Below are positions 1 to 64,000 of a stretch of DNA of 64,000 nt, one piece after another (positions within the stretch are counted from its first letter, which is position 1; each line of letters opens with the position of its first letter). Position numbers and translations under genes: made by a program. The notes under the pieces are model-generated. The model searched no databases. It was given only the letters and a program-made list of their open reading frames with translations, and was not told the origin of the DNA. The stretch covers positions 1 through 64,000 of the forward strand of contig AP039705.1 of NCBI GenBank assembly GCA_051599415.1, in the 5' to 3' direction. This DNA comes from Savitreella phatthalungensis (taxonomy: Eukaryota).

Positions 1-60
1 CCTGTACTTCGTTCAGTTACGTATTGCTAAGGTTAAGACTACTTTCTGCCTTTGCGAGAA
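1..60 (+). other. Sequencing artefact: ONT ligation adapter (1-28), AAGGTTAA flank (29-36) and native barcode (37-60, NB06-type)
   Basis: CCTGTACTTCGTTCAGTTACGTATTGCT-AAGGTTAA-GACTACTTTCTGCCTTTGCGAGAA matches the ONT adapter/native barcode layout as I recall it; it lies distal to the telomere repeats. Confidence 0.93.
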
Positions 61-196
61 CCCTAAGCTAACCCTAACCCTAACCCTAACCCTAACCCTA
101 ACCCTAACCCTAACCCTAACCCTAACCCTAACCCTAACCCTAACCCTAACCCTAACCCTAACCCTAACCCTAACCCTAACCCTAACCCTAACCCTA
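61..196. repeat. Telomere, (CCCTAA)n / TTAGGG type, about 22 units
   Basis: Tandem CCCTAA (second unit imperfect) at the contig start, C-rich strand on +. Confidence 0.98.
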
Positions 197-435
197 AGTT
201 TTGCACATATCTGACCATGCTGGACCAAATATTCCTGTTTCGCACATATCTGACCATGCTGGACCAAATATTCCTGTTTCGCACATATCTGACCATGCTG
301 GACCAAATATTCCTGTTTTGCACATATCTGACCATGCTGGACCAAATATTCCTGTTTTGCACATATCTGACCATGCTGGACCAAATATTCCTGTTTTGCA
401 CATATCTGACCATGCTGGACCAAATATTCCTGTTT
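197..435. repeat. Telomere-adjacent 39-bp tandem satellite, about 6 copies
   Basis: GTTT(T/C)GCACATATCTGACCATGCTGGACCAAATATTCCT repeated head to tail. Confidence 0.95.
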
Positions 436-795
436 GAACATGAGGAAATTTCCGATTTGAATATTCCTGTTTGAATATTCCTGTTTGAACATTCCTGTTT
501 GAACATTCAGAAATTTCCGATTTGAACATTCCTGTTTGAATATTCCTGTTTGAACATTCAGAAATTTCCGATTTGAATATTCCTGTTTGAACATGAGGAA
601 TATTCCTGTTTGAACATGAGGAATATTCCTGTTTGAACATGAGGAATATTCCTGTTTGAACATGAGGAATATTCCTGTTTGAACATGAGGAAATTTCCGA
701 TTTGAATATTCCTGTTTGAACATTCCTGTTTGAACATTCCTGTTTGAACACGAGGAATATTCCTGTTTGAACATGCAAAACATTCCTGTTTGACC
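424..795. repeat. Composite subtelomeric satellite of 14-bp (TTCCTGTTTGAACA) and 23-bp (GAATATTCCTGTTTGAACATGAG) units with AATTTCCGATTTGAA variants
   Basis: Interleaved copies of the ATTCCTGTTTGAA core. Confidence 0.9.
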
Positions 796-1015
796 AGGAG
801 GAAGATGACACCAAATCAGCAGCCAACTTTGTGAACAAGCTGCTAATTTCAACAATGTGGCTATAATTGATCTGAAACCACGGTAGTTACACATATTGAA
901 TGGTTCATAGCTAGAATAAATAGGGAAGCACTCCGGGCACACCTGATTTTACTCGGGGCACACCACAAATTTCGAGTATTAATAATTATTGGTATGGAAT
1001 TAATGAACAAGATAA

Positions 1016-2666
1016 GTGGCAAACCATATTGGATTGGCCCACCGGAATGTAACAATCCCGTCAAGTAAAGCAGAGGTGTTCTGTGCTACATATGGCATGA
1101 TTGCAAAGACGCTTACGGCTAGTGTACCTTACTTCTTGCTCACAGACTTTTTCTGCGGCAAGAAAAGCATGGACACTCTTCTTGAGACACATTGGTTAAC
1201 TTGCAGTGCTCTTCAATTCAATCTTCAGACTAGAGCTAGATCACTCGGGTTTGCTATTGTGATACAATCTTCTGGGTCTTCACAAGTGCGCTTTGAAAGC
1301 GCTCTGCATGGGGAAACCCGTGATCTACAGCGCAGAGGTCTTACACATCAAGATCAGACATCTGATGCGCCAAACAGGAGGCGATCAACCACAAGCAGGG
1401 CTGGCAGCTGCCCATTCTACATACACGCCCATTGTAAGCATGGTCTGTGGTATGTGCGTCACATCAGTGAGCTACACAATCATGGCACACAATCTGCAGT
1501 TGCGTTCCATGAAAATTGACAACTCAGCAAGAATGAGCATCAGCATGTTGTTGAGGCTGCAAAGTCAGGAGTACGGGCAAGTAGCATCCTGCAGACCTTA
1601 CGTGCTTACAATTCAAACACACTGGCGCCAAGTTGTGAGGTCTACAACATCATATCACGGCAGCGCATTGTGGATCTGAGAGGACTCTCACCATTTGTGG
1701 CCTTACTACATGCCGTTGATGAGAACAACTTAGACTCATCTGTGAAGTTTGATCAGCAGATGTCAGCAACAGCAATCTGGCTTGCTCATCGACGTTTGCT
1801 TGAGCGTTATCCAACAACGCTCCTGATGGACAGAACAACGCTCCTGATGGACAGTACATATTGCACTGTGCGGCAAAAGGATCCACTCTTACACATTGTT
1901 GGAGTCACAACTACAAATCAGACATTTACAGTGGCCCTCTGCTGGATGAAGTCAGAAACGGCTGTCATCTATGCATGGGCACTCTGTCAATTATGTCATC
2001 ATCTACAGCACAATACTTTGCCACAGGTTATTTCAACAGATAATGATGCCGCTCTCATGTTTGCAATACAGTCAGTGTTTCCAGAATTGCACAACATACT
2101 GTGTCTCTGTGATATAAGCCAAAAGGGCCTGATCATCAGAGAACTTTTGAATGCAGCTCATGCCGCCATTTCTCAACTTCGCTTGTGCTGGAGGCATAAC
2201 AAAGCTTTGACCATGCTTGTAAGAAGGCCTTGTGCTTCTGTTTGCGCTGAGGGTCGCCGTGTTGCCGCCGTTGTGCCGCTTGTGTTTGACAATGAGTTGT
2301 CTGATCTTCTTGAGATCCTTCTGTGCTTTCCAGTGGAACAGCAAAGTGTTGACGAGATCTCTTCAGGACATTCTTCATGATGTGCCAGAGACATGGCAAC
2401 CACACAAACATTGCTTTGTACTCAATTGGACCAAACTCCATCCACATATGGGTAATGCAACAACATCACAAGCAGAAGGAGCCCACTCACATCTCAAACA
2501 CTTTCTTGCTGTGTCAACAGGGAACTATCTGACTGCGTGGCAAAGCTTTGATATTGAAATCCCTACCCAAACTCGATGTCGGCCTTGGCTCAAACGGCAT
2601 GGTCCAGCTCTGCTCACAGATCCAGCATCCACAAGACGCCTGCCCAGCTCTTTCGAACTTCCCTAA
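1016..2666 (+). pseudogene. Degenerate Mutator-like (MULE/FAR1-type) transposase
   Basis: Motifs CPF..HNH, LLMDSTY, PLLHIVGVT, SET..YAWAL, STDNDAAL..AI..VFP, HMGNATTSQAEGAHSHLK. Lesions: in-frame TGA at 1517-1519, 21-bp duplication at ~1813-1854, inverted segment 2102-2393. Confidence 0.9.
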
Positions 2667-3289
2667 GCTGTCAGCAAGGCTTGCCATTGTCCTGGTATGA
2701 TTTGAATGACCTTTACTGAAAAAGATGTTCTCGTCAATGGAACGTGGCAAACTCATTATTTTCCTTCAAATAGCTTAACCAACAGATAGATTGCCGTCAG
2801 GTAGATTGCTGTTAAGCCTAGAGTATCAGAGAGTTGTTGGACTGTCAAATCAAGATAGATTGTTGATCAGCTTGAGCATAGTGTGTCGGATATTGATATG
2901 AGCAGCCGTACCTTTGCTGCACATGCAGACCACTGATACAGAGGGCGTTTCAGATTGATGACTGACAGGGTTGCGTCTAAGCCAAATAGATTGCTGTCAG
3001 AGTAGCGTGACGCCTGCGTAACAGCGCCAGCCCTCCATCTTTGTGTAGCCTGATGTGCTCCAGGGTGACAAGTATGATGAATCATGCTGTGTTTGAGGTT
3101 GAGTGCATAGCGTGTCAGTAACAGCTGTTAACTGTCAATTGACGGGTAGCGTGCTGTTTCAGGTAGGCAAGACACGACGCAACATGACAATGGCCCTCAT
3201 GGCAATCTGTCAGCAGCTGCAAGACAGTAACATTAAGATCATCATTATGCTGTACACACACAATGACGACCTTAAGGTTACAAGTTACT

Positions 3290-3580
3290 GCTGACTGGTG
3301 TGGTGTCGAGCTACGCATTTTGTGTGATCTTGTTACGAATACAGCAGATACATGACCACTCCAACATTCGTGTTTCACGTTCAGTGTTGGTATGTTTCCC
3401 ATTCAGTGGTAGCTGACCAAAGAATCACTCAAGTTGATCAACTCTCTGTGAAAATAGCCCCAGATAGGTTGACTTAGCCTTCTCTGACCTCATTCTGGCC
3501 AGCTGGTATCAAAAGCAGCCGCTGAAATTTGTATGTAGCAGATTTCCATAGATTGAAAGGCCGCAGAGATGATTGTCACA
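3290..3580 (-). pseudogene. Relic coding sequence of unknown product, apparently CpG-decayed
   Basis: One minus frame reads ..F*YQLARMRSEKAKSTYLGLFSQRVDQLE*FFGQLP..RETRMLEW.., with stops restorable by TGA->CGA. Confidence 0.35.
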
Positions 3581-4409
3581 TCCGCCTTTGTTGTCTGGGC
3601 TCATCGAATACATTTGTACACAACGCTGTCACTTCCGCAATCACTCGGTCTATGTATGACAAGATTGTAGCCACACATAAAGCCGTCAAATAGTATCTAT
3701 CTGTGCTAGGTCCCGATCTTGGTGATATCTTGCTTACTGTCTGTATACGGCACGCTGTGTCTCCTTGTCCCTGGGTCCAGCCTGCCATGTCAGCAGCGAC
3801 TGGCCATTTCAGCAGAGTTGTGGTACATATCAGTCACAGTATGGATTGGTACCATCAACTTGGTCCAACCTCTCACAATCCTTCTGCTTCTGTTTTTACT
3901 TGTTTGTAAGCGTTTGGGAAGCGTTTATGTCTGTTTGTGGTGTTAGGTGAGCTTCGTCTGAGTCCTCCTGTGCTGTTTGTCTTGTGTCTGTGTTGCTTCG
4001 TCCATCGCTCTTGATTCCTGCGGCCGTCCTTTGTAACAATGATCAACGGATGAGATGAGACATTCAGGGCTATATTTGTCAGCCTGCTGCTAATATCATG
4101 AATGAGGGATGTGAAAACAGGAGGCAAGTGTCGTAAGACACAGACAAGTTCTGCTAGATGTTCTCAGGCGATAACAATCGAAGGTTGACTCTTGTTGCAT
4201 CGCACGCACACAATGTCTGATTCTCTTGTCTCCGGAACAGCTGTTTGCCACTGCAGAGGTGCATCTTCTGACCAAGAGCGCGTCTCTTCCACTTTTGTTA
4301 GAACTAACAAATTCTTGCCACCATCTGCGGAACATTCTGGTTGCGGCCCCACAGTTTATTGATCTGGTGGACAGGATCCCGGATACTGTGTGATCTATAT
4401 ATGAGACTT

Positions 4410-4525
4410 TGTTACACCTTGGTTTGACTGATCGCTTTTCGCTCCTGGCACGTGATCTGGGTCGCTAGGACCTGATTTCAGATACGAACAAACAGAACAC
4501 GTAGCCTTTATCCAATTGCGTTACA
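4410..4525 (+). mobile_element. Solo LTR-like element, 116 bp, TSD GACTT
   Basis: TGTTAC...GTTACA termini; GACTT at 4405-4409 and 4526-4530; identical copy at 10951-11066. Confidence 0.85.
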
Positions 4526-4992
4526 GACTTGAGAAACGGGATTTTGACAAAATCCCGCGATTTTATCGTTAATCTGGACAGGGTCGAAAATTTCATCAAG
4601 TGGCAATTTATAGGTCAATCTGGCGACGGTCAAGAGTTTGAACAAATCGAAAACAAGAGGTCAATCTGAGGACGGTCACAGGTTGAATCCCGCGTCCCGC
4701 AAAATTGTATCCACTTTCTTGCGGGAAACGGGATGCGGGAAAAAGTGTGGCTGAAAGCAGGAAACGGGATTTCCTCATAAAATAGTAGGAAACAGGATTT
4801 ATAAATCTACTTTGCTCTCATTGGTCGAGCTACCCGTCGAAATCACCTCAGATGAGTCGAGCGTTCATTGCCTGAGCTCCCGCAAAGCGTCGTTCTGATT
4901 CCCACCAGATTCACAAGCTAGTAAGTTGTCGTAGATATAGCGATTGTTGACCTTGTGTAGTTTGGAAGCGTCTTGAAGCTGGAGCAGGCCGT

Positions 4993-6654
4993 TCAACAGG
5001 GTTCGGGACGCGCGCAAGTGGACCGTCCTGCCTGTCGATGGCAAACTGTCGCGGTCCCCTGTTCCTCCTCGTGCTGGTTTGTCGTCAAGTCTGGAGGCAA
5101 AGCTTGTGGCGCTGCTGCTACTGATGGGTTGCCCATTGCTGATGTCCTCGGAGTGGCACCTCCTGCTCGTCCTCGTCCTCCTCTGCTCCCCCTCCCGCCC
5201 CTGCTCCCTCTCCCTCCTCTGCTCCCTCTGCCCCCTCTGGCACCTCTGCCTTGACGTGCTGGTGTAGCCTCCGGTGATGCTGTCTGAGATGTTGTCGTCG
5301 TTGTCTGTTGTCTCTTGGCCGTACGAGCTCGGCCGCGAGAAGCGGAGTTCTGTGCTTGGCTGCTCTGAGGACGCAGCGCTCTGGACCCTGGCAGGGGTGA
5401 AGCAGTTCTGGGTTCGTGTGGCAGTCTTCCTGGCAAGAGATCTCTTCGCTGGTAGAAAGTCAGTAGATGAAGCTTCATAATAGTCGTTGCGGTGAGGCTC
5501 ACGCTCGGGGACTCACCAGGGTCAAAAAGGCCCTCAGTCCGTGCTCGAGTGGTCGGCGATAGTCTTGGACTCTTGAGAGATAGTTAGTAGCATGAAGCAA
5601 TTCGTGTGACATGATGACTGACCTCTTCTGGCAAACGGCGACGGCGTGCACTCGAGATCTGCGGGGTGCTCGGCGCTGGCTGCGGAACTTCGTTTGGCGT
5701 CCCGGTAAGTCCTGGTGTTTGGTAACGTGCATCAGGCTCAGATTCGCTCTGGGGATATGCATCGGGTTCTTCTTCAGTTGGCGCGGCAGGATTGTCCCGG
5801 TATAGACTGTCGATCCGAAGAACAGGGGTATCGGCATCGGTAGGACGCATGCTGTCCAACGGAATTGATTGTCTTAGCATTGTCGGTGACACAGGCGACG
5901 GTATTTGAATAGTCGATTGCTGGCCTTCATTCAACGTAGTAAGGGAACTAGGCTCTGTGCTTCGCTGCTGCTCTGTGACTGTCAGAATCACTGGGTCAAT
6001 AACACTTGGCCGCTCGGATTGCGGTCCACCTGGTGAATTAGCGACTTCCTGCTCTGACTCGACTTCTGACCCTGCAGCCGGTGCTGCAGCTAGAGTAGCA
6101 TCTTGCTGGCTCCCTGATCTTCGCCGTTGGATTGACTGTTGTCGGCTCGGCCTCTTGTCATTAGTTCGATTCTGGAGATATTTCCGTAGCAGTAAGCAGG
6201 GCTCCCAATCATTGACGCACCGCCTGAGCAACGGAATTTCTTCCTGTAATCGTCTGTAGAACATTCCTTTGAGCGTGCTGGGAACCTGAGAGAAGAGCCA
6301 CACATTTCGACGTTCCGTTTCAGTAACAGATGAAGGCTGCCTACCAGCTCGCTCAGCCCGCGCGATAGCTGTGCGCTCATCAAATCGGAGAGAAGTCCAC
6401 AATCTGCGAACAGTCTTACGGTTGTGACTCATGGTCGGCCTGTCAATGCCGAGCTTTTGCATACGAGTCTCTGAGGTTGCGTCTCCGACCACACAAGGAT
6501 CCTCAATGTCTGGCGGTCCCCACTCGGGTGGACGGTCAATCGTGACAGATTCAACATCGTCCGATGGTTCCTGCCTCACGCTCTCTCAATTTGCCTTCCA
6601 GACACGGAACTCCTGGTACTCAGCCAGATCAACTTCAATGCTCGGCTGAGACAT
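4993..6654 (-). pseudogene. CACTA accessory gene (ORF2), spliced, RGG-rich C-terminal part, early TGA
   Basis: ATG 6654 (MSQPSIEVDLAEYQEFRVWKAN*ESVRQEP..) with TGA at 6586-6588, then a long open frame. Predicted introns 5572-5622 (GTCAGT..TACTAAC..AAG) and 5449-5502 (GTGAGC..TACTGAC..CAG) join it to the RGGRGSRGG frame. Confidence 0.6.
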
Positions 6655-6920
6655 GACACGATAGAATCAGCCTCGTTGGACACTGTCTCGCTCTATGTGA
6701 GCATCTCGTGAAGTCGTCTTCATATGACATACGTGCGTACAGAAGAAAGACTTAGCAAATTCTGTTTCACGAAGCGCATGAAAGCGATCTGGCCAGCACG
6801 TGATCAGGAGCAAAACTTCAATGTTCGAACGCGTGCCGGCTGGCACTTCCACTTTCACGTACGCAATAGCTGGAACTCTTTTGGTGATGGAATTCTGGTG
6901 CCTAGTGATAGTGTGATGTA

Positions 6921-9887
6921 CTAGCTGTCTTCGTCATCGTGCGCTTTGTTGAACATTTCGATCCTCCAAGTCTGCACAATGAAGTGTGTTGCCACCTGAG
7001 GTTCGCTCGCTGAAGGGTGTCGGGGACAGTTCAGCAGGCCAATTGGGGCGAGCACCTGCTGAGCATCAACAGGAACGACGTTCGAGCGGATTCCAACAAT
7101 TGCGGGATAAGGCGTCTCCCATGCAGACTGTGCAGGCGCAGTGGGATGTCGTATATTATCTAGCCGGCCAAGTCGATCCGTCCAGAGGATCATGCGTCGA
7201 CAATATAAGGTGCAACGAGTCCCAGTCTCGTCAATCAGTATCCTGTCAACCAAACCATAGTCTGAGGTTCCGTCTGCGCTGCTGAACTTGATATAAGATC
7301 GCGATCGTGTGACTCCCCTGTAGGAATTGCTGGCATTGACTCCGAAGCATTTAGCCGTTCCATGTGCCGGAAAGAGCTCTATCGACCTCCATTCGCGCGT
7401 ACTACCTGGCACAGGAGATGAAAGGCGCGCATATTTGCGTCCTTGAGCGTCGACTAGCTCAAGCTCAGATGCAGCATCAACACAGTGGGCTTCTTCTTGT
7501 ATGCCAAACAGCGCCTTCGCAAGAATGACCTTCCGTCTCAGTTCAAGGTGATTCTTGACCCCAACTCCAACGTGTCTGAGCGACGTAACATCCAACGTAC
7601 CCATAAACCTTTCCGCGGGAAACTGCCAGAATACCCATGCCGGGCCTAGCTTCCGTATGCACTCCGCGATGTGTGTCAACGCATGGATTTGCGACGTGCA
7701 AACCTTCAAGCGGCGACTAGCGATGGGCTTGTCGAGGCGGCCAAAGAGGATTTCGAAGCCTCGAATAAATGATTTGAAGCACCAATCGAGTCTGTCGACT
7801 TCGCGCGACGATAGACAAGTCTTTGTTGCCAGCCGCACTCCTTCGACAAAGAGACGCCAGTTATCGTAGAGCCGGCTATCCACTCCAACCGCGTACATGA
7901 AAGGCACGGAGATCTGCAGGACCCATGCCTGCCAGTCCACTGCCTTCCACTTGCCTCTCTCAGTGAATGGCTGATATCTTCGGGCGACGCTTGTTGGTAT
8001 TTTTGAGCAATCTCGAAGCAATGCGTCAAGACTGCGGATCTGGTCAAGGGAGAGAAAGATATTTCCGTCACTTGGGTCACGTGCACGCTCATTCCTGCCA
8101 CTTTCAAGCAGATTGGCATGCAGCCTCGCAACATTCACCACGAGGTGCATGAGATCAAGACCAAACGAGTGTGGCCAACGGGGAGGTGAATATGCCGAGA
8201 CGCCGAGCGATCTCTTGGCCTCATCTCGTGTTGCATTGTCTGTGATCTGATACAAATCAATGATGTCTTGTTTCAGATTCTTGCGTGGCCGCGGGTCTTC
8301 GCCATTGACAGAAAACATGGTGGTGTAGCAGTAATGCCTATTGTTGGCGTACCAAACGCCGATGCTGGTGCAGAACCGGCAATGGACGAGAGCATTTGTG
8401 CCTTTCAAGCCCATCATCTTTGCCATTGCGGGCAAATCAGCTGAAAAGACAAGAATCTTGACCTTGAGATGCACAACTTGCTGTCTGGCGCTGTGCCAGA
8501 CCTGTACTCCAGAACGCTCAAGCTCCTTATACTCATCGATCATTGTTGCCATGAACGTGCCAAGGTGTTTCACATTACCCGGAATGAAGGCTGCCGGAAA
8601 CGGCGACTGGGCGCGAATTGCCGGCAGATCGCAAAGGTTGAACAGCAGGATCGGCCACATTGAATTACCACCGATCTCAACGCCATCAGTTGTCATCGAT
8701 AACACGATGATGTCCTTGCTGAGGAGCTCCTGACCAAGTTTGCCATCCCAAAAGTCGCTGTACTCGAGCGGCTGGTGTGCTCGCGCTGCTTGTTGAGCTC
8801 GAGCAGCTCGCATGTACTCGTCTCGACGTCTTGCGATTGTCGGTACCGCATATTCGGCTTGCAGCTGCTGCGTGAGTGGTGATACGAAGTACGACTTGAT
8901 CTCCTTGTGAGTAGCGACGACGCATGCAGGCCATGGCTCACCATTGAGCCCCATGCAGAAATTTGCACAGCACGGCCTTGCGATATTTGGTAAAGCCGGG
9001 AGCAGGTCTACGAGCATGCTCTTAGCTGATTTCATCGATATACAAGGCGAGCCGCCAAGGCGAGGCGTCATTCGATCCACAGAGCAAATTGAGGGCTTGA
9101 AAGTGCTATACCAAGCAAGTTTCTCGAGCGCTAAGACCTGTGCATCACTCAGACGTGTGGTACTGAATATGGCATAGTCTTTGAGATAGCCTGACATCAA
9201 GTCAGGGCCACTCTCGTCTGAGGAGCTGTCTTGGCCTGGACTGCTAGAGCGATCTGGAACTGGACTGCTAGAGCGATCTTGGACTTGACTGCTGAAGCGA
9301 TCTGGAACTGGACTGCTAGAGCGATCTTGAACTTGGCTGCTAAAGCAATCTGGAACTGGACTGCTAGAGCGATCTTGAACTTGGCTGCTAAAGCGATCTG
9401 GAACTGGACTGCTAGAGCGATCTGAAACTGGACTGCTGAAATGAATGCATGGCATGTCTGCTTGGACCTCCTCAATTTGAACAGCACCGCTTTGCTCAGC
9501 ATCAATAGTCCAGGATTGGGCCAGCGGTGTAGTCACAGCTGCTAAAGGCACAGTCGCCCTGGACACAGCGAGAATTGACACAGGCGCAGTTGGTGCAGGT
9601 GCAGTTGGTGCAGGTGCAGTTGGTGCAGTTGGTGCTGTTGGTGCAGTTGGCGTAGGAGCAGTTGAAGTAGCAGCAACGGGCGCAGCAGCAGTCAGCACAA
9701 CTGTACTACGAGCCGCCCTTTGAAAACTCTGAGAGTATCGAGTATCGGATCCTTGATCTTCATTGCGACGAATCCTATGAATGATTCTTGCACGCAAATC
9801 CGCCTGGTGCTCTTCAAAGGTCGCAAGAGAGACAAGATGTCGCCTGGTCTTTCAATCGCATGTACACCATCTTCGCTCTGCTCGCAT
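6921..9887 (-). CDS. CACTA/EnSpm TNP2-like (Transposase_21-type) DDE transposase; probable true start 9887, interrupted by TGA at codon 12
   Basis: Motifs TTDGV..SMWPI..NL, FSADLPAMAKMMGLKG.NA..HCRFC, DLMH, WKA.DW, HALTH....IRKLGPAWVFWQFPAERFMG; open from 9851 to 6921. Confidence 0.88.
9236..9440 (-). repeat. 24-bp coding minisatellite (SSSPVPDR / FSSQVQDR) in the transposase N-terminus
   Basis: About 8 tandem units related to GGACTGCTAGAGCGATCTGGAACT. Confidence 0.85.
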
Positions 9888-10029
9888 ACTGGAGACTCAT
9901 TCCGAGGTGCTTGCGCTTGGTAAATCGAAGTGTTGTATGATATCCAAGATGCATTGGCGTATCTTGGCGCATCATACGCAGCCTCTGGTCATTGGCCTGG
10001 GACTCCATCAAGCTCAGCTCAAACCAACA

Positions 10030-10655
10030 AATCCTGTTTCCTGCTGCCAGATCCCGTTTCCCATTTCCTGTTTCTCATTTTCTGCAGCAAGATCTTTGGA
10101 CCTCCTTGCAACTTCGAGTGAAGAGCAGCTCACAACACGATCTCCATTTGCCTTGAGTCACAACTTCGATTCCACGCAAACTTCACGTGCCCTCAATTCC
10201 TACAATTTTTGCGGCCCATTCCCGTTTCCCGTTCTTCGGTTCCCGTTTCCCGGACGTCCATTTCCTGTTTCCTACTTGTGTCCCAAGCATTTCCCGCCTC
10301 CCGTTTCCAGTGTCCCGTCTGTCAAAATCCCGTTTCCTGCTGTCGTCCCAGACATTTCCCGCGTCCCGTTTCCAGTCTCCTGTCTGTGAGAAACCCGTTT
10401 CCTGCAGCAGAATCCCGTTTCCTGCTGTCGTCCTAAGCATTTCCCGCATCCCGTTTCCAGTCTCCTGTCTGCTGAAATCCCGTTTCCCGTGGCAAAATCC
10501 CGTTTCCCGGACATCAAAATCCTGCTTCCCGCGTCACTACCTCAATTTTATTAGATATTTTCAAAAAAATCCCGCGAGGAAAAAATTCGAAATCCCGTCA
10601 TTTCCTGGAGGTTACAGTGAGGAAAAGTTTTCCTCCACAGTAAAATCCCGTCTTT
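10030..10655. repeat. Subterminal repeat array of the CACTA element (TCCCGTTTCC / TCCTGTTTC motifs, with ~85-bp higher-order units)
   Basis: Many motif copies; the reverse-orientation GAAACGGGAT/GAAACAGGAT occurs at 4533-4800. Confidence 0.85.
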
Positions 10656-10699
10656 CAGGTTTTATAGGGATATATATACTGATCAGATTTAGTATTGGT

Positions 10700-10866
10700 T
10701 GTCAAAGCAAACGGTTGCACGATGGAGGAAAAGATGCTCTTCTGGAAGAGCGACGCGCGTCCTCTCAAAGAGGAGTCGTAGAATGGTAGTATGATGGGAA
10801 AGACAGATTGTAGCTGGTGCGCCGAGAACACGAGGCACAAGACATGTTGCAGTCCGTGGTGTAACA
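10700..10866. mobile_element. Putative solo LTR (TGTCAAAG...GGTGTAACA), reconstructed TSD TTGGT
   Basis: TTGGT at 10695-10699; TTGGT follows it again once the 10871-11103 insertion is removed. Confidence 0.45.
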
Positions 10867-10870
10867 TTGA

Positions 10871-11103
10871 TGTAACGCAATTGATTAGGAAAGGCTACGT
10901 GTGCAGAATTTGTATCTAAAACCAGCTCGTTGCGACTAAATCTCTTGCCATGTTACACCTTGGTTTGACTGATCGCTTTTCGCTCCTGGCACGTGATCTG
11001 GGTCGCTAGGACCTGATTTCAGATACGAACAAACAGAACACGTAGCCTTTATCCAATTGCGTTACATGCCAGGACAAAGCAATCAGCGACCACAGGCGTT
11101 ACA
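10871..11103 (-). mobile_element. Older diverged solo LTR of the 116-bp family, opposite orientation, split by a nested copy
   Basis: 10871-10950 plus 11072-11103 align to the reverse complement of the 116-bp element (TGTAACGCAATTG..AAAGGCTACGTG; TGCCAGGA..AAGC.ATCAG); flanks ATTGA/ATTGG. Confidence 0.7.
10951..11066 (+). mobile_element. Solo LTR-like element, 116 bp, TSD TGCCA
   Basis: Identical to 4410-4525; TGCCA at 10946-10950 and 11067-11071. Confidence 0.88.
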
Positions 11104-11899
11104 ATTGGTTGTATCCGTTTAAAATTGAGATTGCGTAGACTAGCACATCAATACTTCAACAAACTCAGCAGAATGTGGCAACAACGGCTCCGGTCGTGAA
11201 TACGGCTTATGAATACGGAGACGAGCGCTACAGTCACTTCCGATCGACGGCACACTTAATGACAGCTACATCCGACAATCTATGAAAGAGTCAGTTCGCG
11301 ATGTTTCGAGATACGGCTTGACAGACACTTGTCACCTGCGCAAGACCATTTTGCTCGTCGAGCTGACTGGCACTGTACATTTGCGAGTGACAATTTCGCT
11401 CTGCGAGCTAACTATCGCTGTACATGTGGAGCACGAGCTCCGACAACTAAGTGGACCCGGAAATTGAGCACCACCGAATATTCCGAAGATTTTGTATTTC
11501 AACGTCTTGATACTTCCTAGGAGGCGCGGAGAGCGCTTGTTCCGACGATAGGCCAAGTTCAACTTCGGCCAACCTAGAACAGCTGGCCTGGCCCAGGTCG
11601 GGAGACCACGTGTCTTTTTGCATTCTAACACCTGCGTCTGCAGAGTCTCTCTGTGCATGGCAAATGGTCCACCTGAAGTTTTGCCGGCAGCAGGTAAGTC
11701 GACAATTTGTCAGAATTCTGCCTTCTTGACCAATCATGTGAATGTGACTGGAAGAAGTGATCGCAACACAGCACGATGACCGGAACTTAGTCGACGCGTT
11801 CAAGGTTTTGCCATGCCGGCCACAAACACATACACACGTTGAGATTACGTCCATACACAAGTGTCCTTTAGCTCTTAACGCAACAACCGGAACATCCTT

Positions 11900-12850
11900 C
11901 TGTGACACCTTCATCTCCTCTATTGTGCTAGCATCGGTCATCCTCATCGATATCCTCACCGGGGATCAAGCTCTTCGACTTTTCCCTATCAAAATTAGTT
12001 GCGGCAAGATCATCTTCGTCAATTTCGTCGTCGACAGTATCGTTATCTATGTCCTGATCGAGATCACGAGCGTCTAGATAATGGTCGTCGATATCCGTTC
12101 TGACGTTGACGTGTGAAGGTGTCCGCCATCGCGCATTTTGTTGATGCGACGCTCGTCGAGATCGTCGTCAAGATCATGCCCGGCCAGATCCTTTCGTTCA
12201 GGGATCAGCCTGGTTGACCTTCTCCGTCAAGGCGAGACCCTTATTCAACGCGACAGCCATGAAGTTCCTCGCATTGGCTCTCTTGAGCCATGACACTCCG
12301 TGAGCACCGGCTCGATTTTCATCCTCGTCAACATGGCCGTTGAGGTCATGCTCGATGGAGTTCTCTTGTCTAAGGTTTCTTGTCGACAATCTCATCGTCA
12401 TCATCGCCGACCTCCTGCTCGTTGACAACGTTCCGTCAATATTCTCCTGAAGGGGTCCTGCTGTCGACTGCGCTTCATCGACAAACCCGTCAAGAACATG
12501 CTCACCGGATTCTCTGTTGACTTTTGCCTGTCAAGACAGCCCCGACGAGCCGCTGCTATCGGGATTCACCCGTCGGAGAGCTTCCCTGTATGGTCAGGAT
12601 TTGCGGTGAGATCATCTCCGACAACGTGCTGGTGATGATCTCTCCATCGAGCTCCCTCTTCAGAGCCTTCCATCGACGTTCCCGCCAAGGCAATCCTCAT
12701 CGAGATGTCTCTGGCAACATCATGCTTCTTGACATCATCCTCGTTGAAGTTGCCGTGGAGATTGGTGTCGTCGAAGACATTCCCACCGACATCCTTGATG
12801 ATGTTTTTGTCCGATACATGCTCGTCCCAGATCGTTCCACCCAAAGCCTT
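11900..12850 (-). pseudogene. Frameshifted relic of an acidic low-complexity (D/E/N-rich) protein
   Basis: GAT/GAG/GAC-rich stretches (NVFDDTNLHGNFNEDD, HLDED, VGDDDDEIVDK, GHVDEDE) switch between frames; branch/acceptor TACTGAC..AAAAG at ~12859-12848. Confidence 0.3.
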
Positions 12851-13146
12851 TTGTCAGTATCATTCACACAGGAATGTCATTCCCTTAGAGATGCTCCTGT
12901 CAACCGTTGTAAGACCCTCTCACGCTGCGACGCGCTTGCTTGGAGATCATCCATCCGAAAACGTGATGCACGCGCTCGATGAGGGCATCTTGCGCGGCGG
13001 TGCGTGGTGGAGGAGAGAGCTTCAAGATCGCCCGACGACGCCTTATGGATTCGTCGAGAAGCTCCCAATGCGACCGTTGGAACCGTCCTACAAGGCAATG
13101 ATCGAGGTGAGGACAACAATGATCTATATCATATGGATATGGCTAA

Positions 13147-16100
13147 CTATGGTGTGAAATGAATCGAAGATTTGAAGTTCATGAGGGTTCGACATAAGAC
13201 GCGAAGCTGCGAATAGTCGGCGACGCGGATTTGCACGCCGCTGAGTCTCTTGTGCATTTCCAGTTGCGGTACGACTCCATCAGTACAGAGGCGTGTCCGA
13301 ATCTCTGAGAGTCCAGTCTTGGTAGTTGCTTCAATGAGATTGTTGAGCCGGACAATCTCGTCCTGTTGGACAGCTCCGGCCTCGATCCACTGGCGTTCAA
13401 TAGCTGGGTGTGGGGCCAGGATTACATAGTGGAGGCGCTTTGCACCCCTGCAGAGAAATTGGCTTCGGAGCACCATGTCGCTAGTCCTGAAACGGTGACA
13501 GATGCGTGCCCGGTCGTCCTCGTTGACGGCCAGCACTCCCTGCAGCGGGCGTACCTCCAGCGGAAGTTGTGCATCGGCCAGATTTGGTGGGAAGGGCTTG
13601 CCGAGTAGGTCCTCGATCGTCCGTGGACTGGCGACGCGCGGAATCATGTCGAGGCAGTGGAGTTCTGAGCATCGTCCTGCCTCTTCAACGATTACACGTG
13701 CTAGATTGACGACGTCCGGGACTTCTGTGACGGGCGCCGCATTGGCATCTTCAGCGAGTTGGGGCCTTGCGTTGCGATTGACAGACAACATAGCGTCGTC
13801 AAGCCTTGGGCCTTGCGAATCCTCGAGGCCATGGACGTCATTGCCCGGCGCCTGGTTTCGATTTGCGACACCATCGACATGGAGAGCTCCGATGGCTTCG
13901 AACCTTGGACTGTGAGTGGCAGATATGGTTGCGCCGTCGACCATTGGTGATTGGCCAGCGTTGAGCGTCTGTGGTTGGACAGCGTCATTGGGTTGCTCTG
14001 GACGATTCTGCAGCTGCATCGCGTCGCTCACTTCCTGCTGCAGCTCGTCGGAGTCCTGAAACAGCCTTGGGTTGCCGGGAGGCAGGTCGATCGCAAAGTC
14101 TGCTTGTAAGCCTGTGGAGGACGACATCGTCGCCGTCCGTGGCTCTGGAACACGGGGAATGACATTTGCCAACCTAGGCTCTTGATAGCGCGGAGATATA
14201 TTCGAAACGTGCGACCCTGGAATAAAGTCTCGTGACATAGAGTGACGCCCGGTCGGTGTCCACGGCAGCGGAAGATGAAGCTGTGGTTGCCCGTTCTGCG
14301 GCTGTTGTGGCAGCCGATTCTGATTATGGTCAAGCTGCTGGTTGGGCCGCGGACTATTGAAAGGGTTTGACCCCGCCCATTCACGAAAACAGCGAAGCTG
14401 AAGCTCCTTGTCGTCCCTCTGACGCGTGCGACGTAAGACAAGGGCTTGAAGCTCTTCCGCAAGCGTTTTGGCAGATGCTGCTTGTTGACGACACTGCTCG
14501 ACGTCCGCCTTTGCAGCGTCCGCTTCAAGTTGACGCTCCTCGGACAGCGCTGTCATCGCCACCAACTGCATTTTTGCCGTGTCCAGCTGAGTCCTCGTCG
14601 CCTCAAGCTCGTGGCTGCGTCTCCGGGCGTCTGCCTCTGCTTCTTGTTGACGCTCCTCGGACAGCGCTGCCATCGCCTCCAGCTGCGCTCTGGCGGCCTC
14701 CAGCTCGTGACTGCATCTCTGGGCGTCTGCGTTCGCTTCCAGTTGACGCTGCTCGGACAGCGCGGTCATCGCCACCAACTGCGCTTTCGCCGTGTCCAGC
14801 TGAGTCCTTGTCGCCTCAAGCTCGTGACTGCGTCTCCGGGCGTCTGCCTCCGCTTCTTGTTGACGCTCCTCGGACAGCGCTGCCATCGCCTCCAGCTGCG
14901 CTCTGGCGGCCTCCAGCTCGTGACTGCATCTCTGGGCGTCTGCGTTCGCTTCCAGTTGACGCTGCTCGGACAGCGCGGTCATCGCCACCAACTGCGCTTT
15001 CGCCGTGTCCAGCTGAGTCCTTGTCGCCTCAAGCTCGTGACTGCGTCTCCGGGCGTCTGCCTCCGCTTCTTGTTGACGCTCCTCGGACAGCGCTGCCATC
15101 GCCTCCAGCTGCGCTCTGGCGGCCTCCAGCTCGTGACTGCGTCTCTGTGCGTCTGCGTCCGCTTCAAGTCGACGCTGCTCGGACAGCGCTGTCATCGCCT
15201 CCAGCTGAGTCCTTGTCGCCTCAAGCTCGTGACTGCGTCTCTGTGCGTCTGCGTTCGCTTCCAGTTGACGCTCCTCGGACAGCGCTGTCATCGCCTCCAG
15301 CTGCGCTCTGGCGGCCTCCAGCTCGTGACTGCGTCTCTGTGCGTCTGCGTCCGCTTCAAGTCGACGCTGCTCGGACAGCGCGGTCATCGCCACCAACTGC
15401 GCTTTCGCCGTGTCCAGCTGAGTCCTTGTCGCCTCAAGCTCGTGACTGCGTCTCTGTGCGTCCGCGTCCGCTTCAAGTTGACGCTCCTCGGACAGCGCTG
15501 CCATCGCCTCCAGCTGCGCTCTGGCGGCCTCCAGCTCGTGACTGCATTTCTGGGCGTCTGCGTTCGCTTCTTGTTGACGCTCCTTCAACTGCGCTTTTGC
15601 CCTCTCCAGCTGAGTCCTCGTCGTCTCAAGCTCGTGACTGCGTCTCTGTGCGTCCGCGTCCGCTTCTCGTTGACGCATCTCGGACTGCGCTGTCGTCGCC
15701 TGCAACTCCGCTTTCGCCGTCTCCAGCTGCGCTCTGGTGGCCTCAAGCTGAGTCCTTGTCGCCTCAAGCTCGCGACTGCGTCTCTGTGCGTCCGCGTCCG
15801 CTTCTCGTTGACGCATCTCGGACTGCGCTGTCGTCGCCTGCAACTCCGCTTTCGCCGTCTCCAGCTGCGCTCTGATGGCCTCAAGCTCAGTCCTGGTCGC
15901 CTCAAGCTCGTGACTGCGTCTCTGTGCGTCCGCGTCCGCTTCAAGTCGACGCTCCTCGGACTGCGCTGTCGTCGCCTGCAACTCCGCTTTCGCCGTCTCC
16001 AGCTGCGCTCTGATGGCCTCAAGCTCAGTCCTGGTCGCCTCAAGCTCGTGACTGCGTCTCTGTGCGTCCGCGTCCGCTTCAAGTCGACGCTCCTCGGACT

Positions 16101-17946
16101 GCGCTGTCGTCGCCTGCAACTCCGCTTTTGCCGTATCCAGCTGAGTCCGCATCGCCTCTAGCTGGGCTTTCGTGATCTCAACCCCAGTCCTCGTGGTCTC
16201 AAGCTGAGTCCTCGTGGCCTCCAGCTCGTGGCTACGTCTCTGCGCGTCTGCATCCGCTTCGCGTTGACGCTCCTCGGACAGAGCTGTCGTTGTCTCTAGC
16301 TGGGCTTTCGTGGTCTCAAGCTGAGTCCTCGTCGCCTCAAGCTGAGCCTTCGTTGTCTCCAGTTGAGTCCTCGTCGCCTCAAGCTGGGCTGTCTCGTCCC
16401 CGAGCTGTGCTGTCTTGTCCTCCAGCTCACGGCGAGACCTTTCTGCATCCGCTTTTGCCCGGAGTGAACATTCCTTGGCAAGCGTTGTCACACACTCCAG
16501 CTCGCGGCGGGACCTCTCCGCGTCTGCGTCTGCTCGGAGTCGATGCTCTTCGGCGAGCGCCGTCATAAAGTCCAGCTCGCGGCGAGACCTCTCCAGATTT
16601 GCTTCTGCTTGACGACAATATGTGTAAGCGGCTGAGTGCGCTGCGGTGGCTTCACAGCGACTTGTCTCTGCAATCGCTGCCGAACTCTTTGCTTCTCGTT
16701 GGTGCTGCTCGGCGGCCGTATTTGCCTTGGCGACCTGCAGGCGAAGGTCTTGGGCAAGTTTCTCTAAGGTCTCCATTGCACGGCCACGGCTTTCGGCAAG
16801 CGCTGTGGCAGCGACTGTATCAGCGCGTCGTAGTTCTGCGACAAGCTTGAGGTCGTTGAGCTGCTCTGACAGCTGTTGCGTCTTAGCGCACAGCTCCGCC
16901 ATCTGAGCGCTGCGAGCAAGCGCGACCTTCGATGCAGCTGAAGCATCGGCCAAGTAACCTGCTGCAGATGCAGTTACAACATTCAGCTCAATCTGGCGCG
17001 AAGTTGCCAGTGCACTGGCAGCGTTGCGCTCATCGCTACGTGTCTGCAAGAGACGCTGCAGCTCAGCTACTTGATGCGCTGATGACGCTAGATCGGTCAT
17101 GGTGGTGTCAAGCTGGGTTTGGCGGTCGACAGCAAGCTTGGTTGCAGCATCGCGATCGGCGGTGCACCGCTGAAGCTGGTTCTCCAGGTCGGTCACAGTG
17201 GTGTCGAGCCTGGTGGTACGAGCCCTGATGACTTCGCCGTCAGCCTGTGAGCGCTCAAGCTGGGTAAGCAGTGATCCCTGAGCCGCTCTGTGCTCGTTGT
17301 CAGCCTGCTTCATATCAGCCCGAAGTTGATTGCACTCTGCTTTGGCGCGTGCAAGGCGTTGTGCAGTCTCCTTTAGGCTCATCGACAAGTGACTGACCTT
17401 TCCTTCTAAGGATTTGTTCTCAGCCATTGCATCGGTGAAGTCCTTCAACACTGCTTGCAGATCAGTTGTACCTCTGGCGTCGCAGCTGTCCGCGGTGACG
17501 GTGTCCTCATGGCTATTGGGTCGCCTGCGCTTACAATTGTGTGAGCACCCGCCGTCGCCAAGCTTCTCGACTTTTGACTCTATTGCATGGCATCTTCCAC
17601 CAATGAACCGCAGCACCAGCGTGATGAGGTCTATCTCGTGGGTAGAAATGTCATTCCAAGCCTTGCGCATGATGCTTGCCAGCGCATGCTCTACCTGTGC
17701 TGCGTCAGCACTCGGCTCAAGCGGTTCTACTGAGTCCTCGGGAGACTCGGCCGGCTGTGCTGAGGTCGCACATGCCGCTGATGCCGAGATGGGTGTCTGC
17801 CTGAGCATGTCTTGATCCTGTCCGTCACGCTCGTGCCCTCGACGCTCGTTAGCCTCGCGCAGCAGGCTTGTATTGCGTGCCACAAGCCTGCCAGTATTGT
17901 GCACTGGCTCGATTCGCCTCCGCATGACGACATGTCTACCCAACAT
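13147..17946 (-). CDS. Orphan 1599-aa long coiled-coil tandem-repeat protein
   Basis: Uninterrupted 4.8-kb ORF; heptad-rich repeats such as QRRSHELEATRTQL..TALSEERQLEADADA; disordered linker and globular-looking C-terminal ~190 aa. Confidence 0.8.
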   Translation of the reverse strand: MLGRHVVMRRRIEPVHNTGRLVARNTSLLREANERRGHERDGQDQDMLRQTPISASAACATSAQPAESPEDSVEPLEPSADAAQVEHALASIMRKAWNDISTHEIDLITLVLRFIGGRCHAIESKVEKLGDGGCSHNCKRRRPNSHEDTVTADSCDARGTTDLQAVLKDFTDAMAENKSLEGKVSHLSMSLKETAQRLARAKAECNQLRADMKQADNEHRAAQGSLLTQLERSQADGEVIRARTTRLDTTVTDLENQLQRCTADRDAATKLAVDRQTQLDTTMTDLASSAHQVAELQRLLQTRSDERNAASALATSRQIELNVVTASAAGYLADASAASKVALARSAQMAELCAKTQQLSEQLNDLKLVAELRRADTVAATALAESRGRAMETLEKLAQDLRLQVAKANTAAEQHQREAKSSAAIAETSRCEATAAHSAAYTYCRQAEANLERSRRELDFMTALAEEHRLRADADAERSRRELECVTTLAKECSLRAKADAERSRRELEDKTAQLGDETAQLEATRTQLETTKAQLEATRTQLETTKAQLETTTALSEERQREADADAQRRSHELEATRTQLETTRTGVEITKAQLEAMRTQLDTAKAELQATTAQSEERRLEADADAQRRSHELEATRTELEAIRAQLETAKAELQATTAQSEERRLEADADAQRRSHELEATRTELEAIRAQLETAKAELQATTAQSEMRQREADADAQRRSRELEATRTQLEATRAQLETAKAELQATTAQSEMRQREADADAQRRSHELETTRTQLERAKAQLKERQQEANADAQKCSHELEAARAQLEAMAALSEERQLEADADAQRRSHELEATRTQLDTAKAQLVAMTALSEQRRLEADADAQRRSHELEAARAQLEAMTALSEERQLEANADAQRRSHELEATRTQLEAMTALSEQRRLEADADAQRRSHELEAARAQLEAMAALSEERQQEAEADARRRSHELEATRTQLDTAKAQLVAMTALSEQRQLEANADAQRCSHELEAARAQLEAMAALSEERQQEAEADARRRSHELEATRTQLDTAKAQLVAMTALSEQRQLEANADAQRCSHELEAARAQLEAMAALSEERQQEAEADARRRSHELEATRTQLDTAKMQLVAMTALSEERQLEADAAKADVEQCRQQAASAKTLAEELQALVLRRTRQRDDKELQLRCFREWAGSNPFNSPRPNQQLDHNQNRLPQQPQNGQPQLHLPLPWTPTGRHSMSRDFIPGSHVSNISPRYQEPRLANVIPRVPEPRTATMSSSTGLQADFAIDLPPGNPRLFQDSDELQQEVSDAMQLQNRPEQPNDAVQPQTLNAGQSPMVDGATISATHSPRFEAIGALHVDGVANRNQAPGNDVHGLEDSQGPRLDDAMLSVNRNARPQLAEDANAAPVTEVPDVVNLARVIVEEAGRCSELHCLDMIPRVASPRTIEDLLGKPFPPNLADAQLPLEVRPLQGVLAVNEDDRARICHRFRTSDMVLRSQFLCRGAKRLHYVILAPHPAIERQWIEAGAVQQDEIVRLNNLIEATTKTGLSEIRTRLCTDGVVPQLEMHKRLSGVQIRVADYSQLRVLCRTLMNFKSSIHFTP
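14510..16600 (-). repeat. Coding tandem repeat array with units of 75+21n bp, including a 213-bp higher-order repeat
   Basis: Near-identical DNA units encoding 25, 32, 39, 46 and 53 aa repeats. Confidence 0.9.
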
Positions 17947-18041
17947 GCTTTCCGATAAAAAAAAATCGCTGATTTGTACTTAGCCAACAGGAAAATTGGT
18001 ACGTGCGTCACGACTGGTGCTTGCAGCAGAGCCCTGTGAGC

Positions 18042-19379
18042 ATGTCTGAAGTCCCTCCTCCGGTGAACTTGCTGCACGAATCGAACCCTGACCATTGGTG
18101 TGGGTCAAATGAGAAGTTGAACCTGCTAGTCGGAAGTCCTTTGCGTGTGGAAACGCTAGTGGTGCTTGGTGAGCGCCCTCCAACAGGAACTGCCGAGTGG
18201 GAGGAGCATCTGCGCTTGTGGAATCAAGTGTGCGAGGCTGGCAAGCTTGACCTTTTTCACCGCCAATACCATGAAGCATTCTCAGTCATGAAACCCTTTG
18301 GTTCAATCACAATGCTGAAGGCGATACTCAACGCACATTTTGTTGCCGAGGGGCTGATGGCCCCGGCAGAGGCTGCAGAGCTGCTGAGGGACAACAAGGC
18401 CCTTGCTCAAGATGCTGTCGCGCCAAAGGAAGCCCTTGATCGATGGCAGAAGGCGCAGGAACAAGCACTGCGGACGGAACAGCAGGCCAAGTACAGCTCT
18501 ACTGATGAGGACAAAGTAGGCGCCGTCTACTTCTCCTGCTCGTTTGTGGACAAAGACGATCCTTGTGACCTTGGTAGCACAGTTGACTGCTCGCGATCGC
18601 GATGCTATTCGTCGCAGCTACGCACATATGCAGGGGCCACGTGGTCACTGCGCAGGTCTGATCGCTACCCTATCAGATTTCTTGCGCACTCGTATCTCGG
18701 CGGACCAGAGAACGATAGCCTGTGGCAGCATATACTGAAGAAAAGGTTGGAGCTTGTTGGGCATGAGAAACACAGACACGTCGTCTTTGTTGCCCTTTGT
18801 GCGAGACATAAGAGTTCCGCGCACACGCTTCCTCCGCCTCCGCCTGCAAAACTCGAGTTTGTAGACGCCGCCGAGACCCTTGTCTGCGCAGCGTCCAAAT
18901 CTCTCTGCTTCTGGGGCGGCGGAGGCAACTATAACCGATGCCAGTTGGATCTTGAACGATATGGCTTGCCGCGAGATACTGAGGAAAGTTTTCCGCTACA
19001 CATGCCACGCCGCGGGTGGACTTCGCCGTCGCAAAGCATCACCTCCCGTTTGGCACTGCAGATTGTGTACAGCGCAGAGAAGGCGTATGAGGACGGCGTA
19101 GCAAAAGCGCCGACTCTTCTTGCTAGTGAGTGGGAGAGAGACTATCATCGACAAGCCGTTCTTGCGACCCAGATTCTGTACCATGCAGAAGTGACTCTGA
19201 ACGGAATGCAATCGCAGACAATTAAGCAGCTCCTCGAGTACAGGCAAGAGCTAGCACAAGCCACCGCTACAAAGTCCTGGGAGATCCACCGAGCAAGACA
19301 GGCAAGACCGGCTGTGCAACGGGCGCTTGATTGCGAACAGTGGCTCAAGGAAGAAGTCTTCGGAAAATTGAAATGCTAA
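18042..19379 (+). CDS. Hypothetical protein with a divergent GIY-YIG nuclease-like motif set
   Basis: 445-aa ORF from ATG 18042; ordered motifs GAVY (18519), YAGAT (18627), R..AH (18675-18689), E in AAETL (18873), GGNYN (18921-18935). Confidence 0.6.
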   Translation: MSEVPPPVNLLHESNPDHWCGSNEKLNLLVGSPLRVETLVVLGERPPTGTAEWEEHLRLWNQVCEAGKLDLFHRQYHEAFSVMKPFGSITMLKAILNAHFVAEGLMAPAEAAELLRDNKALAQDAVAPKEALDRWQKAQEQALRTEQQAKYSSTDEDKVGAVYFSCSFVDKDDPCDLGSTVDCSRSRCYSSQLRTYAGATWSLRRSDRYPIRFLAHSYLGGPENDSLWQHILKKRLELVGHEKHRHVVFVALCARHKSSAHTLPPPPPAKLEFVDAAETLVCAASKSLCFWGGGGNYNRCQLDLERYGLPRDTEESFPLHMPRRGWTSPSQSITSRLALQIVYSAEKAYEDGVAKAPTLLASEWERDYHRQAVLATQILYHAEVTLNGMQSQTIKQLLEYRQELAQATATKSWEIHRARQARPAVQRALDCEQWLKEEVFGKLKC

Positions 19380-19931
19380 GCTTACATGGTCGACCCTTCT
19401 GACCGACTATCCGTTCATAGGCCTTCATGCTGGCCTTAGATTTGATATATGCTTATCGATAATCCCCGAAGTGAGTCAGAGTGAGTCGTGAAGGAAAGGA
19501 CACAGCACAGTGCAAGCAATGCATTGCAGTCAATTGATGTTGCACAACAGGCGCCAGTGCTAATTGCAGTCAAAGGAATGAGAATGCAGGCAACAGTGCA
19601 GGCATCAAGTGTAAGACGGGAAACAGGAGATGACAGGTGGAAAGCAATTGGGAAATCAACAATTTGACAGATGCTAAGTAGGGGTGAATCTCGCCGTCGA
19701 CCTCACTTTGAGCATGTGTGTATGTTCTTCGGCATCGTGTAGAAATAACCAGCATGTGCGATTGCTGATGACCTATGATACACGCGCCACGAGCTTGTAT
19801 TTGGGTTGCTATGCCACGAGACGTGCCAACACATAATCTTGTGCTAGTCCCGCGATCGTTAGCAGGCTGCAATTAGACAGTTTAAATGATGAGGGTTTGC
19901 GTCGACCGCTCACAGTAGCCTGTACATCAGA

Positions 19932-22316
19932 ATGTCGGTACGAGGCTTCGTCTCGGTCGCACTGCTCTTTGGAGCTTCGAAGGCTGCCCTTCGCCTGGTC
20001 GAGTCGAGCCCTGCGAAGAATTTCAACGAGATGTACCTCCTGGGCACCGGTCGACTCGGCATCGCAGTCGGCGGCGGCGGCGCTTCGGAGACAATCAACA
20101 TCAATGAGGATGGTGTGTGGTCTGGCAGTTTCAGAGATCGGGTGAACCCAAAGGCGAAAGGCGCCATGTCCGGCATCATCGAAGCCTCGATGGGCGGAGA
20201 CTTGAAAGGCGCAGATGCCGCCGTCAAGGCTTCCTATTTCGGTGTGCCGCCGTCGCCGAACGCCTACGACCGCGTTGGCCAGCTTACGTTGTCGTTCTCA
20301 GACGCCGACGGGAGCTTTGAGAGAGCGCTGGACATCTCGACAGCCGTGGCCACCGTCGTCTGGGGCTCCATCAAGCGCGAGTACCTTGTTAGCTTCCCGG
20401 ACAAAGTGGCTGCTATTCACGTCACAAGCGACAGGGCAACCTCGTTTTCCGTCAAGCTTGCACGAGACGCTAATGTCGGGAAGGAGGCCACCAAGGATTC
20501 GATCACGCTCACCGGCAACCAGGGAGGAAACAGCTGGGCGGCTGGCGTACGTGCCGTCACAAAGTCCGGCACTGTTTCAGCTGGTGCCGGTACGCTGACC
20601 ATATCCGGAACGACTGACGCCGTCATCCTCCTCTCTGCTTACTCCTCCAACCACAAAAGCGATCCTGCGGCGGGTGTCGCTACGGACCTCGATGCCGCGT
20701 CACAAAAGTCGTGGGACGACCTGCTGGCAGCTCATACTGCCGACTACCAGAAGCTGTTCAACCGATGTACGTTGTCGCTCGGTAGCAGCAGCGGCGGTGT
20801 CGGCGGCAACGGCGGCGGTGTTGGCGGCAACGGCGGCGGTGTTGGCGTTGGCGGCGGTGTTGGCGTTGGCGGCGGTGTTGGAGTCGGCGGTGTCGGTGGC
20901 GGCGGCTCGAATGCCAGCACGTCCTCTCGCGTAAAAGCAGCGGCGACGAACTTTGATCCCGACCTGACTACAACACTCTTCCAGTTCGGACGCTACTTAC
21001 TGATCGCGTCCTCACGAGAGGGGAGCTTGCCAGCGAATCTCCAGGGCATCTGGAACGACGTGAGCTCACCCGTCTGGGGTTCCAAATTCACCATCAACAT
21101 CAACACCGAGATGAACTATTGGCTGGCTTACACGACGAACCTGCTGGACACGACCGGGCCGCTGTACGATCTGATCGAGAAAGTTTGGACGCGCGGCAAG
21201 TCGGTAGCGTCGAGCATGTACGGCCTCAACGGCTCAGTCGCCCACCACAACACTGATTTGTGGGGTGATGCTGCACCTGTCGACAGTCTGACGGGCTCGA
21301 CCGCCTGGCCTTCTGGCCTCGGCTGGCTATCGACTCACCTGTATGAGCATGCCTTGTTCGCCGGCGATAAGGACTTTCTGACGTCGAAGCTACCGATCCT
21401 CGAGGACGCTGCCCGATTCTACCTCGGTTTCATGAAGGACTTCAAAGGATTCATGGTCACGCCGGTGAGCATCTCGCCCGAGCACTACTTCTCTGCGGGC
21501 GCTGTCTCGCCGGGACCAACGTGCGATAATTCGATCGTCTGGTCGTTGTTCGGGATGGTGATGGACGGCGGGTCGAGCCTCGGATCGCAGATCGGACCGG
21601 TTAGAGACAAGATCCCTCCGCCGAGAGCTTCGACGTACGGTGGCTTAGCAGAATGGATGCCAGAATTGAACGTGGAAGAGACCGAGCTCGGGCATCGTCA
21701 CTTCAGTCACCTGTGGGGATTGTATCCCGGTGGACAGATCACGTCCGCCGACACGAAGGCATTCACGATGGCCAAGCTGGCTTACGAGCGACGCATGCAG
21801 CATGGTGGTGGATACACTGGCTGGTCTCGCGCTTGGGCGACAGCGCTGTGTGCCAGACTTTTCAAAGCAGATGACGTAGCAAGCAATGTTGCACACATGT
21901 TCGGAGACTCTCTCCAGCCGCAGTCACTGATCAACAATGGCCAGCCGGCTAAATTTCAGCTCGACGGCAACTATGGCATCACGGCTGCCATCGCTGAGGC
22001 ACTCTTGCAAAGTCACGAGCGAGTGAGCGCAGATGGGAAGACCGCTCAGCCGTGGACTGGGTCGCTCGCTGACTCGATTCCGGTGATTCGCGTTCTGCCT
22101 GCGCTCCCACCCGCATGGACGAAGGTCGGTGGTGGTAGCGCCCATGGGCTGCTGGCCAGAGGCGGCTTCACGGTCGATATCGACTGGTCGGCAGCAGGCA
22201 CCCCGACCGCCGTCAAGGTATCTGGGAAGGGATCCTTCCTCTACGTCGTGGGAAGCGCCAGCATCACGACGGGCAAGGTAGTCAGCGTGTCCGGAGAGTC
22301 GTGGTCTTCTTCGTAG
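19932..22316 (+). CDS. Secreted GH95 alpha-1,2-L-fucosidase-like glycoside hydrolase
   Basis: Signal-like N-terminus; [72 protein letters not shown]. Confidence 0.95.
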
Positions 22317-22343
22317 AATGGGAAAGAGATTTGGTCATTCACA

Positions 22344-22617
22344 GGTGTGCTCTCGACTGCGTTCGAGAGGTGTGGTCTCGACTACGTTCGAGCGGTGTCC
22401 TCTCGACTGCGTTCGAACGGTGTGCTCTCGACTACGTTCGAGAGGTGTGGTCTCGACTGCGTTCGAACGGTGTGCTCTCGACTGCGTTCGAATGGTGTGC
22501 TCTCCACTGCGGTCAAACGGTGTGCTCCCGACTGCAGTCGAAAAAGTGCTCCCGACTGCGTTCGAGCGGTGTCCTCTCGACTGCGCTCGAACGGTGTGCT
22601 CTCGATCGCGGCCGAAC
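22344..22617. repeat. 25-bp minisatellite, about 11 copies, consensus unit containing an inverted repeat
   Basis: Unit GGTGTGCTCTCGACTGCGTTCGA(G/A)(A/C); TCTCGA-N6-TCGAGA stem. Confidence 0.9.
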
Positions 22618-23558
22618 GAAGAAGTCCACTTCGTGCTACGTAGTGCTCGAGCGATAGGTGCACGTCCACAGCTTTACACAGGAGGATGAATTTACTGAGC
22701 TAAACCACTCTCTGCTCGATGCAGTAGAGAACCAGATATTAACCTTTTTGGGCTTCGCTGCGACAGAGTCACGGATCTTGCTCGTGTGCTCGAGAGTCCA
22801 AGACGATGCTATCGGCCGAGTCGAAGACCATCGCATGGGGCAGAGCAGCAGATTGTGATAGGTGCACACGTTCTAGGCCTGATGCACTATCATCACGTGT
22901 GATCTCGAGCAGCTCCTTCGGGGCAATTTCGTCAATTCGTCTTGCTGTGCTAATCAACGTCGCACGATCGTGTACGAGAGCCTTCGCCTGACGCAAGCGT
23001 CGATGCTGCGATTCGCTCGTGAGCTGGCTCGATGGACGCAAGCCTGGGATTCTGTATCTGATGAAGGTCTCGTGCGTTGCGTAAAATCGACTCCACGTCC
23101 CTTGCTCGAGAGAGGAAATGACCCAGACAATAGTCCATCACATTTCCTCGATCGAGAATTTGTCATGACCTAGAGATCGATTCCAGACCGCCGATCTAGA
23201 CGGGTCCCGGCAGACGACAATGTCCGTGGACATCAAGCCCTCGCACGTGTTGAATTCCCGCGGCGCGAGATCGTCTGCAAGATATTCTCGATCGATCGAA
23301 CGTCCTGATCTATTAGGTGCACATCCCACGAGACATTAAAACCAGGATTCTCGCGCGAGTGCGAGATTATCACTCGCATGGTCTCTCATCTTGCCGCGCA
23401 GCTTGCCACGAAGCCTGCCACGAAGCCTGCCACGAAGCGTGGATTGGGCGAGTAACTGTCCATGTGGATTGTCGATGACGTCTGTCCGTCACGATCTCAT
23501 AGAATCAAAATAGAGATTGAGGTCGGACGCTCGTGCTCTTGCCGTACACTGGTTATTA

Positions 23559-25198
23559 TTAATCTCTCTTCAGGAAGGCTAATTGTCTAAGAACTTGTTT
23601 GATGGTGACAGCCCTGTGAGAGCCATCTCCGAGGTACGCGTTGAGGCGCTCGTGATTCTCGACGGAGAGCTCTCTGCGTGTGCGTCGAGCTTCGTCAGCG
23701 AGAAACTGCGCTTGCTCGCGCTTTGAAAGGTCAATATCGATCGTTGCAATCATGTACGTGCCCAGCAGGCAGAGTCCGAGGCAGAAGAAGAAACCCCAAT
23801 GTGCGTCGTGCGTCGCGGAGGTGATGGCGCTTGTGACGTATGCGCCGACGAAAGAGGATGTCCTGCCAAATAGGCGAATAGGGAAAAGAATTGATTCTCG
23901 TGGCCCTTCGGAGTGACCTCGGAGAAGGTAGCGTAGATGTAGGCGTACCAGGGCGAGCACAGGAGGCCGAAAAAGGCGTTGTACGCCCAAATCTCCCACT
24001 TCGAGTGGTAGCCGACCGAGTGATTGAAGCAGCCGATGCAACCCCATACGGCAGTGAAGAGGATGAATGAGTTGGTCCACTGGAACATCGTCTTGATCCG
24101 GATGTCGAACCTCCGCTGGATGGCGAGGAAGCCGACACAGCCGATGACCGAGCATATGGCCTGGAGAAGATTGACGTAGGTACTCTGGAGGAACGAAAAC
24201 TCGATGATGTTGTTCTGCTCAATGCCAATCAGGGTGCCAATCGTATTCATGCCGTCGACGAAGATGAAGTATGCAATGAGGCAGACAAACGTTTGGGAGA
24301 GGCGGAGGAAGGAGCGAAAGGTGCGCCACTGCATGATCCAGCCGATTGTGAGTGGATGCTCTGATTTATGGAGCGCAGGTCCAGGTCGAGGCTTCCAGAA
24401 GACGTACCACCACATGCTGCTGAGTAAGTAATATGCGCCGGCGACGATGATGGCAGCGTTGTTGGCATAATCGCCTTCGATGGCCAGAAGTGGGGCAAGA
24501 CAGATCGCGAGGGTTCCAACGTATCCGATATTCGACCAGGTGGTGGCAACGACCATGATGTAGTTGCGTCGCCTTGCATCGATTTCCTCTAGCTCGACAG
24601 CTGTGACGTCGCCACGCACAAAAGCCTCGCGCATCTCTCTGACCTCTGGCTCATTTGCCGCAAGCGATGGGAAAGCTGCCTGAAAGAACATGCCGGCAGT
24701 GGTATAGCCGAGACCGACGGCGAGATTCATCACCGCCGCCCAGCCGTACTGGGATGGCTGACGGAGCCCCGCAAAGGCAAAATGGCCGGCCCAGCTCAAA
24801 ATAGCTGCTGAGAGGGCAAGTCCGCGAGCCCAAAGGCCGAAGTCTGCCAATGGCCCGATGGTCACGAAGAGAAACATCTGGAGGGTGAAAGAGATACCGG
24901 ACATAAGCTGAATGGACGCAGAGACATCCATTTGCTTGATAGCGCCGAAGCGCACAAAGCACTTGTCAGTGTCGGTGCATTTGTCTCCCAGGAGCGTGTG
25001 GCCTGCTTGCTTCGCGAGCGTTGAGTACTGAAGTGGTACATACGTGCCGGCGCCGACTCCCGAGCCACCGTTCGCGTACAGATAGTACGCCCACCGCTCG
25101 AGCCGGGTCGTCTCAGGCACAGCCCTGAGGTTGTGGGCGGCCTCGGCGACTTTAGCCTCAAGGTCTGATACTTCCGGATAGACAGACTTCTCTGCCAT
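23559..25198 (-). CDS. ATG22: Atg22-like vacuolar MFS amino-acid efflux transporter with a 1-bp frameshift at ~23873
   Basis: WAYYLY, GPLADFG, RPGPAL, AYFIFVDG.NT, FSEVTPKGHENQFFSLF then FGRTSSFVG in another frame; many hydrophobic TM-like segments. Confidence 0.8.
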
Positions 25199-25369
25199 CT
25201 CGTTCACCGACGACAAGCAGGATACAGGTCACGATTTATACCCAAAAACGGTTCAGTAAGCGAGCACGCGAGACGGTCGGTCTGTGACACCACGTGCGCC
25301 TTATCATACATGCCATGCCGATTTAGGAACGCGGGATGAATGGGTTTTCCTGTCGGGTGTACGGAAGGT

Positions 25370-27811
<2,442 letters not shown>

Positions 27812-28542
27812 CTACGTGTGTGTGGTGTGAAGTGCAATGATGATGTGGTGATTTAATGGGACGCGCGTCGGTGGGTGGAGTACTACTGCACGTACTGTAT
27901 CCTATTTCGGGACTACGTAGGCATATGCACGTACAGTATAGTGGAGTGTTTGAGTGAATGCACGATTAGCTGGAAGCACGGGGATGATCCTGAATGATTC
28001 TATGCCATCACACCATCCACGGGTATCGATCCAGCAATGAACATTCAAGACTGTACATACTAATCGTACACGCTCAAATATGATCAAGTACTCGCCGAGT
28101 GCAAGGCGGTGAGCCAGTGAGCATTAGTGAGTGAATTAAGCTGGCCGTGCTCAGACGATCGATCTGGAATCAGAAACAGAATTACAATCTGAGAGCACTG
28201 GAAAAATGAGTGACGTACACGTCATTGACTCTCCAAGAAAGTTCGAATATTTGAGATGCAGGATCTGAAATAGACCATCCTGTGGCGTGTAAAAAATAAC
28301 GCTGGAGGGCTCCAACAATCAGATCAAACGATGCATTAGACCTTATTCATCTAGTGACAGTATACTGTCGAACTAAATTTAATCTATAAATCAGTTTGAC
28401 GTTATGAATTTATTGGAATAGGTCACCGCTTCGTGGATGCATTCGTCGAGATATACCCTGCAGAGGATTGTCATCTCATTGTAGATGTATGAAACAGGTT
28501 GATATGATTTAAATTATCTTTGTGCAAGAGTGACCTTCTGAA

Positions 28543-30243
28543 CTATGCATGCACGTGCAGGCGCTCGATCGTGTACAGAGTCGATCCAGACTTCTTCTGA
28601 GGCGTCTCTGAAGGACGGATATCGCTCAGCAAGGCGCACAGTGACGGCAGAGATGTAGTTTCTTCGACCATTCGCTCAACCAATTTCTGTAGAACAGCGA
28701 GGATGCCCGTGATCTCGTCGGAAAAGAGCACGTGTCCGAGGTTTAGTGCATCAATCAGGTTGACGAGTGCTGAGCAAGCCGCGGGCGATTCCTTCTCCCC
28801 AACTATCTCCACAAGCGTCACCAGCCAATGCTCTAGCTCAACTGTCGTGACCCGCTGCATCGCCAGAACGACTTGCTCGTCCGAGTACGTCGAAAGTTGT
28901 GACACAGCCGCTTCGAGCGACGTCCTGAATCGTTTCGTGCCAGGCTTTGTCCGAGTTGCCACGTGTAAAAGGATACCGACCGTCTCCTCAGGCGTCAGAG
29001 AAAGCTCGCTCAGCATCCTTGGTCCAAGCGCTGGGTAGACTGCAAGGACGCTGTCAAAGTAGACAGGGTCAAGTCGCTCCCCAGACATAAGCCATTCGAT
29101 CGTCGTCTTGCTCGGTGAACTTCTTAGCAAGAGTCCTGTCAGTCGCCGACAAAAGCTCGCACTCAATTCTGCGTCCCCAACAGCAGAAAGAAAGGCGTCG
29201 AAGGTCTTGTCGAATTCGGAACCATCATCGATACCAGCAAGTCGCGTAAATAGTTCTTCTGCCACCGGAAGCTCGCCCGTACCTTCCCCACGCCACGTTG
29301 CTGTCAATGGAACATCTCTCGACCACTTCGCAGAGCCCTCTGCCACAACAGCATCCAGAGCTGTCGAGAGCGAGCTTTCCTTGACGTCCAGCCGATGCAC
29401 CCATATTTCCTTCTGATCTCGTAGCACAATCGTCGATGCATCTACCACGCCAACCAGTCGCCTATCATCATACGTCAATGCGCACGATAGTGTATGGAAG
29501 TGAGCATCCACGACGAACAGCCCTCTCGAGTCGCCCATCAGCAGATGTGTGTCGTCAAGCCACTCTACAAAGGCGTGCTTTACGAGTGGTGGAACGTGGA
29601 TCTCCTGTAAGAGATGACCGGCGAGTATGTAGAGGTGCCGCCGCATATAGACAGCTGTGCGCTTCCCCGTAGCGATTAAAGCCTTGGTGACGTATTTCGC
29701 CTGTTTCCGATTCAGATGGACATCCAAAATCTCCGGCGAGTGGATTCTCAGCTCGCCGCGACCGAGATCGACGATCTCTGCATAGGTACCGCCTCTGTGT
29801 GCGACTATACGGCCTTCATACGTTCTGCGAGAGATCTGCTCAAGCTCGAGAGAGTAAACAGTCACATTCTTGCGACCGACCAATGTGATGACGTCCGATA
29901 GCTCGATCGCCTGGATGTCTCCTCCAGCGTCGACCTTCACTTTCTGTGTCGTGACCTGTCTGGCTTCCTCGCGCCAGCATGATAGCTGGACAGAACCTCC
30001 ACCCTTCTTGACGCAAGCCCATGTATGCCGTACGTTGTCGACGGATCTTGACGCTGCAGGACAGACGAAACGTGTCGCCGGCGCGACGGCATATGTCGCC
30101 AGCAAGCTGCCGCTGTTGCTGTCATGCACCGAGATTCCCTCCCCGTCGACAGCCAGGCACAACTCTCTCCTTCCTTTGCGAGATGCCGCCGAGACGTGTA
30201 CGCCGACGTCCTGAGCTACTTTCCCCAGGACATAAGCGTCCAT
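28543..30243 (-). CDS. Probable U3 snoRNP/t-UTP subunit Utp8-like protein
   Basis: N-terminal ELCLAVDGEGISV..LLATYAV.P..RF.CP beta-propeller-like start, helical C-terminal half, terminal YTIERL; family call is from memory. Confidence 0.55.
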   Translation of the reverse strand: MDAYVLGKVAQDVGVHVSAASRKGRRELCLAVDGEGISVHDSNSGSLLATYAVAPATRFVCPAASRSVDNVRHTWACVKKGGGSVQLSCWREEARQVTTQKVKVDAGGDIQAIELSDVITLVGRKNVTVYSLELEQISRRTYEGRIVAHRGGTYAEIVDLGRGELRIHSPEILDVHLNRKQAKYVTKALIATGKRTAVYMRRHLYILAGHLLQEIHVPPLVKHAFVEWLDDTHLLMGDSRGLFVVDAHFHTLSCALTYDDRRLVGVVDASTIVLRDQKEIWVHRLDVKESSLSTALDAVVAEGSAKWSRDVPLTATWRGEGTGELPVAEELFTRLAGIDDGSEFDKTFDAFLSAVGDAELSASFCRRLTGLLLRSSPSKTTIEWLMSGERLDPVYFDSVLAVYPALGPRMLSELSLTPEETVGILLHVATRTKPGTKRFRTSLEAAVSQLSTYSDEQVVLAMQRVTTVELEHWLVTLVEIVGEKESPAACSALVNLIDALNLGHVLFSDEITGILAVLQKLVERMVEETTSLPSLCALLSDIRPSETPQKKSGSTLYTIERLHVHA

Positions 30244-30366
30244 GACCGCGTCTATGGGGCTTGTCTTGCGATATCTGTGTCAGGCACGGCCTGTCTTTAA
30301 TCACACTTTTAAATCAAATACAGCATATACTTGACCAGCAAGATTTAGGGCGCACACCTACACGGC

Positions 30367-31692
30367 ATGAGCAAAAGACCCGCAGAAGAGTCCCTCCAGG
30401 AGGAGCGGCCGGAGGATCTGTTTAGTGATGATGACGACTACGAGAGTGATTCTTCTGAGGATATCATCCAGGCGAGCGATAGCGAGAATGAGATGGACGA
30501 GGAGCTGCCATCCAGAGTTTGGCTACCAGGCACACAGCTGGCCAAGGATGAGATGCTTGAGCCAGACATGACAGCGTACGAAATGCTTCACTCCGTCAAC
30601 GCCAAATGGCCATGCCTGACATTTGACACGCTCTGGGACACCCTGGGGGATGAGAGACGGACTTACCCTGCTACAACTTACTTCGTCACCGGTACACAAG
30701 CAGACCGTCCAGAGCGCAATGAGATCCAGGTCGTGCGTTGCAGCAACTTGACTCGTTCTGCTGGGGACGAGAGCGACAGCGAGGATGATGATGAGGATCC
30801 TGTGCTCGCCTACAAGGCAATTCCGCTGACGAGCGGCGTCAACCGCATCAGAGCAACCCAAACGAGGGACACACCACATCTGGTCGCCGCTCTGCAGGAA
30901 TCTGGCACCCTCGGCATCTACAACGTCGAAGAGCACCTACAGGCTCTCAATGCTGACGAGCGTGGCTCTCTGCTGGACTCCAAGCCAATTCACACCTACA
31001 GCGGTAGCGAGGGTTTCGCGCTTGACTGGTCGAATGGAAGGCTCGTGCATGGAGACAACGATGCCCAGATCTTCCTGAGCGAGGCGCGTGAGGGAGGATT
31101 TGCAACGGGATCACAACCATTCAGAGGTCACGATTCCTCAGTCGAGGATCTGCAGTGGTCACCCAATGAGCGCACCGTCTTTGCATCTTGCTCGAGCGAT
31201 GGCACCTTCCGTGTCTGGGACACGCGATCGAAGAAGAGGGCACCAGCCGTGACGGTGAAAGCCCACAGCTGTGACGTGAATGTGATGTCCTGGAACTCAT
31301 CAATTTCGTACCTGCTAGCAACAGGTGCTGATGACGGCCGGCTAAGTGTTTGGGATCTGCGTGCTCTCTCGGAGGCTTCACCAGTGGCTACCTTCGACTG
31401 GCACAAGTCTGCCATCACATCGATCGGCTGGCATCCAAAGGACGAATCTGTCCTGGCAGCAGCAGGCGCAGATGATCAGACGACTATCTGGGACTTGAGC
31501 GTCGAGCTTGATGCAGAGGAACAGGCTGCCAAACACGCGGAAGGCCTCGGCGACGTTCCTTCTCAACTCATGTTTGTCCATATGGGTCAACAGGACGTCA
31601 AGGAGCTCAGATGGTTACCGCAGCTGCCTGGCGTTTTAGCGACGACTGCAGCGACAGGCTTCAACATCTTCAAGTCTGCTCACCAGAATTAG
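30367..31692 (+). CDS. RRB1: Ribosome assembly WD40 protein Rrb1/GRWD1
   Basis: AYEMLH...WPCL.FD, EGFALDWS, GH.SSVEDLQWSP.E, QLMFVHMGQ..VKEL.W. Confidence 0.95.
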   Translation: MSKRPAEESLQEERPEDLFSDDDDYESDSSEDIIQASDSENEMDEELPSRVWLPGTQLAKDEMLEPDMTAYEMLHSVNAKWPCLTFDTLWDTLGDERRTYPATTYFVTGTQADRPERNEIQVVRCSNLTRSAGDESDSEDDDEDPVLAYKAIPLTSGVNRIRATQTRDTPHLVAALQESGTLGIYNVEEHLQALNADERGSLLDSKPIHTYSGSEGFALDWSNGRLVHGDNDAQIFLSEAREGGFATGSQPFRGHDSSVEDLQWSPNERTVFASCSSDGTFRVWDTRSKKRAPAVTVKAHSCDVNVMSWNSSISYLLATGADDGRLSVWDLRALSEASPVATFDWHKSAITSIGWHPKDESVLAAAGADDQTTIWDLSVELDAEEQAAKHAEGLGDVPSQLMFVHMGQQDVKELRWLPQLPGVLATTAATGFNIFKSAHQN

Positions 31693-31868
31693 GACTTTAG
31701 CTATAGACGACCAAATTAACGCAACTATGACATACACGCGCTCGTACATGTGGGGCCCATCTGCTTAGGCGAGTTGAACAAAATAAATATGCGAGCAAGA
31801 GAGCGAGAACGTCCTTGAGGTCACACCACAGGCACAAAAGTGGAAGCATGTCCTGAGGCAGTAGAACG

Positions 31869-34220
31869 ATGGTATGGGAACAAACGTCCGCGACAAAGCC
31901 GCATGTAGCGTACGCGCTCATCGGCGGCTTCGTCACAATCTTTTCCCTCCTCTCCTTGTTCGTAAAATCGAAGCTGTACATTGGTGAAGCTTCCGTCGCG
32001 ATGGTCGTCGGCATCATCTTTGGTCCAAAAGCTGCAGGCATCTTCGATCCTGCGACATGGGGAAATACGGACTACATCACGCTCGAGGTTGCGCGAATCG
32101 TCATTGTCGTCCAAGTCTTCGCTGTGGGTGTCGAATTGCCGAAGAAGTACTTCAAGCGGCATTGGCGCGCCATCACAGTCATGCTTGTACCGGTCATGGC
32201 ATCCAGTTGGCTGATTTGTACAGGCTTCATCTACGCGCTTATCCCAGATTTGAGCTTTGTGGAGAGTCTGGTGATTGCAGCGACCTTGGCTCCGACAGAT
32301 CCCGTGCTCGCTTCCTCCGTCGTTGGTAAGGGCAAGTTTGCCGAGCGCGTTCCAGGACACATTCGCAATTTGCTCTCGGCCGAATCAGGTTGCAACGACG
32401 GCATGGCATTCCCATTCCTCTACATCGGGTTGTACCTGCTGATCGACATCAACGGCGCAAAGGCTGTCAAGGAGTGGGTGCTTATCACGATCTTGTACGA
32501 ATGTATCTTTGGCGTCGTTCTTGGCATCATCATCGGCTATGTCGGGCGTCGTGCCATTCGATTCGCTGAGGAACGCAAACTCATCGACAGAGAGAGTTTC
32601 CTCGTCTTCTACTTCGTGCTCGCTCTTTTCTGCGCAGGCGTTGGCACGGTCATCGGCACCGACGACTTCCTTGTCGCCTTTTCGGCAGGCGCAGCCTTCG
32701 CATGGGACGGTTGGTTCTCGCGCAAGACGGAAGAGTCACACGTCTCGAACGTCATTGACCTATTGTTGAACATGGCCTTCTTCGTCTACTTTGGTGCAAT
32801 CATTCCATGGGACGAATTCTCACGACCAGATCTGAGCATCACACCCTGGCGACTCGTCGTTATAGCCATTCTGATTCTTCTCTTCAGGCGGATTCCTGGC
32901 GTCATGGCAACTTACTGGTTCAACCCGGATATTCGTAACTGGCGAGAGGCTCTATTCTGTGGCCACTTCGGTCCGATGGGGGTCGGCGCTCTTTTCTTCT
33001 CGATTCTAGCTCGCGCTGAGCTCGAGAACGAGTCGCAAGTGCCGGCTGGACGTCTGCCTGAGCAGGCTGAGAATGAGCACTACTTGCTGATTCAGTCTAT
33101 CTATCCAATCGTCAGCTTCATGGTCCTGGCGAGCATCATCGTCCACGGCTCTTCCGTTGCCGTCTTCACCCTCGGCAAGCACATCAACCATGGCATTACG
33201 CTCACCTTTACCCGCGACCTCGACGACCCGAGCTGGCTACACAGGCTGCCGAGACTCGAGCTCGGTCAGTCCTTCACGTTGGCAAGGTCGGAGCGCGGAA
33301 GGTCGAGATCAAGGTCGCGTACGCGGGAGAATGCCGGCGGTGGTGTTTCGAAGGAGGCCATCGGACGCAACGTCGAACCGAGCATGCGAAGACGACGACG
33401 ACGTAGCAATGAGGAGAAGCGGGCGGAAGGAAATGAAGACGAACGGACACCTGATGAGCGCCGAGATGCACTGCAGCACCATCATCAGCTCGAAGGCATG
33501 TCACGCGACGATCTCGAAGATGCGCATTTTCAGCAGGATGGCATGGAGGTCTATCAAGAGGGCGATCACTTCATCGTCGAGGATGAGTTGGGCGAGGTCA
33601 TTCGCGAGATCGACGATCCGCGCAAGCTCTCGCGCGAGGCTGCTCATAACGTGCTTGACAAGAGCGTCAAAATGTCAGACATTGATCGCAAGGATCGTGA
33701 GCAAGCCGCTGCCGATGCGGGACATCCGCTGCACAATCAGGTTCGCAGTTTCGGACCTGGCTTGCTAGGACAGCACGAAGAACGTCGCGGTCGCACACTA
33801 GACTCAAGCAGTGGATCCAGTCAAACACTGACCCGCAGAACGTCTGCTGATGACACGCCAGAAGAGAGGACTGATGACGACAATGTTGAGGATAATGATG
33901 ACGATGACGAAGAGACACCCGCAGAGAGAAAGCGAAGGTTGGCCGCGCTGGGTATGCCCATCGATGATGATGATGAGACTCCTGCAGAGCGGAAACGACG
34001 ACTGCAAGCGTTGGGGACGAGTGAGTCCTCGCCAAGCAGACCATCGAGTCCAGTCAGGGGTGCTGGCCAAGCACCGTCAGAGATGCCCGCCGGCAGAGCG
34101 ACGACCATCTCCTTCCATCCATCTGTAGCGCCGGCACCGAGCAATCTGCCGGCCACGCCAGAGCCTGCGCACACAGAAGACGCGCCTCGGAGATCGATCA
34201 TGTGGGCGGACGGTACATAA
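31869..34220 (+). CDS. NHA1: Plasma-membrane Na+(K+)/H+ antiporter Nha1/Sod2 family
   Basis: VELPKKY, TDPVLASSVVGKGKFA, ESGCNDG, GTDD, EALFCGHFGP, SIIVHGSS; hydrophilic tail with ETPAERKRRL twice. Confidence 0.95.
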   Translation: MVWEQTSATKPHVAYALIGGFVTIFSLLSLFVKSKLYIGEASVAMVVGIIFGPKAAGIFDPATWGNTDYITLEVARIVIVVQVFAVGVELPKKYFKRHWRAITVMLVPVMASSWLICTGFIYALIPDLSFVESLVIAATLAPTDPVLASSVVGKGKFAERVPGHIRNLLSAESGCNDGMAFPFLYIGLYLLIDINGAKAVKEWVLITILYECIFGVVLGIIIGYVGRRAIRFAEERKLIDRESFLVFYFVLALFCAGVGTVIGTDDFLVAFSAGAAFAWDGWFSRKTEESHVSNVIDLLLNMAFFVYFGAIIPWDEFSRPDLSITPWRLVVIAILILLFRRIPGVMATYWFNPDIRNWREALFCGHFGPMGVGALFFSILARAELENESQVPAGRLPEQAENEHYLLIQSIYPIVSFMVLASIIVHGSSVAVFTLGKHINHGITLTFTRDLDDPSWLHRLPRLELGQSFTLARSERGRSRSRSRTRENAGGGVSKEAIGRNVEPSMRRRRRRSNEEKRAEGNEDERTPDERRDALQHHHQLEGMSRDDLEDAHFQQDGMEVYQEGDHFIVEDELGEVIREIDDPRKLSREAAHNVLDKSVKMSDIDRKDREQAAADAGHPLHNQVRSFGPGLLGQHEERRGRTLDSSSGSSQTLTRRTSADDTPEERTDDDNVEDNDDDDEETPAERKRRLAALGMPIDDDDETPAERKRRLQALGTSESSPSRPSSPVRGAGQAPSEMPAGRATTISFHPSVAPAPSNLPATPEPAHTEDAPRRSIMWADGT

Positions 34221-34223
34221 GCT

Positions 34224-36146
34224 TTAGAATCCGCCGCTGTACAGTGACCAGAATCGCGAATAGAGACCATTCGAATCGACGAGTTGTTCATGTTTGCCGT
34301 CCTCAATAATCGTCCCGTCGTCCAAAACCACAACACGGTCGGCGGCACGGACAACATTCATTCTGTGGGTGACGAAGAGAAGCGTGTGTCTGTCGTCCGC
34401 TAGCCTGTCGAATAGCAGGTGCTCTGCCTCTGGATCAAGCACCGCTGATGGCTCATCCAGGATCACTAGGGGGGCATCGCGCAGGAACACCCTGGCCAGA
34501 GCGACTTTCGTCCACTCGCCTGCGGAGAGATCGGTGCCGGGCGAGCCTGACTGTCGCAGAGCAGATAGAGCATCGACGGCGTCGACGACCTCAACAGATA
34601 ACGGTGACAATCTCTTGTCCCAAAGGTCACCAATGAACTCTGCACCTGCGCGTTGAGCAGCGTCTCGAACTTCGTCCTCCGCCGCAGCCACGTCACCCAC
34701 AGCGACGTTCTCACCTGCCGTGAATGGAAATTTGGCGAAGTCGTGGAAGGCAAAGGCTAGCCCGCGACGGAGACTCGCTCGATCGTACTCTCGAATGTCC
34801 ACGCCGTCCAAAAGAATCTGTCCCTCGGAAGGATCATACACACGAGCGAGCAGCTTCAGCAGAGTCGACTTTCCTGCGCCGTTGTGACCGACCAAGGCGA
34901 CAGATTCGCCGGGTTTGACAACGAAGGAAACCCGACGAAGGACGTGGTTACTGCCGTAGGAGAATGAAACATTTCGCAGCTCGAGCTTCACGGGTCCATC
35001 TGGACTGAACTCTCTAGATCCATCAGCGAGCTTGGGTCGCAGCTCAATTGCACGATAGTATGAGACAAGGTTGTGAAGGAGTTGCCAAGAATCGACCTGC
35101 GTATGATATGCTGAGTGAGCTGTGGTGACGAGCTGATTTGTGGCTCCCTCGATCAAGTGAAGATCCGAGAGGGAGACTGCTGACAAGTGCGCACGCCATG
35201 CCAGGACTGCATAAACGAGCGAGCGCGTCCACGGCAGAACAATGCCTGTGGTAGTCCTACTCCGAATGGCCTCAGTCAGATCGTCCTGCCGCTCAATCGC
35301 ATCTAAATGCTCCTCAGTAGCGTCGTGCTCTTCCAAAAGCCAGTCTTCGATGCCGTAGAGGGCAACATCCCTCCTGTAGCTGGTGGAAAGCGCGACATGG
35401 TCGAGGTCCGCCCTTCGCTGCCGTACCTCGTCCCGCTCAGGGTTTTCTCTCGGTCGACGGAATCGTCCGACTAGGATTCGCGTGATAGGCTCGACGCTGT
35501 ATAGACCGAAGTAAGGGAGTGCCTGCCAAGAAAGGGTTCTGCTGGCCGCGTAGATTCGCGCTGTGATGTCGACTGCTGCGTTGGTGACATTGAAGACTGA
35601 CCACACCAGAGAGCCGACGAACCCAGGCTGCGAGAGAGGCACACCGTCAGCCAAGACCTGCCTGATCTCCTGATCCTCAAGTGCGGCTAGATCAAGCTGT
35701 AAGTGTACGCGTAGCAGATCATGTCGAAGTCGACGAGCTACAGTCAGGTTGACGACCTGACCGTTCCTCACGAGAAGCTCTTCAATACCAGTACGCAGCA
35801 GCAGAGAGCCGAGCTGATAGGCGAGAAGCTTGATGGCTCGTGCGGCTTCGAATGGGGACTTTCGTTGTACTGTTGCTGCGACGAGATCAAGTAGGCGAGC
35901 GCGCAGATCCAGGTCGACCGCTGGCAGAAGCGACTTGACGAGGTTGCCGACGACCATCAGGATTGTCCTGTACGGTACGAGCTGCCATAGTAGAGAGAAT
36001 AGCCGTATCGCGCTTGGCGCTGCCTCTCTGAGGGTCGGTAAATCGCGCTCGAGGAGATGTACTGCAGCTAGGGACCTGTGTCTGATCTTGTCAAGGTGAT
36101 GTAGGCCGCGACGGCGACTTCGACCCGGTCTGCGCTCTCGCGGCAT
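34224..36146 (-). CDS. Half-size ABC transporter (TMD-NBD, ABCB/MsbA-like)
   Basis: Walker A GHNGAGKST, signature LSAGEW, Walker B ILDEPS, H-loop VTHR. Confidence 0.88.
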   Translation of the reverse strand: MPRERRPGRSRRRGLHHLDKIRHRSLAAVHLLERDLPTLREAAPSAIRLFSLLWQLVPYRTILMVVGNLVKSLLPAVDLDLRARLLDLVAATVQRKSPFEAARAIKLLAYQLGSLLLRTGIEELLVRNGQVVNLTVARRLRHDLLRVHLQLDLAALEDQEIRQVLADGVPLSQPGFVGSLVWSVFNVTNAAVDITARIYAASRTLSWQALPYFGLYSVEPITRILVGRFRRPRENPERDEVRQRRADLDHVALSTSYRRDVALYGIEDWLLEEHDATEEHLDAIERQDDLTEAIRSRTTTGIVLPWTRSLVYAVLAWRAHLSAVSLSDLHLIEGATNQLVTTAHSAYHTQVDSWQLLHNLVSYYRAIELRPKLADGSREFSPDGPVKLELRNVSFSYGSNHVLRRVSFVVKPGESVALVGHNGAGKSTLLKLLARVYDPSEGQILLDGVDIREYDRASLRRGLAFAFHDFAKFPFTAGENVAVGDVAAAEDEVRDAAQRAGAEFIGDLWDKRLSPLSVEVVDAVDALSALRQSGSPGTDLSAGEWTKVALARVFLRDAPLVILDEPSAVLDPEAEHLLFDRLADDRHTLLFVTHRMNVVRAADRVVVLDDGTIIEDGKHEQLVDSNGLYSRFWSLYSGGF

Positions 36147-36268
36147 TACATGAAGCTCTGCTTTGGTGAGCGCGTACGAAAGTACTCGTGCGTACGAACA
36201 GTATATATTGAATGATTTACAGTATATGCGCGAAAGAATCCTACAGACTTGGTGTCATCCTGCCGAAA

Positions 36269-36853
36269 CTACAAGCGAAGAGCATCCGCTAAGGCCAGAA
36301 CTGTGTCTGCGCGCTCTGCGAGCGTGTTGCTGATCTGGAGGACCTTCTTCTTGACGTCCATCCCGGGTGAAGTGATATGTGTATGCGCGAACTCCTTCCG
36401 GAAGAGAGGTGCTGCCACGAGCTCGTTGTACTGTGCCAGGCGGCGTGTCGTGGTAGACAGATGAGCCATACACGTCGTTAGGTCCAACGACGACCTGCGC
36501 GGCGGACTAGCAGGTGCTTGCGTGCGAAGCAACTCATAGTGCGCAGACAGCCGTGCATGCGCATCTATGAGTGTTCTAAGTGGACCTCCATCGTATCGCG
36601 TCGCCTCGTAGCGAAGACCTTGCCTCTCAAGAGCGACTATATAGCCTCGAACCTGGCTGACGAGCTGTTGTATCCTCAAGATGATATCTGTCAAAGACTC
36701 TGCTGGAAGATGCTCGATTGAACGAGTGTTCGCGGAAGCTAAAGCTGTGACGTCTTGTCCGACATCCTTGACTTCGGCAATTTGAGCGACGGTCGATACC
36801 GTGGATCTGCCAGGGAATGCTCCTTTGAGCGACCTCGCGCGTAGAGCTTTCAT
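36269..36853 (-). CDS. Hypothetical helical protein, 194 aa
   Basis: ATG-initiated ORF filling the gap between the ABC and TEL1 genes; no family recognised. Confidence 0.5.
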   Translation of the reverse strand: MKALRARSLKGAFPGRSTVSTVAQIAEVKDVGQDVTALASANTRSIEHLPAESLTDIILRIQQLVSQVRGYIVALERQGLRYEATRYDGGPLRTLIDAHARLSAHYELLRTQAPASPPRRSSLDLTTCMAHLSTTTRRLAQYNELVAAPLFRKEFAHTHITSPGMDVKKKVLQISNTLAERADTVLALADALRL

Positions 36854-37011
36854 GGTGACTGACTCAGAAGACCAACTACGTCATAAAAATCATGCATCAT
36901 ATCATTTCTCATACGTACTCGAGATCAATCATCGATGTTGAAGATATATCGTGTGGATGTCAATGCTCACCTGCAGTTTTACATTCTGCAGGCCACATCT
37001 TCCGAGTCGTG

Positions 37012-40000
37012 TCAGTAGAAGGCAGACCAGCCGCTGTAGTGTTGTGAGAGAAGCGCAGGATCGATCGCCTGTTGGATCAGGTCGCTCACTTGTGCCGCGA
37101 CTGATAGTGAAGAGGTCAGCTTACCTTGAACGACCTTGACGGCGCGTTCTGCTTCTCCCGAACCGGCAAAGGTGCGAGATACATCCGTCTGGGCGGAACG
37201 AGTAGCTCTGGGCGATTGTGTACGTTTTGCCAGCTGCTCGTCTGAGATGACCCAGTTGTAGAGTGGATCAGCCTTCAGAACGGCCAGAACGTCGAGTACC
37301 GTAGAGCTATTTTCACGCAAAACGCCTAGAGTGAGCTCAGCACACGTCCTGAAGACTCCTTCCACACCGAGTTGTCCCATGCCATCGACCCAATCTCGGG
37401 TCAATCGGAAGGGTACGAGCTCAGGCACGGCGAGAAGCCTGCCAGCCTCAAACGCAATGCCGAAATCGATGTGCACGACACCTCCAGAGGTCGTGTCGAT
37501 TAAAATGTTGCCGAGATGCCGGTCACCAATGCCCAAGACCCATCCGACGATCGATGCTACTGCATTGCTCCGAGTAAATCGCCTCTGACGATCGAACCAG
37601 ACCTCAGGAGCTTCCTCCCAATTGGCAAAACGCATCGCTGGGCTGATTTCCTGACAGACCTCGTCATACAGCTTTCTCCGCTGTGCTGCACTGCCGTCTT
37701 TGGCTAAATGCATCTTTTGCCTTGCTTCTTCCATGGTAAGGGTGTCGTTTCGGAAGCGCTTGTGCAAACGTGTGACGACATTCTGTACTGGCGTCGTAGC
37801 TAGGAGGAATTCGAGGACGCCGACCTTCTCGGTTAGTGGCACTACGCCATAGCGACGGACCCCGAGGTTGCGCCGTCGAGACTGCCGATCGCGCAACAGC
37901 AGAGCATGCACCTCGCCGAACACCTGTTCCATGACCATGTCCTGTCGAAGATCGTCTGTCTTTGAGTATTTGAGGAGTTCCTTCACGAGCCGACCATCGG
38001 ACAGGCGGATGGAGATGATCTTTGGCCGCGAAAGGCCACCAGCGATGTTCAATTCGGGAAGAAACTCGACGATATAGCTCCCGCCAGATGCGACACTCGG
38101 CGGCGCCACCTTGGCTCGAGGGATGTCGATGTCGAACGTCCGATGACCGGGAAAGCTCTTCAGCATCAGCTTGCCATTTCCATCGCGCTTGCCGAGATTG
38201 TACGCGGCAAGGCTGCAGTATGCGCCGCACACCACAGCCACGGCCCCAACAAGACCCTTGATGGGCGACGCTGCGAGTCTTCTGTTGATGCGAGCTGCCG
38301 CCTTTTGCCGTTCCTTTGCTGTGATATCCGTGCCACGCATTGTGTGCTCCATAGCGTACATGGTGTAGATGGTTGCGTGGGGATGTTCGAGGCAGATTCG
38401 TTCTACAAGTGCTGTGAGCGTACGTCCGAAGAGATCCTCAGCCAGAGACAACCTGGCCGTCAATTGATTGAATAGCCCGACGAAACGATGAGAGGGAACT
38501 GTTGCAACCTCGGCGGCGAAGGCCTTGTCAGCTGCTGGGTCAATCTGTTCGAGCCACAAGGCGACGCAGCGCAGCATACGATCAGGTGAGTCACCCCCTA
38601 AGGCAGCGCCTCGCAGGTAGTGAGTCAAGGCCTGGGAAAGGTAGACGCGGTTTGCCTCAAGCAATCTTTTGACTTCTGCATCCTCTCGTTCGAAGATCGT
38701 CTTCGCCTTGAGCCGCTTCGCCAATAAATGTTGAACGCGCGCATCCTTGGGGAGACCATGAATCGTCGCGTCGATCTCGGCAATCTCTGCCTGCTTTGCC
38801 GCGCGCAGCCCATCGAGGCGCTGGAACTCGTCCGATTTCAGACACGCCTGGTGTTGTTCGAAGCAGAAGTCGGCGAATCGACGGTGCAGAGCCACGTCCG
38901 ATAGCTGGTCCACTACTGGTAGCAAGATCTCTTGCAGTAATCGCTCCGGCCTGGCGACACGAGCATCGTGCTTCATGAGACCCGCTTCGACCGTTGCGCA
39001 GATCCGCTGCCTAGAATCGACGCATGCGATCCATTCAGGATCTCGAAGAACGCTGTCTAAGAGAGAGATAGCCTCTTGCGGTTTGCCAAGAGCCCGCAGA
39101 ATTTGGACGTCGGCCATACGGACGAGTGGCGCCGGAGTTTTGCGAACGTATGACTGTCTGAGTTGGATCAGCCTACTGGCACTGGAGAAGCGCGATCTCA
39201 TCTCAAATGCCCCACCTTTCGAAACTCGGACGAGCCGCATCAGGTCTGCCTCGTCGAGATCATCGCGCTCGACTGTGCCCGTACCGAGCAATCGAGTGAC
39301 CGTCGCACACTGTCCGACGGACGGAGAGCCTCTTTGCCATATTTGCCATGGCAGTTCCACCTTGCTGTCGGGACGTGCGATTGCGCGCCAGACGTCTTGC
39401 TCGAAGGAGTCTGTAGTCGAGGAAGGCAAGAGCTGGTGATCGTTCCAGTCGACCTCATAAGCTGCAGGTGAAGGGTCTAAGGGGACAAGCGAGAGTAGTG
39501 ACTCCTGTACTAGAGCCTTCGCTACTCGCCACGCCTCTGCCTCGCTCGAAAGGGCGATCACATCACTTGCAACTGCCGCGTCGACGACTGTGCTGATTGA
39601 GACTTCGCGTTGCACACCTGCGTAATAATCTTGATCTTCGAGTGCGCGTGTCACTCGCGGAAGAGACGGGCTGGTCCCAGTACCTATCGCCCAGCGCCAG
39701 TGTAGGAGAAAGAAGGCGAACTCAGCTTTGCTATGTAGTAGAGCTAGCTCGGCTAGCTGCTCCAAGTCCACTGGTAGCCAGAACGAGGTCGCACCCCGGG
39801 TGAGCTGGAGCATTTTCCGAAGCACGTCAAGCTCTGTCGAGGACATCGAGGACACGTCTTGGAGCTCTTCGGCCAGCACTTGGTGCACGGTAGCCTCGGA
39901 CATATGCTCTTTCACGAGTGCCGGGAAACAGGCCAAGGCGATGTCTGACTTTGCCCGCAACAGCCGGCGCAGCTCTTCTTCTTCACACAGGCTGACTGAG

Positions 40001-43000
40001 AGCTTGCAAAATGCCTGGTGAAGACGTTGGTGTTCTGTGCGGACGACTTGCTGCGTTACACAATCCGGCTGCTGTGGGACTCCACGGAGATCGTCTGCGA
40101 GTGAGAGCACCCTGATAGCCTCGAGCGCTGTAGTCGAATCACCTGACCACGCATACGACTGCGTCAAGACCTGCACCAGCTTCGTGTCCCATGTATCAGC
40201 CCTTACAGCAGCGTCCGGACCCGGGGATCTGGCGCGAATCTGACACGCAAGCGCAGCGTTCCGCTTTGTTATGGCCGTCGGATCCTTAACCAAGTGCGCG
40301 AGGCGCTCAAGGATGGCTGCATCGAAGATTACAGACGGGTGCGTGATTGCGAGAAAATCGAGTGCTTCCGAGTCAAACAACCGTTGCAAAGATGCGGTTG
40401 TAGCGCCAAAGGTACCAAATCCGCGAGGCTCAGGGTCGCAAAGGCGTTGCAAGGCAGCAACATGCGCGTCGATATGATCACACGGTCCGATCAACGGCCC
40501 AATGTCCGGCCGCAATGTAGCTCGGATAAAGGCACCTCGCAGGCTTGGCCGAAAGGCGGGAACTCTCGTAAGCTTCAGTAACAGCGATCCGCTGCCAGGG
40601 CCCGCATGTCTCGCAGCGAGCAACAGACTCGACCAGCCTAGCGACTCCAACGGAGCAAGCGACCAGAGGACAGCGGCTTTCGTTCGCGCTTGTCGAGGCT
40701 CATTCCGTACAATGATCGATTGCAAGCAATACGCGAGCACTCTGGTGTCCATGACTGGATTGATGGACAGGGCAAGGCGTCTGCATTCGGTGATGCCAAT
40801 CTCCAGCGAGGTAGCCGACCGAGCTTCATCACGAACTGTTTCCGCCTGCGCGATGCCGTCCAGGCTCCATTCGAGAGACTCGTTGGCTACCAGAGCTGCC
40901 ATAATTGCGGCGGTCGCGTGGCATCTGCCAACCAAATCTGCCCTCAGTTCTTCTCCATGAATGATCAGTCTCCTGGCGAGATCAAGCTCTCTTTCGACGT
41001 GTGGGGAGATTGTTTTCGGGAAGTCTCGTATGGGCTTGTCCCGGCTGAAGCGGTGAATGACCAGGAAGTCGATCTCTCCTTCTGGTGGCACTCCGAGAAG
41101 ACACAGTTCTGCAGTAGCAGCAGTCTTCGCAAGCGGTGTCGTTCTCCGCAAACGGTTGAGCGCTTCAACCCTTGCACGCTGGAGGATATCGTCAGCTGGC
41201 AATTTGCGCAGCTGCGAGATCAGGTCCTCCATGATGCTTCGACCTCCCGAAATATCGAAAGACTCGATTTTCCCGAGAATAGCGTCAACGGCAGCCAGTA
41301 GCACGGCGACGCTGCGCTCTGCGCCCACACGTGTCATCAGCATAGTCATGGCTGAAGCAGAGCCGCATAGCTTTCCGTCAGGCACGCCGCTAAGCAAACG
41401 GACGAGGGCAAGCTTGGCTTTGTCTGTCGCTCGATTTGCGTCAAAGCAGAGCTGGGCTGTCCAATCAAAGACTTTGCGCGTGTTGTTGGCGGTGGTGACG
41501 TCTAGTTCCATGGCGAGAGAACGCCTGAGGAGCTCAATAGCCATCAGGTGTGTATGTTCGTTGCGCTCGAGCATATAGGCTGGAAGAACTTCCTGAGTAA
41601 GCTGTGCCAAGACCGTTCGATATGGTGCGAAACGCACCCAGTGCATCGCACATGGCGAATTCGTCCATCCTTCTGGGAGGGCTCGCGCGGTGGTTGGGAG
41701 AAGAAGCGAAAGATCATTGAGAATGTCTCTGTAAAGCTTGCCATCGTCACCGTCCTCGTGACCTTGGCTGCGAGCCTCGAGGAAGCTTTGCAGCGCGACC
41801 ACGATCGGTTCGCAGATGTCGACTTGAGGCAGAGCAGACACGAATGAGGCAATTGTGGCTAAATCATCAGCTTCGACGCTTCCTAGCGCCTGTGCAATAT
41901 CAGAAGCATCCGCTGTGGCGTGCTTCTCGATCAGGAGTTCCATCCCGCTTTTTGATTGTAGCGGAACAGGTCGAAGCGGTGGTAAGCTGTCAATCTCAAG
42001 ATGCTCGCCAAGGACCATGCGTTTGCATTCGCCGCGCACTGCACGGGCCAGAGCTGGCAGGGTGGCTAGCGCCGAAGAAAGTCGAACACGCAGGCGGGTC
42101 GCATTGACGCGAGCGCACAGCTTCATATCTCTGATGGTCCGCAATTCGAGATGCAGACGCGTCAGCACCGCAAGTTCCGGCGTGGTCAAGTCCAACAGAC
42201 GAGCTTTAAGTCGCTTCGCCAACTCCGTCCAATGTTGCATGACGTCGTCTATCGATAACGCGCCACGGTCAATTTGCGCGAGCACATAGAAGCAAGCGGC
42301 TGCGGAACGGTCTCTGTCAGGTTCGAAGAGCTCTAGAGAGACGTCCCCGGCCCCCGCACTGGGGGAACCATTAGCTTGGGCCACGAGTGACCAAGGAGGG
42401 AAAGTATCGGTAATGGGCAATCCCGCAGCAGCAGTGACAGCATCATTTTTCGGCGATCGGATCAAGGATGCGGCGATCCTGAGTCTGTCCACGTCGCCCG
42501 TCGACTGATCGAACAGTCTCCAGCAGACATACTCGTGCGCCGACGGTTGGAAGTCAGACAGATAAGTCATTAGCTCTGCAGCCTCTACCGAGTTGAGCTT
42601 TCTGAGGGCATCGAGCTGTACTAGCAATAACGGGAGCACGCTGGCGCGTGGCATTCTTTGCCTGTATGTAGAGAGCACGAGCTGTACGGATGTTTCTGCA
42701 GCCAGCTTCGATGCATCTGCGTCTGTCGTGCTCGCGTACATGGCGAGCTTGCTCAACAGCTTAGCAACCGTATTCTGCAGTGCCACATCATTATCATAGT
42801 GCTCAACGAGTCTGCGACATAGCAACACAAGACGCTGCAGAAACGTTGCCGTCCCTTTCAGAGGAGAGCTTAGCAATCCAGGTCCAGTCCATCCTACAAG
42901 AACGCATAGCAGTTCGAGTGACTGGCCAACCTCAGTACGAAGTCTGACATTGCCTGTTGTCAATGCCTCAACCGCTGAGATGCACAACGTTACGACAGAT

Positions 43001-43434
43001 GCCCATAGCTTCTGTTCAAGGTGTTGAAGGTGCGCATCGATTGTTAGCAGTAGTGTTGCAGCACGCAAGTATGCGGATGATGCTGGAGCAAGCAAAATGG
43101 ATGTCCTGACCGGCAGAACATCAACCAGGTGGGTGAGGAAGCGCCGGATGAGAGCTCCTCTAGAAGTGTCTAAGCACTTCTGCAGTAGAGAATGAACGAG
43201 CTGAGAGCACTGACTCAGACGGACTCCCGCAGTCGTCTGCTGAGCGGCTTTCCCATTGCAAAGCAGGTGCTTATCACGAGATACCTGTAGATAGAGTCCA
43301 TCAAGGATTGTAGAAGCTGTCCGATCATCAATGCGCGAGGAGTCCCCTACATGATTCCTGAGCGCTTGGATGGCGTCGAATCGAGAGGATGTCGAAGCGA
43401 GATCACTGAGCAATGTGGCCAGGAGCGCTTCCAT
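37012..43434 (-). CDS. TEL1: Tel1/ATM PIKK-family protein kinase
   Basis: GGLSRPKII, DDLRQDMVMEQVF, LGIGDRHLGNILID..VVHIDFGIAFE, VPELVPFRLTRD, FATC end YSGWSAFY; TAN-like N-terminus. Confidence 0.93.
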   Translation of the reverse strand: MEALLATLLSDLASTSSRFDAIQALRNHVGDSSRIDDRTASTILDGLYLQVSRDKHLLCNGKAAQQTTAGVRLSQCSQLVHSLLQKCLDTSRGALIRRFLTHLVDVLPVRTSILLAPASSAYLRAATLLLTIDAHLQHLEQKLWASVVTLCISAVEALTTGNVRLRTEVGQSLELLCVLVGWTGPGLLSSPLKGTATFLQRLVLLCRRLVEHYDNDVALQNTVAKLLSKLAMYASTTDADASKLAAETSVQLVLSTYRQRMPRASVLPLLLVQLDALRKLNSVEAAELMTYLSDFQPSAHEYVCWRLFDQSTGDVDRLRIAASLIRSPKNDAVTAAAGLPITDTFPPWSLVAQANGSPSAGAGDVSLELFEPDRDRSAAACFYVLAQIDRGALSIDDVMQHWTELAKRLKARLLDLTTPELAVLTRLHLELRTIRDMKLCARVNATRLRVRLSSALATLPALARAVRGECKRMVLGEHLEIDSLPPLRPVPLQSKSGMELLIEKHATADASDIAQALGSVEADDLATIASFVSALPQVDICEPIVVALQSFLEARSQGHEDGDDGKLYRDILNDLSLLLPTTARALPEGWTNSPCAMHWVRFAPYRTVLAQLTQEVLPAYMLERNEHTHLMAIELLRRSLAMELDVTTANNTRKVFDWTAQLCFDANRATDKAKLALVRLLSGVPDGKLCGSASAMTMLMTRVGAERSVAVLLAAVDAILGKIESFDISGGRSIMEDLISQLRKLPADDILQRARVEALNRLRRTTPLAKTAATAELCLLGVPPEGEIDFLVIHRFSRDKPIRDFPKTISPHVERELDLARRLIIHGEELRADLVGRCHATAAIMAALVANESLEWSLDGIAQAETVRDEARSATSLEIGITECRRLALSINPVMDTRVLAYCLQSIIVRNEPRQARTKAAVLWSLAPLESLGWSSLLLAARHAGPGSGSLLLKLTRVPAFRPSLRGAFIRATLRPDIGPLIGPCDHIDAHVAALQRLCDPEPRGFGTFGATTASLQRLFDSEALDFLAITHPSVIFDAAILERLAHLVKDPTAITKRNAALACQIRARSPGPDAAVRADTWDTKLVQVLTQSYAWSGDSTTALEAIRVLSLADDLRGVPQQPDCVTQQVVRTEHQRLHQAFCKLSVSLCEEEELRRLLRAKSDIALACFPALVKEHMSEATVHQVLAEELQDVSSMSSTELDVLRKMLQLTRGATSFWLPVDLEQLAELALLHSKAEFAFFLLHWRWAIGTGTSPSLPRVTRALEDQDYYAGVQREVSISTVVDAAVASDVIALSSEAEAWRVAKALVQESLLSLVPLDPSPAAYEVDWNDHQLLPSSTTDSFEQDVWRAIARPDSKVELPWQIWQRGSPSVGQCATVTRLLGTGTVERDDLDEADLMRLVRVSKGGAFEMRSRFSSASRLIQLRQSYVRKTPAPLVRMADVQILRALGKPQEAISLLDSVLRDPEWIACVDSRQRICATVEAGLMKHDARVARPERLLQEILLPVVDQLSDVALHRRFADFCFEQHQACLKSDEFQRLDGLRAAKQAEIAEIDATIHGLPKDARVQHLLAKRLKAKTIFEREDAEVKRLLEANRVYLSQALTHYLRGAALGGDSPDRMLRCVALWLEQIDPAADKAFAAEVATVPSHRFVGLFNQLTARLSLAEDLFGRTLTALVERICLEHPHATIYTMYAMEHTMRGTDITAKERQKAAARINRRLAASPIKGLVGAVAVVCGAYCSLAAYNLGKRDGNGKLMLKSFPGHRTFDIDIPRAKVAPPSVASGGSYIVEFLPELNIAGGLSRPKIISIRLSDGRLVKELLKYSKTDDLRQDMVMEQVFGEVHALLLRDRQSRRRNLGVRRYGVVPLTEKVGVLEFLLATTPVQNVVTRLHKRFRNDTLTMEEARQKMHLAKDGSAAQRRKLYDEVCQEISPAMRFANWEEAPEVWFDRQRRFTRSNAVASIVGWVLGIGDRHLGNILIDTTSGGVVHIDFGIAFEAGRLLAVPELVPFRLTRDWVDGMGQLGVEGVFRTCAELTLGVLRENSSTVLDVLAVLKADPLYNWVISDEQLAKRTQSPRATRSAQTDVSRTFAGSGEAERAVKVVQGKLTSSLSVAAQVSDLIQQAIDPALLSQHYSGWSAFY

Positions 43435-43658
43435 GCCATTGCTGAAGAGCACACGACTGACTGACTGTGATGACTATGCCTTTTCCTCATCATTGAAGGA
43501 CCGTGCATCTCTTTGAGTTCTGATTGATCTTCGTACTTCGTGTATACGCTCATTCGAAAACACACGTACATATGCACCTCGACTCGTTGATGGATGCACT
43601 CCAAGAAGATCCTCATTATTTGTGAACAACAAGACTAGCGCGACGCGACGAGACGAGC

Positions 43659-46600
43659 ATGCCGGAGCTCGACCTCTTGCTAGGTCTGCGTGGGCATGCA
43701 GGAGATCAGGAGGTACTCCTGGCTCACGCTGAGCATGTCCGGTCTGTCTGGGCTCGGACATCCAGGTCGCAAGCGTCCAGAAAAGCAGTACAGTCAGGGA
43801 AACTGTCACTGAATGGCTTAGAGAGCTCCCTCAACAAGGAGTTCATCGATGGAGCATTGCTTCTGAGCGATGACCTCGACATCGACGAGATACAGGCTTC
43901 TGAGTTACTGGCTGATGGAGCAGACAGCGCAGTCACATATGATAGGGATGCATTAGCGGCCGCGAGATACATCTATGAGACTTCTCGCCTGGTCGTCTTT
44001 GATCTCTTATGCGGATGCATCGCTGCACGGATAGATATCCAGAAGCTCCTAGGCGGTGATTACGTCCAAATTGCGAAGGACGCTGTCGTGCAAATGGAAT
44101 ACGTTCGCGGCAGACTAGCAAAGGGTGAGGAAGCCGAGAAGAGACAGCTTCTGATAGGTGGTCAGGGAGACGCTACAGATTCAGGCGCTCTGCTCGAGCA
44201 GCACGAGCTTCTTTCGCTGTTACTCTGTGAGCTTGTCCGCATTCATCCTATTCATGAGGTGCTAGGGGAATTGGTCGACTATCTAACTGGACAAGAGCAG
44301 GTCTCTCTGATTGTTGCACACGCTGCGGCAGTCTTTACAGCAGCTATACAGGCGCCTTCATCAGACGTGCATGCGACGAGCTCCTTGTTCCGTCGTTGGC
44401 ATAAAATTGTGATCGGCACTTGGAGTAACAGTGGTCTGAAGGCCATGTTCGGGTTGACGCTCGCGGCGGAGCTCAATGGTCTGTGCAGACAGCATGAGCA
44501 GATGTCGTCCGATTTCGACTATGATGGAGACGTCCTCGCGGTGGCTCGCAGAGCAGTCAAGGAACACGCATTCGAGTCTCTCCTGACACTCGAGATGTTC
44601 TGCGCAGATAAAGTCGAGACAGATCATCCGTTCTGGTCATTCTTGCGGACTAGCGCGCTCGTCGGCTATGTGCCGAGTCCGAGATACTCTCCGAGTGTGC
44701 GCTTCCTCGACGAACTCCGAGCGTCTCACAGAACTCTGACACACAGCTGCATCGCGAATCTTGCGGATGTCCTGCGCGAAGTCCAACTGGAGGAAGAAGA
44801 CGCAAATTTAGCGGCAGAAGAGGAAGGTCGTACAGAGGTGACTCATTTCACCGAACTCTTTCTCGGAGTCATTGCAGCCTCCTGGCCATCCGAGGCAGTT
44901 GCATTTTGGACGGAGCGTGACTCTGACCTGCACGGCTTCCTGATCTGGGGATCATACTGGCAGTCGTCTTCTCTGACTTATGCGTACTACAGCATGCTCT
45001 CCTCGCTAGTCTCGTCTGAAGAATGCGCGAGGCTGGCAGCTGCCTTCCTCGATAGCGAGTCACCCGCAGAGGATAAATTACCACGGCCTTCGCCGTCGGT
45101 TTCATGGCAATTCATCTTTGACGCTTTGAGGTACTATGCGAGGCATCTCACCGCTGTAGCAGAGCCACCAGAGCTCGACACGCCCACAGTCTTGGTCCTC
45201 GTCGGCTATCTCTCGCTTATGGGATCTGTTGTACGGCAGCTGCCACCTAGCTCAATCGCACAGCTACAGTCACAATTCGACGCAGCAGGGTCGATCGTTC
45301 AGCTCATGTCATGTCGCGTGCCTTCGGAGCTTCACGCCTCTCTACTAGGCGCGCTGTCCGCGTTCGTCGCCACGCCAGAATTCCAGGCGCGCACTTTCAC
45401 ACTGCTCGATACATGGTTGACCACGCTTGAACGATTCTATGCTGCCAGGACTTCGAGGAGTGAGCTGATGCGCTTGTTTTGCAATGGTCGACCAGACCTG
45501 AGCAAGGTGCTCGTCGACCTTTCGAGCGAGTTGTTCCGCGCGCGTGCAGGACCATTCGCACTCTCTCAGCCTGTTGGCATGTCAACTGCACAACTGGCTG
45601 AATACGCGCACTTTGTGTTGCTCTGTCTAGATGGGTGCCTCACGGGTGAGGCTGACCTCCAGCGGATTGCGCTGTTGCATTCGTGCCTGCAATTCATTGC
45701 AGCATCGCTTTCCACACTACGAACTTCTGTGCTGGGTGACGTGGCAGGGATTGCTGACGTTGGGGAGAGGCGAGCTCTTTCCGCATTTCTGCTCGATTAC
45801 TACCGGCTAAACACGGCTGTGCCCCTGCTGACCGCGTTAGTGAGCGATAAGCGGAGGATGATCCAACTGACGTCACTCCTCGCAGACGAAGCCGATGACT
45901 CGACACTCTCACGCCGACTGGAGCCATGCAAGGGCCTGCTGCTGACGATCATCGACTATGTCAGCCTGAGTGTACCACTCGTGGACGAATTCCTGGATGC
46001 AGGCGGGCTCGACGTCAGTGTGCTTAGCTCGGCTGACGTGGTAGTGCGCGTGGCGAAGCTAGCAGCGACTGCCTCACACGAGTTAGCAAGACCAGCATTG
46101 TCGATTTTGCAGCGCTTAAATACCCCCTATTTACTGACCAGCCTGTCGACGGCGGACGAGTCAAAGGCAATCCTACATGGCATGATCCACCGCCTCCGGG
46201 ACGACGAGCAGCTTCGGCCAAAAGTCTTGTCGATCCTGCTTGATGGGTTGGCTACGCGTGAGCTCACGCTGGCACATTTCCTCCTCGGATTCAGCATCCG
46301 TCACGGCGCTCTCGAACTTGGCGACGAGTCTGGACAGATCGGCTCTGGAGTGTCTGTGCTTGGGCTGTTGATCGAGGCAACAGCGTCCGATGATGAGTCA
46401 TTCGCAGCATCGTCCATGCAGGTGCTGGCGAAGCTCGTCTCAAACCCAATATCCGCCGACTTGACGCTTGAACTCTTGAGATCTGTCGATTTCGTGCTCG
46501 ATCGTCTGAAGAACGTCGACGCGCTGAGTTACAAATACCTCGCTGCACTATCCGTACTTGCTGCTCGGGAGATCCTGGACGCGAGGTCGAAAGGAATGGC

Positions 46601-47876
46601 CTCGAAACTCGAAGAGTACGAGCACACACTACTTGGTCACGAATTCGATCGGCCGCATCTTGGTGATCTTCTACCAGCGAAAGCACCCGCGAACGGACCG
46701 GCGATTGAGTCCGGCTTGATTCAGCCAAGCATCTTTGCTCACCTGCTCGGAGACGCAGATGACGCAGTCGCACGAATCGATGCGCTGCTGCAGGCGAAAA
46801 CCCGCCAGCTCGAGCAGATCATTCCAGAGGGCGTAGGCCAGGAGGCCTCGAGGATTCGAAGCTCGCTGATCGCACTTCTCCAGTCTGGCCGGGAGCGGGA
46901 CGAATACATGGAAGGTGTCCGGAATTGGACGTCGCTGGCCGCCGTCGTTCTCGGACAGATTGATGTGGAGACGGTGAGGCGGTTGTTTGAGTCGCTCGTT
47001 GACGAAGACGATGACCAGGATATCGCCGAGACGCTGTGTGAGGCAGTGGGTGTCGCCTGTGGCGCCCTGAAGAAGACAAGATCCCGCGACTGCCTCCAAT
47101 TCGCAAACTCCACTCTCTACGCCATCACCAGGCCTTGCTCGAACAACGCTCACCGGGAACACCTATACACTGCCCTCCTCCACCTCCTCTCCCCGCGCTA
47201 CGCAACAGCGACCGACATCACTCGACTCGTTCGGTCATCGAGCGATCGCCTGATCGGCCTGATCTGCCGTGACGCATATCTCGGTCAGTCTGCACAAAAA
47301 CTGAACGCTCTGATGGTGCTCGATCTGTTGCTGGTAGCTTTTGGGGCGAGTGGCGATACGTGGCTCGGTGAGACGCTTAGCCGGGATGGTCTTGTGCAGC
47401 GTCTCGCTGAGGACTTTTCGACGCTAGCGCTGCAGGTGGGATCGACCTCGTCTTCCACGACCCCGGATGACGCAACCGAAGCAGTTGCTCTTTACTGCGG
47501 CGTGCTGCTGCGTATTGCGATTGGGCGACGAGAGGTCGCTAGGGAGCTCGTCAGTCGTGACAACTTGGTGTCTCGGGTATGCCAGGCGAAGTTGTTTGCT
47601 CTTGAGGATCGACCGACCACGCCTCGGCTGGTGTCGACCGCGGTGCGAGCGCTCAGACTCGTCGTTGGCGCGGTCGTCGCTGCAGGACTTTCCGACCATC
47701 ATCGTCACAAGGCACTAACACCATACACGCCCTGGCAAGCATCCCTCAAACGCTGGCTCTCCAGAACTCCACCAACCACGGCCGCCTTCTCCGAGATGGC
47801 AGCACTCGTCGCAGCCGCCGGCACGCTGATCGACAGTGGGAGTGCCGCTGCTCTCGAAAGGGAAGCTACGATGTGA
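43659..47876 (+). CDS. NUP192: Nuclear pore inner-ring nucleoporin Nup192/Nup205
   Basis: N-terminal EFIDGALLLSDDLDIDEIQASELL and TLAHFLLGF motifs; 1405-aa helical solenoid. Confidence 0.85.
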   Translation: MPELDLLLGLRGHAGDQEVLLAHAEHVRSVWARTSRSQASRKAVQSGKLSLNGLESSLNKEFIDGALLLSDDLDIDEIQASELLADGADSAVTYDRDALAAARYIYETSRLVVFDLLCGCIAARIDIQKLLGGDYVQIAKDAVVQMEYVRGRLAKGEEAEKRQLLIGGQGDATDSGALLEQHELLSLLLCELVRIHPIHEVLGELVDYLTGQEQVSLIVAHAAAVFTAAIQAPSSDVHATSSLFRRWHKIVIGTWSNSGLKAMFGLTLAAELNGLCRQHEQMSSDFDYDGDVLAVARRAVKEHAFESLLTLEMFCADKVETDHPFWSFLRTSALVGYVPSPRYSPSVRFLDELRASHRTLTHSCIANLADVLREVQLEEEDANLAAEEEGRTEVTHFTELFLGVIAASWPSEAVAFWTERDSDLHGFLIWGSYWQSSSLTYAYYSMLSSLVSSEECARLAAAFLDSESPAEDKLPRPSPSVSWQFIFDALRYYARHLTAVAEPPELDTPTVLVLVGYLSLMGSVVRQLPPSSIAQLQSQFDAAGSIVQLMSCRVPSELHASLLGALSAFVATPEFQARTFTLLDTWLTTLERFYAARTSRSELMRLFCNGRPDLSKVLVDLSSELFRARAGPFALSQPVGMSTAQLAEYAHFVLLCLDGCLTGEADLQRIALLHSCLQFIAASLSTLRTSVLGDVAGIADVGERRALSAFLLDYYRLNTAVPLLTALVSDKRRMIQLTSLLADEADDSTLSRRLEPCKGLLLTIIDYVSLSVPLVDEFLDAGGLDVSVLSSADVVVRVAKLAATASHELARPALSILQRLNTPYLLTSLSTADESKAILHGMIHRLRDDEQLRPKVLSILLDGLATRELTLAHFLLGFSIRHGALELGDESGQIGSGVSVLGLLIEATASDDESFAASSMQVLAKLVSNPISADLTLELLRSVDFVLDRLKNVDALSYKYLAALSVLAAREILDARSKGMASKLEEYEHTLLGHEFDRPHLGDLLPAKAPANGPAIESGLIQPSIFAHLLGDADDAVARIDALLQAKTRQLEQIIPEGVGQEASRIRSSLIALLQSGRERDEYMEGVRNWTSLAAVVLGQIDVETVRRLFESLVDEDDDQDIAETLCEAVGVACGALKKTRSRDCLQFANSTLYAITRPCSNNAHREHLYTALLHLLSPRYATATDITRLVRSSSDRLIGLICRDAYLGQSAQKLNALMVLDLLLVAFGASGDTWLGETLSRDGLVQRLAEDFSTLALQVGSTSSSTTPDDATEAVALYCGVLLRIAIGRREVARELVSRDNLVSRVCQAKLFALEDRPTTPRLVSTAVRALRLVVGAVVAAGLSDHHRHKALTPYTPWQASLKRWLSRTPPTTAAFSEMAALVAAAGTLIDSGSAAALEREATM

Positions 47877-47993
47877 TGGTCTATGAATACGAATGGGTCG
47901 GGTAAGTTTCTCAATCGTGTGTATTCGTTAGAGGTCTACTCCATAGTTATGCTGATGTCATAAGGCTTGCTGAATCAGCAAGCATGCCTGCCA

Positions 47994-49931
47994 TCACTTG
48001 ACAACAAGACGATCTAGTAGCAACCGATCTAGTCTCGCTTGGACGGTGTCTAGTCCTGCTCTGATTTCTGCGAATTTCGATGCGACTGAGAGAGATGATG
48101 TCGGCGGTGGATTGCGTGTCAGAGGTGGTGCGGAAGCGGGTACTGGGAGTCGCGCTTGCGCTCTGACGGTGCGCGATGTCCACGAGGACGCTTCCTTGTC
48201 GAGCAGGTGTCTGGCAAACGCGTCGTCGTCGAAGCGGTAGAGTGGTTTTGGGGTCGTTGCCTTGATCGTTGCTGCTCCCGCTCCCGCGGCGGAGACGAGA
48301 GGTGGCGCTCCGTGTGAGAAGCTTGCGCGGATCGGCGATGAGATGCTGCCTCTCGAGGAGCGTCTGGAGCTGGTCGATCCCCTGCGCTGACTGCCAACGC
48401 CGATAGCAGAGCCTGGTGCGGCGGTCATGAGGCCGGAGCCGTCTGGGCCGAGGCGTGCAGGATGCTCGTCAGACAGACTGCCATGCCGGCTGCCTGAATG
48501 TGCGTGGGAAGCAATGTCAGAGTATATTGCGGGAAGACCTGCGCTGCCTCTGCGCTGCTGCTCGCGGTAGATATCTTCTGTGGCATCGACGATTCCGTCC
48601 GTGCCAGCGCTTCGAGTCGTGTCGCCGGCAGTGTTGACAAAGAGCGCTCTGTGGGTGGATCCGCGTCGTCCACCGACCTCGTCATTAGACCGAATGTGCG
48701 TCGTCTGAGGGACGCCTACGGAGAATGAGCCTGCACGCTCCATCTCAACGGCGTCAAGCGGCACAGGTGCGGTGTGATGCTGGTGTCCACTGGATGGTGG
48801 GCGGGGAGAATGCTGGACGCCGGAGCTGCTTGCAGGCGGACTTCGGGTCGCGTGACTGAGTATTCGAACGTCTGTCGGGGAAGCCGACCTCACAAGTGGA
48901 TCTGGAATCAGATCTGCCTCTGCGGGGTCGACGTCCATGAGCATTGAGTTGCGCATCGCACGTACCGGCGCTGGCAACGTTGCCGACTCCGCGTGAACGT
49001 GGCCCGCAGAGGAGGCGGAAGCTGGTCTCGGCGACGAATCCTGTGAATCGCGGCTCCTCCGTTTCGTCCGATCACTTTCGAGCGAACGTGGTGATCCATG
49101 TATGGTGTCCTGCTTGACAGGCGCGACCTCCTCAACGACTTCGGGGTTGCTTTCGTGGGAGGCTACTGCAGCGGTTGAATCGATCTCCTGGTCATCCGTC
49201 TCCTGCTCAACATCCTGTTCATCGTCACTGGAAAGTGCCTCGTAGACCACAATCGTTGGTTTGGCGAATGAGACGGCGACTTTACGCTTCTTCGTCGACT
49301 TGCTGCGTTTGGAAAAGATGCTGCGGGAAGATGTAGTGGACTTCTGCTCTTGTTCGCGGGCCGAAAGCTCTTCCACCATCAATTGTCCATGCTCGACATT
49401 TCTGTGCTTGTTTGCACGGGCGAGTCGCTCCTCGGGTGTCTCGATCTGCTCTGCCGGTAGATATCCGATCGTGTCGTCGCGCAAGTTTCTTACTAGCCAC
49501 CAGTAGGAATTTGTGTCATCGAGGAGAAGCAATGTGTCACCCTTTGTCGTTGTAGCTTGCCCTTCCACGGTTGCGACGAATGTATGGAGCGCATAGACAA
49601 AGTTGAAGTCAATGTCGCCTTCTGGGATGCTCGGGGATGAACTGAGCTCTGAGTACATGTCTTCATCGTCTTCTTCGTCCTCCTCATCCAGGTCTTCATC
49701 GTCGTCTAGATCATTGTCATCGTGGGCTTGTGCTGCAGCGATCGGAACATGTGTCTGCGCGTGTGATGGCTCTGTTTGGTCGTGTGCATATCTGCGTTGT
49801 TGATCGTAGGCATGTGCGTCTGCAGATGCGTTCGCGTTTGCGTAAGTGTTTGTGTAGGAGTTTGCGTTGTCAAGGGTATGATCCTCACGCGCTGATCCGC
49901 GTAGATCGCCTGATGCGCGCACTCCGTTCAT
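47994..49931 (-). CDS. tea4: SH3-domain polarity protein Tea4/Bud14 family
   Basis: SSSPSIP..DIDF.FVYALHTFVATVEGQA...KGD.LLLLDD.NSYWWLV..GYLPAE.IETP.ERLAR.NKHRN, followed by a PP1-docking-like VSF. Confidence 0.85.
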   Translation of the reverse strand: MNGVRASGDLRGSAREDHTLDNANSYTNTYANANASADAHAYDQQRRYAHDQTEPSHAQTHVPIAAAQAHDDNDLDDDEDLDEEDEEDDEDMYSELSSSPSIPEGDIDFNFVYALHTFVATVEGQATTTKGDTLLLLDDTNSYWWLVRNLRDDTIGYLPAEQIETPEERLARANKHRNVEHGQLMVEELSAREQEQKSTTSSRSIFSKRSKSTKKRKVAVSFAKPTIVVYEALSSDDEQDVEQETDDQEIDSTAAVASHESNPEVVEEVAPVKQDTIHGSPRSLESDRTKRRSRDSQDSSPRPASASSAGHVHAESATLPAPVRAMRNSMLMDVDPAEADLIPDPLVRSASPTDVRILSHATRSPPASSSGVQHSPRPPSSGHQHHTAPVPLDAVEMERAGSFSVGVPQTTHIRSNDEVGGRRGSTHRALFVNTAGDTTRSAGTDGIVDATEDIYREQQRRGSAGLPAIYSDIASHAHSGSRHGSLSDEHPARLGPDGSGLMTAAPGSAIGVGSQRRGSTSSRRSSRGSISSPIRASFSHGAPPLVSAAGAGAATIKATTPKPLYRFDDDAFARHLLDKEASSWTSRTVRAQARLPVPASAPPLTRNPPPTSSLSVASKFAEIRAGLDTVQARLDRLLLDRLVVK

Positions 49932-50277
49932 CCTCGCGTCATTTCTCAGTGTCTGTGTTTGGGTGAAGGTTTTATGTCTGTGTGGTCGGGCGACAGTCGG
50001 TGTATCACTTTAAGATAAAGGAGATCTTTGTAGGATGTGTGAGGGTGCGCGTGTGACGGAGTTGACGTATAAGAGCTGAGTCGTTGGAGAGTGGTCTCTT
50101 GAGCTTGTAGAGAGGTCTGTGTGTGTGTATGAGTGCGTGTGTATGTATGTTGTGTGTGTATCTGTGCATGTGTGTAGAGGTGAGTTGGATTAGAAGTAGG
50201 AGTTTGAGTTTGGGTGTGTATAGATAGGATTGTGTCAGATGTTGATTAGGTGAATGTGTATATATCTTCCTCACTTC

Positions 50278-50352
50278 TTCCTCACTCACACTCTCTCTCT
50301 CTCACTCTCTCTCTCTCTCACTCTCTCTCTCTCTCACTCTCTCTCTGTCTCT
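50278..50352. repeat. (CT)n/(CA)n microsatellite upstream of tea4
   Basis: CTCTCT tracts interrupted by CA. Confidence 0.9.
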
Positions 50353-51324
50353 CTGCCTGTCTGTCTTGGATTTACTGTGCTGGATCTGTGGGTGAATCTC
50401 CAGCAGGCGTAAGTGGGTGGTGGAAGATCCCCGCTCCTCGCTCGATCCATCCTCTTTCCAGCATGAAAGCGGAAGCATGAAAAAACAAAAAGAAGACCTC
50501 CATCTCCAGATTCAACTTCGAATAAGATATCAGCTTTGAAGCAAGATGAGCTTTCAACTTTTTGCTTCGAATCAATTGATTGCCTCCACTTGCTTTTTCT
50601 GATTGATTTGTAGGGGGGATCTGCTTGGCTTGAGAATGGGCCGTGGATGCCGAGTTGTCCGTGGATGCGGCAGTGGCGCAGACGGTGGCAGTGCTTGCAA
50701 CAATCTCCAAGCATTCATGCCTATGATCGTTGTAGTCGGTCATGCAAGAAAATCATCACTCGGTCGATTTCGTCGATTTCGTGCAAAGAGAAATGCACAT
50801 GGATAGGCAGAATCGAATTCGGTATGGAGTCAGAACATTCGACCTTGTTCAGTATGAGAAGCAAAGCTCGAAGGAATTTGGAATTAATGCAACAGCGGTA
50901 GATCTGTCTCTTCTTCACTGGCATTGGCTTTGAACCTGACCTTTTCCTGTAATCTGGTATGACTACGATGAGTGAGAGTCTCGGACAAGTACGACGGAAT
51001 GGAAAAACTCAAAAAACGATTAGCTGGATCTGACGAGCAAGGACCGAGAGAATTCACTATAGCCTCTTGAACCAGCCGGATCTGGTAGACAACACGCCAT
51101 GATACGGAAAGTCCGCAGCAATTTCATGCCAACGATAAAAAGCCTGAAGGAGTAGAATGAGGCGAATGGTAGAATGGGGCAAGCTTTTCCACAGGTATCC
51201 GTAGCACGGGCGCTAACACAGCACAGGATTTCACAGCGTTCGATCTTGCAGGCTGTATGCGGTCTCATGCAGGCGGGTGTGATCATCATCATAGTCCTCA
51301 CAGGAGTCACCACCATGCTCTACC

Positions 51325-51361
51325 ATCGTCATTATTATCATCATCATCATCATCATCATCA
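51325..51361. repeat. (CAT)n microsatellite
   Basis: Tandem CAT units. Confidence 0.85.
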
Positions 51362-51833
51362 GATGGAGACTAGAATGAACAGCAGTTCTCGGAACAAGAT
51401 GATAGATCATAAATTCATTTTATCTTTTCGTAATCACATCCTCTCGCTCATGCCATCAATCCGCTTGACAACCTGAAACACTGCAACGGAAGCTCGTGAC
51501 GGATGACGGATCCTCATCTCACCTCGATGCTACTCGACGGCCTTTACGGTCTTCCATCACTGGACACGAGTACCAGATACTCAAGAACTCTAAACGTAAG
51601 CGTTCTCTGGATGATTGGCGCATGGATAGATCCGTGTCCTATATTGCCGAGCGATGAGATGGAGCTACGAACTTCACCACTTCCCCATAGGTGGCTCAGA
51701 ACAGGGTTGAGCGGGATACAGAAGAATGATCAATCATCGATTACGCTGCGCTTGCATCAAATTGATCGGTTGTCTTTCTTCTTGCTCTTCTCCTGACTAT
51801 AGATCCCTACACAATTTGTCTCTTTTTTGGCAT

Positions 51834-52427
51834 TTACTTGGCAAGTCGCCTCTTCTGCTGCATCTGCTTCTTCGTCTTCTGGTTGACATAAGTGCCAAAG
51901 ACAAAGGCGATCAGGTTGAAGAATGGAACCCATGCCTCTGGTGGGAGGAACTTCTGGGCAATGGCGATGGCGATGGGTGAGGAAATCCAAGAGATGCGCA
52001 TGATCTTCATAAATCCTGCCTTCCACACCGCAATCGCCTGGTCGAACGTGCGTGCGCCACCAATCACAGCCATCGTCAGCAGGAAGGCCGTGTTCTGGAT
52101 TGGGGAGACGATCAGGTTGCTGGCGATGATCTGCAGGACCTTGTCCCGGGGAGTCGTCCGGCCCTCAAACACCTTCTGCAGCGTCGTCACAAGCGTGTGG
52201 GAGATGGGTGCGGAGATGAACAGGCCGTACAGCATCATCTTCGGCACACGGTCAGACACGTATGAGCCATCAGCAGTCTTCTCACCGGCCAGGTATGAAG
52301 CAAGCACTTCCTGAATACCGTTCAGCGTCATGTTCGTGAGCATCTTTGTCCGCAGTGGGTTCGTAGCAAGTTCTGCCAGGTACCGCTGGAGGAGCGACCT
52401 CTTGGTGACATCGACAGCAGCAGACAT
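51834..52427 (-). CDS. Mpv17/PMP22 (PXMP2-like) peroxisomal membrane protein
   Basis: YLAELATNPLRTKMLT, YGLFISAPISH, SNLIVSPIQN, AQKFLPPEAWVPFFN. Confidence 0.9.
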   Translation of the reverse strand: MSAAVDVTKRSLLQRYLAELATNPLRTKMLTNMTLNGIQEVLASYLAGEKTADGSYVSDRVPKMMLYGLFISAPISHTLVTTLQKVFEGRTTPRDKVLQIIASNLIVSPIQNTAFLLTMAVIGGARTFDQAIAVWKAGFMKIMRISWISSPIAIAIAQKFLPPEAWVPFFNLIAFVFGTYVNQKTKKQMQQKRRLAK

Positions 52428-52980
52428 TCTCGTTGACAGGTGCTGAGGTCAAGACTTTCACTAGCTTAAGGATGATGGATGACGCTGGGTCGAGTCTTCT
52501 GAATCAGGTGCAGGATTCAGGAGAGAGCGTTTGTGTGGATTGAAAGCGCGTGGATCTCTACGAGTACGTCCAATGTGCGCGATGTTCGGTCGATGCCGCG
52601 TGGAGAGAGAGTGTGTGTGTGAGTGGGTAGGATGGTCGGATGGTTGATTGGTTGGGTGGGTTGGATGGTTGTGATTTGCCTGGAGCCAGCTGAATCTGTA
52701 CCTAGTCAGAGTGCTTCGGGTGATTATTCTGTGGGTGAATCTTGGTTGCCGAAATCAATGGTCCATCTGTTGTTCAGTGCTGGAGAAATCCGAGGTTGGA
52801 ATAATTGTGGGGGAATGGCAACAGGATACTGAAATTCAAATTCCAATTCGAATTCGAATTCGAATTCCAATCCCAATTCGAATTGGAGATGAAAATCAGT
52901 GGATTCGCACTGGTGAAATGAAAATACTTGTTGGATGCAGGAAGGAAAAATAAAAACACGTGAGCTGATCGACTTGGGAA

Positions 52981-55602
52981 ATGGCAACCAGCCAAACGAT
53001 TTTTGTAAAAGAACAGAAAAACACAACGGTGAGCTTCAACGGTGAGCTTCACTCTCTCTCACTCTATAAAATTATTAACGGTGCATCTATGCATCACTTA
53101 AAAACTCAATTAGAGACTTTACATACGAGTGATCTGCAGAAATATAATATAGCGTCACTGACTAAGCTACACTCTACTCTAGACACCACCACCCATCGCT
53201 TCTCATATCCTCACTCGCCTCCGATTGACGGTATGAAGCGCTCAAGGGACTCGCGCATCGATCAGCAAGTCATGCGCGATATTCAGGACCTGCGCGACTC
53301 TGGATATGCCACAAGCGATGAACTCCCAGATACACCATCTCCAAGATATGCAAGAGTCATGTCTCCTGAGCGGGGACGTACGGCTTCACATTCCTCAGCT
53401 CAACTGCATTACAACAGAGACAGGGCGCTGATATCTAGATCTATTGCTGCCGCGTCCGACGTGGCAAAGGCACTGAAAGACCGCGCGGCCGACGATGACT
53501 GGCCTCTGCTTCTGCCATCCGTGGCTCGTCCGGGAGTAATTAGAACAGAGACAGACACTCAGCAAGACCGGGGCCCGAAAAGACAACTTCTCAAGCGTAC
53601 TCAGACCAGTATGCAGGCTGTAGAGGAATCTCTGACTGACCTTCAGACGGCCAAGCCAAAGTCAGCTCAGGGATCACATGCCCTACAGCTTCTCAATCCA
53701 TCACTCCTTCTGCACACGCATGGGCCAAATTTGATCTCCGCCATTAATCCGAAAGCCGTTGGTGAGGTCATGTCACAGCAGCTCGACAAGACCATCAAAC
53801 ATCTCGGCAAGCTCCGCATCCGCGTCGAAGATACCTCATCGAAAGTATTAGTCACGGGCGACCTCAACGCAGGCAAGAGCACCCTTTGCAACGCTTTATT
53901 GCGCCAGCAGGTCATGCCAGTCGATCAGCAGCCTTGCACTGAAGTGTTCTGCGAAGTACTAGACGCGCGCGACAATGGCGGCGAACTCGGCGTTCACGCC
54001 GTCTCGATTGGCCAGACCTACGATCAAAAGAATCCCGAAAGTTATACTCGCCTCAGCTACGATGATCTTCCTACAGCAGTCACACAGATTGCTACTTACT
54101 CTGCGCTCAAGGTATACGTGCATGACCAGCGCGAGATTGAGCAATCACTTCTGAGAAACGGTGTTGTCGACATCGCGCTCATCGACGCACCTGGTCTGAA
54201 CTCCGACTGTCTGAAGACGACCGCAGTCTATGCACAGCAAGAGGAGATTGACGTCGTCGTCTTCGTTGTCAGCGCAGAGAACCATTTAACGCTTAGTGGT
54301 AAGGAGTTCCTCTGGTCAGCTGCGAACGAGAAGGCTTATCTCTTCGTCGTCGTCAACAAATTTGACGCCATCCGTGACAAGGATCGTTGCCGCAAGATGA
54401 TCCTCGATCAGATCGCTCACCTCTCCCCAGCTACGCACGCCGATGCTCAGGAGCTTGTGCATTTCGTGTCTGCTGCGGCCGCTGAAAACGATCCTGCATT
54501 TGACGAACTCGAAGTCCAGCTGCGCAACTTTATCCTGGACAAGAGAGCTCAGTCGAAGCTCGCTCCAGCAAAGACTTTCTGCTCAAAATTCTGGTCAGAC
54601 GTGCTGCTCATCGCGCGACACAATGGCGAGAAGGCTACAGAGGAACGCGCTAAACTTGAGAAGGATCTTCTTGAGCTTCAACAACAGCTTTCAACACTTT
54701 CTCACGACCGTGCACAAACAGTTGACCGTGTCTCGAGCCACTCGGAAAAGACGGTCGAAGCGATTCGCCAGAATACGCGCACAAATGTCACGACAGCCAT
54801 GAATGCGCTTGCGAAGCTCAAGCCTGAATATCCTTGGCACGGTCTGCTTGACTGCTGGGAGTACGCCGCTAGGCTGCGCGATCAATACATGGCAACTGTG
54901 CTTCACGCGACTGTAGCTTCTGAACTGCAGGCACGAAACATGACCGCCAGCGCGGTTGATACCGTGCGAGCGATCGCAGCCACACACCTGACAGAAGAGC
55001 AGTACCGTCTGCCGGCTTTCAACGCTTCACTCATGTTCTCGCGCAAGCGCGACGCCATTCAGAGACAGGTGCCGATCGAGCTCACGCCGCTTGACTTTGT
55101 CGATCTGACACGTATTGAGGCAGCCCTATCGACCACTTCCTTGTCAGCGGCGCTTGTGCTTTACGGCACAAAGACCATCGGCTGGTCCGCCGCAGCCGAG
55201 TCACTGGTGCGTGTGGTTGACCGCACAGTTGGCATCGAGCATTCCCCACGAGTCGTCGCTGCTGTCCTTCTCTGTGGGTTTGGTGCTGTGGCTGCATATG
55301 CAGCTTATCAGGTGCCCACAGCCTTGCAGACAAATTTGTCCAGAAAGTGCGCTCAGACACTGGCGCGCGCAGATTACCCTGCCACGCAGGCGCATCGTAT
55401 CTCCGACGAAGTACGCCGCGTGCTGTCTCGTCCGGAATCCGACATTCGTGCTGCCTTTGCAAGCATGGTGGATGCGCGCGATCGCCAGCGACAGACACTC
55501 CTACACCGTACCGCCGTCTGCACCGCTACCGCAGACTTCTTCCGCGCTCAATGCGACGTCGTGCTCGCCGAGCAGCACAAGCTCGCTCAGACCCATCTCT
55601 AG
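52981..55602 (+). CDS. FZO1: Mitofusin Fzo1 (dynamin-like GTPase); start uncertain, ATG 53233 is an alternative
   Basis: LRIRVEDTSSKVLVTGDLNAGKSTLCNALL, DQQPCT, LIDAPGLN, EEIDVVVFVVSAENH, VVNKFD; two C-terminal hydrophobic segments. Confidence 0.93.
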   Translation: MATSQTIFVKEQKNTTVSFNGELHSLSLYKIINGASMHHLKTQLETLHTSDLQKYNIASLTKLHSTLDTTTHRFSYPHSPPIDGMKRSRDSRIDQQVMRDIQDLRDSGYATSDELPDTPSPRYARVMSPERGRTASHSSAQLHYNRDRALISRSIAAASDVAKALKDRAADDDWPLLLPSVARPGVIRTETDTQQDRGPKRQLLKRTQTSMQAVEESLTDLQTAKPKSAQGSHALQLLNPSLLLHTHGPNLISAINPKAVGEVMSQQLDKTIKHLGKLRIRVEDTSSKVLVTGDLNAGKSTLCNALLRQQVMPVDQQPCTEVFCEVLDARDNGGELGVHAVSIGQTYDQKNPESYTRLSYDDLPTAVTQIATYSALKVYVHDQREIEQSLLRNGVVDIALIDAPGLNSDCLKTTAVYAQQEEIDVVVFVVSAENHLTLSGKEFLWSAANEKAYLFVVVNKFDAIRDKDRCRKMILDQIAHLSPATHADAQELVHFVSAAAAENDPAFDELEVQLRNFILDKRAQSKLAPAKTFCSKFWSDVLLIARHNGEKATEERAKLEKDLLELQQQLSTLSHDRAQTVDRVSSHSEKTVEAIRQNTRTNVTTAMNALAKLKPEYPWHGLLDCWEYAARLRDQYMATVLHATVASELQARNMTASAVDTVRAIAATHLTEEQYRLPAFNASLMFSRKRDAIQRQVPIELTPLDFVDLTRIEAALSTTSLSAALVLYGTKTIGWSAAAESLVRVVDRTVGIEHSPRVVAAVLLCGFGAVAAYAAYQVPTALQTNLSRKCAQTLARADYPATQAHRISDEVRRVLSRPESDIRAAFASMVDARDRQRQTLLHRTAVCTATADFFRAQCDVVLAEQHKLAQTHL

Positions 55603-55853
55603 ATTTACCCTCTTCACGATCTCTTCCTTTTCCATATGAACAAGTCATGAAATGAATGAAAGTCCCACACTCACCACATATCATCTCCTGTCGGGTATAA
55701 ATGCTTCGAATCAATTCTCCGTCGTGCATGCTTGAGTGCATCCTCGCATGGCAGCTCACACGAGACGATGCTCATTTCCCGCATTTCTATGAGATGAGTG
55801 CTCTTGTGAGAAGTCATATAAGAACGGGTCAACAGCTACGGCGTTAACGCGGT

Positions 55854-57481
55854 ATGCTCGTCTCTACGCTTATACTCGTTCTTTTCGATCCCGTCTCTGC
55901 AGCCATCTGTCGATCAAAGCCGTCGACATCCCCGTCATCGAGCGTCGACCTCCTCGCGAGGCCAAAGCCAAAGCCATCTTTTGACTCCTCAATGATCTTA
56001 CCCAACACCGTTCCACCCTCTCTCGTCTCAAATAAGCCGGATCTGAGTCCGAAGACATCCATTCTGGCGACCGCTGCTCCGTCGAATGCAATGTTCTTGC
56101 CCAGTACTGTTTCGCCGATGCCTACCGGGAACAAACCCAATCTGAGTCCAAAAACATCTGTTCTCGCCTCCGCCGCTCCTTCGAATGCACCGTCCTTCTC
56201 AAATACCACTCCACCGCCACTGACCTCCAGCAAGCCCGATCGGACGTCGGAAACGTCTCCATCGAATGCATTGTTCTTGCCCAACACCGGCCCTCCGTCT
56301 CTCGCCTCGAGAACTTCGGATCTGCCACCAAAGACATCGACGCTTGCGACAGCCTCTGCGTCAAATGCACTGTTTTTGCCAAACACTGTCCCGCCATCGC
56401 TGACCTCGAACAAGCCCGATCTGACTCCGAAGACTTCGATGCTCGCGACCGCTTCGCCGTTGAATACACTATTGTCGCCCAACACCGTCCCTCCATCCGT
56501 CGCCTCAAGTAAGCCGGATCTGTCACCAAAGACATCCATGCTTGCGAGCCCTTCCAACTCGACCGCACTATCCTTGTCCCCGACGCCGGCATTGCCATCT
56601 CCGGCGACTGCAACTGGCGGGATGACAGTTACCAGTGTAGCTGGTGGTGCTGCTGCTGGTGCGGGTGTGGCGACAGGTGATGGTAAGTGCGGTGACTGGG
56701 ACACCTACGAGACGGAGTCGTTTATCCTGTACAACAACCTGTGGGGTAAATCGAGTGCTGGACCTGGAGGCAAGCAGTGTATCTCCCTCACGAGTTCGTC
56801 AACGTCGTCCATCGATTTCACAGCAGCGTGGTCCTGGGGTAACACCAACCCTGGTAATGTCAAATCGTACCCAAACGTCTTCTGGAAAGCAGGCTCGGCC
56901 AAAGTGTCACAGACTGGGATTGATAAGCTACCAAGCATTCCATCGACCTTGTGAGTAGATTTCCGAGAACACGTGAGGAAACATGTGACTGACAGCGTAA
57001 ACAGCGATTGGTCGTACACGGGGACGGCGATCGACGCTGATGTCGCTTACGATCTTTTTGTGGGAGGCTCTCCTGGAATTAGCGAGCAAGGCGAGTCTTA
57101 CGAGGTCATGATCTGGCTCGGTCGACTTGGCGGGTATGTTTAGACAACTCAACGAGATTACGCGGTCGAGAGGACTGACACGAGCTCAGAGCTGCACCGA
57201 TCGGCGCTGGGTCTGCAGGAAAGCAAGTCAAGGTGGACGATGTATCATGGTCACTGTACACGGGATCGAACGGTGCGCAAAAGGTTGCGTCCTTCGTGAG
57301 CCAAGAAGAACAGCAAAAGTCATTCACGGGAGATCTCGCCCTGTTCATCAAGGCGCTGATTGATCAGAAGGACTTCTTCACTGAGGATCCTTCGAAGCTG
57401 TACCTCAAGCATATCGCCGCTGGAACGGAGCCATTCATGGGTGACAACGCCGTCTTCCAAGCTAAACTCACTTTCGGATAG
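55854..57481 (+). CDS. Secreted GH12 endoglucanase/xyloglucanase with N-terminal Pro/Ser/Thr repeats; join(55854..56950,57005..57133,57190..57481), 505 aa
   Basis: YNNLWG, VKSYPN, SIPST|FDWSY, ADVAYDLF, YEVMIWL..GG|AAPIG, AGTEPF; introns GTGAGT..CTGAC..CAG and GTATGT..CTGAC..CAG restore the frame. Confidence 0.92.
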
Positions 57482-59524
57482 TCTCTCGTTTGGATCTTGT
57501 AGTGGCAATGGAATTTGAGGTGCTCGATCTACGTGCGTTGATTTCTGGGGGGCTGCTGGTATGGAGTAGATTGCTCACTATATGGCTGAAATGCATAGGG
57601 ACTGTCTCCGGGTGTTATGCTGTAAAAGGGTTGACCAGTTTCACGTTGAATGCACGCAAGCTGGAGACAGTGTGAATTTACGGCCGCAGCACAATTCGCG
57701 TCAGTCTTATGAAACATGAAACGTGATATCAACCTGAAGCTGAAGTTTGTGATTGCGATCGAATTGATCTAAGGAAATCACTCGACAAAATTGCCCTGAA
57801 AGTGACGTCAGAGCCGTGAAAAATCGCGTGCCTGGCTTCTCTGACGCGACCACCGCCCATGCTCTTTTTATCCGGTCTGTCTAACAAATAAAGCAGAGCA
57901 CAAAACAGATTTGCTCGACATAAGAGATTAGCCAGAATGGTCAAAAACCCAGTGCATACCCAGTGCTACGGCACGATAGATGAGCCGGAAATCCCGAAAG
58001 AGGTTGACCGCCAGCTCATCAGCACATGGAAGGTCACGCACCGTCGATCAGAATCTCGTCAAATGCAATTGTGCGGACACAGACTCTGATACGATTAGTG
58101 TCTAGAGGCTCACATACTTTGCAGCTGTTCATGATGACTAGCCAATCAAGGGCATGTCGTGGACCATAACACTAATTCAAGGTTGTTTATCATGCATGAT
58201 ACGAAATTGACACCCTCTCGTACCCCCTCCCTGTAAACGAGACGAGAGATACCCGTTGATAGGCTGATGCTACGCGAGCGAGGTCCAAGTCCGATTAGGC
58301 CTGTATGCTTTGCAGCGGGATGCTTAGCTCTAACTGGACAGGATGTACGGAGCGTTGGATGGAGTTAAAATCTTTGACTGATCTCAGGCGATACCACGTC
58401 AGAATGGAATCTTCGGAAGACGACACTTCCGAGTTCTATTCAACAGTGCTCAGAACGAAACGCGGACAACTCTCGTAAATGTCGTGCAGGTCTGGTTGCA
58501 GTTCTGAATTGTTATTGGCTGAAATATAGATAATACCCGAAAAATGAACCGATCTTAGTCAAGTATCAAACATGGTGACTCCTACCAGAACAGCAGTAAT
58601 CGAGCATACATATCAAAAAGAGGAGTAATGGTTTCCCTGGACTCTGACCATATCCTAGGACAGGATAAGGATAACAGAGGTCATCTTGTCAATTCGGAGC
58701 ATTGAACGATTGAACTGCCAACAAGGGTCGGCGGTGTATTCAATGCGTGTTCAATCTAAACGAAGCTGAGCGGAGGCGGTGTCTGGTCGATTGTTCATAG
58801 GCTAGGCGGCTCAACTGATGACCTCAGGTGACCCTCATGCAAGAACGCACAAGCACACAAACGCACGCATGCACGGACGCCTGCAGTTACACTTGCACAT
58901 GCTAAGCACACGCACAACCGAGCAAATCATCCCGTTCGATATCCTTGGACCTTCACGCCATCCACCAATCTCTTCTACTTCATCTACTTGTTCCGCTCTT
59001 TTCTTCATCCCTGATCCTCCTCTCGACACCTCCCTTCCATCTTCCACTTCTCGTCCCCGTCACTCGTTCCATCAAAAGAAGAAAAGATCTCGATTCTCTC
59101 CCGCAGAATCGGTTTTAGACAGTGGACGCTTTCCTTCAACCCACGGTAGGAACATTCGACCCGGCAGGACAACAGATCTTCAGATCGTTGCGTTTTCGTG
59201 ACAGAGGTATTGGACTAGTGTAACCAGCGCACAAACTCAGACTCAAACATTTGACCACGAGGTGAAAACAGGTCATACACGACTCTCACCTGCTTCAGCA
59301 ATCAATTCTTCGGAACCCGATAGTCAATCACTGCCAGACATTCATCTGCAATCGTGACACCTGGGAATCTGCAGCACCAGCCTCGCACAAAGACCACCCA
59401 AGGTATCTTGTTTCATCTGCTTCAAGAGGCCTCTCTGCCTCGTTCTCGTTTCTCATTCTCCGCAAGGTCACCTTGTCGTACACTGCCTCTCGCAGCGCAT
59501 AGACACTCTAGGATCTTTGACATC

Positions 59525-59830
59525 ATGGCTGCAGTAGCAACCTCCGTCGCTCCTGCAACAGCTTCGAGATCCATCGACACCATGGCGATCAGTAACCCGA
59601 TTACCGTCACACCTGTCTCCACAACGACGACGTTCGCCAGCGGCACAAATCTGACGTCCCCACTGCGCGCAACAACGGAAAAGCAGCTCGCCATCAAGTC
59701 ACGATTCATTGAGAATCTTCCCAGGAGGAAGCGATCGCTCAAGGATGTCCTCAGGCGCGTACGCAGCTACCTAATCGCCCAACAGCAACAGCAGCAGCAA
59801 CAGCAGTCTGTCCGTACTCAGACTGTCTAG
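59525..59830 (+). CDS. Small hypothetical protein (101 aa) with basic patch and polyQ
   Basis: ATCATGG start context; isolated ORF in a long intergenic region; no family recognised. Confidence 0.35.
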   Translation: MAAVATSVAPATASRSIDTMAISNPITVTPVSTTTTFASGTNLTSPLRATTEKQLAIKSRFIENLPRRKRSLKDVLRRVRSYLIAQQQQQQQQQSVRTQTV

Positions 59831-60156
59831 TCCTATGGATCTCTGAACTGGAACACCCCGAATCTACAAATCTTTAACGAAATCTGATCAAGAACGCCCT
59901 CCGATGACGAACGCTTTCTCCCACCTACACACTCCTCAACGACTCACTCATCTTTTTCTCTCTCCTGCTTTCTTCCTCTCTTACTCTCTCAGATACACTT
60001 CTTACACCGAACAACGACGTACACAGCTCATCTGCCGTACAAGTCTGATACAAGCATCACTCGAGCGTAATGGCATTGTTATTTCTCTCTGCGTTTTCCT
60101 TTGTCCGTTCAGATCAGCATTCCGCCGAGCGTCGAGCTCTCGTATGTGTCGAGCGC

Positions 60157-62811
60157 TCACAGAATTGCAGCCGCAGCAGCGAGCATGACCAGCACTGTGC
60201 CGGCAGACCCGCCCACGTGAACCGTGTACGCCGTGTTGCTATCTGCAATCGGCAATGCAGTCGATCTCGAGGTTCCATCGGCATCGAATTTTGGCAATCC
60301 GGATGTGCTTGAACCACCGGTGCCCGACGTTGCCACAGTCTCCGCGGAGTCCTCCGCCTCAGTCTCGGTCGACGTGCCTGGCTCAGTCGTTTCCGTCGCG
60401 ACAGCCGTCGTCCCAGCAACGCTCGCAGATTCCTTCGGCTGGCTCGAAGACTGTGGTGGTTGTTGCTGCTGCTGTGTGATAGTCACATTCTTACCCTGAA
60501 TCATCTGTGGGGCTTTGTCAGTCTGTGTCTCGAGTGCCGGGTTGAATGCCGATACCGTTGTCGTCAGATCTCCCGAACCTGCCTCCTTGTCTGCACAAGC
60601 GCTCGCGTTCGCCACAGCCGCCACAGCTCCTAGTACATCGTGATCGACGTGCCCTGCTTCGCTGCTCACGGGAACCACGTACGGCTGGCCGTTGATGAGG
60701 TTGATGGTGACGGTGGTCGAGCTAGCTGCATTGGCCTCTGCCGCCGCATTCGCAGCCACCTGCTCCGTTCCCGGCACAATCGGCACAGCATCCTTCGGCA
60801 CCGTCGTCAGAACTGTCTTGTTCACTGGCGCGTTCACAGGAGTGTTGGCAGCACCCGCAGCGGCATCGATCGCTGCAGCACTAGTGCTGTTTTTGTCCTC
60901 TTTCTTCTTATCCTTGTCATCCTCCTTCTTCTTGTCCTTGTCGTCGTCCTTCTTTTTGTCCTTCTTGTCATCTTTTTCATCGCCTTTCTTGTCGTCCTTC
61001 TCGTTCGGAGGCTTCACGCTGTCATTGGCCTCGTCGCACTCATCGGACGTGACAGGTTGCACTTTCGCCACCTCGTCCTCGCACGGCTGGTCGACAGGCG
61101 TGGTCGTGTTGAGTGCAATCTCTTGCTTGGCATTGGCACGACTTGTGTCGGTGATGTTGTTCGTGTCTGCTATGCCCGTGAGATTCTTGGTAACAGCAGA
61201 GACAATCGATGTCGGCGTTGGTATCGGCGTCTGCATGGGACTCTGCATTATGTTGAGTGAAGGCGCAGGCGTCAGCGACGGGATTGACTTCTTCATTTCG
61301 TGACCGCCCAGTTCGTGGCTAGTCGATGTCGGCATTGGTATCGGCGTCTGTATCGGAGTCTGCATCATGTTGAGTGACGGCGCAGGCGTCAGCGATGGGA
61401 TCGAATTCTTCATTTCGTGACCACCCAGAGCGTTGCCGCCAGGACCTTCCGTGCCGTGGTCGCTCATCGCGTTGCCACCAGGTCCTCCCGTGCTGTGGTC
61501 ACCCATCTCGCTGCCACCAGATCCTCCCATGCCGTGATCGCCCATAGTGTTGCCACCAGGACCTCCCATGCCGGGGCCGCCCATAGCGTTGCCACCAGGT
61601 CCTCCCGTGCTGTGGTCACCCATCTCGCTGCCACCAGATCCTCCCATGCCGTGATCGCCCATAGTGTTGCCACCAGGACCTCCCATGCCGGGGCCGCCCA
61701 TAGCGTTGCCACCCTGAGCGTTGCCGCCAGGAACTCCCGTGCCGTGATCGCCCATAGCGTTGCCAGCGGGACTTCCGATGCCGTGATCGCCCATCTCGTT
61801 GCCACCAGGTCCGCCCAAGCCGTGATCGCCCATAGCGTTGCCACCAGGACCTCCCGTGCCGTGGTCGCCCATAGCGTTGCCCCCAGGACCTCCCGTGCCG
61901 TGGTCGCCCATCTCGTTGCCACCAGGAACTCCCATGCCGTGATCGCCCATAGCGTTGCCAGCGGGACCTCCCATGCCGTGGTCGCCCATAGCGTTGCCAC
62001 CAGGACCTCCGATGCCGTGATCGCCCATAGCGTTGCTACCCAGAGCACCGCCGCCAGACCCTCCCATGCCGTGATCGCCCATAGCGTTGCCAGCGGGACC
62101 TCCGATGCCGGGGCCGCCCATAGCGTTGCCACCAGGTCCTGTCAAGCCATGATCGCCCATGGCATTGCCACCAAATCCTCCGACGTCACCAGTTCCGTTC
62201 TGACATCGCTCCTGCTCCCCGCGACCGACGGGACCCGGCGCTTGCGCACTTTTCACATCGCGCTTCCACCAGTCGATTCCCGTGATGATGGGATCGACCA
62301 CGGCGAGGGTCCAGGTAGGGTCGATTTCGGAGAGCCCTGTGTAGAGGATGGCTCTGTCGTTGGTGCGGTCGCGGGATGCTTCGGGGGTTGACGACGGCGG
62401 GCCAGCGATGATGTAGTCGATCTGTGGTCGAGTCAGGTTGGATGCCATGATCATCTGCCGGTCGTCTTCGTTCAGCGACCATAGCAACAGCGCAGCGTAC
62501 ATCTCCGCAGCCTCCCACGGAGACATCGTGTACGCGATATCGTCAGATCCGCCGCCGTCAGAAGCGTCTGTCAGATCGAGGTCGTTAGGGAGAGCCGTGT
62601 CCGTTGTGTTCAAAGACCCGGACATGGTCGATACCGGGGTAGAAACCGATGTCGGCGTGGACGAGGTGGTGATGGACTTGAGATCGGTCATTGTCCTGGG
62701 AGTGGGCGTGGGCGTTGAGATCATGTTCGCCACAGACTTGCTCGGGGAATCGTTGAGTGGAATAGCAAAGGCGGTCCCAAAAGAGACTGCAAGGAAGACG
62801 GCAGCTCGCAT
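60157..62811 (-). CDS. Secreted, probably GPI-anchored surface protein with Gly/Met/His 13-aa repeats
   Basis: Signal MRAAVFLAVSFGTAFA, KR site, about 18 NAMGDHGxGGPGG units, K/D-rich tract, S/T-rich stalk, hydrophobic C-terminus VLVMLAAAAAIL. Confidence 0.8.
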   Translation of the reverse strand: MRAAVFLAVSFGTAFAIPLNDSPSKSVANMISTPTPTPRTMTDLKSITTSSTPTSVSTPVSTMSGSLNTTDTALPNDLDLTDASDGGGSDDIAYTMSPWEAAEMYAALLLWSLNEDDRQMIMASNLTRPQIDYIIAGPPSSTPEASRDRTNDRAILYTGLSEIDPTWTLAVVDPIITGIDWWKRDVKSAQAPGPVGRGEQERCQNGTGDVGGFGGNAMGDHGLTGPGGNAMGGPGIGGPAGNAMGDHGMGGSGGGALGSNAMGDHGIGGPGGNAMGDHGMGGPAGNAMGDHGMGVPGGNEMGDHGTGGPGGNAMGDHGTGGPGGNAMGDHGLGGPGGNEMGDHGIGSPAGNAMGDHGTGVPGGNAQGGNAMGGPGMGGPGGNTMGDHGMGGSGGSEMGDHSTGGPGGNAMGGPGMGGPGGNTMGDHGMGGSGGSEMGDHSTGGPGGNAMSDHGTEGPGGNALGGHEMKNSIPSLTPAPSLNMMQTPIQTPIPMPTSTSHELGGHEMKKSIPSLTPAPSLNIMQSPMQTPIPTPTSIVSAVTKNLTGIADTNNITDTSRANAKQEIALNTTTPVDQPCEDEVAKVQPVTSDECDEANDSVKPPNEKDDKKGDEKDDKKDKKKDDDKDKKKEDDKDKKKEDKNSTSAAAIDAAAGAANTPVNAPVNKTVLTTVPKDAVPIVPGTEQVAANAAAEANAASSTTVTINLINGQPYVVPVSSEAGHVDHDVLGAVAAVANASACADKEAGSGDLTTTVSAFNPALETQTDKAPQMIQGKNVTITQQQQQPPQSSSQPKESASVAGTTAVATETTEPGTSTETEAEDSAETVATSGTGGSSTSGLPKFDADGTSRSTALPIADSNTAYTVHVGGSAGTVLVMLAAAAAIL

Positions 62812-63009
62812 GACGAAAGGCGTCTTAGGCAACAGACAAGGGCGATCACGACAGGCTTAAGTAGGATGTTGGAAAGGGCACATGGCAAACAAACATCAGT
62901 CTTGGTTGTTTGCGCTCATATACATTGCTAGTAGTCTTGTGTTGTAGATGGATTGTAAGGAAGTGCCTCAGAAAGATGAAGTGGCGTGACAATTATTCTT
63001 GGCTCCAGA

Positions 63010-64000
63010 CTATGGCCGTCTGAAGTAGTCAAACAGCTCATTCGCGAACCACTTCGAGGGGTTGTCGACCAGTCTGGCGTAGATGTCACCTGCAAGGAAG
63101 CAGACAGGTGTCATGATGGCAAAGACGACGAGCTGAGCGAGCGGTCTGGCCATGTGGCCGTCCGCAACAAATGCCACGTACAGGCGTACGCCTGCAGAGT
63201 ACATAAGAATACCCTGGGTGAGGAAGAGTCCAAAGCTGATCCGGCCGAGGTAGCGGAAGACCGGGTTGGCAAAGAAGCGCTGGACGCCAGGCATTGCCTC
63301 GACGATCAGGAAAATGCCGACGAGCATGAACCAGGTGGAAGCGCGCTGTTGGGGCTGGTTGACAGAGAAGTCCCGGTTCAAACCGCCGCCGTAGATTGGC
63401 GTGTGGAAGACTAGCTCATTGTTGATCTTGTTAGGCTCTGCGACCTCGTACACGTACTTGAGGACGATGCCGATAGCAAGTGAGAGGAGCGGAAGGACGA
63501 GGAAGGGCAGCTTGCGCGAGGTCTTTGGGAGCGAGAAGCCGTTCGACAGCCTGGCATTGAGGTTGTGTGAGGTGGCGAGCTCGGCCAAGATAAGACCGGT
63601 GACGCCGTACCAGGCCCAAGAAGTCAACCACCAGGACAAGGCGGAGAAGAGGATAAGTCCCCAGAAGCGCCAGTACTTTGTCGTGTAGGGAATCATGATT
63701 GCGAGCATGTAGACTGTGTAGGACTGCTGGTAGACGACAGACACGATCCACAGCTGTTCGGTCGGGAAGGCCTTGACACCTGCCTGGAGTCCGTCGATCC
63801 ACCAGAAAATGTTGAAGCTGGCATTGAACCACTGGAGAGCAGAGTCGAGCGGGTATGGCTCCTCGATGACCTTGTTGCCGAGCTCGTCCCTGAGTCGAGC
63901 AATAGCCTTGTAAGCTCCAGCCTTCTCCGTGATGACCACGAGGGCGAGTGTGACGATGACGGGGACGAAGAGACGGATGCCCCTTCGGAAAAGGGTGCCG
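63010..64000 (-). CDS. Acyltransferase-3 (OafA-like) membrane O-acyltransferase, 5' end outside the window
   Basis: RRGIRLFVP, QLWIV, FRYLGRISFGLFL.Q, RLVDNPS; multi-TM. Confidence 0.8.
   Translation of the reverse strand, partial: GTLFRRGIRLFVPVIVTLALVVITEKAGAYKAIARLRDELGNKVIEEPYPLDSALQWFNASFNIFWWIDGLQAGVKAFPTEQLWIVSVVYQQSYTVYMLAIMIPYTTKYWRFWGLILFSALSWWLTSWAWYGVTGLILAELATSHNLNARLSNGFSLPKTSRKLPFLVLPLLSLAIGIVLKYVYEVAEPNKINNELVFHTPIYGGGLNRDFSVNQPQQRASTWFMLVGIFLIVEAMPGVQRFFANPVFRYLGRISFGLFLTQGILMYSAGVRLYVAFVADGHMARPLAQLVVFAIMTPVCFLAGDIYARLVDNPSKWFANELFDYFRRP

Follow-up and report, generated by a model that had tools for sequence, protein, structure and literature searches.

Near one chromosome end of Savitreella phatthalungensis, a leaf-dwelling, culturable yeast, two genes diverge from a short spacer, and the question is what holds them together: service to the host, descent from a mobile element or virus, or their own selfish spread. 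As judged from sequence comparisons, the pair has no known relatives. The window, i.e. the whole stretch of DNA that was analysed, comprises 64,000 nucleotides of this end (C17) and contains the following:

13147..17946, minus strand: gene A (A17), 1599 aa, with a short N-terminal region, an acidic coiled-coil rod, a low-complexity linker and a conserved C-terminal head (ORF and paralogue)
17947..18041, no strand: 95-bp divergent spacer between the start codons of A and B (measured)
18042..19379, plus strand: gene B (B17), 445 aa, putative GIY-YIG-type endonuclease (ORF and motifs)

ORF analysis showed that A and B are each intact in the coding frame, with the terminal stop only, and the other five frames hold 30-64 stop codons over A and 9-24 over B. 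This is in agreement with the original prediction of head-to-head ORFs of 1599 and 445 aa, 95 bp apart. Its placement of the pair between telomere-side elements and the first recognisable gene also holds, with telomeric repeats at positions 59-197 and a GH95 gene at 19932-22316, beyond B. The neighbourhood had been called a transposon graveyard, which fits the decayed MULE in the same subtelomere but not the CMC-type element near the pair, whose Transposase_21 frame of 976 codons is open. This CMC/CACTA element extends over about 4396-10674; because the pair lies outside its termini and the transposase had no match at the other 53 chromosome ends as fetched, the adjacent transposon is an unlikely carrier of the pair, against the suggestion that the genes are cargo of a larger mobile element. 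Two traits regarded as remarkable proved common. A spacing of 95 bp or less was found in 10 of 56 divergent ORF pairs of the window and the fetched ends (crude first-ATG ORFs, both intact A-B pairs counted), which is ordinary closeness for this genome, and long intronless ORFs such as CDC48, TEL1-like and NUP192 are frequent in the window, hence the absence of introns in A and B is normal here.

Gene B encodes a protein with no strongly hydrophobic segment and a central region that resembles a nuclease core:

18519..18929, plus strand: GIY-YIG-like core with Y163, Y196-G198, R212-x3-H216, H230, E278 and N296 (motifs)

According to the part of PMC1564403 that describes the GIY-YIG superfamily, its hallmarks are the GIY and YIG boxes, a central Arg, and a C-terminal Glu (and Asn), in this order. 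The motifs of B are degenerate, yet they follow the order of the superfamily (Y163, Y196-G198, R212, E278, N296). The Tyr, Tyr-Gly, Arg, His, Glu and Asn positions show no variation among B17, B16 and B19. B17 and B16 share 44% identity, and three cysteines (C166, C183 and C188) are located between both Tyr motifs. B17 and B16 have no match in Pfam, NCBIfam or PHROG, and PDB sequence searches with B returned nothing meaningful. In a motif-chain test with gap limits chosen after the sequences had been seen, the score of B17 was reached by 1 of 300 shuffles and 3 of 340 unrelated ORFs; the test gave no support for B19 (25/300 shuffles) or for G25 (125/300 shuffles), a member with G19 of a second nuclease family. 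The Gly-to-Arg spacing is 8 in G19 and G25, the commonest value of the viral set (9 of the 15 with the motif), and 14 in B.

It would be quite improbable that B is no nuclease, or that the genes are left over from the integration of a DNA virus or linear plasmid, their functions unrelated and their linkage due to position only. Every GIY-YIG profile signal is below threshold, the AF2 model of B is poor (pLDDT 33), and hhalign gave B against the G families a probability of 1.2%, albeit aligned on the Tyr-Gly/Arg-His motif. Against this, three weak methods agree on GIY-YIG: the top atlas match for B (0.82, PF01541 members 21%), the sole PHROG match of G19 (E 0.35), and a custom HMM, which scored B at 3.5 bits (rank 6 of 1345) and had its best match on the Tyr-Gly motif in 5/5 proteins. 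Also against a viral origin, no protein-primed polymerase exceeded the cut-off in the genome, the B alignment found no relative among viral and metagenome contigs, and GC by codon position in the pair is host-like. The search with tblastn against phages gave noise only (E 5-10), and SegF as query revealed no viral relatives. An orphan at C22R was considered as an RdRP and rejected as not being one, with one of the searches lacking a control signal. B is thus described here as a probable DNA-cutting enzyme of GIY-YIG-like type, and the earlier assignment is retained in part: motif order and weak matches speak for it, and a significant profile match is missing.

Gene A is dominated by its rod:

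13147..13740, minus strand: C-terminal head, aa 1403-1599, Arg-rich, 41% identity to A16 (paralogue alignment, dN/dS 0.35)
14365..17517, minus strand: proline-free rod, aa 144-1194 (1051 aa), net charge -47 (sequence composition)
14516..16590, minus strand: repeat expansion with units of 25, 32, 39, 46, 60 and 68 aa (repeat analysis)
17521..17532, minus strand: basic NLS-like tetrapeptide directly ahead of the rod, shared with A16 (sequence motif)

The rod of A17, with its 1051 aa, would be about 156 nm long as a single continuous helix. Sixteen of the seventeen repeat units equal 4 mod 7 (heptads plus one stutter), which keeps one heptad phase. The paralogue on C16, A16, has 1285 aa, and the two A proteins underwent unrelated repeat expansions that gave rods of similar length (1051 and 944 aa) in heptad phase. 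The tetrapeptide may act as an NLS. SMC-family matches to A are weak and confined to the rod, and the Walker A pattern is absent from A17 and A16, which rules out an SMC or Rad50-like ATPase.

The best of five AF2 models of the A head reached pLDDT 59.6 and pTM 0.61 (the other four 31-44), and it suggests, at low confidence, two tandem ferredoxin-like (ACT/RRM-type) domains. The fold search returned generic matches (best Z 8.7, rmsd 2.2 over 64 residues), with ACT, RRM and PII tied at Z 6-8.7 and ACT scoring at least as high as RRM in this one moderate model. LINE ORF1p was not among the PDB matches listed, a viral fold search gave nothing at E<=0.001, and the ESM Atlas held no usable match to the head. 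None of 7999 longer-protein candidates matched either, a weak result since the collection was without the exact A17 or A16 sequences. Modelling B and the A head as a complex gave a score of 0.00, the fold of the partner being itself uncertain.

Terminon retroelements at telomeres carry ORFs for coiled coils and for GIY-YIG endonucleases that stand alone, as outlined in the section of PMC6431247 that treats them. The pair might be what remains, as a relic or in domesticated form, of a retroelement of Penelope/Terminon-like or LINE-like type that was associated with telomeres and has lost its RT, with A as an ORF1-like coiled coil plus RRM-like protein and B as the stand-alone endonuclease; we consider this unlikely. 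Of the layout of LINE ORF1p (coiled coil, then RRM), the rod is present, and the modelled head would be ferredoxin-like, with RRM among the tied matches; ACT domains match it as well or better. The check for a Penelope-type CCHH motif found the three conserved Cys plus His216/His230 in B, spaced much more widely than those of the viral set; G19 and G25 lack the Cys pair. The genome possesses eight RVT_1 matches, seven of Ty3/Gypsy type and one telomerase, none of them at the pair loci, although a highly diverged RT might have escaped the search. No hammerhead ribozyme was detected near the loci: the Rfam search (E<=1, window positions 1-23000 and six end loci) gave three chance-level matches of other kinds. 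A and B are divergent, whereas the ORFs of Terminons are co-oriented.

The genome harbours A and B together at 4/4 loci, all subtelomeric, intact at C17 and C16 and both broken at C13 and C19. Neither a solo A, i.e. a possible antidote-only copy, nor a solo B was found, either in whole-genome searches or in those parts of the 54 ends that were fetched; B16 served as query on the fetched ends only. The C13 pair is a young copy of the C16 pair, therefore the four loci are not independent; the A-B spacer is 44 bp at both and unrelated in sequence to the 95 bp of C17. The intact paralogues of C17 and C16 differ by a dS of about 1.5-2.4. The dN/dS was 0.22 for B (bootstrap 0.12-0.34; 250/300 replicates usable) and 0.35 for the A C-terminal domain (bootstrap 0.20-0.50; 298/300 usable). 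B19 of C19 is a third B lineage (dN/dS 0.21), constrained prior to its breakage, and A16 against A13 gave 0.81 with a wide interval (0.29-2.9). The pair is old, was retained together and lost together, and is under purifying selection; therefore A and B are real proteins, maintained for long.

Outside this genome no homologue of either gene appeared. B17 retrieved copies from its own genome only among 5.8 billion proteins, and none beyond it among 1.84 billion representatives; a four-protein profile recovered two of its own members and nothing more. No homologue was found in other fungi by protein and profile searches. The original interpretation is supported in part, as the genes are paired, multi-copy and subtelomeric, neither has a known orthologue or is a single-copy syntenic one, and the homologues do co-occur.

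A common subtelomeric repeat is present at 49 of the 54 ends, and both intact pairs are on ends without it (5/54 such ends, p about 0.007, post hoc). Two features at the 3' end of B and beyond it relate to this repeat:

19241..19475, plus strand: B17 3' end and flank, duplicated at C19:6784-7054, 84% over 271 nt (alignment)
19469..19682, minus strand: inverted remnant of the common subtelomeric repeat (matches 44 other ends)

The B17-C19 homology ends where the remnant begins, and the remnant has 119 of its 120 matches in reverse orientation. On C19, the A/B genes are present as fold-back fragments. A role of these as hairpin suppressor is a weak idea, given that about ten further ends also have local inverted repeats.

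One reading of the pair is a host-beneficial nuclear machine of nuclease plus scaffold, comparable to Slx1-Slx4, for chromosome-end maintenance, meiosis or mobile-DNA defence, which persists on repeat-free ends because these escape ectopic exchange. The long purifying selection on both genes, the convergent rod length (suggesting a spacing function), the NLS-like motif in A17 and A16, and the C13 copy of A, cut off precisely at the junction with the common repeat, are consistent with it. However, other fungi lack a homologue in the searches, the genome possesses its own Slx1-like gene on C4, copies arose and were lost repeatedly, and A is not SMC or Rad50-like. We regard this reading as rather doubtful.

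Our tentative preference, held at somewhat less than even confidence, is a lineage-restricted selfish two-gene nuclease cassette. It would spread from end to end through ectopic subtelomeric exchange. B would be a nuclear, DNA-damaging GIY-YIG endonuclease of mobile-element ancestry, and A its obligate nuclear partner, with a coiled coil of roughly 140-156 nm and a presumably nucleic-acid-binding head, that holds B back or places it. Harm would fall on cells or spores which receive B activity but no new A, and this poison-antidote logic would keep both genes intact without host benefit. Nuclease-based killing in fungi has a precedent in Spok, in the portion of PMC6660238 that deals with it. 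Co-occurrence at 4/4 loci, pairing maintained through a dS of about 1.5-2.4, constraint, orphan status, invariant motifs and similar rod lengths all speak for the cassette. Hallmarks of toxin-antidote systems are present, namely tight linkage, multiple copies and lineage restriction, with both genes at every locus and B without outside homologue. Against it, a gene of use to the host would account just as well for the few copies and the simple purifying selection. Antidote-only copies are described for wtf in the relevant part of PMC11551393, and ascospores were not observed in culture for S. phatthalungensis in the species account within PMC8877625.

A bolder version, which we hold improbable, is that the pair represents a new class of selfish element at eukaryotic chromosome ends, in which a GIY-YIG nuclease on a ~150-nm coiled-coil tether cuts repeat-bearing ends or kills non-carrier spores, and repair copies the cassette end. 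This would account for intact pairs only on ends without the common repeat, for the B17 flank joined to a truncated repeat, and perhaps for the C19 fold-back fragments as possible RNAi suppressors.

A selfish or chromosome-end element of a new kind is one possibility for the pair. Should the selfish-cassette reading hold, a fungal nucleus would harbour a two-gene GIY-YIG system of poison-antidote or end-homing type; among the papers listed by full-text searches, none described one in its title or abstract opening. Its two diverged pairs allow cognate and non-cognate rescue to be compared. If the pair serves the host, it would be a new nuclease-plus-ruler machine. Under either reading, two independent repeat expansions that arrived at similar lengths in heptad phase make it possible to ask, in a natural experiment, whether the length of a coiled coil is under selection.

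Among known systems, Slx1-Slx4 likewise joins a GIY-YIG nuclease to a large scaffold. Slx1 carries a RING finger at its C-terminus and is without the terminal Asn (as characterised in part of PMC1564403), whereas B keeps the Asn, has no RING match and is separate from the Slx1-like gene. Free-standing homing endonucleases of the T4 SegA type share the motif order and the Arg-x3-His helix with B, which differs in being nuclear and GC-rich, in the long insertion between the Tyr motifs, in helical N- and C-terminal extensions and in its giant partner gene. Terminon/Penelope-like elements share the telomeric site, a GIY-YIG endonuclease (putative in B) that stands alone and has Cys between its motifs, and coiled-coil accessory ORFs; in contrast, the pair showed no RT or hammerhead, is head-to-head, and consists of old single copies under purifying selection. 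The pair sits in the same subphylum as Schizosaccharomyces pombe, whose wtf and tdk1 are likewise lineage-restricted poison-antidote genes (a proposal here), and Tdk1 also has a coiled-coil stalk and globular head; they are single genes, with no nuclease described in the pertinent part of the source (PMC11551393). No sequence similarity to them was detected, and the antidote-only alleles known for wtf were not observed here. Spok of Podospora, in the partial view that PMC6660238 offers, unites a PD-(D/E)XK nuclease and a kinase in a single protein and is widespread in ascomycetes, whereas the pair divides into two genes, has a GIY-YIG-like domain and about 1000 residues of rod, and gave no kinase or PD-(D/E)XK family match, and Spok was absent from its homologues. 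Both are fungal and have dispersed paralogues, a subtelomeric pseudogene, a coiled coil with variable repeats and a predicted nuclease, which in Spok is required for killing.

At the left end of contig C17, which constitutes the window, genes A and B possess open reading frames that diverge across 95 bp, confirming the two intact, head-to-head ORFs of the original prediction:

13147-17946, minus strand, gene A (copy A17), open frame of 1599 aa
18042-19379, plus strand, gene B (copy B17), open frame of 445 aa

The gap and the lack of introns, both taken at first as special, are ordinary. Ten of the 56 divergent ORF pairs examined, counting in the A/B pairs of C17 and C16, are equally close, and long intronless ORFs are frequent within the window. 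In one further study, two metagenome runs of low depth contain four pieces that lie over A17, the spacer and the beginning of B17, carrying 1-6 substitutions over 198-256 nt, so the pair probably exists beyond a single strain.

The assembly comprises 12.7 Mb in 27 contigs, with a telomere tract present at 52/52 contig ends checked. Outside the telomere repeats, about 60 nt of non-telomeric sequence (window 1-58), similar at the other contig starts inspected, are probably sequencing adapter remaining in the assembly. Tandem arrays of 39, 14, 23, 51 and 65 bp adjoin the telomere (198-803) and are common to no other end. At C1L, C8R, C10R and C22R (L and R, left and right ends), long ORFs adjoin the telomere that may resemble telomere-linked helicase elements. 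The first recognisable gene of the window (19932-22316) belongs to GH95 (alpha-fucosidase-like); it is intact and contains an insertion of Gly/Val repeats. At 60157-62811, the encoded protein of 884 aa looks secreted, contains Gly-rich tandem repeats of 13 aa and has no Pfam match.

The DNA distal to the pair harbours a MULE that has decayed, a piece resembling a solo LTR, and a Transposase_21 element bearing subterminal inverted repeats. The predicted decayed transposon neighbourhood holds for the MULE, but the Transposase_21 element keeps an open frame of 976 codons:

4396-10674, the CMC/CACTA-like DNA transposon as a whole, TA-rich at its ends and carrying the subterminal inverted repeats
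6921-9851, its Transposase_21 open frame
5584-6585, its second ORF

No further copies of this transposon were found at the other chromosome ends fetched. One contig of low depth (3.7; short side 26 nt), which stems from another strain, skips 4396-10674. This suggests a polymorphic insertion with A and B outside; A and B are unlikely to be cargo of this adjoining transposon. A 116-bp exact direct duplication lies inside the left end of the transposon (4410-4525) and just past its right end (10951-11066). Matches to the solo-LTR-like repeat (3600-4040) flank the C23R Ty3/Gypsy element and are present at about a dozen further ends.

Copies were searched in the whole genome and at 54/54 chromosome ends, over the outer 10 kb throughout and over 17-30 kb at 23 of them. 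A and B are real genes and, as anticipated, multi-copy, always paired and subtelomeric: A and B sequence is present at four loci, every one a left end. C16 possesses an intact pair arranged in the same way (proteins of 1285 aa and 457 aa, gap 44 bp). C13 carries a recent copy of the pair at C16, in which both genes decayed jointly and A ends at a junction with the common subtelomeric repeat. C19 carries a third, broken B lineage (B19), together with the 3' end of one B17-type gene and with pieces of A17 type that are scrambled. A weak match of C2 to the A rod (E 4.6e-5) was attributed to coiled-coil composition, because the A head matched C17 and C16 only. B17 and B16 share 44% identity; good alignment of A17 and A16 is confined to the last 200 residues (41%), and their N-termini align weakly. 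The pair is old and under constraint, with approximate Nei-Gojobori values, since dS is close to saturation, of dS 2.4 and dN/dS 0.22 for B and dS 1.5 and dN/dS 0.35 for the A head.

The common subtelomeric repeat is present at 49/54 ends (outer 10-12 kb), at three of them as short pieces only, and is missing from C16L, C17L, C25R, C23R (Ty3/Gypsy) and C27L (rDNA). The five include both ends with an intact A/B pair (hypergeometric 0.007, post hoc), and both broken copies sit at ends with the repeat. An inverted remnant of it lies directly 3' of B17, at the point where the C19 copy ceases to be homologous. On a simple reading, repeat-free ends escape ectopic exchange; on a bolder one, the repeat would be the target of the nuclease.

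Gene A encodes, in order, a basic NLS-like motif, a proline-free acidic stretch (the rod; 1051 residues in A17, 944 in A16), a linker and a basic head. The repeat units of A17 and A16 are mutually unrelated; 16 of the 17 units of A17 are 4 mod 7, for which a binomial figure overstates significance because the units descend from one another, and those of A16 are mostly multiples of 7. Still, phase-breaking expansions of the rod are not retained. The rods are alike in length, about 156 nm and about 140 nm, which hints (n = 2) that selection may act on length. Of five AF2 models of the head, the best one (pLDDT 59.6, pTM 0.61) predicts a pair of ferredoxin-like domains, for which the matches to ACT, RRM and PII folds are tied; a fold so predicted is common and says nothing on function. 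A Walker A motif is absent from A. That A and B form a host machine we consider less likely than that they are selfish.

B is lineage-restricted: no family library searched recognised it, the searches run returned no homologues outside this genome, and a paralogue carries the NCBI name "hypothetical protein", Savitreella phatthalungensis. The residues defining GIY-YIG, as given in the accessible text of PMC1564403, occur in order in B (Y163, Y196-G198, R212-x3-H216, E278, N296) and are invariant across three lineages. Similar to Penelope-type endonucleases, as described in the available part of PMC8557442, B has Cys between the Tyr motifs, three in number. A relic of a retroelement without RT is somewhat less probable than a host machine; neither a partner RT nor a ribozyme was found. 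Of the members of the top cluster in the ESM Atlas (0.82), which serves only as a lead, 21% are GIY-YIG. An HMM built from 32 viral SegA-like domains and run on 1345 sequences matched best at the Tyr-Gly motif in 5/5 candidates and ranked B17 sixth, at only 3.5 bits. With gap limits set post hoc, the motif-chain score was equalled by 1/300 shuffles for B17, 1/300 for B16 and 25/300 for B19, and by 3/340 unrelated ORFs. These independent data give weak but concordant support for GIY-YIG, and B probably has this fold. That B is a non-nuclease, or a viral remnant, for which the protein-primed polymerase was not found, is the least probable reading.

A second paired orphan module was found at C19:7854-11558 and C25 (about 200197-203785). 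A gene of 308/318 aa is followed downstream, in the same orientation, by a GIY-YIG-like gene of 426/551 aa (26% identity, dN/dS 0.44). The module is intact at both ends, and C25R, too, is without the common subtelomeric repeat. C19 further contains two long fold-backs assembled from orphan-gene fragments (9134-9629 and 13101-13784), one from the 308-aa gene, the other from A17-type repeats and a C22R orphan. They fold strongly, and their longest exact match to A17 is only 17 nt; local inverted repeats also exist at further chromosome ends. An Argonaute gene is present at C4:668669-669571. The whole-genome RNase III search returned two proteins only, presumably Rnt1/Pac1-like and mitochondrial-ribosome-like, and no RdRP was found in the whole genome, a weak negative, as for RNase III.

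A and B are a genuine, undescribed gene pair of uncertain function. No description of it appeared among the openly accessible papers listed for GIY-YIG in combination with fungal coiled coils at subtelomeres, with meiotic drive, with Taphrina or with antidotes, nor among those listed for Savitreella. Savitreella phatthalungensis is a yeast related to Protomyces and Taphrina, for which the accessible text of PMC8877625 reports no ascospores in culture. Tentatively, the pair may consist of a selfish nuclease (B) and a restraining partner (A); we infer that B may have nuclease activity, that the location may be nuclear and that A and B may be coupled physically or functionally. By the features tested, the pair falls outside Spok, Terminon/Penelope, CMC-cargo and SMC-type membership. 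We favour the selfish reading on the ground that the turnover of an orphan, nuclease-like gene at chromosome ends, without its ever losing its neighbour, is a genomic behaviour similar to that of the fungal killer elements Spok and wtf, as far as described in the accessible parts of PMC6660238, PMC11551393 and PMC12941216.
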